A stretch of DNA of 60,379 nt, filler included, from Basidiobolus ranarum (GCA_040143965.1; 6 parts of 6 records of this genome joined end to end with filler, not necessarily neighbours in it), one strand, 5' to 3'. Counted from the first letter of the whole stretch, positions 1-60,379 are shown. A program made the numbers and translations. Notes: generated from the letters alone by a model not told the origin.

Positions 1-218
1 CCCAAACCCCCTGCTTTCTTTTTTAGATGGTGGATTGCATCCCCCAAACCCCCTGCTTTCTTTTTATACTGGGAGGACTGCGTGCCCTAGACCCCCTCTT
101 TTCATCCATACCCTTACCAGAACATCTATACCCTAACCCTAAGGACTGTGTCCCCCAAACCCCCTCTTGTCATCCTTACCCTCTGTTACCCTTACCAGAA
201 AATCTATATACCCTAAGT
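1..218. repeat. C-rich modular repeat (CCCCAAACCCCCT / TACCCTTACCAGAA modules) with a CCCTAACCCTAA stretch
   Basis: Module cccaaaccccctgctttcttttt recurs at 1 and ~44, and cccccaaaccccctctt at ~152. CCCTAACCCTAA lies at 131-142. The ~37-140 block recurs at 1160-1270. Confidence 0.8.
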
Positions 219-787
219 CAGAGATACAATATAATGATATGGTAATAGTTATGTGCACTATGGAAGTAAACAAGTTTTTAAAAAGAGGATCACATTTGTA
301 GTGCATGTTGACAGTCTACCACCAACTTAGCCCCTATAAAATCAGGGGCAATGCATAAAGGCATGTTTATAGTACTATGCAGCCTGTAAGTTAGTATGTT
401 TTTGAAATCATAGAGGGTTCTGTTGTGCACACTGCTTTTATTTATAGCATTTGGAATACCTTAGTGACAAATACCTTGCATTTTATACAACTTCTTAAAT
501 TTGTACCACCTTTGTGCTGTGTGGGCTACATAGCCCAAAAGTTTATTTATTGACTATTTATTGTTTTGTATATAAGTAAGCATATATGAAGCTTAGTGCT
601 AGTGATATGTCAATATTTGTAAAACATGAGTTGAAAGCATTTTATCAACACTTTCAATATTTCTAAATTTGTAATATAATTATGATATATCTAATATTCA
701 CTTTCTTCTTTATTTAATTTTGTAACCTTCATAAGGTTCTTACAAATATTACTAATTCGTAATGTTAATCAAGTTTCCTCATTACTC

Positions 788-1118
788 TCAATGGTATATA
801 AAGGATATTCTCAATAAGTAGTTTGTGAGTTATTAAGCAAAAAAGTAGCCAGTCTACTTATGGTAAAATTAAAATACTAAAAAGCTTTCAGAGTTGGAAG
901 GAATACATCTGCACTTTGGTTTCCCAGAGACTTTCAAATTAATAAAAATTAAAAACATATTCAATATCTGAGAAATTTCTCCAAATTCATAAAAATTATG
1001 AAAGCTAGAATAGGCTGTGTTATAGTGTTGGAAACAGTGTCTCTTCCTCAGAGGTGTCAAAGGTCAGAGATCTGACCTTTGGAAAATTTGGGCAAGCCCA
1101 ATTCTTCCCATATACTAG
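788..1118 (+). mobile_element. Non-autonomous Helitron-like element (~331 bp)
   Basis: Starts TC(aatggtatataaagg) exactly where similarity to the second copy (9830) begins, and ends CTAG (1115-1118) followed by T. Subterminal hairpin ggaaaatttgggc-aa-gcccaattcttcc (1081-1108) and a perfect 11-bp stem caaaggtcaga-ga-tctgacctttg (1058-1081). No TIR or TSD seen. Confidence 0.7.
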
Positions 1119-1140
1119 TGACTTGAGTATATTGTGACAG

Positions 1141-1270
1141 CAGGGTGTACATGGGCAATTGCATCCCCATACCCCCTGCTTTCTTTTTATACTGGGAGGA
1201 CTGCATCGCCCTGACCCCCTCTTTTCATCCTTACCCTCCCTTACCCTTACCAGAACATCTATACCCTAAG
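1141..1270. repeat. Second copy of the C-rich module seen at 37-140
   Basis: tgcatcccc..accccctgctttctttttatactgggaggactgc...ccccctcttttcatcc...cccttaccagaacatctataccctaa matches 37-136. Confidence 0.85.
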
Positions 1271-1691
1271 CTTTTCACCTCATTACTAACTTAATCCTAA
1301 GGTAAGCAATTCAAGTGGCAAGATGGTTTGATATGTGCAGGTTGGATGATTCTAGCCAATTAGAATTCTAGATTCTCATTTAGTCATATAAGATGACTAA
1401 CTATTAACATAAAAATCTAGAGGAGGTACTTTTTTAGAAATGGGAAACTACTGTATTTACCAAGATTGAAAATTTATATACTGCACTCAATATGGGCAAC
1501 TTCTGTGAACATCAAATTCAATAATCTATTAGAAACAGATTGATAAGTACTATCAATATCAAAGCGATTAACCGCTAGAGTATCACAAAGCAGCATAGAG
1601 TTCAAATACATTGTGTGCATAGAGTTCCAACTTACATAGCGTCAATACAACAATGGGATGATAAAGCTCACGTGGTAGTTGCTTATAAATA

Positions 1692-2660
1692 TTAATTGCT
1701 GTCGTATTTAAGCAACTGCGCCGGAGTTTTGAAGGTAATGAAACAATTAGCATTCCAGAACAGCCATCTATTATCAGGTCCCTTTACAGACATGCTTCGA
1801 AGTAAATTTCTGAGAATTGCCTTTTGCTGTTCAGTAGCGGTGGTCAAAACTTTCTTGGCAAAGAAAGCTAGTAGTAATTCGGCTTGCGCATCCATTTCCG
1901 TGCTTTCTTCCTTAAGGATGCAGCTTACATCAATGAACGTATTATATAGATTCGCCTGTACTAATGAATGTCTACTTAATAAGCGCGGAGCCCATGACGA
2001 ACGGAAATCTATATCTAAAGGATAAAGAGAGTAAATTGTCTGGAGTATATTAGTGCTGGTGAGTGTATATCCGTCTGCTGATTTTATGCCCGCAAGGAGG
2101 GGGAACTGGCAAGTACCGCCAGGTGAAGCATTATCAATCACCAGCAGGCCAGTGCTAGGAGTTAGAAAATCGATCATTCTACGCAAAGAGGGAGTTAAGG
2201 GACGAACAAAGTACATTGAATGAATACACAATACAAGATCGTAATTCTGAATGGTTGTTGGGAGAGTAAAATCTTCGAACTTCGTCTGAAACAGCTGAAA
2301 CGTAATATTCGGCACAATGAACTGTAGCGAATTTTCGAGCTCTACTTGTGTAGCAGTGAATGAAGAATCTATGGCCTCCGTGAATGCAGTAAAGCGGTTT
2401 GGATTTGGTTCGAGAGCATGGTACGTAATGTTTTGACATAGTGAAAGCAGTGTGTTACGGATGAGATGAAGATCAATTTCTCCATTACCGCATCCAACAG
2501 AAAGCACACTCAATTCTTCTTTCTTTTCAACGAGTTTGGCAATATTCTCTGCCAGCCATACTTTTGAGCTAAGACCTTTGTCGGTAGCCTGCAAGAATGT
2601 GTTGAAGGAACGGGTGTAATAGTCGTGAGATGTAATGAGGTTTGGTAAACTATCAAACAT
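1692..2660 (-). CDS. Class I SAM-dependent methyltransferase, histamine N-methyltransferase-like; single exon, 322 aa
   Basis: Motif I VLSVGCGNGEID, acidic post-motif-I LEPN, and YDLVLCIHSMYFV resembling the HNMT family. Uninterrupted ORF. Confidence 0.85.
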   Translation of the reverse strand: MFDSLPNLITSHDYYTRSFNTFLQATDKGLSSKVWLAENIAKLVEKKEELSVLSVGCGNGEIDLHLIRNTLLSLCQNITYHALEPNPNRFTAFTEAIDSSFTATQVELENSLQFIVPNITFQLFQTKFEDFTLPTTIQNYDLVLCIHSMYFVRPLTPSLRRMIDFLTPSTGLLVIDNASPGGTCQFPLLAGIKSADGYTLTSTNILQTIYSLYPLDIDFRSSWAPRLLSRHSLVQANLYNTFIDVSCILKEESTEMDAQAELLLAFFAKKVLTTATEQQKAILRNLLRSMSVKGPDNRWLFWNANCFITFKTPAQLLKYDSN

Positions 2661-3320
2661 GATAGCTAATCTGATAGAAGAACAAACACATGGTAGTTTT
2701 TAACATTCTGGATTCTACAACTTTCAGGGGAAATTCGTATGGCGTAACAATGTTACTATTCTCCCTTATCGACATTTCCTGCATTGGGCCTTTTTAACTC
2801 TTTAAGTTGAACTCAGGGGCTAGTGTGTCAACTCTATGGGCACTATTTAGCACATGAACCATTTTCATTATATCATATATGGAATAACAAGTAGAGTACG
2901 AAGTCGATCCAGGATAGTGAAGGGAGTTTTAACCTGAGTAATGTTTCCATCGACAGAATAATCAGCTCTCTCAACCCAGTCTTAAGTCTAATAAGAAAGC
3001 GCTCTCTGTGGACACTGTTTGAATCTATTCTATGATGCTTAACTAGGCTCCCCTTATTAAGCGCTATTTTTGTAACTTTATAGCTCAACTATAATACTTA
3101 GCAAAGCATCTACTTAGTCTTGTTGGAAACATGGCAATATCCAAATATTTGTTTAGTTTGGTTTTCTTAGAACTGGCTACAATATCTCTACAGATTCCAC
3201 ACACTGTTATTTCTACCCATATCCTCTGATTGATGCACTCGTATGAGCCCCCTTCATATGGAATTGGTTCAATTTTCTCTTTTGATGAGGGTGCACTACC
3301 CCATTAACACAACCGATGGA

Positions 3321-3355
3321 GAGCACTGCAAGCTGAGCACTGCAAGCTGAGCACT
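3321..3355. repeat. 14-bp tandem repeat x2.5
   Basis: gagcactgcaagct gagcactgcaagct gagcact. Confidence 0.9.
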
Positions 3356-3891
3356 TTTGCCGACTACACTAGTATATGTGCATTGGTGATAGTAACATGA
3401 CACATACAGGTGAATGTGATTCGGTAATGTCGGCTCTTCCGATGAACTAGATTTGAGCATAAAGCTAATATAAGAATCCCCATGTCAAACAATGCTGAAA
3501 TCAAAAATATGTGATTTGAACCCTCCTTACTCACGAATGCCATTTCCACAGAAATCATCCTGACTATAGCAAGGATCAATGCCATCTTCGTTTTAAACTT
3601 TAAGTGGAGTAGTATGACCAATGGATTAGAGCACTTTGGCAGGCTGATTTCCCCCAATGGTCACAATTCAGTGATGGACATTGTTTGTACCATCGTATTG
3701 TATAAATAGTATGCATAATCCAGTGTAGTTTAATTTGCTTAAATTATTTGATATATAACCCTAAGACTCACATTACAGTCAATTAACGCCATTCCCTTTC
3801 CCACAACCTTGTTTCTTAGTATGCATATATTAATTTTAATAGATACCTAATTGCACTCGTTAATAATGAGCCAGATATAGATACACCGCCT

Positions 3892-3949
3892 ATCATTACC
3901 CCTAATCATTACCCCCAATCATTACCCCCAATCATTACCCCTAATCATT
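3892..3949. repeat. 13-bp minisatellite x4.5
   Basis: atcattacccc(t/c)a repeated four times plus a partial copy. Confidence 0.9.
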
Positions 3950-4388
3950 ATGCAAGTATATATGATTCTATTCAGTTATTGGTCAACATTTCAAATGTTA
4001 AAAGCTGTTTCAGCAAAATTGTTAACTATATCTAGTGTCCTTGTGAAATGGGTTATAGCTGACTAATCTGGTGATAACTTCATTATTGAGAATGTATGCA
4101 CAGTGAGGAACTCGATTACATTTCATAACTGTGTGCAAGCATTAAATTCTTCAGTTAATTTTGAAGTGAAGTAAACCATCCGCTAACCCCTGGCATGATC
4201 TTGAGAAATATAAGGTGACAAATACTGAAACAATGGAAAGTAAGTTTGAATCTAATGTAAGATATGGCCCTGCATCCAAATTTCTGTTGGATCTAATCAC
4301 ACAAATTCAATCAAAGCCTACGTCGCTAGGATCATTGTGGGTCAGCATTGGCCCTTATCTGCTTTGACCTGCTTGATCGTCATGCTGA

Positions 4389-4670
4389 ATATTGCCACGT
4401 AAAGTGTACCAGATGATGAGCGATGATGTCTAGTAGGTTAAACTGCAGAAATATGGAATTGAGGTCTGGTTTGAATGCTATCCAAGATAAGCCCCTACAC
4501 GATACTGTGCATGAATTACTTTAAACCACAGAAATTCAATCACGTGGCTCCATCGTTAGGTTCATGACGAACCATAAGCCTCATTGATTGGAGTGCTATA
4601 TATTGCCACGTAGGCTGTGAGTATTCTTAAGATAAACTAGGATGCATTGATGGAGATGGTAGAATATAAA
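4389..4670 (+). promoter_or_regulatory. Putative promoter of the MpaB-like gene with repeated GCCACGT boxes and TATA
   Basis: Exact 13-mer ATATTGCCACGTA at 4389-4401 and 4600-4612, CACGTGGC at 4541-4548, and TATAAA at 4665-4670 (about 50 nt upstream of the ATG). Confidence 0.5.
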
Positions 4671-4716
4671 ATAGCAACGGCGAGACATCTAGTCTGGTAT
4701 CTTACTTAGTGTCCTG

Positions 4717-5760
4717 ATGTGGGGACTGTTGCTAGCCTCCACTGTTCTTAGTCTCTACCTTTTAGCGGTTAGAATACAGCGTTTTAAGCGAAGAAATCAT
4801 ATCAAGAAGCTGGGGGAACCATTACAAGACAAAGCCAAACCCCACCTTGCCCGAGCATATTATGAAATATATAGAGCAACCAGCAACGAATTTCCACTAA
4901 TGATGGAGTTCGCCTTTTCAATTACCTACGTCTACCTGTGTGGAATACCTAGCATCAACAAACTTCTCATTTCCACACATCAATTCATTGACAAATCTGA
5001 GAAGCGCTTCGAAGACACCGATCTACTGATGCGGGAGTTTATGGAGAATCTACCAAACAGTGAGCGATCGGATCTAGCATTTCGCAGAATTAACCTTTTC
5101 CACAGCCACTACCAGATAAAAAACGAGGATGCATGGTATCTACTAGGTCTCTATGTGTTTGTCCCTATCGACATGATAGCGAAGTATGAGTGGCGCCCAC
5201 TATTGAGGGTCGAGAAAGAGGCAATGTATCAATTTTGGGTGAATTTTGTGGGGCGAAAGCTAGGATTTACCCAGCATATCCAGGCCAATAGTTTCCAGGA
5301 GTTTGAGACTTGGTTTCGTGAGTACCATACCCAAAACCAAGTCCATCACAAGGTAAATACCATAATGGGAGAAGTCACACTGGATTACTTCCGAGCATCA
5401 ATGGCCAAATATTTGAAACCGCTCTCAGATACCATCATCCTACATTTCTGCAGCTCTCAAGTGCGACATGCCATCTTTTTCGAGCCTTCTGTCCCGGATA
5501 GTCTCAATCCAAGATTGATGAAGTCGTGGTGGATGTCGGGACTCATTGATGGCTTGCTTCAACTCCGTAGATTTATCATCAGATACTTCTTGCTTCCTCA
5601 CACTGGTGAAATTAGACGCAGCCCTGAGACTATGGGCTCTAACCACTGTTATATCCCTAACTGGGAGATATCCGCTGGCTGTCTTTATTCAAAAGGGTAC
5701 ATGACCGAGGCGCTGGGCCCTGAGAAATTTGGTACACAACTTGGAAAGTTATTTGATTGA
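4717..5760 (+). CDS. ER-bound oxygenase MpaB-like / DUF2236 (rubber-oxygenase-like) protein; single exon, 347 aa
   Basis: N-terminal membrane anchor. Family motifs KRFEDT, RRINLFHSHY (candidate haem His), IKNED, and WRPL..EKEAMYQFW. Confidence 0.85.
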   Translation: MWGLLLASTVLSLYLLAVRIQRFKRRNHIKKLGEPLQDKAKPHLARAYYEIYRATSNEFPLMMEFAFSITYVYLCGIPSINKLLISTHQFIDKSEKRFEDTDLLMREFMENLPNSERSDLAFRRINLFHSHYQIKNEDAWYLLGLYVFVPIDMIAKYEWRPLLRVEKEAMYQFWVNFVGRKLGFTQHIQANSFQEFETWFREYHTQNQVHHKVNTIMGEVTLDYFRASMAKYLKPLSDTIILHFCSSQVRHAIFFEPSVPDSLNPRLMKSWWMSGLIDGLLQLRRFIIRYFLLPHTGEIRRSPETMGSNHCYIPNWEISAGCLYSKGYMTEALGPEKFGTQLGKLFD

Positions 5761-6306
5761 AGTTTGCCACTTGGGCAAGATTTCTCTTGGAATCCATTCG
5801 AACTCGATTTTTGGTTACATCATTGGCTGGCTGAATGGATTCCACTTGGTCTGCCATTTCCAAATGTAAAGCAGAAAATCCTCCGCTACGTACAAATTTG
5901 AATTTTACCTATGGTTATGCTTCCTCTGTGGTAAATAAGCGCTAAATTTTAATATTCGTATCGATGCCGGAATAAATGTTTTCAAAACTGGGGATCGGCA
6001 AAAAGCATCTAGATCGTAGTCGAGTAGTTTGTGTGACTGATTTAGGGACGTATATCCTAAGTAGTCACTTCACGAGATGATTTAGAATAATTAAGAGATG
6101 TTCTCATTGAAACTTCCTTTTATCACCAAGAATTAGGACTTTCATCCGAGCTGGGCTCCTCACATGTTGAGTGGATTCTCCTTCGTAAGAACATCGCTTC
6201 ACGTTACATTCGTTGATGTGAGTTGCACAATTGAAACAAATGCTCTGAATTCCCTGATAGTTAACCCCCAGACCATCAGATGAAAGCTTGATGAACTAAC
6301 AGTGTA

Positions 6307-6358
6307 TGCATCAGTTGTGTATTCATTCTACTTGCATCAGTTGTGTATTCATTCTACT
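6307..6358. repeat. 26-bp perfect tandem duplication
   Basis: tgcatcagttgtgtattcattctact x2. Confidence 0.9.
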
Positions 6359-6464
6359 GGTAAAAAGGACTGTTACATCGTTTTTATTCATAGGCTAAAA
6401 AGCAGTTTGGTTATTAGCACTTTCATATATATATGATGTCAGCAGCGAACCAACATGACACGAG

Positions 6465-8078
6465 TTAAACTGGTACAGCTTCGACAATTGACATGATTGC
6501 TCGAATTTGCCAAACCTTACGAACTTTGAATCCTGAACACTCTAGTAAGTTTGACAACTCCTCTTGACTTCGCTCTTTATCCCCATTGAAAACCCTCAAG
6601 AACAGAGTCACCTGTGCTGCTAGTCGGTCGGAAAGCTCTGCATTCTGTGGCAGAATAATTTCTGAAATCAACAGAGTTCCATTTGGAGGAATTACTGCTC
6701 TGATATTCTTCAATAATTGAATTACTTCAGAGTCTGCCCAGTCAGCAACAACCCATCTCACGAAGTATACATCAGCACCTGGGCAAACAGACTTCTGGAA
6801 ATCGCCTGAAATAAAACTAGGATTAAAGAAAATACTGAAGCGGCAAAGTAGCGGATTTAGACACTACCACAATGGAAAGTAATACGCTCTAGCAACTCAG
6901 GATAGTTTGCATCCCAAATCTAAGAAGACTACCGTTAGTATTTCGCAGGATAATCGAGAGATAATGTGGCATAAATAGATACCTGTTTCGCTTGATTGAT
7001 CACTGTTTCCCGGTCAAAGAGTTGCCCACGAAGCTCAGGACGGTTATGCAGAAGGAAGCGTATAAACTGACCAACCCCGCCTCCAACATCTGTCACTGTT
7101 TTGCCGTTATGGCGAGTCCAATCATAATCTGAACAATTGTTAGTGATGCTGATCAATCTCTAAATATCACTAATATCACTAAGAACCTTCCACCAAGCCA
7201 GTATTAGTCAGTTGGGATAGACTCGCCAGGCCTTCTGCCAATTCCTTGACCATATGCAGATTCTCCGGTTTCTCAAGGAACTCATAGATACAATCGTCAG
7301 TATTATAGTACTCACGGAATGCTGTTCGTTGCTGATTGGGATCTAGGGCAAGGTCGAATTTGGTAAATACATTGTAGTTGGTTCCAGACCTGGGGAGAGT
7401 TAGATGAATTAAATGAAGGCCAAAACACTAAGACTTTGACGTTCTTACCAGTAGCCCACCCAGGGGAGCTGGCTTCTTGGATGATTCGCGCGAAGGAAGT
7501 CTGATATTCTGTTGTTGGCATAAATTTTAGATCCAACTTCTGTTTCTTTGAATAGTCCTGCGCGTATAATTGTTCGAAGCAACGTATCTGTACCAGTTGA
7601 AGAGTAATTAGCTACTTGGCATTATGCATGGTAACAGTCACATTTTAAGCAATTTCTAAGTTGACTATTGCGATTACTATTAGAAATCATTCAAACCAAG
7701 AATCTCCGGTCGTGCATTCACTTTTTGGGCTAATTCATTCAAATGAAGCGGGCCGTCTTGTAGAGCATCAGCTACTCCGTATTTACACAAGGCATAAATA
7801 GCTTTACTCTCCACAAAAGCACCAGTCAACTGACTAAGATACGTAGCTGGTGGAACTATTCTTGTTTGCAGACGATCCAATGCAGAGGATAAACGCTGCG
7901 CCGCTTTCCAAGCCTCCAAAGGTAAGAGAGATTGATCAGGGGAGTTGCCATCTAGATCATCACACACTCCAAGTCCCTCAATATCTTCAGCCAACCGGGT
8001 GGCCTGCGTCGTCAACGCATCAAATTTCTGGGTTAATGTAGCAAAAGTTCTTTCTTCAGAATTAGAAGTTGGGCTCAT
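6465..8078 (-). CDS. O-methyltransferase-fold protein (dimerisation domain + Methyltransf_2), 6 exons
   Basis: The spliced reading gives the winged-helix region GVADALQDGPLHLNELA, then YANNRISDFL, VTDVGGGVG, LFDRETVI, GDFQKSV..GADVYFVRWVVADW and KERS. Five GT-AG introns restore the frame (first intron 7696-7588). Confidence 0.9.
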
Positions 8079-9829
8079 ACTTGAATTAGGCTTGAAGTAA
8101 ACTGTGAGGAGTTGTTGTAAGCTCTATATATACTTATTGTTGACGCAATTTACAAGTTGAATGAGTGCCTGGCCAATGGGGATATGGTTAAAGCAACACT
8201 GAGACTTTGAAGTGTACGTAACACCCTAGTAGGTTGGCTACGTGGATAATAAGGAAATATTGGAAATAACCTCGCAACTTTACGAAGAGCAAAATACATC
8301 AGGTGATGATCCTTTTCTTCTTCAGATACTCAAGGTCATGATTTAACCCTATATTCTGTTGCCAATTTCATTCATTTACAAGCTTCCGTCCTGTAAAATA
8401 TTGTGTGGCTTCGTTTACTTTTCTAGGACCTTCGAAACACTTTTTTGTATCTATCCTAATGTTTTATCACCATTGTCTAGCACTGAGCCTATGTATAGGA
8501 AGGCTAGTTACAGAGGTGTGCAAACGTAACTTTCTTCACTGTTACCATCATATTTAATGGAGTGAAATTTAGTTAGTTGGATTTGCGGTGGTTATTGTAC
8601 TAGCATCAGTGGCTTTAATTAATATAGTTGCGGTACTTCAATGAAGCCATTGCAAGTCTCTAACATTGAACTAATTTTTCATGCATATCAGTCATAGATA
8701 GTTGATTGGGTCTGTCATACAGCTCAATTTAAAAATTTCTCCATGATATAATATCTGTCACCTTTTGGCACCTTCAAATGTGGCAAACTAACCAGTCAAT
8801 GAAGATTGTGAGGAAATTACTGGCTCCACCAGTTTTAATAGGAAAAATAGCATTGTAAATGGGCTCAGATGTACAACAAAGTGGTGCAGACTAGTATGAT
8901 AATCTTCCAGATATGGCAGTTAGTTTTTTTAATTAGTAAAATATCTTCTTCATGATTTATTCAAACTGCTATCGTTGAATCTTGCATATTTATCATGATG
9001 TACACCAAAGAAATTTTATCTTTTCTATGGTTTGTCACGCACTGGCAGTTAGCTATCACTCAGCACAAGAGTAGACACCTGGCTTAGTACAAAGTACTTT
9101 TGTCACTGCTTAAAATGTGGCAAAACTAATCATTTTATTCATAGAATTCCTTTCTATGTTGGTGACAAAATTACTGTACCTACTCTACATCTGTAAATAA
9201 GTCCATTTTGTAAGTAGAAAGTTCCCCTTGTTTCCACACACCCTAGTTAACTGATGAATTTTACTTACATTCACTATGAGAAATGAGAGGTGAAATATCA
9301 AAGAAAAATTGGCCAAGATTTCAGTTGATTCTGATTTGCCATTGGAACCCATTGTAATAAGGAAAGAAAATTGATTCCAAACTATTAAAAGTTGATTTAC
9401 AGCTCACCCAATCTATCTACCAGCTAGATTACAATGTATTATTTGTTAGAAACCTTTGTAAGATCTTCTCACCTACTTCACTATCATTGCATGTGCATTA
9501 AAAGACTTCATCTTATTCATTATATTATGAGAAAGTTGAGCCACTCTTCTATAGAACAGTATGCTGCTTTCATACCCTTGCATATTCTTCTTATGCTTAA
9601 CAGAAAGTTCCATGGTTGCATTGTAGCCATTGACTCTGAGAAACCCTGGATAGGCAATGTGACAATGGTCCATTAATGACTGTGTGACTCCAGGCCTCTG
9701 CTCATTCCCACGTTCTTTTTAATCATGCTACCTCTGGCAAGATTTCAGATGGCTTTCTTGATATCAGCCCACTGAACATCTGAATGTTAAACAATATCTC
9801 AGATTTTGGCATTTGTTGATTGAATTGTT

Positions 9830-10001
9830 TCAATAGTATATAAAGGATATTCTCAATAAGTAACTTATGAATTATTAAGCTAAAAAGGATCCAGTTTACT
9901 TATGGTAAACTTATAATACTTAAAAGCTTTCAGAGTCTGAAGGAAAACATCTGCACTTTGATTTCCCAGAGACTTGCAAATTTACAAAAATTAAAAAGTA
10001 T
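9830..10001 (+). mobile_element. Second copy (5' part) of the Helitron-like element, cut by the contig end
   Basis: Aligns to 788-960 starting from the same TC, with about 20 differences in ~172 nt by manual count. Confidence 0.75.
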
Positions 10002-10101
10002 NNNNNNNNNNNNNNNNNNNNNNNNNNNNNNNNNNNNNNNNNNNNTTAATTAATTAANNNNNNNNNNNNNNNNNNNNNNNNNNNNNNNNNNNNNNNNNNN
10101 N
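10002..10101. other. Artificial contig-joining spacer (N44-TTAATTAATTAA-N44)
   Basis: Identical 100-bp spacer containing a six-frame stop linker occurs five times. Confidence 0.98.
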
Positions 10102-10470
10102 ATAACCATTGCTGTGCGGCGTATCGTCCTCTATCCGATGATTCCAATACTGACTCACGGGTTAAAGATGGTGTTTATGACCACGCAATATACCGGGACC
10201 GTTTTCCCATATTATTTGAGGATCATAGGATTGGCACTGCTGAGCTCTCAGGGTATTTTCAACTCCGCGGTATTTCTGTTCGATCCAGCCTTGCAATCTA
10301 CTTGGCGTAGGAGAAGACTGCAACGTAGCATGTCTACCATTTCCAATGATCATACAAGTATTGTGATGGAGTGTAGTGACAAGAAACCAACCTTACAAAT
10401 CACTCACATGCCTCACTCACACACAAACCCCACAAATGTTCACTCTAATGATTTTATTAAGCAACTTTAA
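10102..10470 (+). CDS. 3' part of a cAMP-receptor-like / Git3-type GPCR (5' truncated by contig start)
   Basis: RRIVLYPMIP (TM6) and SSQGIFNSAVFLFDPAL (TM7) followed by a basic tail. Confidence 0.7.
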   Translation: MTIAVRRIVLYPMIPILTHGLKMVFMTTQYTGTVFPYYLRIIGLALLSSQGIFNSAVFLFDPALQSTWRRRRLQRSMSTISNDHTSIVMECSDKKPTLQITHMPHSHTNPTNVHSNDFIKQL

Positions 10471-12262
10471 CCCTCCCCAAAAAATCACCGTCAATCCTTT
10501 TTATCTTAAGTAGTGATAGGCATTGCTACGTTTTATAAATACCTACTCATTGTAACAAGAGAGTTACGCATTTATGTATCATATAGCAATGCTTGAATGT
10601 GACCCTTGAGAGCCTCTAACTCAGCATTCGCCTTAGCAACGAGTGTCATACATTAGGTTTTATGCGTAGAGGCAGCTTTCAATAGAACTACCTAATAAAT
10701 GAAACGGCTTGGTGCTACTCTTTTCGCTTATTTCGAAGCCCCACCTGTGAATCATAACTCCAAGATTCAAATCACTGCCAATTTCTAGATAAAGGATTTT
10801 GGCTGAATGTAGGAGAGGTTCATAGTTGGCTGAAGTATTTATGGCCATAGTTAAATTTGATTTGTATTATATGGATGCAAATATGGAATGTCACATCAGC
10901 CATAAAATTGTTTCAAACTGGATCTGGCCACTTTTGAAATGCGAGGTTTCGATCGAGATTTACAGATACTGGCCAACTGAATTGTATCAGGTAATCTCGG
11001 CTCAATTTCTCCAATCATCTTTCGTTGTTGAGACGTAGATCAAAGGGTTCGAAATCATTAACTCCCAACAAATATAGAGAGCCGATGAGTTATACACATG
11101 TCTCTTTAAGACATCCAACATAGCTTCTGCCACCCAAAAGATCTGTTGACTAATTTACCTTCAGTCGTGGCTAGCCACAAATCCAATTGTCCATACTTCA
11201 TTGTGCTGCGTCGGTAAACAACATCGACCTGTTAAACGATACACATGTGCATTAATACTGTCCTCTGAGCTCTTAATGTTGGATGCCTTTTCGAGGCCTG
11301 CAATTTATACGAAAGCCCAAGACAGCCGTTACAGCCTTGGCTTGGTGTTCCGTCTGTAGTGTTACACTTCTAGTCCCTTCGGTAGAAAGTAAACAAATAT
11401 GGTACTGATTCTCACAGTCCCTTCTAGAACTGATCGTTTCCTCTTGTCAAAATATACAAAATATCCGATGCGAACTCGATAAGTTGTTGACTTGTAGGAT
11501 CTTGTCAATCCAACAAAGAACAGTATGGCCTTCCAGATGGTGTCCAAATAAAGAAGCGTGAGAAAATGATTGGCAATTCACCTTCAGCCACATCCTTCCT
11601 ATTGGCGAGCCACCGTTTTGAAAAAGTCACAAAGAGTGTGGAGAAGAAACGAGAGTATGATGTCTCACATATGCTTTTCTCGATCTTGAAATAGACTAAT
11701 CATTACTAGTTTATCATTAGAATGAAACAACAAGTAACTCAGTAATATTCAAACGTTGCTCAAGTGGGGTAAACGGAATCTTAATTGAAGGCTTATACGC
11801 CTCTACCAGATCTCGGCTAACTTTGGCGCCTGATTGCGACTGTTCCCGTCCAAGCTGGTAACTGGCATCAAATCAATGCTAGAAGGGATCGTTGAGTGCT
11901 CCCTCTCTTTCACAACTTGATTTCGTTATAACTATCTGCTATAAGCTAGCGAGCCATATCAAGTGGACCGACTGATATAGCTCTATTGAAGATCGAATAT
12001 GCCGATTTAGAGTAGAGTCCAACGAGTATTCCTTCAAAGGAAATGACTCGAATCCCTTGTTTAAGCTAATTATTACCTTCCTTAGATTGGCAAACAATCA
12101 TTTGGTTAAATCACGGTGGTACGAATAATCGGCAGTTGTGCCTGGCTTAGTTTGTATTTAAAGATCAGTATTCACTAGATTGCGGCCTCCATGCCTGTAG
12201 TCCTGATAAGTTCATCCTTGTCAGCTTTAACCTTTCCCTTTCACATTACTCGCCTTAAATAA

Positions 12263-13642
12263 ATGATGAACCCATTAAATATCAAGGAGACGGAGAGAAA
12301 TCGATGTAATCCTGCTAGTCTTACAGCTTTACTGAACCCAGAATCTAATTACAATGATAATCATCGCGACGACGCAAAGAATGCGGACCTGCTCAAGCAA
12401 CGCCGTGGACTCGCTGAAAGCTTGCGTGTTCTCTTACCTGAGCCTAATGGAAATCATGGCAGACAGGACGGAGGCAGAGGGGAGCAGATCAGCCTGTATT
12501 GTTCGTCTGCTCAAGATGTAAGGGGTAATAAGGGTGAATTTGGCTCAACCCAAAGTGTTAACTCCAATGGATCAACTATATCCACTTTCACCACATTTCC
12601 ATTCACATCAGTGATTGTAAACCCACAACAACCCGGTCAATCACATGTCAAGCGAAAGAAGATCTCACCAGAGCAACTTGAGGATCTTTTGGAAATATTT
12701 GAAATAAGTAACACTCCTGATTTCGAAACTCGAGAAAAACTGGCCAAGAAACTCAATATGTCAAATAGAGAAATCCAGGTAAATACATATTCTACCGTCA
12801 ATAACGCAGCGATAACTAATAACTCTTGCTAGATATGGTTCCAAAACAGACGTGCTAAAGCTAACAGGGAAAAGGCAGAAATGGCCAACCGACAGAAAAA
12901 TCACGCGCGTTACAAACAACCAAAAAAAACCTCTTTTCTGAGCCATCGTACATTCCTGGCCAACAAAGATGCAATGGACGATATGTATATGTCTGTTCCC
13001 GCTCAGTCACCCCCCAAGCATCTTAACTTTCATAATCAAGCATCAGAGAATCAGCCCAACTACAAACAACGAATCCCACCACCCATTAAAATCCTTCCAC
13101 CGGTATCAAACATCCCACCTAGTCCCACATCTCCAACTAACCTGTCTCTGTCACCACTCTCACAATCACGATTCTCGATGCAGGCGTTGTTGTCTCCATT
13201 GAGATCCGCAACTAAACCAGCTTCAGAGCTGTTAAACTCACAATGGCACTCTCCCACCCGTAGTTCTTTCCACATGACACCTATAACAGAGAATGTTTGT
13301 TCTTCACCATCGACTGAAGCATTTGCCTTTACTCCTCAGCCTATTTCTGAGGTGTCTTCACACAAACGATCACTTACTCTTGGGCTTCAGGAAAACCCCG
13401 ATGATGCAAGCCCTTTTACAGCCCAATACTCGAACAAACGCTTTATGACTCCAAGTCGCTCATCAGATCTACTGGACCATTTACGGCTTCCAACCCTTCC
13501 GCCTTTTCGGAAACGAGCGTACTCCATGGGTCATATCGACACACATTCAATGGACGTTCTGGCATTAGTAGCAGAACGTGAATCCTCCGCAGTCGAATTT
13601 CAAGGCCGTAAGCGTTCCAATTCTACCACTTGGAACCGTTAA
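12263..13642 (+). CDS. Homeodomain transcription factor (2 exons; intron 12779-12832)
   Basis: KRKKISPEQLEDLLEIF...REKLAKKLNMSNREIQ|IWFQNRRAK after splicing; long Ser/Pro-rich tail. Confidence 0.93.
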
Positions 13643-16330
13643 ATAATTCATACTAACAGATGGTTCTCAGCAAACAATCATGTGTACAAATGTTCGAAAT
13701 TTACAAATATCAGCATATCAGCATGAACATTAACTTTCAGGTTGAAAGTGTATCCCCAATCATCTAGATGTTCTCCACGATGAACTTGACAGGCCCTCGC
13801 TTTTTAAACGTGTTATTTTATATAAGTATTACATAAAATTGTATCCTAAGATCCTTAGTAGTTGCTTCTACATACAACTGCATGCGTAGAGGATATACAA
13901 ATCCTCACCAGTGATCATCTCTGAATATTATCTCATTGTGCACTAGTTCTTAGCACTCTTCACGTACATACGTAACAAGCTCATCTTCGGAATGATGGTT
14001 TCTGTTACGGTCTGGCATACAACCGCATATACCACTCCAGTGGAATACGTTCTTTATGAATAGAAATACTACTCTCACCATTTATCTCTGGCACGAGTTT
14101 TTTGGAAGTTCAGTAACATAGAAGTTTATCTCAGTACAATACCACCACGGAGTTGGCCAAAACTCCGCAGAAGCATGCTGACCCCAGAAGCAATGCCTAC
14201 TATATAATATAATGCCGCTAAAGTGCAGACTTCTATTCAATCTTCAAAATATTCGGAGTGCTTCAATTTTTACAACCATTTATATATAATGAGCTCCTTG
14301 GAACGATATCATAATAGTCAAGTGAATATGAGTTGGATTAGTGAGTATATATATGCTTATCGAGCAGGGATCAATACTGGCATAAAAGTTTGAAGCTATT
14401 CCCAAAATGCTTCGTGAGGACTCTACAAGAAGTATTGTATTTATCAAGATCAACCTCAAATCCGTAGGCGTATAAAATATCAATGTGATCTGTTAAGGGT
14501 TTTGAGAAATATTGAGGATTCATTCAAGTCATTGTAACATGTGCAGTGAAGCATCTAATACTTTAGAATGAATGGTACGTTTGTATAGTTATTTTCTTGA
14601 AATATTATGAATATGTCAGACTTACATACTGTTGCTCGTCAAATTACTAATTTGAACTCCTACCAAATGGAAAATACATATTCTACTTTGATGAATACAA
14701 GCTATGTATGTAGCTTAACCAGGGTCAATTTTGTGTCTAGAAAGATAATGAAGATTATATTTTGCATATTTGGGTTTTGTCAATCCCGATTTGGGCATTT
14801 ATATTTAAGCAAGACAAGTTAAATAGCCCCTGACTGTAGACAACATTGAAGTAAACACACACCAATATTGATATGAAATCTTGTGAAAGTGAAAGCAGTG
14901 CTCGATATTCGCAGACGACATATTTTTACCGACCCAACGGATATCTTACAAATGAACTGCTAATCACTTCTTTAGCTAAGCAATGCCAGGATTTGATTGT
15001 AACTTATTCGGAGATATTTACTTCTTTTTTCTGTTATTCAATATTAGAATATACTGCAAATGTGGAAGATTACACAAAATATTAACAGAATGAACTTTGC
15101 ATCGCCTTGTTCCATCCATTGCGGGTTGAGGTCCAAATCCCAGATCTATTAGACAAATTATGCTATATATAATTAGAAATAAGTCCAAGATCTACAATGT
15201 ATAAGTAATCTATTACCCTTGAAACTTTCCTATTGCAAACTGCTAATGGGCAATAGGCTCACTATTGCGAGGAAGAGTTTCTTGAAGAACAGGCCCCTTC
15301 CAACACGTAAAAATAACTACTAGATCCTTCACCATACCAACAATATGCTAGAACATCAATTTCAACATATTATTGGGCGTTTCTCAAGGATATTGTGACA
15401 GTCGATTAAACTTAGAACGCGGATTCGTGTTTGAATCTACATTACATATGGTACAAGTAGATGTATCTTATGATAGCGCAATCCCATCTATGTGGCTAGT
15501 GCTTTTAATATCAGAATCTACTGTATCCTAACATAACTCATGAACTGATAACGATGTTTTCGATATTACAGGGTTAATAAAGCCTTACTCATATGGACAA
15601 TCCTAGTGTTGGAGTAGATTTGGGGAGTCTCGGGTGCCATAGACATGTTAGTGTGTAAGTGTCTAACTATACGCCATACTTGTAAAAGCAACTAAAGCTC
15701 ATACCATCAACTGGGTAGGCTAACCATTGAGGATCGCAGACGAACTGTGGCTTCTGACCATTGGTTAAAAATGGCGGATTCTATATGAAATTAAGAAGGC
15801 TCCATCCTATCATGTATTGGAAAGTGGATTTACAAAGGCGGAAAATCGATAGAATTAATTATGATCTTTGAGATATCACTGGAAGATGTTCATTTGAAGC
15901 CTTGGCATTACTGAAATGCCTATATTATTTATGACCAAGGGGAACAGAAGGAGGGGCTAGAACTGGATGGGATGTAATTGACTTCTATGAATGTAGCATA
16001 ATAAGCCAAATGGAAGGCGTACAAAATATTCGGAAATATGCTAGATTGTTACAAAAGCTGAATGATAGAAGTACAACGAATGTATAGTGATGATGCACAC
16101 AAATGTTGGCTGCTGTAGTTGTTGAAATGAAGTCCATAGATTAGGTTACACGAATAAGCGTTGTTCTGCCTATCTCCCATTTCCTATTAATTTACATCAG
16201 TATATGTCTAAATATACTCTCGGTCCGATCTTTTCATAATAATAGGGAAATCTCAAGCTTTGTATGGGTCGCTGCTACCCTGATACTAAATCAACCCATG
16301 ACAAATAGCGTCATCTAGCAACCGTACTAA

Positions 16331-17090
<760 letters not shown>

Positions 17091-17911
17091 ACAGCTCACG
17101 GTATAAGAGCAAGTCTATTATCTTTTTGAATAGTTGCATTCACCAGCTATTCATTATCCATATTTGATGTACATCATATGAATTCCCTCTCGCCCTTTTA
17201 CATGTACTCCTCTCTTTTTTTATGTTTAGAATTCGTTGTGGAGAAGAAAGTATATTCGATTCCTTTCTCTTTCAAAGCAACTAATGATTGATAACGTATT
17301 CTGTGAACGTGATTTCTTTCTTATTATCTAAAGAAGCCAATAATAAATCTTTTTTTCTACGTCTACACTTTGATCGTACGTAATTTGACGGATAGCCCGC
17401 ACGCCTTTGCTCTAGAAGTGTAGGTTGAATATCGACGGAGTGTAGCATAGAATACGAGAGCATCTTTTAAAGCACTGGGTTTGTACACCGTCATATCATC
17501 GAATTCCAAAAAAATTGACATGAACCCTGCATAGTGACCTCTGCTTTCCAACTCATTATTATTACTGGTATGCATTTATTTATGTAGGTGATCACGATGT
17601 GCTACTTGACAGTCAGTCAGGACTGCTCGGCTTGGCCATTGGAAGTCCACTTTTGTGAGTAATTATTCCTACAAAAGCAATTTCACTGTTTTGGAATCAG
17701 TCTTGAAATCTCAGCTCTCTACTGATGTCGATAAATGCATGCATATACTCAACACTATACATATATACTAGATGCACGTACAAAGTAAAGATAAAAGTTC
17801 AAATATGAATTATTTTTCACTACCGTCAGAATTTATTACTGCTTACGACTGACTATGACAAGGTAAACTTCAGTATGCCAACATGTTGAGTTTATCAGAG
17901 GGGTATCAAGG

Positions 17912-19436
17912 CTATTTTGGGATAAGGGGGTTCTTGTCAACGTACTGAGCGAAGTATTTCACCATAGCAACTACATCTTTACCAACAGGAATGATCTTTG
18001 CGGGAGGTAGAACAAAGCCAGGCGAACTACTAGTGGGTGACAATTCAACTGTCAAACCAGTAGTGATGAACCCTTGCTTTTTGCTAACTTGATCACCGAA
18101 AAACCAGTCATCTGCACCACCTGAAGCAATATATAGAGCAGCGTCCATTTGGGGCACATAGCGATTATTGGGATTCACTTGATCAACTGCTGATTTCATT
18201 CCTTTTCCTAGACTGGTAAATTCGGCATTCCATGGGCTTTGTTTTTGCGTCCATCCATAGGGCCACATGATCAATTCACCATAGGAATGGAAGTCGATGG
18301 CACCAGCGATACGCGTTTGTTGAAGATAATATTTCATTAGATTTGCAACTTCTGGCTCACTACCAGGGCTGGTTCCCAGGTAAGTTTCATCTCGTGGATT
18401 ACTAGATGCACCACCTTGATTCCAATGATCAGGCCAATTACGATTCTGTACAGAAATGAACAGGTGAGCAAATCAACAATCACTATTTTGCTTTGTTTAT
18501 TACTCACCAAATCTACACCATACACATTTGAGTTTACTAAACGCCGATTCTTACGCCATAAACGGTCTTTGGTCCAAGAGTAGTTATAGCCTAAAATGAT
18601 GAAGGTTTGAATGGATGAAGCACAAGTATTCTGCATTCAAGATGCACATACCATCTGGATTACTGACTGGTATGATGATGAATTCGTAAGTATCGAGTAG
18701 GGATTTAATAGAAGAGTCACTGGCATATCCTGTAACCAAGGTATCAGCAAGATACTGCATGCTTGCACCAGAAATCCATTCTCTCGCATGCTGCAGTCTA
18801 TACGGCGCTTTTCGTTAGTATCGGGAACAAGGTAAAGCAAAGAAGTAGCAAAAATTACCCTTGGAACCAGAATTGCTTTTTCTGACCACCGGTGTTACTG
18901 GTGATACGTATAGCTGGAATATCTCGACCTTCAATCGATTTTCCAATGGAGGGAACTAGATTGACTAAACTTGGGTTAGAGCTAGCTAGGGTTTTCAACC
19001 ATTCCACGATTTCAGCGTAAGTATGATAACTAGCATGCCAGTCAGCCTGGTAACGAAGGGAAGTGGTTAGATTTCAATCAATCCAACTGCGAAACGTTAA
19101 ATCTCTGTCACTTACTGCTCTCTTAGATAATTGAACTCTTCTCTGTTCAGATGCTTCATGATCAATTTCACTCTGGACATCCTCAATTAACACCTCATAA
19201 TTGAAGCGCTTAAGTAGCTCCAATTCTTCAGGTGCTACTCGTACATGAAGTCCTTCTTGTGAGTTTTTCCATACATCGTAACCGCGCTCCTCAACAAACT
19301 TGAGAATCTCAGGGGATCTCTTGAAGTTAACCAACTTGTGATTATCATAGCGAATGGCCATTGGACTGGCATCAAGAGGGACACCAAGAACCACAGTTGG
19401 AAGCAGAAATATCGAAATCAAAGGAATGTAACGCAT
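17912..19436 (-). CDS. Secreted zinc carboxypeptidase (M14A) with propeptide, multi-exon
   Basis: Signal peptide and pro-domain ending near KR. Motifs HAREW, WRKNR, GVDL|NRNW, DFHSYG, YIASGGADDW and TVEL. Confidence 0.93.
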
Positions 19437-20087
19437 AGCTGTTAAGAATGAAGGGGATTGTGTGAGTGGTTATTTGGATATCTGAGTTATTTATAAGAAC
19501 CATCAGCCCGTCACAAACATAATAGATATACATCCTGATTTGAAAATAGAAAAGATTCAAATTAACATTAAGATTTACATATTCTCAGAATTCAATTAGA
19601 AAATAGTCAAGATCTACCATCAAATGAGTTTGAATCAAGAATTCTAGCTTCACTACGAGGCCTTGACTAAAAAGAAACAAAATAAGTATCGTGAGATTTT
19701 ATCGATGGTAGTGGAATGAGAATCGTGACGGCGAACAGTAGCGTCAGCTTCAACGAGTAATTTCTAGGTTTCTCCAGCAAATAGCATGCTTTTCACCGAG
19801 AATAGTACATCATCCACACGTTTAGGGAGACATTTGGTATCATAGAATGTACTTTTTAAGGCCTGCACCAGTATCCATTTGGTATCCACTTTTTTCGTGA
19901 TCGTGTGATATAATATGAGGATAGATTAGTTTATTTATCATTTGAACGAGCAACCCGACCATCCAAAAGATTCGCATGGTACAGCTATTCCCTAAAGCTC
20001 GCATACCAAGCCAGTTTAGGATCTGTTCGAGGCTAGCGATGAGAAAAGGGGTGGCGATATACTACTTTTAAGTCAACGATTTTCAAT

Positions 20088-20187
20088 NNNNNNNNNNNNN
20101 NNNNNNNNNNNNNNNNNNNNNNNNNNNNNNNTTAATTAATTAANNNNNNNNNNNNNNNNNNNNNNNNNNNNNNNNNNNNNNNNNNNN
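20088..20187. other. Artificial contig-joining spacer
   Basis: N44-TTAATTAATTAA-N44. Confidence 0.98.
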
Positions 20188-21332
20188 TCATATTCACCCT
20201 ACTGTACATTTCGTACTCTTACCTTGTCGGATATTGAAACCCTTGTACGGCTAATTTCGAGTAGCGGGACATGACAATTTTAGGCTTCTTTCCTTTGTAT
20301 GAATTACGCCTAATCTCGTCATGAGGCTCGAATGAAGTATTGTTATTCGTGTTCGGGAAGTTTTGAATATCATTGAACTAAGGATTAGCCGCGTTAGCAA
20401 CTTGCATGAAGCTCATATCAATCATGAATACTTACCAATTTCCGGACGTTTTTGACTCTAGCTGCCATCGGGGTAAGACTGACCATATGATGGGGAATTC
20501 TAACATTGTTTTCAATATTATACCCCCAATTACCAGCCTTGGTCCATTGACCCTGAAGTAAAGGCCATCTATCCGCAGATATGCACCAGCCGCGAGGTTT
20601 GAAGCGGTCTGGGGTTAAGTTATAGACGTCTTCCGACACGTGGGGGTCTTTGTTGAAGCCATTGATGTTTAAAACATTGGAGAAATTTGGATTTTTAAGA
20701 ATCGTTCGAAACGACCACTCAAAGAAGTTGTACATATCAGACGATGGCAACAGGTCACTTTGTAATACAATGGCTCCGGGTGCCTTCATCGAGTCGAAAG
20801 CAAATGAAAGTAAAAATTCCACATTGCCAGCAGACGGGAACCATTTGGTTTCAAATAAGGAGGAGATGGAAAAAAAGGGGCGTACGTGGCGAAGATAAAG
20901 GACTCTCATTTTATCTGGAATCTCTTGGATAATATTTTCCACATCTTTGTTATTCCCTTCCTGCGAGAATATCACCACTGTCTAAAATAGAATAAAGTTA
21001 GTCATAGTGAAGAATTATCAAGTACAGTATGAGTTTACCTTATTTAAATTTTCCATTTCCAGCAGACCGTCAATTAGTTGTTTAAGATACTCCGGGTTGT
21101 CAGATACAGGGACTAGTATAGGGAGAAATTGAATCTTTCCCCTTGGCCAGTGTTTCATTTCTGAAGCAAGCAACAAATCGTTGGTTGCTTCAGTACTTAC
21201 ACGATGTGAATAATTTGCGTACGTGATTACAGATATCACAAAGGCAAACCAAAAACAGAAGAATATCATGGCCAATATCCGCAATAAATAGCCAGTTCGA
21301 AAACGGCGGCGAAGTTGTAACTGGTGTGGCAT
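20188..21332 (-). CDS. Type II membrane GT-A glycosyltransferase-like protein (GT13/GnT-I-like), multi-exon, 3' truncated
   Basis: Basic N-tail plus TM helix, then LPILVPVSDNPEYLKQLI, VIFSQEG, IVLQSDL..SSDMYNFF, INGFN and RFKPRGW in GT13 order. A further exon at ~20223-20344 ends in a GT donor. Confidence 0.65.
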
Positions 21333-22328
21333 TATCACACTCGTACGTAGAATAGGGGCAAGGGGTGGAAGTAGCAAGGTGGAGTAAGGTCTAATATATT
21401 AAGGGAAATCTTATAAACGAGGCAGAATTCTCAACGGTTGTACTGTTGTTGGGTGATGGGGCTATTGAGATATATTTCCTGGAATGCGGAACTTTTGGGC
21501 AATAAGGCCAGACTCTGGACGCTCAAGTAAAGAGAAGGTAAGAAGGGTAGTGTGGAATACTATCTTACAATAGTCATATAATACGCAGCAAAGAACGAGA
21601 AGAACAAGAAGACCAGGGTCAAAAAAGGAATCTATAGAATACAATCATTGAAATTAGGGGAATGGGAAATAGGGTTCAAATACAATCAGAGTGTGAATAC
21701 ATCGATTTCTATTAATAAGTTGACTATTCTGGATGCAGATGTAGATAATTTACGCTGGGCCTATCAGCTTGATTGATTCTTTTCACTAAGCATCTTATTG
21801 AAGCACCTATATCATGAGGCTCACTCTGAATACCCAAATATGGAAGAGCGTTTTAGTTTCATATCAAACAACAGTCCATGTACTGTCTAGAATTCGTTTC
21901 CAGCTGCGCATTAGATTCCTTTTGTGCGTCAAAGTACTTAGGATTACCAGGGATTGATCCTCTCAGCTTTGGCTAATTCCTCATCAGATAGCCAAGTTAG
22001 ACAGTGTTTACTGCAAAGTATTAGTATTTCAAACTGTGTGTCTACCAGAATAGCCGAGTCCGACAGTGCACTCATTATATTCAGCTATGCTTAGGGTTTG
22101 GAGCAGCCTATGCATGTAAGATAGAGTTTCTCATGGACAGCAATTACAGGCCATATAGATATATTTGCAAGGGCAATACCATGAATGTCCATTAACTAAC
22201 GTTTTCAAGGGAATATGATGGATGGAGCGCTAACTCTCTAAATTGGCTGAAGAACTTCTCTCCACATTGCTGCAGATTCATCAATGTGTAAAAATAATGG
22301 TCAACTTGGAATTTGCTTTCTGTGAATC

Positions 22329-22678
22329 TGTTGAAATAAGCATAGTCTAAACTGTTGAAATTAGCATTGCCTAAACACCTATATAGTCATATATAGCTTA
22401 GTATTTAATTACTCCATATTGAGCCAAGATAGCACCCACTACTCTGAGGCATTTACTTAGAAATTTGAAGATATATAGATTTTGATAATTTGTACTAGAA
22501 GTCCCAAATTTGCCCACATATTCCTGGGACCTTCCTCAACATATTCTACATGTTTGTTTGTTCATATCTTGACAAAACTATAAATATCAACTTTCAACTC
22601 AATAAATTAATAAGTGAAGACCCCCAATTTCTCTAGTTCTCCAAACCACTTCCAACAGGCTCCCAAAATACTTTAATA
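22329..22678. mobile_element. Solo LTR (350 bp) with 5-bp target-site duplication
   Basis: Starts TGTTGAAAT and ends ACTTTAATA (the 29719 copy shows ACTTTAACA). GAATC flanks both sides (22324-22328, 22679-22683). Related copies at 29505-30166. Confidence 0.85.
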
Positions 22679-24093
22679 GAATCTATATTTGTAATATTCA
22701 GAAAAACTCTAAGCCTGAATCATCAATAGTGTCCATCATTATTTGCATGCCTTAAGGCTGCTGGAGCCAGTGATAATATTGTAGTTATTAGTACTAAACT
22801 CGACATCTATAAAAACTTCTCCATACAGGAGCTGGCCTCAATCGATGAATGCATTTTGACTGCTGCCAGAAACATCTAAACAGCATTGATTAGTCCAAGA
22901 CCTCCAATCTCCTTAAGCTTTGTCAGAATTAGTATTGACACTGCAAAACTAAGTCTTGGAAGTGGGTTTCTACTATCTCGTACTTGCTATGAGCTAGTGT
23001 AGTGAGTTTGGTAGTGCTCTCTATATCAGCTATACACTCTATTAGGCAGTGCTACCTGGTGATTCTGACTTGAGCTCCTGGTATGGAAGTCTCTGGATCA
23101 ACGAAGGTATGTGGGAATGTTCTGAATAATGAATTCACATGTTCCATCAAATAGAACCACACCACCATTGCACGTGGGCATTGAATGAGTCTCTGCACAA
23201 GAAAAGCTCAAATCTTGACTAAGTGTTGCTCACTCACTCATCCATGATTAGAAATGGTGCGATGCGGTACGTCAAGTCATGAAAGCTGACTCACTGGCTC
23301 TCAGCTATACATACTGATTAGATCTGATTAAATCAAATGTGTTGGTAATAGAACATGCATGGATTTGACATGGATCCCACTGTATGACCAGTGGAATTCG
23401 GATGGTAACATTCACTCAGTAATCCACCTTCATTCATGTGATAATTTAGATTCGTCGGAATTGCGACTCGTGGTAGCCATCGAGCAGTTAACATGCGGGC
23501 TGGGCCTTTTGGCCAAGCTATCCACCCTATTTCTCAGTGTACTGCAGTATGGTTGAACAACGCCGGGTCTAGGGATTGGGATACAACAGCGCTTGTGCTA
23601 CTATTACACGGCTCTTGCCGCTAAATTGGAAGGTCGGTGTACTCATTGGAAGCATCTTTTCTATCAACCGCGTGTGGGAAGTCCAATCTCGCCGTGAGAT
23701 AACTAACTTTCTGTTCTTCATATCTCGCTTCCTTGAACACAATCACAAAGTAGGTAACGATACAAACCACTACAAAAAAGGGGGCATATTATTATCAATC
23801 GTCCTTCTGGCAATAAAAATATCCCACAGTCGTTGTGAAGGAGCGAAATCCAGAAAATCAGCTCTTGTGATCAAATGATCATTATCATATTGAGTCTAAG
23901 TGATTTATTGACAATCCTGGCAATGAGGAATTTCCAATCAAAAGCGCATATATCTGTGCAGAGTATTGTAGTAACCAATGGGATTGCGACCGAATTAATC
24001 CGATATTGGATATATAGTCCTGGTTGAAAATGAGGTAAAGATTTCAACGTTTCTTTGAATATTACTCATTATTTTTGATATCGTCTTGTCAAT

Positions 24094-25253
24094 ATGTCTT
24101 CTGTTGCTTTTGTCAATAATTTTACTTTTAATTTTAATAATTCCTGCACCTCATCTGTTCGCGCTTTAGACGCACTTACTACACCCAACAACTCAGTCGC
24201 ACCTGTTGTTGAATCCTCTTCCCCTGCTGATATTTCTATGAATGCTTCATCCTCTGTCCACACCAATTTGCATTCATCCCATTCATGGCCCTCGTGGCCA
24301 CCTACAATCACCACCAATACTCTTGATACTGAAAAGATTGACGATAGTTTTGATGTCCTCAATTATGCATCAATGAGCACCCCGAAGAAGGTAGAACTTG
24401 TTCGTGACCTCATTGGTGAGTATTTGTATAAATATATTCTTGACAATCTCCAGTCATTATAAGTACTTGTTACTAATCTTACTCATTTTGAATAGATGTC
24501 ACCGCCGACATTCTTGGTAATATTTGGGGAAAACCTGACACTGGAAGCAAGGTTTTACCTTTAAACATATTTGTTCAAGAAACTATCAAGCGTAGTCAAT
24601 CGAGTTACTGCACATTATTGACCGCATTACTCTATATATTTCGAATTAAGGACCAAATTTTAACAATTCGAAAATCATCTGCTTCGAAAGATGGCTCTAT
24701 CAATCGAAAACCAAAAGTTGGCGGCGAGCAAGTTAGCGAACCGTTTATTGATCGAATTCTGTGTGCTAGGAGGATGTTTCTTGCTGCTTTAATTTTAGCC
24801 TCCAAATTCCTTCAAGATAGGAACTATACCAACGGAGCTTGGGCCAAAACACTTGGATCAAATGTTCTCGACATTAACATCAACGAAAACGCATTCCTTC
24901 GTTTGATCGATTATCGTCTTTTTGTATCTCTCCCTATGTTTGCCAGCTGGTCAAATATGTGTATGAAATTTATACAATCCTCCAAAGAGAAGCGCTGCGG
25001 CCCAGTCAAACAAGTTGGCGAGTCTTTACATCCCCACAAGACCAAAACTCATACTCGGTCAGGCCCCTACCCCATCAGTAATGCCACTAATGACCCCTCA
25101 TCCAAATCCCAACAGTTCGTTGCTTTGCTACGGTTTAAAGCACAAAAGCATCGCGAGATGTTGCAATCCCTCCAGAGCACCACCCCATCACTGTTAAAAC
25201 AGCAGCCTAATAAGCACATACGTCAACTACCCTCTCCCTCTGCCTCCCCTTAA
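24094..25253 (+). CDS. PHO80/Pcl-family cyclin (Clg1/Pas1-like); intron 24416-24495
   Basis: FVQETIKRSQSSYCTLLTALLY and CARRMFLAALILASKFLQDRNYTNGAWAK cyclin box. Confidence 0.9.
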
Positions 25254-28200
25254 GACAAGCGATAAGTTGATTTTCCAGTCAACCTTGGTTGAACTTGCAA
25301 TTCTAGATTCACTTTTGTGCTGATAGTCCGTTTTGAAACCCTACCTCTTTATTCGATTTTCTTAAGCATTCTTTTGACTTTGGCTTAATAGATGTGATAT
25401 ACACCCACCCCTCCCTACCCTTTTAGTTTTTCCATTGCTGTGTATTTTTATTGCTCCTTTTCTTTATTCCCAAGTACCTCTAATTGTTGTTTTTCGTCAT
25501 GTAACTTGGGATCTCTGTTACCGACCCCAGAGTGATACCTACTCTCTACTCAAGAGTATGTACCCCATTTTGGTGTTTAGCAACCTGCTGTGCCCAAATG
25601 GTTTGTTCATTCACCGAAATTCTCCAAAATATTCAATATATTAAAAAGTGAAATATAGAATGTACGCCCATCCGTTTTGGTGCAGATGGTTTTTCATGAC
25701 TCATATTGAGAAATGAGTGAGGTTGCTATATTTGGAACAGCAATCGAGTACACTCAATGATATACCTATTAAGATCATTTGTTCGTATTTGTATTTCGTG
25801 GAATCAGGAAACGCGTATAGCGGTTCATCTCAGCACCAATGAAACCACGATGGCTCCATGGACTTTTCCCTTGGTAAGTAGCTTATGAAGGAAAGCCATT
25901 GGTGCCTCTGGGGCAATGAACACCATTGGATAAGTGCGAAGCATGAATGAGGATTGATTTTATTTGGTCCATAATAGCCTATTTCTATAGAAGGGGGCTC
26001 AGTGTGAATCTGGCCAGACAACATCAGACCTGTTCTGACTCATCGTGAGTGCCTTGTTGACAACCTTCATAGTTAGAGAGGATGTGTCTAATTAAATCCA
26101 GGAATAATCCAGTCCGAAAGAAACCACTTATCCCAATAGGTGCTAATGTGAGTTTGGAAACTGAAGATTGAGTTGAATTACTACTAGTACAAGGGGTAAT
26201 GGCCCTTTGATTCAACCCACGTTACACAATCACCATTAGCCACTTCTCCGAGAATCACTTCAATCTCCATTCCCCATGAATTCTATCCAACCATCGACCG
26301 AAGAAAATTAGTCAACTTCGAGAGTAAAAACCATCGAATTTCTCGCTAGAGCCATCGAGATGTAGGCTAGACTGTCGACATCAGGTGAAGTCTATGGTGT
26401 TGTCACTCTTCATCCCCGGATTTATTCAGTGTTGTTGATGCAGTTTAACCAGCCTTGCAGACCGATCCAATCATTAGCCTTGGGGCTGAATCAAGTGATG
26501 GTGTTGGAACATGTATTTATTGTACCTTCTATGGACCATACATAACATCGGAGCTGCAAGCTTGGAAACCTCATTGAAAACCGCAGATTGCTCCTCAGAA
26601 TCTCCTAACTTCATATGAGTCACTGGGGAGGACATGAGCACGGGATCTGGGGATTGACTCCTTATGAAACAGTTGATGAGGAACTCTAACGATTCCTCCT
26701 CAGAGCCTACATTCTAGCTGCCAATAGCATTGGAGGTGATCGTAACTGTCAATTCTACCTAATGGAACTATATCTGTAAAAGGCATGGAACTAAATTAAG
26801 GGGGTGTCCTTGACCATTCACCAATGGACATCATTAAATTGATATTGATTTTGAGAAACAGCTCTTACTACGTTCGTGTTACCTTCATGATTAGTTCGTT
26901 CATACAGACGCTAATGGATGAGATGGCAATTGAATCGTTGGGCTTTTCGTAGGCTAACAAGCTCTTAATTCACACACACAAAGTTTAAGGTTGGTCACCT
27001 TCATGGTCGTGAATCAAAGACACCATAAATCTCACATCTTAGCAAAGCGACTTAGTGGAAAGACGACATGTAGCAATCTTTCCTCAATATAGACAATTGG
27101 CAACTGACGTATACATGACATAACCATACTGAGATCACATGAAATTCAGCTTGGTAACATACAAGATCTGGAAGCTCCCAGCTGCTCTGTAGCTCAACTG
27201 TGAGACTGGAGACCATGAATAGATTCCCACCGCTCTGGATGTATCAGATTCAATATTTCTTCAAGCTCTAAAGGGTTCAGATAAAACACAATAACATCAC
27301 TCGTAAAATGACCCGTTGGTTTCCATATGTTTACATAGGTGCTTATTAGTAAACCTTCCTTCTCGAGGTCATCAATCGTAGATATTCCTACACCTCAAGC
27401 CCTTGAGAATTGGCAGAGGCACTCGGATAGGAGTTATTTTCAGAGTCAGGTTTAGCCAGTTTCTGAATCCATGACGATATGCTAGAGAAAGGTCGACTCC
27501 ATGTTGCACACCAATGAAACACGAAATGTGTGTGATGTAACTGTCGTGGGTTGATGTAACATTGATCCGAATAATTGAGGTTACATCATTTCCAGGCTTC
27601 ACAACCAATATGGAGTATGAATTGGTTTGGTGATAATCCAGCCATTCCATTTGTACCCCAATCGATCGTCAGGTCTGTTCAAAATTGGGTCAGAATCGAA
27701 TGGAATTTATTTTCATCCAAATCTATATACGTCCAATATCTCGCTCTCCATTCACTTGTTGGGCTTGACGGTTACTGTGGCCTATTTCCCTGCTGAATGC
27801 TCCATTCCCTCTTCTTAGCACTCTTTGGTGATATTGTTTGATTGACTATCTTCAGAGGGACGCCGTGCGGTAGCATAGTAAACATTGGTGAAGGATGGGG
27901 CAGAGGCTCGAAGGATGATTTGTAGATAAATATATTACTGCATCATTTGTTGAGAGCGCAGGGAATTCACTAATTTGGACGAACTCTTTTGGTATAGACA
28001 TTGAATGAATCTGAGTTGACTTTAAAGTCCCAAATTGCCTTCGGAGTTCGTTGAATCCGACTATCGATGGGTTTTGTGAGATAACACTATTAAAGTCGCT
28101 ACAACCTCTAATCTTAGATCAATAACAAGGATTAATCCGTCTGGTTTACATGAGATCACTATCATTCGATAACTTTCAAAACGGTCACTTTGCCACTTAC

Positions 28201-29504
28201 TTTGGGGTAGAATATTCAAATCCCATTTCTATGCTGTCTGTGAGTAATGAACAAATCACATAATATGCGGTTCGAATTCTGAACCCACCCCTTTTCTCCC
28301 TCTACTACACCGATTGATTCCACTTAAAACTATGTATCCATGAAAACGAGACAGTGATCCAGTCTTTGCTGTAGATGTTGGATGAACCCAGCTTAGTGTT
28401 TACTGGAATTTACCTCGGTGTCTGGCCATTCAAAAGAACATCGCCGGCACTGGATGTATATGCAAATGGTCTATTCAGGCTACCATTGGGCGATTTGATC
28501 GAGCTTGGGAGACCAAATTTGGGGATAATAGGAAGCCATCCACTTTTTTCTAAACCAAGGCGAAGTATAAATCAAGGTGAGAATCGAAACCATGGATCAA
28601 TGATGGATTGGGAACATTCAAGTCCCAATATATCCATAAATGTCATCATATGCGTATCACTTTATCTCAATTAGAAACTATTATTAGAAGTGGGTAATTT
28701 CAACCAATATTCTAGGGAATTCTTGCATCGAATGGTATGGATCCCGAATTCCCATAAATTATTCCCAATAATAAGAAAATAAGCTTCATTTAGCTTTCTC
28801 ATTCCCATTGTAATTCCCAATGTAATTGAATCATATCCTTCTATCGTTCAAATGTTCCTATGTACGGAACAAGCGGAAATTTCATTTCTGCACGGTAATT
28901 TCGGAAAATGATACCCCTGAATAGGTTCATCTTCGTAATTAAATTGATTCGTCTACTATGTGTATATTAGTACTTCATTCTGGTAAGAAATTTTACCATC
29001 ATCTCATCGAATACTTTTACTCAGGTTCTCTTTAGGTCTGGTTACATAAGAATTCGCCTGCTTATCGTTTATCAATTTACCAGTTGCATTATCTTCCGGT
29101 AATATTAGAATTATAGGCATATAGTATAATATTCATTAAGATGGCTAATTCCAGTAGCAATCTATGCTGCCAGATATCAGAATATATTGTTGTTGGCTGG
29201 TCATAATATATCAAGCACGATTCATTAGGTAGCCGCTCCATTTCCAACCTGCCCATATGATATTCAATAGTCACCGGTTGGATTCTCAGAGAAATGATGG
29301 GACTCTAGGTTCTGTATCTAGTGTGGATTAAATGGTATTCATCCCGGATGAACCATATAAAATCACTGTAAAATCTAATTCCCATCTTTCTCAAAGATGT
29401 CAAATACTAAATAAAATTAGAATCCATTTCCAACTAGCCAGTAAGATCAATTTATGAGTTAAATTTTGGAGCATGGTGAGGAAAAATTCTCAGTAGCAGT
29501 ATTA

Positions 29505-30166
29505 TGTTGAAGTTAGCATAGCCTAAATGTTTATATAGTCATACATGACTTGGTATATAGTTATTCCATATCTCACTAAGGTATCACTTGTCAAAATTAG
29601 CATTGCCCAAACACCTATATAGTCATATATAGCTTACTACTTAGTTATCTTATATTTCACTAAGATATTACCCATTATTCTCATAACAAATTTATTTAGA
29701 ATATTGACACTAACTTAGTGTTAAAGTATTTGGGAGCCTGTTGGAAGTGGTTTGGAGAATTAGAGAAATTGATGGTTTTCACTTGTTGATATATTGAGTA
29801 GAAAGTTGACATTTATAGCTTTGTCAAGATGTAAGCAAAATAGCATGTAGGAAGTGTGTAGGTATGTCCCAGAAACATGTGTTCAAAGTTTGGGGTTTTC
29901 AGCTTAAATTTGAAAAAACTGTATATTGGAGAACTTACAAGTTGGCAAGAATATTCTGGGTAAATGCCAATTAAGAATCATGGGTAATAGCTTAGTGAAA
30001 TAAAAGATAATTAAGTACTAAGCTATATATGACTACATAGATGTTTAGGCAGTGCTAATTTTTTTAAAGTATTTGGGAGCCTGTTGGAAGTGGTTTGGAG
30101 AATTAGAGGAATTGGTGGTTTTCACTTATTGATTTATTGAGTAGAAAGATGACATTTATAGTTTTG
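29505..30166. mobile_element. Nest of LTR fragments of the same family as 22329-22678
   Basis: Partial copies at 29505-29588 and 29589-~29700 in one orientation. Near-complete opposite-orientation copy at 29719-30062, and a further tandem copy from ~30063 cut by the contig end. Confidence 0.8.
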
Positions 30167-30266
30167 NNNNNNNNNNNNNNNNNNNNNNNNNNNNNNNNNN
30201 NNNNNNNNNNTTAATTAATTAANNNNNNNNNNNNNNNNNNNNNNNNNNNNNNNNNNNNNNNNNNNN
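30167..30266. other. Artificial contig-joining spacer
   Basis: N44-TTAATTAATTAA-N44. Confidence 0.98.
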
Positions 30267-30325
30267 TTAATTACTCTTGTTGAAGAACCTCTTTGAGTAC
30301 GTCAACATAAATACATACTTTCAAC

Positions 30326-33017
30326 CTGGACTCGTGGTATCCTGACAGTAGTCGGAGGACTCGTCGTGCGCGGTATAACCTTTCACCACACAGTTCCTCT
30401 GTTGATAGAATTCAATCCAACATTGAGGAACCACCACGTGTGAACGAACCTCCTACGGAATACACTACCTCCACATCCAACAATCACACATCAACTAGTA
30501 GCCCTATCTCTGATCCCAGTTCAGGAAGCTCTAATTTAAATCTAACACTCTTGGCCAACGCTAAGGAATCAGTGGGTGAACTCTCTTTACCACCACGCAA
30601 ACGAATTAAAATCCCGTCTACTGTACTAGATCGGAAACTAGAGCAAATGAGGCTGGAAATGGATCAATATGCGAATCTTTCACATAATAATAATGTGGGT
30701 CGAAGTAAACATGAGGCTAAGTCATACTTAGATATGAAGCAATCCAAGGATAGATACGAAAGAGAGGAGGTGGTTCGTTTGATATGCCAATCACTCCAGA
30801 ATTTAGGATATAGGTATCTTGAATTCCCCTTTGTACACACGAAAGGTTATGACGATGATAATCTTTCTTTGCTTTTAGTCGGTCAACGCAACTCTTAGAG
30901 ATGGAATCTGGATTTAGTCTCGAGCATCCTCAAGTGACTCAGTTTCGACAGGGTGTTTTGATGGGTGACTGGTCGCTCGTAGAAACTTTATTACCTTCGT
31001 TAGGCCTGAATGAGCCGGAAAAATTAGAGGTCGGAGGTCTTTGCAAACGATGGATGTAGGGGATCTGTGCATGTAGAAACCCCAAGACTAACGTTCATAT
31101 TTATAGAAGGTTCAGTTCTTGGTTAGACGGCAAAAGTACCTAGAGCTTTTGGAGGCTCGCGAAGTCCCTATGGCGCTTGGGGTCCTCAGGAATGAATTGA
31201 CTCCGTTAAATTGTGACACTGAGCAGTTACATCACCTTTCTAGCCTTTTGATGTGTAGTGATGTCAAAGATTTAAAGAAGCAATCTGGCTGGAGCGGTAA
31301 CAAAATTGAAGGAAGAGCGCAGCTATTGGAGCAATTACAAGGTAGCTAATGCTCAATACTATTGCACATATCTACAGCAACCAGCTAAACATAAGTTAGT
31401 CAATATCGCACCTTCGATAATGATACCTAGTCGTAGATTAGAAACACTGTTCGATCAAGCGGCAAAGTATCAAAGGGACCATTGTCTGTACTACGACATT
31501 GCCGATAGAGAGTTCAGTTTATACGCTGATCATCGATGTGATGGGTAAAGAAACTTACTTGGTATCATCAGTTATCATCTAGATCTATTTACCCGTTTCC
31601 AGAACTCAATTTCCAGGTGTTACCAAACATGTGTTTGAAGGGCATTCTGATGAAGTGTGGTATGTCGCATTCTCCAACAACGGGAAGTACATTGCTTCTG
31701 GATCCAAGGACGGAACAGCCATCATTTGGAGTGTTGAGGTATATGTCCACGTGATTTGTCTTTATACGTGACATTTGTTCTGATGCATAAGATGGTAGGA
31801 AAAGCGCAAACTACATGTCTTGGAGGCCCATGACAAGGAAATTGGTTTTCTAGCATGGTCCCCTAATGACTCGATGATTGTGACCTGTGCCAGCGATGGT
31901 GGGCTTAGTCTATGGAATACTAGGGTTAGTCATCAACTGGCAATTTAATCACTTTTGCACAAGTTTATTAATATTGGTTATCTTTGTTGGACAGAATGGA
32001 ACGTGTATACGCACTTTGGATAGTCATACTGAAATAGTCACTTCTTGTGCTTGGTTACCAGATAATGTACACTTTGTAAGCGGCGGATTAGATAGAAGCC
32101 TGTATTTATGGGTAAAGTCCAGAGTGTTTGTGTCACCTTATCCGCCAATTTCTAACATACTGATGGGACTCTCCAATCCAGAACATTCAGGGGAACAATC
32201 TTCACAAGTGGTCGAATGACAGAGTAACTGATATTGCTGTCAGTAAAGATGGTAAAAAGATGGTCTCGATCTGTACAGATTGCAAAATCCGAATATATGA
32301 TTTGGAGAAACGCCTCGAGTTAGAGTAAGTTTCCAGTGAATGATTGCGGTATCCGATTTCTTGGCTAACAGGTTGCCCTTATGGGCGCAACTCAATAGTT
32401 ATATCGAAGAAGATAGACGTATTAACTCAATGCGGCTTTCAGATGACGGAAGATTTGTTGTTGTCAATTTGAATGATCAGGTGATTACGCTAGAGACCTT
32501 GTTTTATGTATGTTGCTATAATTAACTTTTCGGATATCACCTGTAGGACATTCATTTATGGGACATCGTTGAAAAAAGACTTGTACGCCGATTTGCCGGA
32601 CTAAAGCAATGTGAGTTCATTATCCGATCCTGCTTTGGAGGCCATGAACAGTCGTTTATTGCTAGTGGAAGCGCAGGTAGAGTTTCGAAACTTATTCGGA
32701 CGTAAATAGCCCACAAGGAATTCAAAATACAATCCATACTTTAATTAGACGGATCTATCTATGTTTGGCATCGTGAGCAAGGGACATTGATCGAAGTTCT
32801 GCCTGGACATGTAGGACCGGTAAACTGTATCCATTGGAATCCTGTTAATCCTTATATGTTCGTTTCTTGCAGTGATGATCGAACCATTCGACTGTAAGTG
32901 GTTTTGTGTAATTGAACATCTACTCACAGATTGGACTTATTAACTTAATTACGTTGAACAATCATAAGTTGGGGCACTAGCGACCATTATGACAAGGGAA
33001 AGCAAAAATCCGAGTAA
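30326..33017 (+). CDS. GID7: LisH/CTLH + WD40 protein, WDR26/GID7 orthologue, many exons (start uncertain; first in-frame ATG at 30647)
   Basis: [63 protein letters not shown] and [14 protein letters not shown]. Confidence 0.88.
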
Positions 33018-34761
33018 GATACTTGTTACGATGTTTCTTGAACTGGGAAGATCTTCGCTTTTGAATTGGACTTTTGGTACGACTTCTTTTATTTCCTATT
33101 TTTGAAACCCTCTCTTTACACACTATGGAGTGGGAGAGCAAGTTTAATTCCCCCAAAATTTCATGTATAATAAAACCTATTTGCTGATTTCGTTCTTATC
33201 TTTGAGAAAAAGGAGGGCTGTTGCAATTGAGCGAGTTTGGCTCAGTGAACTTCTGGGTTTGCGTTTAAAGTGTTGTTATATATTGTAGATATTGAATAGT
33301 TTTGTGGTAACTGCGAAAGCCTTCTACTGAATTGTGTATTATTTGTACAATGGGGTTTTGTACCAGACAAGGATTACCCAAGCAGTATTCAGATCAAAAA
33401 ACACATACAATTGATTTCAAGTTTGATGTGGCTATACTCATGACAACATAGCCGTAGCATACTATATTTTACTAGCACTATTCCCGTGCATCATTATGAA
33501 GATGCAATCCAACCAATATAGCTAGGTCAGTCACTTGGCTGAGTATGCTTCCTTCCTTTCTTCTACATAGTTGCACCATATATGAAGATCATATGCAACC
33601 ATATGTTGTCACGAAGGATGAGCATTAGCTGTAGTTTATTTTAATAAAAGATCCCCTTATCTAATTAGATTATTAAGTATGAGTCCAAGACATTCCAAGC
33701 CGAAGAGTTATTATATATTAGTGTTACGTGCTTTAAAAATTCTTAATATTCCCGTAGGTCTATTGTAATTTAATCTTGAATGACATCGGTTATGTGCCGA
33801 AAATCTAGGCAGACTCAGTGTGATACTTTGTCATACTTACTTGCGGAAGTGTTTCCGAGAATTCAGGAAGAAAATAGCAATGATTGAAAGATCTATCACT
33901 GTTGAGAAATCAGCATATTCCTAATCAATGTTGGCGTATTTCATGCCAATTGGAACTAACCTCAAGTGTTTGCCATATCAAAACTACCTGTTGAACTCTC
34001 TTTAATGGCAAGGTAAAGGTTTCACGCAATAACATAAGCTCTGTCATTGCGCAGATTCTCATGGTGAGGACAGGTAATGGTCACCATAAAATAAAGGAGC
34101 CTAATCGTGTATGTGCAATGGATTTATTTCATTTCAGTGTCCTCCTCAAATTTTAATGAAAAGAAATATGCAAATATCCTCCCACCTGGTTATATTGTAT
34201 CATCATTACTTCACCTCTCATATTATCCAAAAGAGTACGTATCTAACTCCTGGGTACTTCATCCCTGATCCAGTATATTTAAAGCTACTGCAATCCAATC
34301 AGACTCCGCCCCATCCACTCTATGCCGTGTGAACGTACAGTATACAATGTGATCCAGGAATTCCTGTCGTTTCCAGTTGGGAGTATGTATACCTTTGGTC
34401 TCACATCCGATGTATTTTTACCCTTCACAAATCAATCCCACCACCAAGCGACTAGATTAATTGTTTGATTGCAACGCACATTTCCCAGCTATTATATGGC
34501 AATGAATGGTGTCACGTATGACTGCAGAATTTCTATTGAATGCTGTAGTCTAAGCCTTTTGTTGGTCAATACTCGACTCGATCGTTGTCATTCAATATTG
34601 ATCTTGAGAACTCCTGGTCTGATGGTCGGCTGAAAGCGCGTTTTGATCAATGGTTTGATTTACTGTTTATTTCTTGATAAATAACGAATCTAATTAAGGA
34701 TAGGCAGCACTAACTATTCAGGTCAGGGATTACCGGAGCGCCGAAGTGGTTGGAAAGGTCG

Positions 34762-35587
34762 TTAGAAATAAGGTTTGTTGTCACCGATGCAGTCACTTAC
34801 TGTTGTAAGAGTGTATCCAGATTTCCGAATGTAATCAATCACTGCACTGATTTGATTTACCGTTCCTTCATGAATATCATGCATCAAGATAATGTAGCTA
34901 CTTGTTTCTGGATTCGACACTTCCAAAACCTTTTGGATATTTTCGAGATTTTGAGGTTTACGATCTTTTTCGGCATACTTCCAGTCGTTGGTATCCAAGT
35001 TCCACTGAATCAGTTTGTACCCCTTACTACCTAGATGCTCTTTAGTATCCGAGTCACAATTCCCATAGGGACACCGTAGATAGCTGGGATTTTTCCCGAT
35101 AATCCCCTCAATCAATCCCGCGCATTTCGTTAGTTCCTTGCTGGTCTCGGACTTGGATAGTTCTGAGAGGTTTGGGTGGGAGTAGGTGTGAGATGCAATC
35201 TCATGCCCTTCATCGAAGGCTCTTTTCAATACTTGTGCATATTTCTTCTCCTCAAGTTGCTCTCCTATTCAGTTGGTAAGTAAGCCGTGGCTTAACATCA
35301 ATATGGACATCCTTAATAGCTTACCGATAACAAAGAATGTGACTGGCACTCCTTTGGAACTTAAAGTCTCCAGTAACTGGGAGGTATAAGGACCTGGCCC
35401 ATCGTCGAATGTTAAAGCAATATGTCCAGGACGACGGCATCTATAAATAAATCTCCCGGGATCAACTCTAATGGCATCTGATTAGTAAACACTCGAATTA
35501 TAACCTGATGATAGGATGCGCATACTCATTGTTGCTACTGACAATCGCCAACAAGAAGATCAAAGCGAAGGTACAAGATCTCAACAT
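34762..35587 (-). CDS. Secreted chitin/polysaccharide deacetylase (CE4, NodB domain), 3 exons
   Basis: Signal peptide; TFDDGP, HEIASHTYSH, RCPYG and ILMHD motifs. Confidence 0.93.
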
Positions 35588-36320
35588 CTTTGTTAGTGGA
35601 AAATCCTTGAATACTTCGATCAGTAATTTGAATCCACCTTTTTATACAGTTCCAATACTTCAAACCAAGGTTGAAGTTCGGTTTGCCTAATGTTCAATAC
35701 ACTACCTCAAATCGGGGAATTCTCTGGTTTAAGAGAGAGCATCATTTACTCATGATCCCTTACAAAACCATTCCTTTACCGTTTGGTTTGATTTTGATCG
35801 AATCTAGTTGTATGTGAGACGCAAGCTCGGGGATTTGTTATCCGATTCGTATTCATTGAATCGTTTCATGTAGCGAATAAATGGAAGCTTAGTGTAATGA
35901 TCTACTCAGTATTGAGGCCATCACCTGTGGTTAATAGAGTAATAATCCTCGTTAAGTGCTGGTGCAAATTACCGAGGAATCCCGATGGAATTCTGATTAA
36001 AATACTGGATGCAGCTGCAGGTCGTCAGGAAATACCAGAATTTGGAACTCAACCAAACAGGTTGTCACATGAATGAGTTTTTCTTGATCCCAGCCTTCTA
36101 GGTCACATACCCAACAAGTGATGGCATACACGATCAATGATCTTGCGTAACATCTAATTTGGGTTAACGAAGGCTGATCAATCAGCATCTTTTGGTTGTT
36201 GGGGAGGAGAGGGGAGGGGGATCCGCTTGACCATAGGTGGTGGAGATCTGATATCACATATAAATCGACACACTGACCCCTCCAAGAACGGCCTACGCTT
36301 CTTTGAAATTTGATTTCATC

Positions 36321-37040
36321 ATGAATCCGCATTTTCACAACCACAGTTTCTTGTCATGTAGCAACGAGAACTGCGCATATTCGGTGGAAGAGATTCCGGC
36401 AGCAGAGAGCTCTTATGCTGTAGACCAAGATCATCCGCAGTTGATGCAACCAAATTACAGCCATAGCACACTTCCATATATACCTAGCGCTAGTACTTCG
36501 AATGATATAGATCGTTCTTACTACTCACTTCTACCGCAGACTGGTTCATTGAGTGGCTCTGAACAGTCTTCAAGTCCACAATATCTACAAATGGCTGATT
36601 TTGATAATTCACCATCCCAAAATTGGCAAGATCTATTGCATCCAGCATATCAGCCCAATAGCCCTTGGCCAATGGCTGCTCCCTCCACCGAATTACCAGA
36701 CTCATTCTCTCAGAAGTCTGCCGAAACTACTGTGGAAGATCGGGCGAGTCGTCGACGCTATCTACGGAAATCAAATAGCGGGAAGATCAAAGGTAGTGAC
36801 GCCCATGTACCACCAAAAGATCGGCCGTACTCATGCACACATTGCTCACGGTCTTTCACCAGGAAATATGATCTGGAAAGGCATGAGAGACTACATACCG
36901 GTGACAAGCCATACAAATGCGCTTTTTGTCACAAATCATTTACCCGTGTGGATGCTAGACAACGACACTATAAATGTGACGACACATGCGCTGTACTGTA
37001 TGCTCTTACGGAAAGTTGGGGCATTGAAATGCTACTTTAA
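36321..37040 (+). CDS. C2H2 zinc-finger transcription factor (two fingers)
   Basis: RPYSCTHCSRSFTRKYDLERHERLHTGDKPYKCAFCHKSFTRVDARQRH. Confidence 0.92.
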   Translation: MNPHFHNHSFLSCSNENCAYSVEEIPAAESSYAVDQDHPQLMQPNYSHSTLPYIPSASTSNDIDRSYYSLLPQTGSLSGSEQSSSPQYLQMADFDNSPSQNWQDLLHPAYQPNSPWPMAAPSTELPDSFSQKSAETTVEDRASRRRYLRKSNSGKIKGSDAHVPPKDRPYSCTHCSRSFTRKYDLERHERLHTGDKPYKCAFCHKSFTRVDARQRHYKCDDTCAVLYALTESWGIEMLL

Positions 37041-40000
37041 CTGGCAACACTCTTGAGTCACTTTAGCAGGTTTCTTCATTGTAAATAGCTTTGTTCATTC
37101 GCTTATAATAATATACTAGCTCTTTGATTACCTGAAAATAAATCTATACACTATTACACACTGACAACTGTTTCGTAATTGGATGCATACCGTACTTGGT
37201 CTGAGAGTGCTATCAACAGCTGTTCACAATTGTATTCGTTACTTTCCTAAGTAGACAATACGGAATCCCCACCCAACTTCTTTTTGGAAATCTACGCTTC
37301 AGCTATTTAACCATTTACAGGTTTGATCTTACACCAGCCATCATTGTGTTACAGTAATTTTCTCTATCTCATGAGACACAGCTGCATCTGATCAGCTCAA
37401 GATTTGGGGAATTGACACTACACGGACGTAACTGTGTATGGGTAACCGCAGGATATCTTGATCAGCTAACCTATAGCAATAGTCAGTTTAACAGAGAAGT
37501 AACAACAAAGCACCTGACAGCTGAGCATCAAAAGTGAGCTAGATCCCATTCTTCGAGTATCAATCTCCATAGAATAGGTAGAGCTACTGGAGCTTTGAAA
37601 CTCCTCAACAGCGCTGCCTGCTGAGTGGCTGATCGGTATGCTCTGCCCATTGGCTGATGCAGCCTTGATCGAAACTTGGTAGAATGAGAATGTATTCTGC
37701 AGTGAGTAACACGCCTAAATAATATAACTCATTTTAGGCATTGAAATGGAAGTCGGATATGCCTCGGCATGTTTCTTCCTATTTTAATAGCTTTAGATGC
37801 AGTGTTGCAAGGGATCTTTACCAAATAGTACTAATAGATTGAAATTGATCGATCACAGCATTCGTGTTCTTGGGGTTCCTTTCACTTGCTTGAAATGCAA
37901 GTCATAGATGTTTTCACACGTAGTCCCATCATAAGAGACTACGGCAATGAGCCGACAAAGTGTTTGTTTCTTAGTAGCACACATCACCGTAGTGCCACCT
38001 GAAGATTGCTTTTCTGACGAACAGGAAATCCCATTCAAATTCCCCATTCCTACTGTTTAAGAAACCAGATAACTGGTATGGCTCGATCAAAATTCTGGAT
38101 TCCAACTTGCTCGGGAGATTCTGGACATTATTCCTGGCCACTGATTTTGCAATGGTTGGGTAGTTAAGACTAGGGAACACTCTTCAGTGTACAATGAGTA
38201 CAAACTTCGCCACTAACCAGAATCGAACCCACAGCGAATGATTTCATCATGGCCTCATTTGATTCACTCTTATTACTCCATTCTTGCTTTAAATCGTCAT
38301 AGCTTCACGGACTACATGGGGCAATCTGCAAACCACCATGAATCCCAGGGATAAGTGTGTGGTTGGAATGTTGTATTACAATCAGAATGAAGAACCATGT
38401 AAATCCATGGTTGAGTCACCAATTGTCTTCATCGCTTCTATTGCGTAGTGATCCACGATGGTACAGATAGATAAATGTGTTTGTTCTAGGTGAACCTGGT
38501 TGTCGATTGACTATTTCATAAGCATTCCAAGTGATCGACTAAGCTGACGCTTTGGGAATGTCCCCTTCTCATGGTAAAGAACCCTAAATACCGATTTGAA
38601 AGTCTATTGATACACAAGAGAATTAACAGGTGAGCCTTTTGCTCATCTTGATTAGCCCAAACCGCCAATTATTTAGCAAAATAATAGCCATTCCCAAATG
38701 TGAATACACTATAGTATGGTCATGTTTGTGGTACGTACACAGTAGTGATGCTTTTAGTCTAGCAGTGATCAAGAGAAGTCAGTATCTGGTAGTATCAATG
38801 TATGAAGTCATGTATAACCCTCATCAGATTTCAGACCATCCAATGATCATTTACGTTGTGAATTCTCTATTTATCTCCAGAATGGTTGTATCAGATGTAT
38901 TAGGTAAAGAACTGTTCTTGATAACTTTGGATTTTCCTTAAGTCTACCTCGTATACCTAGCTGAGATAGCTTTGATAGTAGGATTTGCAATAATGGAATA
39001 AAGTGCGTCCCATTGTATCGGTTGGGTGGATCAATTGATATATACAGGTTCTATCTGATAAACATTAAACCATTTGTATATATCTTTGACTCTCTATGGA
39101 TGATAAGTGCCAATTGGTATATAAGGCTAATATGTGGCTAAAGATGGCTCATTACCCCCAGGATGAAATCATGCAAATCAGCACAGACTTTAGGGAATCC
39201 TATTCAAATGCACCCTATCTTGCCTTAATATCTTTATAGTAGCTCAGATAGTTGGGATATCTATCTCCTAATTCATCGACCCACAAGGTTTAATGAATCA
39301 CCATCACTGAAGCTGAATGTTTTGGAGATATATTAGTATTATGAAAGGGCTGGCACCTCGAATATAGAATGACGCCACAAAAAGAAAAACACAAAGTCGG
39401 GTGCAATCTGAAGGTTGATGTTCCATTTGTTGAAAGATATGTTGCCAAGGCTAGGTAAACAATACAAGGAGCGTATATCAAGTGAGGGTTGTAGTGCTGT
39501 AGCTTCACCCACAATAACTATTCCTGCTCTCACATCAAGAGCATATGGGATTATTTGAGAAAAAAAATCATCTTCCAACTCTCAGGTCCCAGTCAATAGT
39601 AAACTCCATTTGTACATTAGAGCTTCCTTAATCATCATTATTCCTTGGTGACTTTGAAATCTGAATCACCCATGCTAAGCACCAAATATACCATGAACTG
39701 AGGGAGATATGGCTATATCATTCTCAGCATTTCGTTGGGAAATTTTGTTAGAAGAGGAAAACGCGGATACAGAGGTCGACGAAGGTTTCAACTCAATTGC
39801 CTAATTCGCTAGTGAAACGTATTTTCAATAATATTCTTACCTTTCTCGGATAATTTTTTCAAACCATATATAACCTAAATTGGGTGATTGTTTTGATTTT
39901 CGCGGATGACATCATCAGCCAAGATTTACCAATGTAGATAGATTTTCTTAGCCAGATTTGAACGGATGCGGGTTAGCTTTGAAGCGATAGATTTGATTTC

Positions 40001-40243
40001 CAGATTTCCTAAGTGGGACATTTTCGAATCATAACTTTACTCACGAAACCACAGACAACACCACATAGCCACTAGGAGATATTGCTCCTACCCTCTAACC
40101 ACTGTGGTAACTCTTCCCCCCTGAATAGGGAGTAATTGCAGAGACATTGGATCTACTTCTCTTGTGCATGTTGGACTAGATGAGGTTAGATTCACTTGTT
40201 GACCAATGGCCTATTTTCAGTTTTATTAATGTTACACTTTGTA

Positions 40244-40343
40244 NNNNNNNNNNNNNNNNNNNNNNNNNNNNNNNNNNNNNNNNNNNNTTAATTAATTAAN
40301 NNNNNNNNNNNNNNNNNNNNNNNNNNNNNNNNNNNNNNNNNNN
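40244..40343. other. Artificial contig-joining spacer
   Basis: N44-TTAATTAATTAA-N44. Confidence 0.98.
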
Positions 40344-40877
40344 CTTTGAGTCGATTTTTCTTTTTCCAGAGGGGTTTTCTTTAGTTAGGTCATCTTCAGT
40401 TTGAGCTTTCCGAATCTCAAAATCCGCTTGACTACGTTTGGCGATTCCTTCAACTTGCATACGTGTATTACCAGTGACACTACCGATATTCTCTTTGGCG
40501 ACACCATCAGCCCATTTGAGATTTGCGTTGAATTTGTCCGATGCTTTGATTGGTTTGTCGGATTGCTGAGCTAACCTTTGATATTCCTGATTTCCTTCGG
40601 ACCGCTCAATCGCACCAGCAGTCTCCAATTCTTTATCACCAATAAGATTACCAACGTTCTCCTTGACTGCGCCATTAGCCCATTTTACATTCGCCTGAAG
40701 TTTACCAACATTTTCGTTATTGGGGTTGTTTTCGGACTGGGCTTTCTGATATTCAGCTTCACCTTGTGCACGCTTAGTAGCACCTTCGATTTCCATCTTC
40801 TCATTTCCAATTACACTACCTACATTCTCTTGGATAACGCCGTTAACCCATTTTAGATTCGCTTTGACTTTACTCAT
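40344..40877 (-). CDS. CsbD-like repeat stress protein (hydrophilin), 3' truncated
   Basis: Three copies of K.xAN.KWxxG..xEN.Gx.xG...xxxG...R; the ORF runs into the spacer. Confidence 0.75.
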
Positions 40878-41326
40878 TATAGTTGAAATTAGAGGTTGTT
40901 TAGTGTTTGGGAACAGCTCTCTCTAGAGGTTTAAATGGGTTTTCCAAGTGCATACGTGTATATTCTTCTCCACGTCATAATTAATTTGAGCAGTATTTAT
41001 GCTCAAGGATAGATGAATTTTCAAGTGGAAGTTGTCATCCCTCTTGATGTCTAACTCAGTTTCTACCATTCATTGGCTCCTGGATAATGTACACACATAA
41101 TCGTCATTATTTGTTCTCTTCGTCATAGATCCAATGTGCATGATAATCAATGGGCTTCATGGACCGTTAGGGTTAGTATTCTAGAATATATCATGATGGA
41201 ATACTCAACGACTTTTTATACAGAATTTATTAAACAAGCAAAAAGGCATACGTAACGATCAATTTAAATTCGAAGAATGTTCGAGATGCTACGGAGATTA
41301 CATGAATGATGCTTACTTAATAATGT

Positions 41327-42274
41327 TTACAAGTTGGAGGTACCAGAGATGTAGAACCATTTATCAACAGAGGAGTCGATAGGAGCGGGAGGTTGACGAG
41401 ATTCCTCGGGGATTTGTTTGAAATCACTTTCGTTGGTGATCAAGTAAGGAGATCCCTCAACAGCGGTGTTTTCAAGGGCCAAATCGTAGACCTCAGTCTT
41501 AGCAGGAATAGCACCAGTGATGAGACGCTTCCAGGCTTCGTGAGTCTCAAGAATAACTTCAGTGGCGTACTTCTTGTTCTTGGCTTCACCGGAGAAAGCG
41601 AACTGATTTTCAGGCTTACCATCAGGGATTTTGTAAATACGGAACCATTCATTAGTGGCACGAAGAAGACCAGGAAGATGCTTCTCAACATCTTCAATGT
41701 CGTTAAGCTTATTAGCCAAAGGATCGTTCACATCGATAGCAATAACCTTCCAATCGGTTTCACCCTCATCGAGTAAAGCCATAACACCAAGAACCTTAAC
41801 TTGCTTGATTTGTCCGGGAGTGGCAACTTGTTCACCAATTTCAAGAACATCAATGGGATCGTTGTCACCACGAGCTTTGGTTTCAGCGTGGGTGTGAGTG
41901 GGATCTTCCCAGGTTTGGGGCAAAGCACCGTAGTTCCAGATGTAACCATGATGAGGGAAACAGTTTCTAACATATCTCAATTTACCCTTCTTAACATCTT
42001 GCTTGATAGGGTTGAAGGTTTGACCAGTGGCAATTTCGAGTTTAGCATTGGTCCAACGAGGGATCTCAACGACCATGTTGTAAACGTTCTTGGTATCGTT
42101 GGCGAAAAGAGGGATATCATGGAAAGGAGAAACTGGCTTACCATCCTTTTCTGTAAATTTATCAATAGTTAGAAACAATCCAATAAAATAGAATTAGTAA
42201 CGTAATATACCAAAGAAAATACGATGTTCGAGGGTGTTGGGAGCACCAACAACACGAGTCTTGAATTCAGCCAT
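41327..42274 (-). CDS. IPP1: Inorganic pyrophosphatase (2 exons)
   Basis: [49 protein letters not shown]. Exon 1 [21 protein letters not shown] starts at 42274. Confidence 0.97.
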
Positions 42275-42784
42275 GTTAAAGTTGATTGAAGAATAAGGAT
42301 GTCAACCCACTTGAATCACCGAGAGTTGTTTCTCGAACAATTTATATCCTTTTGTGATGAATATTCTGGGTCCTTGTAATTCAAAAATTTTATCGACTTT
42401 TTGCTAAAATTCCATCCATATCACGTCATCTAGCATTCGTGATCGATAAAGTATACTTTCTCTTTAGAAACGAATTGTTATTGATCTACAGGCTGATTAC
42501 TTACTATAGAGACAAAATACGAATTCATTCATTTCGGAGATGAGCATTATTACCGGATGAATTCTTTCGCAAGTACAATGACACCTTTACAACTCCACTT
42601 GGTATGGATGTGTGTGATTTGCTTGCTCAACAACAGCTGTAATAGCGCAAGTGGCTTAAAACAAACAAGACTCAACATTAATTCTAGAAATTTCTGAGCC
42701 ATTTTATTTAGACTGAGATGGTCCAAGCCCCTCACCCACGTGAATACCAGGAGTTGGTCCATACTTGACACTGAGTAATTCGTT

Positions 42785-42807
42785 GGGGGGGAGGGGAGGG
42801 GAGGGGG
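42785..42807 (+). promoter_or_regulatory. G-tract array (potential G-quadruplex / STRE-like AGGGG cluster) in a divergent promoter
   Basis: G7-A-G4-A-G4-A-G5. Confidence 0.5.
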
Positions 42808-42894
42808 AGAGAGAGAGGTGGTAGTTTTGTCGAGGCATATTTCTCTTTCCAAACCTTTCATTGTATTGTTCTGTTCTTATTCAGAGCTAAAATT

Positions 42895-43347
42895 ATGGAT
42901 GACCCATTATTTGGAGGCACTAGTAGACGAGTACGTTTCCCTTCCCTTCCTTTCCTTTCATAGTAACCCCCTATTTACATAGACCTGATTTTGATCTTTC
43001 TTCACAGGATGTACTCATCGAGCAAGCAGTCAGCGGTTTAGTTACAGTTTTCGCTACACTAACTGCTATATTCTCGGTAATAAACGCATTTACCAAAGGT
43101 TTGGTACACCTTTTCTTTGGAGCCTGTGTAGTTGCCTTTACCCTTTGCGAAGTGAAATTAGTAAGTGTTTAAATAATTTCACCACGTTGATGGATTTTTG
43201 GTCTCAACCAAGTATTTTCCCCCCTACAAACAGTTAGAATGGTATAGACTCGGAGACTTGGAGCCAAAATTCAAATATCTCATCTTGGCCCAAGGGATTG
43301 CCTTACTAGTTCTATGTGTAGTAGGGAACGTGTATTTATGGTCATAG
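42895..43347 (+). CDS. TMEM243: TMEM243 (DUF2678)-like small membrane protein; exons 42895-42930, 43008-43160, 43234-43347
   Basis: The spliced 100-aa product has PLFGGTS.RD and WYRLGDLEPKF signatures with three hydrophobic segments. It is missed by the ORF track. Confidence 0.85.
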
Positions 43348-44070
43348 TGAATTCCCCGCATATGTTTTTATGGAATTCTTCTCACATTTTCAACGATGAA
43401 TAATTTAATATTACCTCACCTTTTAACTGGATATCTAATTGTTCTATAGCATACAAGAAAATAGATGACCATTTTTTGTACTGGTGAAGTGCCCATTTTG
43501 CTTCTTAGTTTATGTTTATACTATGTCAGTGTTTTTTTACTTTCGGTTATTACAAAGGTTTACTCATTCTCACTCTCATTCCCACCCCACTATCACCTCT
43601 CAACTTCTAAAGTAATTTCACTCTTGAGGTAGTACACTTACTATGCACTATCATAGTTATTCATTAATAGCCTTGCTTTCTTTCCGAATAAACAAGTTAA
43701 TTTAGAGCCATTAGCGGTGGGATCTAACGTTACCAGGATTGGTAATTTGTTGACACTGAATATTAGATTAGAGTTGATGATTAGCTAGAATTAGTAGTGA
43801 TAATGCTAGAACATATAGCGAACTATTACTGGTTAAATTTAACTGTAGTAGTGATGAGTCTCTAAGTATCATTTTGACCTATCTGATCGAAGAAATCCCC
43901 TTGGAACTTACAAAAACACAGTTACATGAAACACGTTTCAAATAGCAGACAAGTGAATAAAGAAATCGGAGAAAATCGAGAGAAATCCAAACATCATGTT
44001 AGTTAATATAAGTGGCATACTTTTCTTGGTAAAAGTTGGCGTTTCTAACCCTTCCATATTCTAAATAAGC

Positions 44071-44436
44071 ATGAGAATAAAGTCCATCTTATTATCAATC
44101 ACTTTAACTCTAAGTTATATTCATGGCTTTCCTTATGTTCAAGGTGGTGCTCCCTCTAATATTTACACTCCCCACTCGATTCGAGCTAAAATGGCCTCCA
44201 TCGCACCAGAACTATCTAAACTGACGTTTTCAGCTAACATTCATAACGAAACAAAAACTTCTAAAGAAACTGAAAATGAATATCTGCCAGAGTCGAACCC
44301 AAACCCTCTCTATAGTGACGGGAAAAAGTCTAACCTCAATGACAGTATATTACAAACCATAGATAGATTCTCCGAACCCTATAAACAAGGCTACCATGAT
44401 GGGCTTATGGAAGGGACCAAAAAGTGTTCATCTTAA
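44071..44436 (+). CDS. Small putative secreted protein of unknown function (121 aa)
   Basis: ATG start, signal-peptide-like MRIKSILLSITLTLSYIHG, and a TATA-like sequence upstream. No recognised domain. Confidence 0.5.
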   Translation: MRIKSILLSITLTLSYIHGFPYVQGGAPSNIYTPHSIRAKMASIAPELSKLTFSANIHNETKTSKETENEYLPESNPNPLYSDGKKSNLNDSILQTIDRFSEPYKQGYHDGLMEGTKKCSS

Positions 44437-44680
44437 CCTTAGAATGACATGGATAATAACTGATCGATAATTACCGATGAAACTCCCAATAACATAGATT
44501 TCAAATCAGAATCACATAAATAAAGATAGATTCAGATGGTTATTTTACCCCATTCAAAGTTTGAAATCTTATTTGAATTTTATCAAATATACATTCATAG
44601 ACTTCCCCGAACTTTTGGCTAGCAAGGTGGTTTTCTCTTCAAATACTCTGTCGTACGTGAAGTCCAGAAACTCTAGAATC

Positions 44681-45467
44681 ATGAATATTTTACGCCAAAC
44701 TAGTATGAACTCTATCCGTAGATTTACAACTTCTACTTTATTACGTGAGCAGAGTGGCTTTGCTGAACGTGCGGTACCTGAAATAGTGGTGAAGAAGAAG
44801 GTCGGGGCTTTTCGTGGAGGGTAAGAGGATTCGATATAATCAAGGAGAGGGGAAAATTGTTCAACTCATTTCCTGTGCCTCTTTAAAGCCTTGTCACTGT
44901 CCTCAAGATCCTCGTAAAAGCTAACTATTTTGTTCATAGGTTGATGGGACTCCTCCTTGGTGTCACCACTGCCGGTGGTATCGGTTATTATTACCTTCTT
45001 GACGAATATCACTCTGCCTCTGCTTTATTATTGAAATCAGTTGACGAACTTCATAACTCTACCAACAAGGTGCGTGTATATTATAACAGGAAGCTTTTTA
45101 GTCTTTAAACTGATTGAGGGATACTTTGTAAAATAGGTTCGTGAATACGCCAAAAAAATCGAAAGAGTTGAGAAGGAACTGTCGGATTTAAAAGGAATTT
45201 CAGCCACTTCCAAGGATATTGAGAAGGTTCATAGTGACTTGAAGCAACTTTACGTATGTATATCCTATTCCCTTGCACAAGTAAAGAGATCTAACATGGT
45301 GTTTTATTAGGAGATTGTTCAGAGTGAGCATGAAGAATTGAAGGGACATGTAACCGGAATTGGTATGGAATATCGTTTACTCTCTTCTTCAAGAGCATTT
45401 GTTCATAATCTTTCATTTAGAACTTGACGTGCAATCATTCAAGACCAGAAGCGAAGCTAGTCAATAA
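44681..45467 (+). CDS. Conserved fungal putative mitochondrial membrane protein with coiled coil, 5 exons
   Basis: Arg-rich presequence, then KVGAFRGG|LMGLLLG...GYYYLLDEY and a helical tail. GT-AG introns keep the frame. Confidence 0.75.
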
Positions 45468-45915
45468 CCAAGTGTGGACATGACTATCTCAAGTAGCAAT
45501 ATAAACTCTTCATCCCCGCTCATCATACCTTTGTGTTGGATACTCACTCTTCATTACTCACTACTCATATCATTCCTCATTCCCTCGATTAAATAAAGTG
45601 GTATTTACAAGTTTAAATCCACAGTGGATGTTGATTTGGCTGCAGTCAATGATGTTTTAGTAACCGAAGCGCAGATTAATACATCACCTACGTCTGAGAA
45701 TGATCTCTCATGGGCAAACTTAATCAAGTTATATCTTTGAGCGATCTGAAGAGGTAGATTTATTAAAGCAATCCATCCAATTAATCCTAAATTAGGATAT
45801 ACACTTATCCACGATTTTCCATAGTATACTTAAAATGTCCTATGTGGTGGATATATATTCAGTAGTAAATGTATTGAGGCTCGCTTCTCTTCGTATTTCT
45901 CAGCTGTCTACGACA

Positions 45916-47326
45916 ATGACAAAACCTGTGCGTAAAGTCAACTTACCTTCTCAACAAGAGACGGTTCATTGTCGTGGTATAACGTCATCGACAGGTGCCC
46001 CCTGCAAGCAAAAAATTAAGTTATCTCCTGGTACAACCCCTCAACAGTATTTCTGTCACCATCATCGGAATCAACAACTTAATCGCTTTGGTACAAGGAG
46101 AAATGTCACGGGGGAGGTGTCAAAATATTTCCCCCCTCCAGACAACTCAGTTAAAGCTTTAACAGAGGATGTTAAAAACTTGAAGATTAAACCCACTTCA
46201 AATAGTAAAAAATCAACCACCAATCAACCTCCAACGAAACCAGTAAACGAAAAACCAACCACAAAAAAGAAAAATTTCTTTTCAAATGCCAAGATTTTCT
46301 TTGGAAAACTCAAAGCTAAGAAGAGTTCATCACCTGGTTTATCCAAAATAAGTGACGGTCAGTTTTTCAACAACCACAACCCTCACCAAACCAAGTTCTT
46401 TCCTACTCCATCCCAAACTACTCAGAATAATAATTACCATACACCTAATTTAATGCCTAGCCCAACTCAACACGTTTTTGGGAGACCCTCCTTTAAATTT
46501 GATCCCACTCCCACTTCGGTACTACACCATCAACAAGTAGTTATATGTCGCGGCGTAAAGCGTTCTGGACAGCCGTGTACCATGAAAGTCAGACTACCTC
46601 CAGCCAGTGAAATAGTCGAGAGTAGCTATTATTGTCGGCATCATCGAGAACAAGAACAATCCATTGATATGTCCTCCCAGTGGCTTCAAAGTAAGATGGT
46701 TTCATGACGGAATCATAATACATCGTTAACTCACTGTCTATAATGTAGGTTGGATGCCACAGGATATCTCTGGAGAGACGATGCACAAATTACGCATGGA
46801 AATGTCCAAACCTATCTCTGAGGGCGATCAACCAGGATTTATATATGCGTATCAAACTGAAGGTTTTGTACGAATTTAGATAGAACCGAACCTAAATCGC
46901 TTATGGTCCATTAATATGTGAATATTGTATTTAGAGTTGCGTTCGGATGGTCTTAGAGTTCATAACTTTTACAAAATCGGGCGCACCAACAATTTGCCTC
47001 GGCGCCTTTACCAGTGGCATAAAGGGTGTGGAAAACTGGTCAAGTTGATTGAGAGTTTCCCCGCAGCCGTCTCCTCCTCTACCAACACTCCAAACTTACA
47101 GTCCCCGTATAGCCATCGTTTGGAGCGTTTGATACATATTCACCTTGGAGATAGATATAAAGTTGAACCATTTTACTGTGTCGGGTGTTCAAGGTATCAT
47201 ACCGAATGGTTTATGGTGCCACATTCAGCTCAACATCAGGGCAAGTATCCTGGATGGCCGGAAATAAGAGAGATCATTCAACATTGGTTGAGGTTTGTTT
47301 ACACCCTTCAAACAAGTCAGGGATGA
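45916..47326 (+). CDS. T5orf172 / Mug113 (DUF1766) GIY-YIG-like domain protein, 3 exons
   Basis: EMSKPISEGDQPGFIYAY, YKIGRTNNLPRRLYQW, HRLERLIHIHL, CxxC..HTEWF. Two N-terminal CRG...C...CxHH motifs. Confidence 0.85.
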
Positions 47327-47535
47327 GCTTTGTATTAGATAAGTGCACTACACTTAATTGCCTCTATCTAGCGTGTGTTATCACATTAATCGTCGTAGAT
47401 CGTGACTAACCCTGAAACAATTGTGCGAACCATAGTATATATGTTTATGTATGATAAATTAACCTTTTTTTGCCATTTAATATAGTTTTTTTATATAAAA
47501 TTGGAATTCATTTGATAGTGTAATCTCCAGGCTTC

Positions 47536-48175
47536 TTACCATCTCAGGAAATGAGTTGGACACTCATAACTGCAAATTCAAAGTTAGAAAATTAGTATGA
47601 GAAAAGGTGGTTCAACAAAACTCTACTTACCCATGAGGATTCTTGTCAAGATACTGTTGGTGATAATCTTCGGCGTTATAGAACTTTTCAGCAGGAATTA
47701 TCTGTGTAGCGATAGGTTGTCCTTTGAAATGCTTCTCCTGTACTTCTTTGGTCACTTTTTCGGCAATTTCCTTTTGTTCAGGAGTGTGATAGAAAATGGC
47801 AGAGCGATACTGTGTACCAACATCCGGACCTTGTCGGTTGGCAGTAGTAGGGTCGTGCATACGATAAAAGAATTCCGTAAGAGTGTCGTAAGTTACTTTA
47901 CTAGGGTCAAATAGAATCTCTATAGCTTCCGCGTGTTCAGTGTCTCCATTACAGACTTGCCTGTAGCCAGGATTTTCAACAACACCACCAGTATATCCGA
48001 CTTTCGTTTGTATGCCTTCCTTTTTAAAATGCTTTTGAAATACTTTCTCTACTCCCCAAAAACAACCTGCTGCGTATGTAGCCTTTTCAGTAGACATTTT
48101 TAGTGCTGTGCTTGAGAATGGTCGAGCTAAACAAAAAGGTACTGTTGTCGCGAGTTTAAGTGAATGAATGAGCAT
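47536..48175 (-). CDS. MSRA: Peptide methionine sulfoxide reductase MsrA (2 exons)
   Basis: [37 protein letters not shown]. Terminal exon [10 protein letters not shown]. Confidence 0.95.
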
Positions 48176-48729
48176 AGGAATGAGCGAAGATGGTTTATAT
48201 ATTGATGTCAACCATAGCCATCATTATATCTGTGAAAATAAAAATGACGAAATCTTGGAATGATTCATCTAAAAATACCCCAAGTATTAATAATCAAACC
48301 ACAGGTGGATTAGCTAAGCCATATTCACGTACCCAAGACATGAGAGAATTAAATGTTTCGACCTGGTATAGTTTCTTTAAATCAGGCTTCTCAATGATTT
48401 GCTACACTTTATATGAGGATTTTATTTAAATTCAATAAATCATGAGAACCACCAACAGTGAATAATATATCAATACGGTGCATAAATCATTTTAAATACC
48501 AGAATCTCTAAAAACAACCACCGAGTAGTGCAACAAGGGATACATGAACTAACTCACAAAATAAAAGAAACTATTGAACAAAATGAAAGTAAATTAATCG
48601 AAAGACAGAATGAAGTGGATGTTGAATAAGTAAAAGACAAATCCACCAAGTGCAAGTAGGTCAAGAAAATCAGTCTAATAAAGCAGAAATTCGGGCAAAA
48701 TGCTAGAGGCTAAAACCTGAAAATAATGT

Positions 48730-50317
48730 TTAAGATGGTACGGGGTTGATATTTTCGTAGCTCCAAATTCGGGCACGGCAATCTCCGGAAGCGGTGGCAA
48801 AGAGGCCTCCCATAGGACTCAATGTTACCGAGATAACTAATACGCATCATATTAGTAACAACTTCTTTAATCAAACCTCTATACATATTAACATTTCTTC
48901 ACCTGAATTTTTATGTCCCTGAAGCATGAATTGTGTATGAGCACTACGGGGATCCCAGAATTGGACACCGCGGTCTTTGGATCCTGACACTATCCAATTA
49001 CCACAAGGCGAGCACGCGACAGATAAAACGAAATCCTGGTATGAGCAATTAGTCCAGGTCTATATTCAAGTCTGAAGGTAAATTATAGAAATATGTTACC
49101 TTGTGTCCGACAAAAGTGGTTCTACACGGATTGGTTTTCTGGTTGGCGGAGTTCTTGTTAGTAAGGATATCCCACATTTTGATGGTTTTATCCAAGGAGC
49201 CAGAAATGAGAGATTTACCTACAAAATTTTATGTCAATGATACCCAAGCAACCTATCCATCTAAATTATGTATACTAACCATCAGGAGTGAAGGCAATTG
49301 AGTAAACACTATCCTTATGACCTTCAAGTTTCTCCAAAAGCTGACCAGTTTGGACATCCCAAACTCTTACCATCTTGTCCAATGATCCAGCAGCCACAAA
49401 TCGACCATCAGGACTGAATGCAACGGAAGTCACACCAGCTTCCTTGGGACCATTATCTTCTATAACCAGGGTGTAAACACATTTCCCACTTTCCATATCC
49501 CAGATCCTAGCAGTTCTGTCTCCAGAACCAGACACGATCAAACGGCCATCTCGGGAAAAATCAAGGGAATAAATATCTTGCTCATGTCCTTGGAAGAGAT
49601 TTCTAATTCGTTTTCTAGCTATATCCCAGATCTAATGCAGTTTCAATATTAGGCTTGGAAATCATCAAATGGTAGTCCTACATTTCACTCACTCTGATCT
49701 GTTTATCTTCAGCTCCGGTAGCAAGATACTTTCCATCTGGACTAAAGCAAACGGATCTAATATAGAGGTCACCGTCTCTGTTTGCAGTTTCGTCCTGTAA
49801 AACGCTGAATCAAAGCACAAATAAAGTCAGTATGACACGGTACATAAAACTCAATTATAGCAGAAACTACACTAAAACATACCAAATCTTATTTCCGTTC
49901 TGAACATCGTAGATTTGAGCACTTCTATTGCAACCAGTAGCCAGATATTTGCCATCATTACTGAATCGAACGCAGCAGACGACACTATGTATTAAATGCT
50001 TAGTATCAACAAAACAAAGTAATAGTCAGCAGCATTCTCACTTACCTGCCGTGATCAAGTGTATGTGCAAGATCAACGTTCATCTGACGAGGGAACTTAG
50101 GGTTAAAGCTAGAAAGAGAATGAATGAATAACTATAGTATGTGAAACACTAGAAATTCGGAACTTACATAGCAAACCAATCAGAGCCCTCTCGCTTATGA
50201 TGAGATGCTACGTTATCCGGGTCCATATCATTCAAATCATTTCCCAACGAGCTAGGTCCCTTCACAGCGGGTCTAGCTGGGCCATTAGGTGATTGCTGAT
50301 TTTGTTGTTGCTGTTGC
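48730..50317 (-). CDS. TUP1: General transcriptional corepressor Tup1 (WD40), 5' truncated in a Gln-rich region
   Basis: [70 protein letters not shown]. Confidence 0.95.
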
Positions 50318-50417
50318 NNNNNNNNNNNNNNNNNNNNNNNNNNNNNNNNNNNNNNNNNNNNTTAATTAATTAANNNNNNNNNNNNNNNNNNNNNNNNNNN
50401 NNNNNNNNNNNNNNNNN
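50318..50417. other. Artificial contig-joining spacer
   Basis: N44-TTAATTAATTAA-N44. Confidence 0.98.
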
Positions 50418-51339
50418 TACCTTAAAAATAATGTTTTCGATAAAAAGTTCATGTTATAACTACAAAAGTTTAAAAGCCTTAAATTTGGTAATCTTAGATA
50501 CCTGATACTCCATACTCTTATCTAGACACATACTTTTTCTATTTATTGATAATTATAACTCTCATACTTGCTCACGTAACAGCAATCAATGAATTTTTCT
50601 TGCCAAGTATTACTCAAAAATTCCCCGGCGGTTGATCTGGTCAATAGCTATGAGCAGATAACTCACCATATTTCTAGTATGAGCCTCTGTTGTATAGAAA
50701 CCTCTGGCACAAGCTGACTAATCTGTCGCCGGAAGTGTGGTTTAAAATTGATCATAAGCAGGCACAAACCATGCTACAAAAAGCGGAAAATATGTTCTAG
50801 AATACTCCTTGGAATCAGACATAGCACCCATTTGAAGTGATTGTATTGATTGTAAGCAGGAATATAACCACTCAACATCTGCATTGTCATGCTTTGGCTA
50901 TCTACTCATTGTGAACGATTGGTCCTGAAGATATCTACTTGAATACCACTACATCGATAGCTTCAGTAGGTTGAAGAAAAATCCACCATACATACCCCGC
51001 TAATTTTCTGAGCAAATCATTGTGTATTGGTTAAATTAATCATTAGCCTACAGATTCAATTTGATTTAAACAAAATCCGAAAACTCTTCTCTATCCAGTT
51101 GGTAAACGACAGCATCAGAAAATAAATCGAAGCTTTCCATTTAAACTAAGCAAAACCAATTCAAAAGTTGTTTGAATCTGGCCCTATCTACAAAAAATCA
51201 TTGACCTGTGGAATAAAATTTCGATCTCTTTCAGCGATCCACAGTGGTTTCCATCTCTGAATATGTTATTTGTCAGGATAATTTAAACCTCGAACCGCAA
51301 AACCCTCTTGTGAACTCTCTTAAGTACCCAACGTAGAAA

Positions 51340-51909
51340 ATGAGTACCGCACCACATCTTCCTGGTAGAGCCCTCTCTTTAGTGGGACTTCTATTACTTT
51401 CCCATTCCGCATATTCAACCTATGAACGTGAGTTTTCCCTGCACTCTTCTCCTAATAATTGATTTTGTTCACTAAAGTGATTTAACGTTCGAAAACTTAG
51501 ATCTTTCCTATTTGAAAGCAACTGATAAGCATGAAGATGGTTTGCCTGTTGATGTAAGTTACCTCTACTATATTTAGTTTTCGCAGAGTCTTATAAGCCT
51601 CTCCTTCCTTTGTCTTCATAATTGTGTGTATACTTATTCATTTATGCATAGATCATAATCGAATGCATGGTGGCTATCATCATCTTCATGGTAGGTTTTA
51701 CTTTGGTGTCCGGTTCACTCAAGCCGATTCTTATGGAGGTCGAGATGGCGAAACAGTAAGTAGATTCTATTCTCATCCATCATTTCTACGATGACAATCT
51801 CATAACACCCTTTCTCGATATACTTAGAACTATCAACAAACTTGATTCTCGTCCATCTTTCCAAACTTTCAACCACCGTGGTGTGTATCTTCACAATAAA
51901 ACTAAATAG
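51340..51909 (+). CDS. EMC5: ER membrane complex subunit 5 / MMGT1; exons 51340-51427, 51501-51553, 51652-51755, 51828-51909
   Basis: Spliced product has LSHSAYSTYEH, LPVDIIIEC, LKPI and SRPSFQTFNHRG. It is absent from the ORF track. Confidence 0.9.
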
Positions 51910-52523
51910 AGTAGATTTTGATGGTCAATATTTATTTTCAACCCCTTAAAAGTCACTTATTATTTTATTCACCTTCTTTCCACTCTCCCGTCCCACCATT
52001 GTTAGTGAGATGCCTTTGTTACCTTTCATAGGATTGAAGCAGATAAAAATCAAAGTTCATATACATCCATTATATTCAACATATTCTATGATGAATCGAT
52101 TCCTATTCATTTATCTTTGAACTAGTACTTTCACATTGAATTCTCATCAATCCGGGAATTTCTACATGCTATGGCTCGATTCTCTCTCTTTCCTTGAACA
52201 AATAGATTTTGTACTCTTTACTATCACTTATGAATTCTTTTTATGAAGTGCAAGAGGACATGGCTATTGAGAACTCGACCGATGTATCCACTGCTTTTCA
52301 AATGAGATTCGAATTTGACAGAAACTGAGATTCAAAAAAGATTCGGTTTATTGTGTTGGTTGATTGGTAGAAGTTACTTGAACATTGCAATAATTCATCA
52401 AAATTGGCTTGGCCAAACTCTCCATTTCTCTTAAAAATTATCGCTAAAAATCCTCACATTCCTAAAATGCTAGTCAGTGAGTGGTTGGATTTCTACGCTG
52501 AACTATTCTCTGACCATTCTCCA

Positions 52524-53047
52524 TCAGAAAATAGTGATTCCAATTAAAATGGCTATCAGCTTGTAACTCAAGCCCAACCTTCCACTGGAAGATGATGGCG
52601 TTTGACTCGGCGTACTGGTGTTTATACTTGCTGATGTAGATGGAACCGAGGTGATGGTGCTTGAAGAGATGGTATTGATGGAACTGGAAGTAGGTGTGGT
52701 AGTGGTGGTAGTTGGGGTGGCCTCTGAAGTACTGTAGAAGGAATCAACGCAACCGCTAATACAGTCCTGCTGTTGTAAAGAATCGGAAAAATTGCACTTA
52801 TTTACACAATCTTTAGTCAAACCGGAGTTCCCATTAGATAAAGTAATGCCAAGACATTTGGTTTGACAATCAAGTTGACTACTAGAACACCCTCGAAGGC
52901 AATCAGCTAAATGAAAGTTCATGAATATATTAGCACTACAAAACCTATGGACGAGAGAGTTGGGCGTACAATACCTGTAGTGGAAGTTTGAGCCATTGCC
53001 TGTGCACCAATTATCACAAGTAGAACAGATAGATTTGAAAGATGCAT
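52524..53047 (-). CDS. Small Cys-rich, Ser/Thr-rich GPI-anchored surface protein (2 exons)
   Basis: Signal peptide exon, four CxxxC motifs, Ser/Thr stalk, and hydrophobic C-terminus after SSG. Confidence 0.8.
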
Positions 53048-54670
53048 AACGCTCTCGTAAAGACTAACGTAAAGTGATGGTTGATTTTTGTAATGTTAGC
53101 TCTGGTATCCTGAGAGATTTTGATTTCTCGCTTCCCTATATACTTAAATGTAAAGCTAAGCTGCGTGATTGGTTTATGGATGGGGATATTTTAGCTCTGC
53201 TTGTTGGCGATTTGTTTGTGAAATTTCTCGTAATTAAAGATTAGAAAATGAATTGGATGACGTTGGGATCGAAATTGCATGGTGCTTATTGTCATTGGCG
53301 TATTGTTTGGCTTCTAAAAAAAGTCATCTAAATTAATGCAAGAATGACTCACGATCACTTGATTCGCATATTATTTACTGAATAGAAGATTTTGGAATTC
53401 ATTATGTCATTGAGACGATTGTTCAAGCCAGGATAAAGGTTATGGTTATCAGTTAGTGGCATGCGACTTTCTCAGAACTGAAGTCAGCACTTGAGGGTCC
53501 ATTCTAAGTGGATTCTTTGTATCTACCGGCTCCTGCTAGTATTTTCTGTCTATTGCTTGAGCCTGGGAGGTCCTTCGCGGCCCCTCAACAAGAAATCTTC
53601 ACCTCATCAATAGATAGGCTGCGTGGTCTGATGAGGGTATTTATAGTATCATTAACTTGGGTTCAGAGCCAATCTTACTTTTAGTATTTCGACCACTGCA
53701 GATCCATATCAGGGAGTTGTTCGCAACTGGACAACAACCAAATACCCTTTTGCATTTCAAAGTGCAGTAGCTTTCGCATGTTTTTTTGCCCCTCTAGATT
53801 CAATCAAGTCCATCAATTAATTATTCTGTAAGCACAGGCAACTGAGTTGATCAGGCATCTGGTAGATCAATACCGCCATTCATTATTGATCAAAAAACAT
53901 GTGGTCTAGTTGGTAGCGTGAATGAATTCCGCATCAACAATCATTTGGGCCATAGCTTGCTGAGAAGGCTCGCCCCATTTGATGACCAATGTGGCGGTCA
54001 TTAGCAAATCAATCCTCATCTACCTTTGTTAATACAATGTCAACCAGATCGTTCTTTGGGTATATCTACATGCAACAGCGTTGCGAACGGTTGAGCGATA
54101 AGATCATTGAAGTCCAAGTGATGCTATTGTTAAACAATCTTAGTGAAATCAAACTAAACAAGCCACTGAGGTGATAATCCATTCTTCGAGATATAATCTT
54201 GACATCTCTAACAATATCCTGCAGTACATTGTTCGTAATGAAGCATAGAGTAATCAACGTTTAATCCAAAACTCCCACCGAAACGTTTGAAGAAGTCCTC
54301 TCATCATTTGCTCCCATTTTACTCACTACTGGATAAAACAATGCTGGAAATCATTTCTCCTCTTCACGCACTCTTGCCTTTGATTGGATTTGCTATTGGT
54401 TTTACGTCGAGTTCTATGACAAATGTAGGTGCCACTAGACTACACAGTCGATGGATTCATTGTATCTCTTGTAAGATTTGATTTTGGCATGTGGGTCTCT
54501 CTAACTCTGGGGGGCGTATGCAAAAAGCAAATCATATATATATTTCATCCCGCCAACTCTTCTCATCATCCCATTCCATTGCAAGCTTATTATAGAGCCT
54601 ACCTCATTCACACACAGGCACATAATCTTTCTAGATAATTCTCCTTTCGAACAGACATTCTACTACAACC

Positions 54671-55426
54671 ATGCTTGATCAAATTCTTACCAACTCAACT
54701 GAAGCCACATTAAGAAACTATTTTCAGAATAAGGCCACCAAATTAAATTCTAGTTCCGATGACCTTTCCAAAACCATCAAACACACCACTTTGCCTATCA
54801 TTAGATCCAGCACAGTTACCCTAGAGAGGCCCCGTTCAACACTCAGCACATGTGTTGAAGATACCCTGACCAAGCGAAATTCCATCGATATAGAGGCGAA
54901 GGCAAAGCTACACATCGTAGGCATTGTAGCCAACATAATCAATCACATGTTTGAATGTGGATCTAATGGAAAGCCTACAAATTCACCTTCTCTTGAGGAT
55001 TTCATTCATCGAATCTATCGAAGAGGCAGCTTATCAATCACCAATTTACTCACGGGCTTGCTATTCCTCATCCGATTGAAGGAATATCACCCTTCGTGTA
55101 AAGGCACCCATGGATCAGGGCATCGATTATTCCTTTCTGCCATCATTATCGCAAACAAATACCTATACGACGGTGCTTATCACAATAACTCCTGGGTCAA
55201 GGTGGCTGAGGGCAAGTACAGCCTACTTGAAATCAATCAGATGGAGTGTGAGCTGTTGAGCCTGTTGAAGTATCGACTGGTGGTTAGTAAGAGAGAATGG
55301 ATCGAATTCTCCAAGATCATCGACAGCAAGTTGGAGAGAAGCGGGTCAAGACATCACTTCGTCGGACCAAAGGATTATCTCTTCGAAAAGCTAATAAGCA
55401 ACATGGATTGGCCATTATCTAAATAG
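54671..55426 (+). CDS. PHO80-like cyclin (Pcl1/2-type)
   Basis: PSLEDFI, GLLFLIRLK, GSGHRLFLSAIIIANKYLYD, EINQMECELLSLLKYRL. Confidence 0.9.
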   Translation: MLDQILTNSTEATLRNYFQNKATKLNSSSDDLSKTIKHTTLPIIRSSTVTLERPRSTLSTCVEDTLTKRNSIDIEAKAKLHIVGIVANIINHMFECGSNGKPTNSPSLEDFIHRIYRRGSLSITNLLTGLLFLIRLKEYHPSCKGTHGSGHRLFLSAIIIANKYLYDGAYHNNSWVKVAEGKYSLLEINQMECELLSLLKYRLVVSKREWIEFSKIIDSKLERSGSRHHFVGPKDYLFEKLISNMDWPLSK

Positions 55427-55841
55427 AATCTTCCTATTGTCAGTCATTCACTCCATTTACTACTTGTAATTAGAATATTCCATGTTCCTTGAATCAAATA
55501 GATATTTCCTAAATAAACCTGATGAAACCAGATGTCAATGAGTGGTTTCCAAGTTAGATCGCATCTTAATAGCTACCTAATCAATACATATTACATGGGC
55601 CCGATTTATCAGTGAAATCGGAGGAATTTATTGTAATGAATGGGATGATTTTTGCTCAATAAACAATGGATTTGTCGATGAATATACACGGATTGTGATG
55701 CGACGTGTAAATGATATGGAAAAATTGCTCAACAGAAATAATGGTACATGAGAAGTATGCCTATGTGAAAGTCATGATTACAGATGTGGAAATGATGTGG
55801 AAAAGATGTGCGGAATTGACAGATCAACATGTCATAAATAA

Positions 55842-56856
55842 TTATACCGATAGAAGAATGATCAATGCTGAGAGGATGGCTACATAGCTTTTAGGAGAGT
55901 GTGTAGCAGCGTTGGAGGTATCCACGCCCTCATTTATGACGGTATCATGAGGATTGGTTAACTCCTGCTGTGACAGACCCATGGTTGACGAGATAAAGGA
56001 AACATAATAGCCGACATGGGTGTAGACTCCAACTATGGTGTCGCTTCCACCACAAGTTGTTGACGCTCCTTGTGGGTAAGCACTATAGCTGGTAATGCCA
56101 TACAGTGAGAATCCGTTTTGTTCACTTCTGAATAAAGGACCGCCAGAATCTCCAGGGCAGGTGTCTTTACCAGTCTCAGCATCTGTACATATCTGAGGCC
56201 CATTGTTGTTCTTAAAACCAGGAACTACCTGGCGGCATTTGGTTAGAGAGGCAGTAATCAAGTCAACCTGCATAAGTCGAGCAGAGGGGGTGCCATCTTC
56301 GATCAAACCCCAGCCTGCAGCTGTAAACGTTTGTTTTTCGGATACCTTTGCAGTACTGATAGCTATAGGCTGGATACGCTCATCGAATATGAGCTCCTCA
56401 TCCAATTCCAATAAAGCTAAGTCATCCTATTATGCAACCATGTCAGTATAATGGTCAATAGCCTAGACGATCATTTATAGTCAATATGTTTACCTCTTGT
56501 TTATCAATAGAATACCCTGGAGCAATCACCACTTTTACGACCTTTTTTATCTTAGAGCTGGTGACGGTATTATCGTTGGTTCCAACTATGATTTGCAGTA
56601 GGTTGGGGGAGGTCAATGCAAGGGTTTCTTGATTTACTACACAGTGAGCAGCCGTGCCAATCCACTTCTTACTTAGAATGAAGCCGCCACAGGAGCTTAG
56701 ATTCTTCACCAACACCCGGGCCATAAAAGGGAACTCAGCTTCTTGAGCAACAGAACCACCGACAATAAATGAATGAGGGTTCAGTGCGAACCCTTGAGTG
56801 AATTCAAGGCTGAGTAGAGAAGAGAGTAGCGTAGTCAAGATTGAAATGGGTTTCAT
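55842..56856 (-). CDS. Trypsin-like S1 serine protease with hydrophobic C-terminal (GPI-like) tail; intron 56493-56427
   Basis: Signal peptide, IVGG, TAAHC, DDLALL, DTCPGDSGGP. Confidence 0.95.
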
Positions 56857-57972
56857 CGTTGGATGGGTCTGTAATTGCAGTGTGAGATTTAATGAATAAT
56901 ACGATCAGCGCAATTATGTTTGTTTTATAAGGACAGGAGTTCAATCGAGGTATGCGTAACTCAGTAGAAAACATCGCTTGGCATTTAAATATTTTCCAAT
57001 TTGAATTTAGAATGTGCGTATAGAACGCCAATCTCACGGAATCAGGTAAATTGACTACTCTAAGGAAAAGCAATGGAGATGGGTTTGTCTTCCAGTCAAT
57101 ATGCCTAATTATTGGCGTAAAATCCCCGACTCTATGTTCTAATTTGTCCCCTCTCACGCCGTATCCAGTGCAAGCTAGGTATTCAATTTGAATAGGTAGA
57201 TATTAGGTTTGAAATCCCTTTTTAATATCGATCATTCGAGCTGCCTCGAATTTAACTCCATATGATTAGAATTGTTCACATTGGATGTTGCTTAGCTAAA
57301 CGCCTCGCAACGAATTCCCTTCAATTGGTAAATGAAATGGGGCTGACTGAGTGTTGCGAATATCTCCAATTACGATCTTATTGAATGGGGTTATTAGTTG
57401 GACCGAAAAGGGTTTGGTAACACCGCATTTGGCCGGAAATTTCGGGCGATCAGATCGTTAAGGAGGGAAGTATCTTGGCGAGAGCAGCTCATACCTCAAT
57501 TGCTGACTGCTTCCAGGCATTTGCAGAATTTCTATTGGTTTCACTTACCAGTTAAATGAACGCCACCTGATTTCAAGCAATTTAACCAAGTGACATAATT
57601 AATGATTAGGCTCTTTTGCCGGGCCCCGTAATGGAGCCCCGTTTTGCATGCCGATCTGATCTATTGTACCCGGTTGATTGTAGATTTCGGTTGACAGGAA
57701 TTTGACTATTTGTTTCGTGGATCAGAGCTGGTGGAATTGTTCGGTGGCATTATATGTATCATCATGAGCTTGAAACGTAATTGAGTTCCTTCTCTTAGAT
57801 AATTAAGATAATTTGTATTGTCCACGAAGTCTATCCACTTTTCACTATGAAAGAAGAATACATATAAGTCTTCCAGAGAGGAGTTCTCAAATATAGAACC
57901 CATAGCCCCTATTCTCAACGAGAGTTGCTCTTTAATTCGGCTCCCTTCATAACTTTGTCAGCGGTTAAATTC

Positions 57973-59000
57973 ATGATACTAAGTACTCTTCTCAGTACCT
58001 TCTTGGTTTCATCCCATATTTACGCTTTGAAATCCCCTCCGAACAGTCGCATAGTAGGTGGCATACAGGCAACAGAGGAATTCAACTTCATGACCCAGAT
58101 ATTTGTAGATGATTTTGCAGTTTGTGGTGGAGCTATTTTGAATGACCAGTGGATAATTACAGCAGCCCATTGTACCATAAACGAAACTACTCTAACTACA
58201 ACCACAGTAGATCCAAAGGTAGTGAAGATCGCATTGGGTGGATTGGAAATGAAAAACCGACAAATAGTAGGAGTTGACAGAGTGGTTATTCATAAAGAAT
58301 ATAATCCGTTATCTCTCGCTGTAAGTAATATTTTCTCTATCTATTCAATGGATTGAAGTACACCACTAACGCAACCAATGAACCACCTTGGAACCTAACT
58401 CCTGAAAAGAATGATATCGCTTTGATTCACTTGGAATCCCCATTGCCACTATTTCACTTACAACAGAAAATCCCAATAAGCTTACAAAAGATTGAGCCAG
58501 GTCAGAATGTCACTGTGACGGGATGGGGCCAAACGGAAGTCAGTCAATACTCATCGCGACTTCTTCAAGTCACTCTCCGAGTAGCAAGCATACATCGTTG
58601 TCGACGAGAACGCCCTGATTTCAACAATCACAATGGACCTCAGATTTGTACAGGTTTGACGCCGGGTCGGGATACGTGTCCTGGAGACTCTGGAGGACCA
58701 TTGGTGCAGTTAACCCCGGAAGGTAGATACGTACTATTAGGTATCACCAGTTTCGGAACTTACAAAGTCGGGAAGCAGTTCGTTTGTGGCCAAGATAGTT
58801 TCGGTTTTTATACTCATGTAGGGTATTATCTTGATTTCATAAAGAGTACTCTGGGAGAAAATCAATTCTCCATGGTAAATAAGAGTGATATCAAAAAATT
58901 CGATAGTCAATCGATAAATCTGGGAGTTCCTCTTCAATCTAAATCAGCGCGAATGATGCTTTTCTGGACGATAGCATACCATATGTTCTGGATTTTTTGA
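57973..59000 (+). CDS. Trypsin-like S1 serine protease paralogue with hydrophobic tail; intron 58321-58409
   Basis: Signal peptide, R-IVGG, TAAHC, NDIALI, DTCPGDSGGP. Confidence 0.95.
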
Positions 59001-59666
59001 GTATTACATAATGAGCGGAGATTAACTAAGTGACAGTTGAGATGCTTGCGACCGCTCAAATGGGTAAACACCTCCGGTTTATCCTTGAATTCTTGTGCCT
59101 TGTGCACCGAATCTCTAGACTTCACGAAGTCCCTATTACAATGGCCAGAATAATACACGAAGTCTAGCACCTCCTAACGTCTAGATTACTGGTGGAGCTA
59201 ATTAGTGTTCACCTTGATAGAGGTGATAACTATAGAAAAGTAGAAAGTCCTAGGTCAATAAATTAAAGTCAATCGTTCTTGTCACAGAAAGAGTACAAAA
59301 GGAACCATTTAGAACTGGGACTGTTCTGGAGAACAATAGGGCTACGATTTGCTTTGAATCGTCAAAAGACGGTATACAAACGAAATAACTGAGCAATAGA
59401 AGCACAACATATCGCAGACCAAATGGTTTATGCATGGACCATAGCCCAATGTTGTTGCTCGTTGAGAGTAGAAATGATGTATATTTTGTACACAGTCTGT
59501 GTTGGTTAATTTATTTAGTTACCCACTAATTAAGGGGTTCCGCTATTAGGATCTTTTAATCAAGCCTACCAAAGTGAGACTCAAGGAAGATGTAAGTTAC
59601 TGAAATAAACATTAAAAAGTTGTATCAAGCCACCAGTGCAGTCCATAGAAGTCGAGTGTCTCGCTT

Positions 59667-60379
59667 TCAACTTCTATTTCTTGGTTGCCTAATCATAAGA
59701 TACACTGGGATCCCGCTTTCTACTTCAACAACCTCCATAGTTTTAAACCCATAATGCTCAAAGATCGGAACATTACTTAACTTTGAGCATTCTATATAGC
59801 ATTGCATTCCTTCCTGATCAGCTGAAGCGGTTATATTCTTCACAAGCTTTGAGGCATATCCATGACCTTGGAACTTGGGATCGACTCCCAATAATTGACA
59901 GTGCCACATAGGTCGATTGCCATGTAATCGTTCTCGGTGCTTTCGAAGCTTCGCTTGTATGCGCTCATACCTAGCCTTGCCATTTTCCTCCAAGTACTCA
60001 TAATAGAGAGTGGGATCAAACGACTGGAGACTCTTGCCGGGTGGAAACCTATTGCAATATTAGTACAGTAGCCACGAGGCATTCACAATATGTACCTCTT
60101 ACCATATAGAAACAGCCTTATGATTCCCAACCTGATATACCAGGCCATCTTTCATGGAGCATCTCGCCAATCCTTCAAAGTACTTTCTACGAAGCAACTT
60201 CCGTTGAGTTTTGGGGATGTTCAGGCCTAGCATCTGATTCATCAAAGGATCTAAAGAATCAATTAGGTGAAGGTTACTCTACTAGGACAATGACTTGTGC
60301 ACTTGATAGAAACCCATCTTCTACCTTGTTCAAAAGAGCTGGGCAAACAAGTCGCCGATTATTTGATAGGGGTGGCGAG
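59667..60379 (-). CDS. GNAT-family N-acetyltransferase, multi-exon, 5' part outside the window
   Basis: LLGVDPKFQGHGYASKLV acetyl-CoA motif, YIECS, NVPIFEHYGF. Confidence 0.85.

What the first reader, a model, noticed from the sequence alone, without database searches (positions are those of the whole stretch)
1692..8078. Candidate uncharacterised small-molecule tailoring cluster: HNMT-like methyltransferase + MpaB-like oxygenase + atypical O-methyltransferase
Seen: the only three recognisable genes on this contig are all small-molecule-modifying enzymes, with no housekeeping gene between them and repeat-derived DNA on both sides. Known: MpaB/DUF2236 proteins and Methyltransf_2 enzymes are tailoring components of fungal biosynthetic clusters (e.g. 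the mycophenolic acid cluster carries an MpaB oxygenase and an O-methyltransferase), while HNMT-like enzymes methylate small nitrogenous substrates. Inference: a backbone-less (no PKS/NRPS/terpene synthase visible) pathway making or detoxifying a methylated, oxidised amine or aromatic compound. If the host is an insect pathogen, neuroactive amines are attractive candidate substrates or products. That last point is speculation.
Basis: partly seen in the sequence, partly recalled or inferred. Interest (0 to 1): 0.8.

Follow-up and report, generated by a model that had tools for sequence, protein, structure and literature searches.

The report
Three neighbouring enzyme genes, cluster unproven
A 10-kb piece of the fungus Basidiobolus ranarum carries two methyltransferase genes and a haem oxygenase gene side by side, but apart from their being neighbours nothing yet shows that they work together in one pathway.

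Summary
The three genes are real and sit at the stated coordinates. Gene 1 (1692-2660, minus) is a histamine-N-methyltransferase-like SAM methyltransferase. Gene 2 (4717-5760, plus) is a membrane-anchored MpaB/Lcp/anethole-oxygenase-type haem oxygenase. Gene 3 (6465-8078, minus, six exons) is a COMT-type methyltransferase with Ala328 where the family's catalytic His sits.

The window is six separate ~10-kb contigs joined by N-linkers. "This contig" is therefore only window 1-10001, from Basidiobolus ranarum. A contig that short holds about 2-6 genes anyway.

Every indirect test of co-function that I could run was negative or neutral:
- 0 of 80 bacterial MpaB-like loci have a relative of either methyltransferase within 6 kb.
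- 0 of 24 long homologues of gene 2 carry a methyltransferase domain.
- The 76%-identical paralogue of gene 1 lies on another contig, with no paralogue of genes 2 or 3 found.
- No shared promoter motif was found.

The one precedent is mycophenolic acid biosynthesis, where the MpaB step is followed by the MpaG O-methylation. Synteny in other Basidiobolus genomes, co-expression and the DNA beyond the contig ends could not be examined.

Verdict: correct gene calls, each an ordinary new member of a known family. The cluster reading is unproven and leans towards chance adjacency.

The parts
1692..2660 (-). Gene 1: intronless 322-aa HNMT-like class I SAM-dependent methyltransferase (P0003)
   Evidence: ORF. 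Pfam Methyltransf_23, E 2.2e-6, 28 bits against a cut-off of 27. Human HNMT 1jqd at E 1.2e-6, residues 3-177 aligned from the N-terminus, SAM motif VGCGNGEIDL against IGGGAGEIDL. Atlas HNMT-like clusters, score 0.98, TM 0.77. Paralogue P0004 is 76% identical and lies on a 9,021-nt contig.
4717..5760 (+). Gene 2: intronless 347-aa MpaB/Lcp/TAO-family haem oxygenase with an N-terminal hydrophobic anchor helix (P0001)
   Evidence: ORF. It has 916 homologues, and 32 of 46 aligned homologues hit PF09995. R97, T101, R124 and H129 are invariant. The family profile hits 8s1j at 2.1e-11. The AF2 model has pLDDT 92.2, with helix 2-32. Foldseek gives 8s1j TM 0.62/0.71 and Lcp 5o1l TM 0.57. All 30 nearest Atlas clusters are fungal MPAB_Lcp_cat clusters, TM 0.89.
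6465..8078 (-). Gene 3: six-exon, 420-aa COMT-type methyltransferase (P0005, named K7432_010692, Basidiobolus ranarum). Exons are 8078-7697, 7587-7449, 7389-7187, 7128-6983, 6919-6868 and 6805-6465. Ala328 stands at the catalytic His position.
   Evidence: The spliced translation equals P0005, and the five introns of 58-109 nt are all GT..AG. Methyltransf_2 at 1.3e-31 and Dimerisation at 2.8e-14. Best PDB hit is 6c5b at 4.9e-39; 'vvadw' aligns with 'llhdw', 'ivhdw' and 'vlhdw'. The B. meristosporus homologue P0006 (57% identical) has 'ILHDW'.
2661..4716 (.). 2,056-nt divergent intergenic region between genes 1 and 2. It holds a 13-nt tandem repeat (3885-3950) and two exact copies of ATATTGCCACGTA (4389-4401 and 4600-4612).
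   Evidence: 0 of 10 ORFs of 50 aa or more in this region hit Pfam.
788..955 (+). Left copy of a 168-nt dispersed repeat
   Evidence: 89% identical to 9830-9997, same orientation.
9830..9997 (+). Right copy of the same repeat, 4 nt from the contig end. It probably explains why the assembly broke here.
   Evidence: the contig ends at 10001.
10002..10101 (.). Artificial linker (N44 + TTAATTAATTAA + N44) that marks the end of the contig. Nothing to its right is linked to the three genes.

Best explanation
The locus holds three ordinary small-molecule enzyme genes of Basidiobolus ranarum. They happen to be the only genes on a short (10,001-nt), repeat-bounded contig of a fragmented assembly. Most likely they are not a dedicated three-enzyme pathway.

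Each gene has a readable chemistry:
- Gene 1 binds SAM (shown by motif and fold) and transfers a methyl group to a ring or amine nitrogen of a small substrate (inferred from its HNMT and carnosine-N-methyltransferase relatives). Histamine itself is doubtful, because two recalled histamine-contacting positions differ.
- Gene 2 is anchored in a membrane by its N-terminal helix. It binds haem b through His129 with Arg97 and Thr101 nearby (inferred from the conserved DUF2236 triad) and uses O2 to cleave a C=C double bond into carbonyl products, as MpaB', Lcp and anethole oxygenase do (inferred).
- Gene 3 is a dimeric COMT-type SAM methyltransferase with no general-base His. It probably methylates a nucleophile that needs no deprotonation (N, C, S or an acidic OH), as the His-less members of the family do (inferred).

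If any two genes cooperate, the best candidates are genes 2 and 3: cleavage followed by methylation, as with MpaB and MpaG.
For: - The gene identities are documented.
- The contig is only 10,001 nt, and the other five contigs carry about 2-6 recognisable genes each.
- The families are large: 916 representative homologues of gene 2 at E <= 1e-3, 457 at <= 1e-10, and 233 bacterial relatives from a single motif scan.
- No linkage was seen elsewhere. tblastn with P0003, P0004, P0005 and P0006 gave 0 hits in 80 bacterial MpaB-like loci of +-6 kb, while the positive control P0001 hit 80 of 80. 0 of 94 neighbouring ORFs in 14 loci are methyltransferases. 0 of 24 gene-2 homologues of 400 aa or more carry a methyltransferase domain.
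- The 76% paralogue of gene 1 is on another contig. The searches for genes 2 and 3 returned no second B. ranarum copy.
- The 13-mer found twice upstream of gene 2 is not shared with the other promoters: 4 matches at <= 2 mismatches against 1.56 expected, and 5 of 100 shuffles reached 4.
- No backbone enzyme, transporter or transcription factor is on the contig.
- GC and GC3 of the three genes (GC3 0.35-0.50) lie within the range of other genes in the window (0.34-0.49).
- His-less COMT-type enzymes are active methyltransferases (PMC10784701, passages).
Against: - Adjacency of an MpaB-family oxygenase and an O-methyltransferase has a real functional precedent. In mycophenolic acid biosynthesis, MpaB' cleavage is followed by MpaG' methylation (bioRxiv 524025 and PMC11934065, passages).
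- Basidiobolus is unusually rich in secondary-metabolite clusters (PMC7466969 and the 2025 preprint, passages).
- The three genes are flanked by copies of one repeat, as accessory regions often are.
- The bacterial loci are distant relatives (26-36% identity), so their neighbourhoods say little about a fungal arrangement.
- In the high-GC loci, my longest-ORF filter may have kept wrong-strand ORFs. Only 6 of 14 central ORFs were recognised as MPAB_Lcp_cat.
- The word-based search missed a 51%-identical homologue (P0007), so its negative results are weak.
- Synteny in fungal relatives and co-expression were not examined.
Confidence: 0.6

Rival explanations
1. The contig is a fragment of a larger biosynthetic gene cluster. 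The backbone enzyme (PKS, NRPS, terpene synthase or prenyltransferase) lies beyond the contig ends, and the three genes are its tailoring enzymes.
For: - The contig ends inside repeats only 1.7 and 1.9 kb from the outer genes.
- Basidiobolus genomes hold dozens of predicted clusters.
- MpaB and MpaG sit in one cluster with a PKS and a prenyltransferase.
- In one bacterial locus (L017) the MpaB-like gene sits next to a UbiA prenyltransferase.
Against: - There is no backbone, transporter or regulator within the 10 kb.
- Nothing can be seen beyond the ends.
- mpaB itself lies outside the cluster in Aspergillus pseudoglaucus, so the family is not reliably clustered.
Confidence: 0.15
2. One reading: a self-contained, backbone-less three-enzyme route that oxidises and methylates a pre-formed amine or aromatic compound, either as detoxification or as modification of a compound from the environment or host.
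For: - Three small-molecule enzymes lie together with nothing between them.
- The HNMT family acts on imidazole amines (family names).
- The PDB relatives of gene 3 include hydroxyindole O-methyltransferase 4a6d at 2.8e-21.
- Genes 2 and 3 are convergent and only 704 nt apart; genes 1 and 2 are divergent.
Against: - Every indirect linkage test was negative.
- The paralogue of gene 1 lies elsewhere.
- No shared promoter motif was found.
- Known reactions of the MpaB family are alkene cleavages of isoprenoid or propenyl chains, not amine chemistry.
- A rough estimate (inference, with an assumed share): if 5-10% of at least 11,438 genes (the highest locus tag seen) are 'tailoring-type' enzymes, 1 to 11 such triplets are expected by chance.
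Confidence: 0.12
3. Gene 3 is a decaying or non-catalytic copy. Loss of the catalytic His has inactivated it as an O-methyltransferase, so whatever pathway it once served is defunct in B. ranarum.
For: - Ala328 replaces a His that is kept in the closest homologue P0006 and in the three best PDB relatives.
- In RedM, changing the residue at this position to His abolishes activity, which shows that the position is catalytically sensitive.
Against: - The reading frame and all five GT..AG introns are intact.
- The SAM motif DVGGGVG and the two acidic residues aligned with those of the relatives (LISE, KER) are kept.
- DnrK, SibL, DsyB, RosA, PhzM and RedM lack this His and are active (PMC10784701, passage).
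Confidence: 0.13

Closest known systems
MpaB' (mycophenolic acid pathway), Lcp K30 (latex clearing protein) and trans-anethole oxygenase 8s1j: the PF09995 MPAB_Lcp_cat / DUF2236 haem-b oxygenases
   Same: - All-helical globin-like fold: TM 0.62/0.71 to 8s1j and 0.57 to Lcp.
- The Arg-x3-Thr ... His pattern is invariant (R97, T101, H129). This matches the conserved Arg164, Thr168 and His198 of Lcp (PMC5522427, passage).
- An N-terminal hydrophobic helix, as expected for an ER-bound MpaB'-type protein.
   Different: - Only 15-16% identical to 8s1j.
- Its own sequence is below the Pfam cut-off.
- With P0007 and P0008 it is more divergent than the rest of the family: 28-30% identity to the best bacterial locus, against mostly 34-52% for the other representatives shown.
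- The substrate is unknown, and no prenyltransferase or PKS lies nearby.
Histamine N-methyltransferase (human HNMT, 1jqd) and HNMT-like / carnosine N-methyltransferase 2 proteins
   Same: - Collinear alignment from residue 3, covering the N-terminal substrate-lid helix and the SAM motif.
- Structural similarity over the whole length in the Atlas: TM 0.73-0.77 over residues 1-316.
   Different: - E 1.2e-6 only.
- At positions I recall as histamine contacts, HNMT E28 and Q143 align with K28 and H147, while Y15, F19 and Y146 are kept (alignment; the residue roles are recalled, not taken from any call).
- The C-terminal 145 residues were not aligned.
- The nearest named clusters are animal or bacterial; none is fungal.
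COMT-type (Methyltransf_2) natural-product methyltransferases, e.g. 6c5b, AlpH 8h3t, GedA 7wh9; and the His-less members DnrK, SibL, PhzM, RosA, DsyB and RedM
   Same: - Dimerisation and Rossmann domains are present, with the SAM motif and the acidic residues conserved.
- Like the His-less members, it lacks the general base.
   Different: - It has Ala at the His position; RedM has Ser.
- I did not test whether it has the active-site Tyr that SibL, DnrK and DsyB use.
- Its closest homologue, in B. meristosporus, keeps the His, so the loss looks recent.
Mycophenolic acid gene cluster (mpaA, B, C, DE, F, G, H)
   Same: An MpaB-family oxygenase and an O-methyltransferase lie in one neighbourhood. 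In that pathway the two act in consecutive steps.
   Different: - There is no PKS, prenyltransferase, P450, IMPDH resistance gene or hydrolase here.
- An extra HNMT-like gene is present.
- The host belongs to Zoopagomycota, not Eurotiales.

Membership tests
PF09995 MPAB_Lcp_cat (MpaB/Lcp/TAO haem oxygenases): gene 2 | Sequence passes the Pfam gathering score | tested here: not met
   15.7 bits against a cut-off of 23, E 0.016. 32 of 46 aligned homologues do pass at E <= 0.001.
PF09995 MPAB_Lcp_cat (MpaB/Lcp/TAO haem oxygenases): gene 2 | Homology to a solved member, shown by profile and by fold | tested here: met
   Profile A1 against 8s1j gives E 2.1e-11. Foldseek gives 8s1j E 3.8e-5, TM 0.62/0.71, and Lcp 5o1l TM 0.57. 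The model has pLDDT 92.2.
PF09995 MPAB_Lcp_cat (MpaB/Lcp/TAO haem oxygenases): gene 2 | Conserved Arg / Thr / His haem-site triad (Arg164, Thr168, His198 in Lcp K30) | tested here: met
   R97, T101 and H129 are invariant in 46 and in 10 sequences. They align with KRADDT and NKIH of 8s1j. The triad is taken from a passage of PMC5522427. The mapping onto Lcp is by pattern, not by superposition.
PF09995 MPAB_Lcp_cat (MpaB/Lcp/TAO haem oxygenases): gene 2 | Binds haem b and cleaves a C=C bond with O2 | not testable with these tools
   Needs expression, a UV-vis Soret spectrum and product analysis.
HNMT / HNMT-like N-methyltransferases: gene 1 | Class I SAM-methyltransferase core with a glycine-rich motif, and HNMT-type architecture over the full length | tested here: met
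   Methyltransf_23 at 28 bits against 27. 1jqd at E 1.2e-6 with the motif aligned. Atlas TM 0.77 over residues 1-314 to an HNMT-like cluster. My own AF2 model failed (pLDDT 34), so the structural evidence is the Atlas model only.
HNMT / HNMT-like N-methyltransferases: gene 1 | Histamine-binding residues (E28, Q143 and an aromatic cage; recalled from memory) | tested here: inconclusive
   In the alignment, E28 aligns with K28 and Q143 with H147. Y15, F19 and Y146 are kept, and Y147 aligns with F151. The C-terminal contacts were not aligned. The residue roles are recalled, not taken from any call.
COMT-type O-methyltransferases (PF00891 + PF08100): gene 3 | Both domains above the Pfam cut-offs, with the SAM-binding motif | tested here: met
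   110 bits against 22.3 and 53.1 bits against 25.6. DVGGGVG is present.
COMT-type O-methyltransferases (PF00891 + PF08100): gene 3 | Catalytic general-base His in the (L/I)HDW motif | tested here: not met
   Ala328 (VVADW) aligns with His in 3 of the 3 printed PDB alignments and in P0006. It is therefore a member of the fold family, but cannot be filed as a canonical O-methyltransferase.
Fungal biosynthetic gene cluster | A core (backbone) enzyme in the neighbourhood | tested here: not met
   No PKS, NRPS, terpene synthase or prenyltransferase is on the 10,001-nt contig. 0 of 34 other ORFs hit Pfam. The DNA beyond the ends cannot be seen.
Fungal biosynthetic gene cluster | Conserved linkage of the member genes in related genomes | not testable with these tools
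   Fungal genome contigs cannot be fetched, and the listing of cluster members was off. Indirect evidence only: the gene 1 paralogue is on another contig, and 0 of 80 bacterial loci show linkage.
Fungal biosynthetic gene cluster | Co-regulation of the member genes | not testable with these tools
   No expression data are available. The only motif test was negative.

The most novel reading that the evidence does not exclude
The three genes may be a small host-compound-modifying set of a vertebrate-gut fungus. In this reading, an HNMT-like enzyme methylates imidazole amines such as histamine. A His-less relative of hydroxyindole/COMT-type methyltransferases methylates a nitrogen or an acidic hydroxyl of indole- or phenol-type amines. 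An MpaB-family haem dioxygenase opens a C=C bond of the same or a related compound. Together they would form a backbone-less route that inactivates or remodels bioactive amines met in amphibian or reptile guts. This would also be the first role for an MpaB-family enzyme outside isoprenoid or propenyl cleavage.
Probability: 0.07. Interest if true: 0.6.

Novelty: new member of a known kind. Interest (0 to 1): 0.22.

Why it matters
If the three genes did act together, they would be a rare case of a backbone-less tailoring pathway in an early-diverging fungus already known for unusual secondary metabolism. They would also give a first function to a fungal HNMT-like enzyme.

As things stand, the value is practical in three ways:
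- The locus is correctly annotated.
- Gene 3 is flagged as a His-less COMT-type methyltransferase, worth testing for N- or C-methylation.
- "All the genes on this contig are enzymes" carries little weight when the contig is 10 kb and the window is a chain of unlinked contigs.

Tried and rejected
- **Reading the window as one 60-kb locus.** Rejected. Linkers of N44 + TTAATTAATTAA + N44 separate six contigs sorted by length. The homeodomain, carboxypeptidase, pyrophosphatase, MsrA, trypsin and other genes are therefore not neighbours of the finding.
- **AF2 model of gene 1 from a two-sequence alignment.** pLDDT 34.3, unusable, so no fold search was run on it.
- **Bacterial relatives of gene 1.** 227 pattern matches, 0 confirmed.
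- **First scan with the 46-sequence alignment A1.** It had no stretch conserved enough. I repeated the scan with the 10-sequence alignment A2.
- **Bacterial neighbourhood test.** 0 of 80 loci had a hit. In 14 loci chosen for taxonomic spread, 0 of 94 ORFs were methyltransferases. For the size limit, 27 of the 121 ORFs listed were dropped: loci L039 and L052 entirely, plus the outermost ORFs (one search was over the limit).
- **Domain-fusion test.** 0 of 24 homologues of 400 aa or more carry a methyltransferase domain. One has an alpha/beta-hydrolase domain (P0073) and one has two MPAB stretches (P0013).
- **Shared promoter motif.** Not supported.
- **Compositional sign of foreign origin.** None.
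- **Cytochrome P422 preprint as a link between DUF2236 and tryptophan chemistry.** Rejected. P422 is DUF6875, and DUF2236 is only listed there as a known haem-protein family.
- **Labelling the representative homologues as bacterial or fungal through the loci.** Only 8 of the 151 representative proteins scanned (including the query P0001 and P0002) are at least 55% identical to a bacterial locus. No tree was built, because the representatives carry no taxon names.
- **Literature.** No paper on this trio was found. 'MpaB-like' gave 0 papers. 'Histamine N-methyltransferase' + 'biosynthetic gene cluster' + 'fungal' gave 1 paper, a review. The anethole oxygenase structure paper is not in the library, so its reaction is recalled.

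Full report
**What the window is.** The 60,379-nt window is not one locus. Five identical 100-nt linkers (44 N, TTAATTAATTAA, 44 N) cut it into six pieces of 10001, 9986, 9979, 9977, 9974 and 9962 nt, that is, separate contigs in order of length. The finding lies on the first contig, window 1-10001.

The protein database records the proteins of genes 1, 2 and 3 on a contig of 10,001 nt. The spliced product of gene 3 is identical to P0005, which its source names 'hypothetical protein K7432_010692 [Basidiobolus ranarum]'. So the organism is Basidiobolus ranarum, from a fragmented assembly. A preprint gives 65 Mb for the B. ranarum AG-B5 assembly at NCBI (passage); I did not verify that the window comes from that assembly. 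Basidiobolus is described as an amphibian gut symbiont rich in secondary-metabolite genes (PMC7466969, search listing and passages). It is not described as an insect pathogen.

**The observation.**
- Gene 1: 1692-2660 (-), 322 aa, no intron.
- Gene 2: 4717-5760 (+), 347 aa, no intron.
- Gene 3: 6465-8078 (-), six exons (8078-7697, 7587-7449, 7389-7187, 7128-6983, 6919-6868, 6805-6465) and five GT..AG introns of 58-109 nt.

Genes 1 and 2 are divergent, 2,056 nt apart. Genes 2 and 3 are convergent, 704 nt apart. Nothing else recognisable is on the contig. 0 of 34 other ORFs of 50 aa or more hit Pfam at E <= 0.01 (the 21 ORFs overlapping the three genes were not sent). There is no Rfam family and no tRNA.

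Both flanks carry short dispersed repeats. A 168-nt direct repeat lies at 788-955 and 9830-9997 (89% identical); the second copy ends 4 nt from the contig end. C-rich units of about 110 nt lie at 1-217 and 1148-1270. These repeats probably explain why the assembly stops here. None of them occurs on the other five contigs.

**Gene 1.**
- Pfam gives only generic class I methyltransferase models, the best being Methyltransf_23 at E 2.2e-6.
- Against solved structures the only real hit is human histamine N-methyltransferase: 1jqd, E 1.2e-6, collinear from residue 3 to 177, with VGCGNGEIDL aligned to IGGGAGEIDL.
- The Atlas holds a model of this protein (pTM 0.79). Its nearest clusters by features (0.98) and by structure (TM 0.73-0.77 over residues 1-316) are HNMT, HNMT-like and 'carnosine N-methyltransferase 2' clusters of animals, followed by bacterial class I methyltransferases. 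None is fungal.
- 'HNMT-like' is therefore a fair name for the fold family.
- At positions that I recall as histamine contacts, E28 aligns with K28 and Q143 with H147, while Y15, F19 and Y146 are kept (alignment; the roles are recalled). Histamine itself is therefore doubtful as the substrate.
- The word-based search found a single relative, a 76%-identical B. ranarum paralogue (P0004, K7432_011438) on a 9,021-nt contig. A scan of bacterial and archaeal genomes found none.
- My own AF2 model from the two-sequence alignment failed (pLDDT 34).

**Gene 2.**
- Its own sequence is below the Pfam cut-off for MPAB_Lcp_cat (15.7 bits against 23).
- The exhaustive HMMER search nevertheless found 916 representative homologues at E <= 1e-3: 457 at <= 1e-10 and 18 at <= 1e-30.
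- Of 46 aligned sequences (45 representatives and the query), 32 hit PF09995.
- The profile of that alignment hits trans-anethole oxygenase 8s1j at 2.1e-11.
- The AF2 model (pLDDT 92.2) is all-helical with a long N-terminal helix, residues 2-32. Foldseek puts 8s1j first (E 3.8e-5, TM 0.62/0.71), followed by the latex clearing protein 5o1l/5o1m (TM 0.49-0.57). Everything after that is noise.
- R97, T101, R124 and H129 are invariant. R-x3-T and the His align with KRADDT and NKIH of 8s1j. They match the conserved Arg164, Thr168 and His198 that lie next to the haem of Lcp (PMC5522427, one passage).
- All 30 nearest Atlas clusters are fungal (Ascomycota, Basidiomycota) clusters carrying MPAB_Lcp_cat, with structural TM 0.89.
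- MpaB' is an ER-bound oxygenase that cleaves the C19=C20 double bond of the farnesyl chain of FDHMP (bioRxiv 524025, passages).
- I infer that gene 2 is a membrane-anchored haem-b dioxygenase that cleaves an alkene. The substrate is open.
- In 14 diverse bacterial loci the neighbours are heterogeneous but often lipid- or isoprenoid-related: a UbiA prenyltransferase, an aldehyde dehydrogenase with an AMP-binding enzyme, a fatty acid desaturase, PlsX with FabH, and an enoyl-CoA hydratase.

**Gene 3.**
- It has Methyltransf_2 (1.3e-31) and the O-methyltransferase dimerisation domain (2.8e-14).
- The best solved relatives are bacterial natural-product enzymes (6c5b at 4.9e-39, AlpH 8h3t at 7.3e-36) and fungal GedA (7wh9). 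Hydroxyindole O-methyltransferase 4a6d follows at 2.8e-21.
- The SAM motif DVGGGVG and the acidic residues in LISE and KER are kept.
- The general-base His of the (L/I)HDW motif is Ala328. VVADW aligns with LLHDW, IVHDW and VLHDW in the three printed alignments. The 57%-identical B. meristosporus homologue P0006 has ILHDW.
- This is what 'atypical' amounts to. It need not mean inactivity: DnrK, SibL, DsyB, RosA and PhzM do not conserve this His, and RedM has Ser there (PMC10784701, passages). Most of these methylate N, C or S.

**Is it a cluster?** The only positive evidence is adjacency, plus one precedent. In mycophenolic acid biosynthesis the MpaB step is followed directly by the MpaG O-methylation, and both genes lie in the seven-gene cluster. 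In Aspergillus pseudoglaucus, however, mpaB lies outside the cluster.

The following points argue against giving adjacency much weight.
1. The contig is 10 kb, and a Basidiobolus contig of that length holds about 2-6 genes. 'All genes on the contig' therefore means three genes.
2. The families are large.
3. Among 80 bacterial loci that encode relatives of gene 2 (of 233 found), tblastn with the proteins of genes 1 and 3 and their closest homologues gave 0 hits within +-6 kb, while the gene 2 control hit 80 of 80.
4. In 14 of those loci, 0 of 94 ORFs hit any methyltransferase family. There is a caveat: my longest-ORF filter can pick wrong-strand ORFs in high-GC DNA, and only 6 of 14 central ORFs were recognised as MPAB_Lcp_cat.
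5. 0 of the 24 gene-2 homologues of 400 aa or more among the 150 listed carry a methyltransferase domain.
6. The paralogue of gene 1 sits on another contig, and the searches with genes 2 and 3 returned no second B. ranarum copy. The trio was therefore not duplicated as a unit.
7. The searches listed a B. meristosporus homologue for gene 3 only. This is weak evidence, because the same word-based search missed the 51%-identical P0007.
8. The 13-mer ATATTGCCACGTA occurs twice upstream of gene 2 but is not shared with the other promoters.
9. Composition is native: GC3 is 0.35-0.50, against 0.34-0.49 for other genes.

As a rough inference, suppose 5-10% of at least 11,438 genes (the highest locus tag seen) are enzymes that a reader would call 'tailoring'. 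Then 1 to 11 runs of three such genes are expected per genome by chance. The share is my assumption, not a measurement.

**What stayed unchecked.**
- Fungal genome contigs could not be fetched, so synteny in B. meristosporus, B. heterosporus and the new Basidiobolus genomes is unknown.
- There are no expression data.
- Nothing can be seen beyond the contig ends.
- Gene 1 had no exhaustive HMMER search, because the single job went to gene 2.
- The supplements of the Basidiobolus papers, which may list predicted clusters, were not opened.

**Verdict.** Each gene is a new but ordinary member of a known family. The pathway reading is not excluded but has no support beyond adjacency and one analogy.

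My estimates are:
- about 0.6 that the three genes do not form a dedicated pathway, with the gene 2 / gene 3 pair as the only plausible couple;
- about 0.15 that the contig is the edge of a larger cluster;
- about 0.13 that gene 3 is an inactive, decaying copy.

Noticed in passing
window 10002-10101, 20088-20187, 30167-30266, 40244-40343, 50318-50417: Identical artificial linkers (N44 + TTAATTAATTAA + N44). The window is six unlinked contigs of 10001 to 9962 nt in order of length, so any feature that spans a linker is an artefact.
   Followed up: yes
window 788-955 and 9830-9997; 1-217 and 1148-1270: The three genes lie between two direct copies (89% identical) of a 168-nt repeat. The second copy abuts the contig end. 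Separate C-rich repeats of about 110 nt, containing CCCTAA-like units, lie at the left end. No coding remnant of a mobile element was found.
   Followed up: partly
window 4389-4401 and 4600-4612; 3885-3950; 6307-6358: Two exact copies of ATATTGCCACGTA lie 328 and 117 nt upstream of the gene 2 start codon. There is a 13-nt tandem repeat (4.5 copies) in the gene 1 / gene 2 intergenic region, and a perfect 26-nt tandem duplication between the 3' ends of genes 2 and 3.
   Followed up: partly
L017:3264-8260 (Planctomycetota MAG contig JAJDCR010000137.1): A bacterial MpaB-like gene (5902-6753) sits between a UbiA prenyltransferase, an FMO-like monooxygenase and an aminotransferase on one side and a PLP-dependent decarboxylase on the other. 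This is a prenyltransferase/MpaB pairing reminiscent of mpaA/mpaB, and possibly a prenylated-amine cluster.
   Followed up: no
Atlas result for window 4717-5757 (+): A cluster of fungal proteins of about 959 aa that carry the MCRA (oleate hydratase) family aligns structurally to the whole gene 2 model (TM 0.89 by query). This hints at fusions of an MpaB-like domain with a fatty-acid hydratase, and at unsaturated lipids as substrates. The one long homologue I checked for this, P0013 (976 aa), instead has two MPAB_Lcp_cat stretches.
   Followed up: partly
window 40344-40922 (-): An ORF with three CsbD-like repeats (Pfam E 5.9e-20) lies on contig 5, cut by the linker at its 3' end. CsbD is, from recall, mainly a bacterial stress-protein family.
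   Followed up: no
window 55842-56904 (-) and 57868-59000 (+): Two divergently oriented, intron-containing trypsin-like serine protease genes lie side by side on contig 6, followed by a GNAT acetyltransferase at 59667-60059.
   Followed up: no
window 45796-47326 (+): A gene with a T5orf172 / MUG113 domain (E 5.1e-14) follows a Cys/His-rich N-terminal region with a weak DUF5763 match.
   Followed up: no
window 10114-10470 (+): An ORF at the start of contig 2 encodes hydrophobic, membrane-protein-like segments and has no Pfam match. It is probably the 3' part of a gene cut by the contig end.
   Followed up: no
(tool behaviour): The word-based homologue search listed only 2 proteins for gene 2. 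The exhaustive HMMER search found 916, including a 51%-identical one (P0007). Negative results of the word-based search, including those for genes 1 and 3, should therefore not be read as absence.
   Followed up: yes
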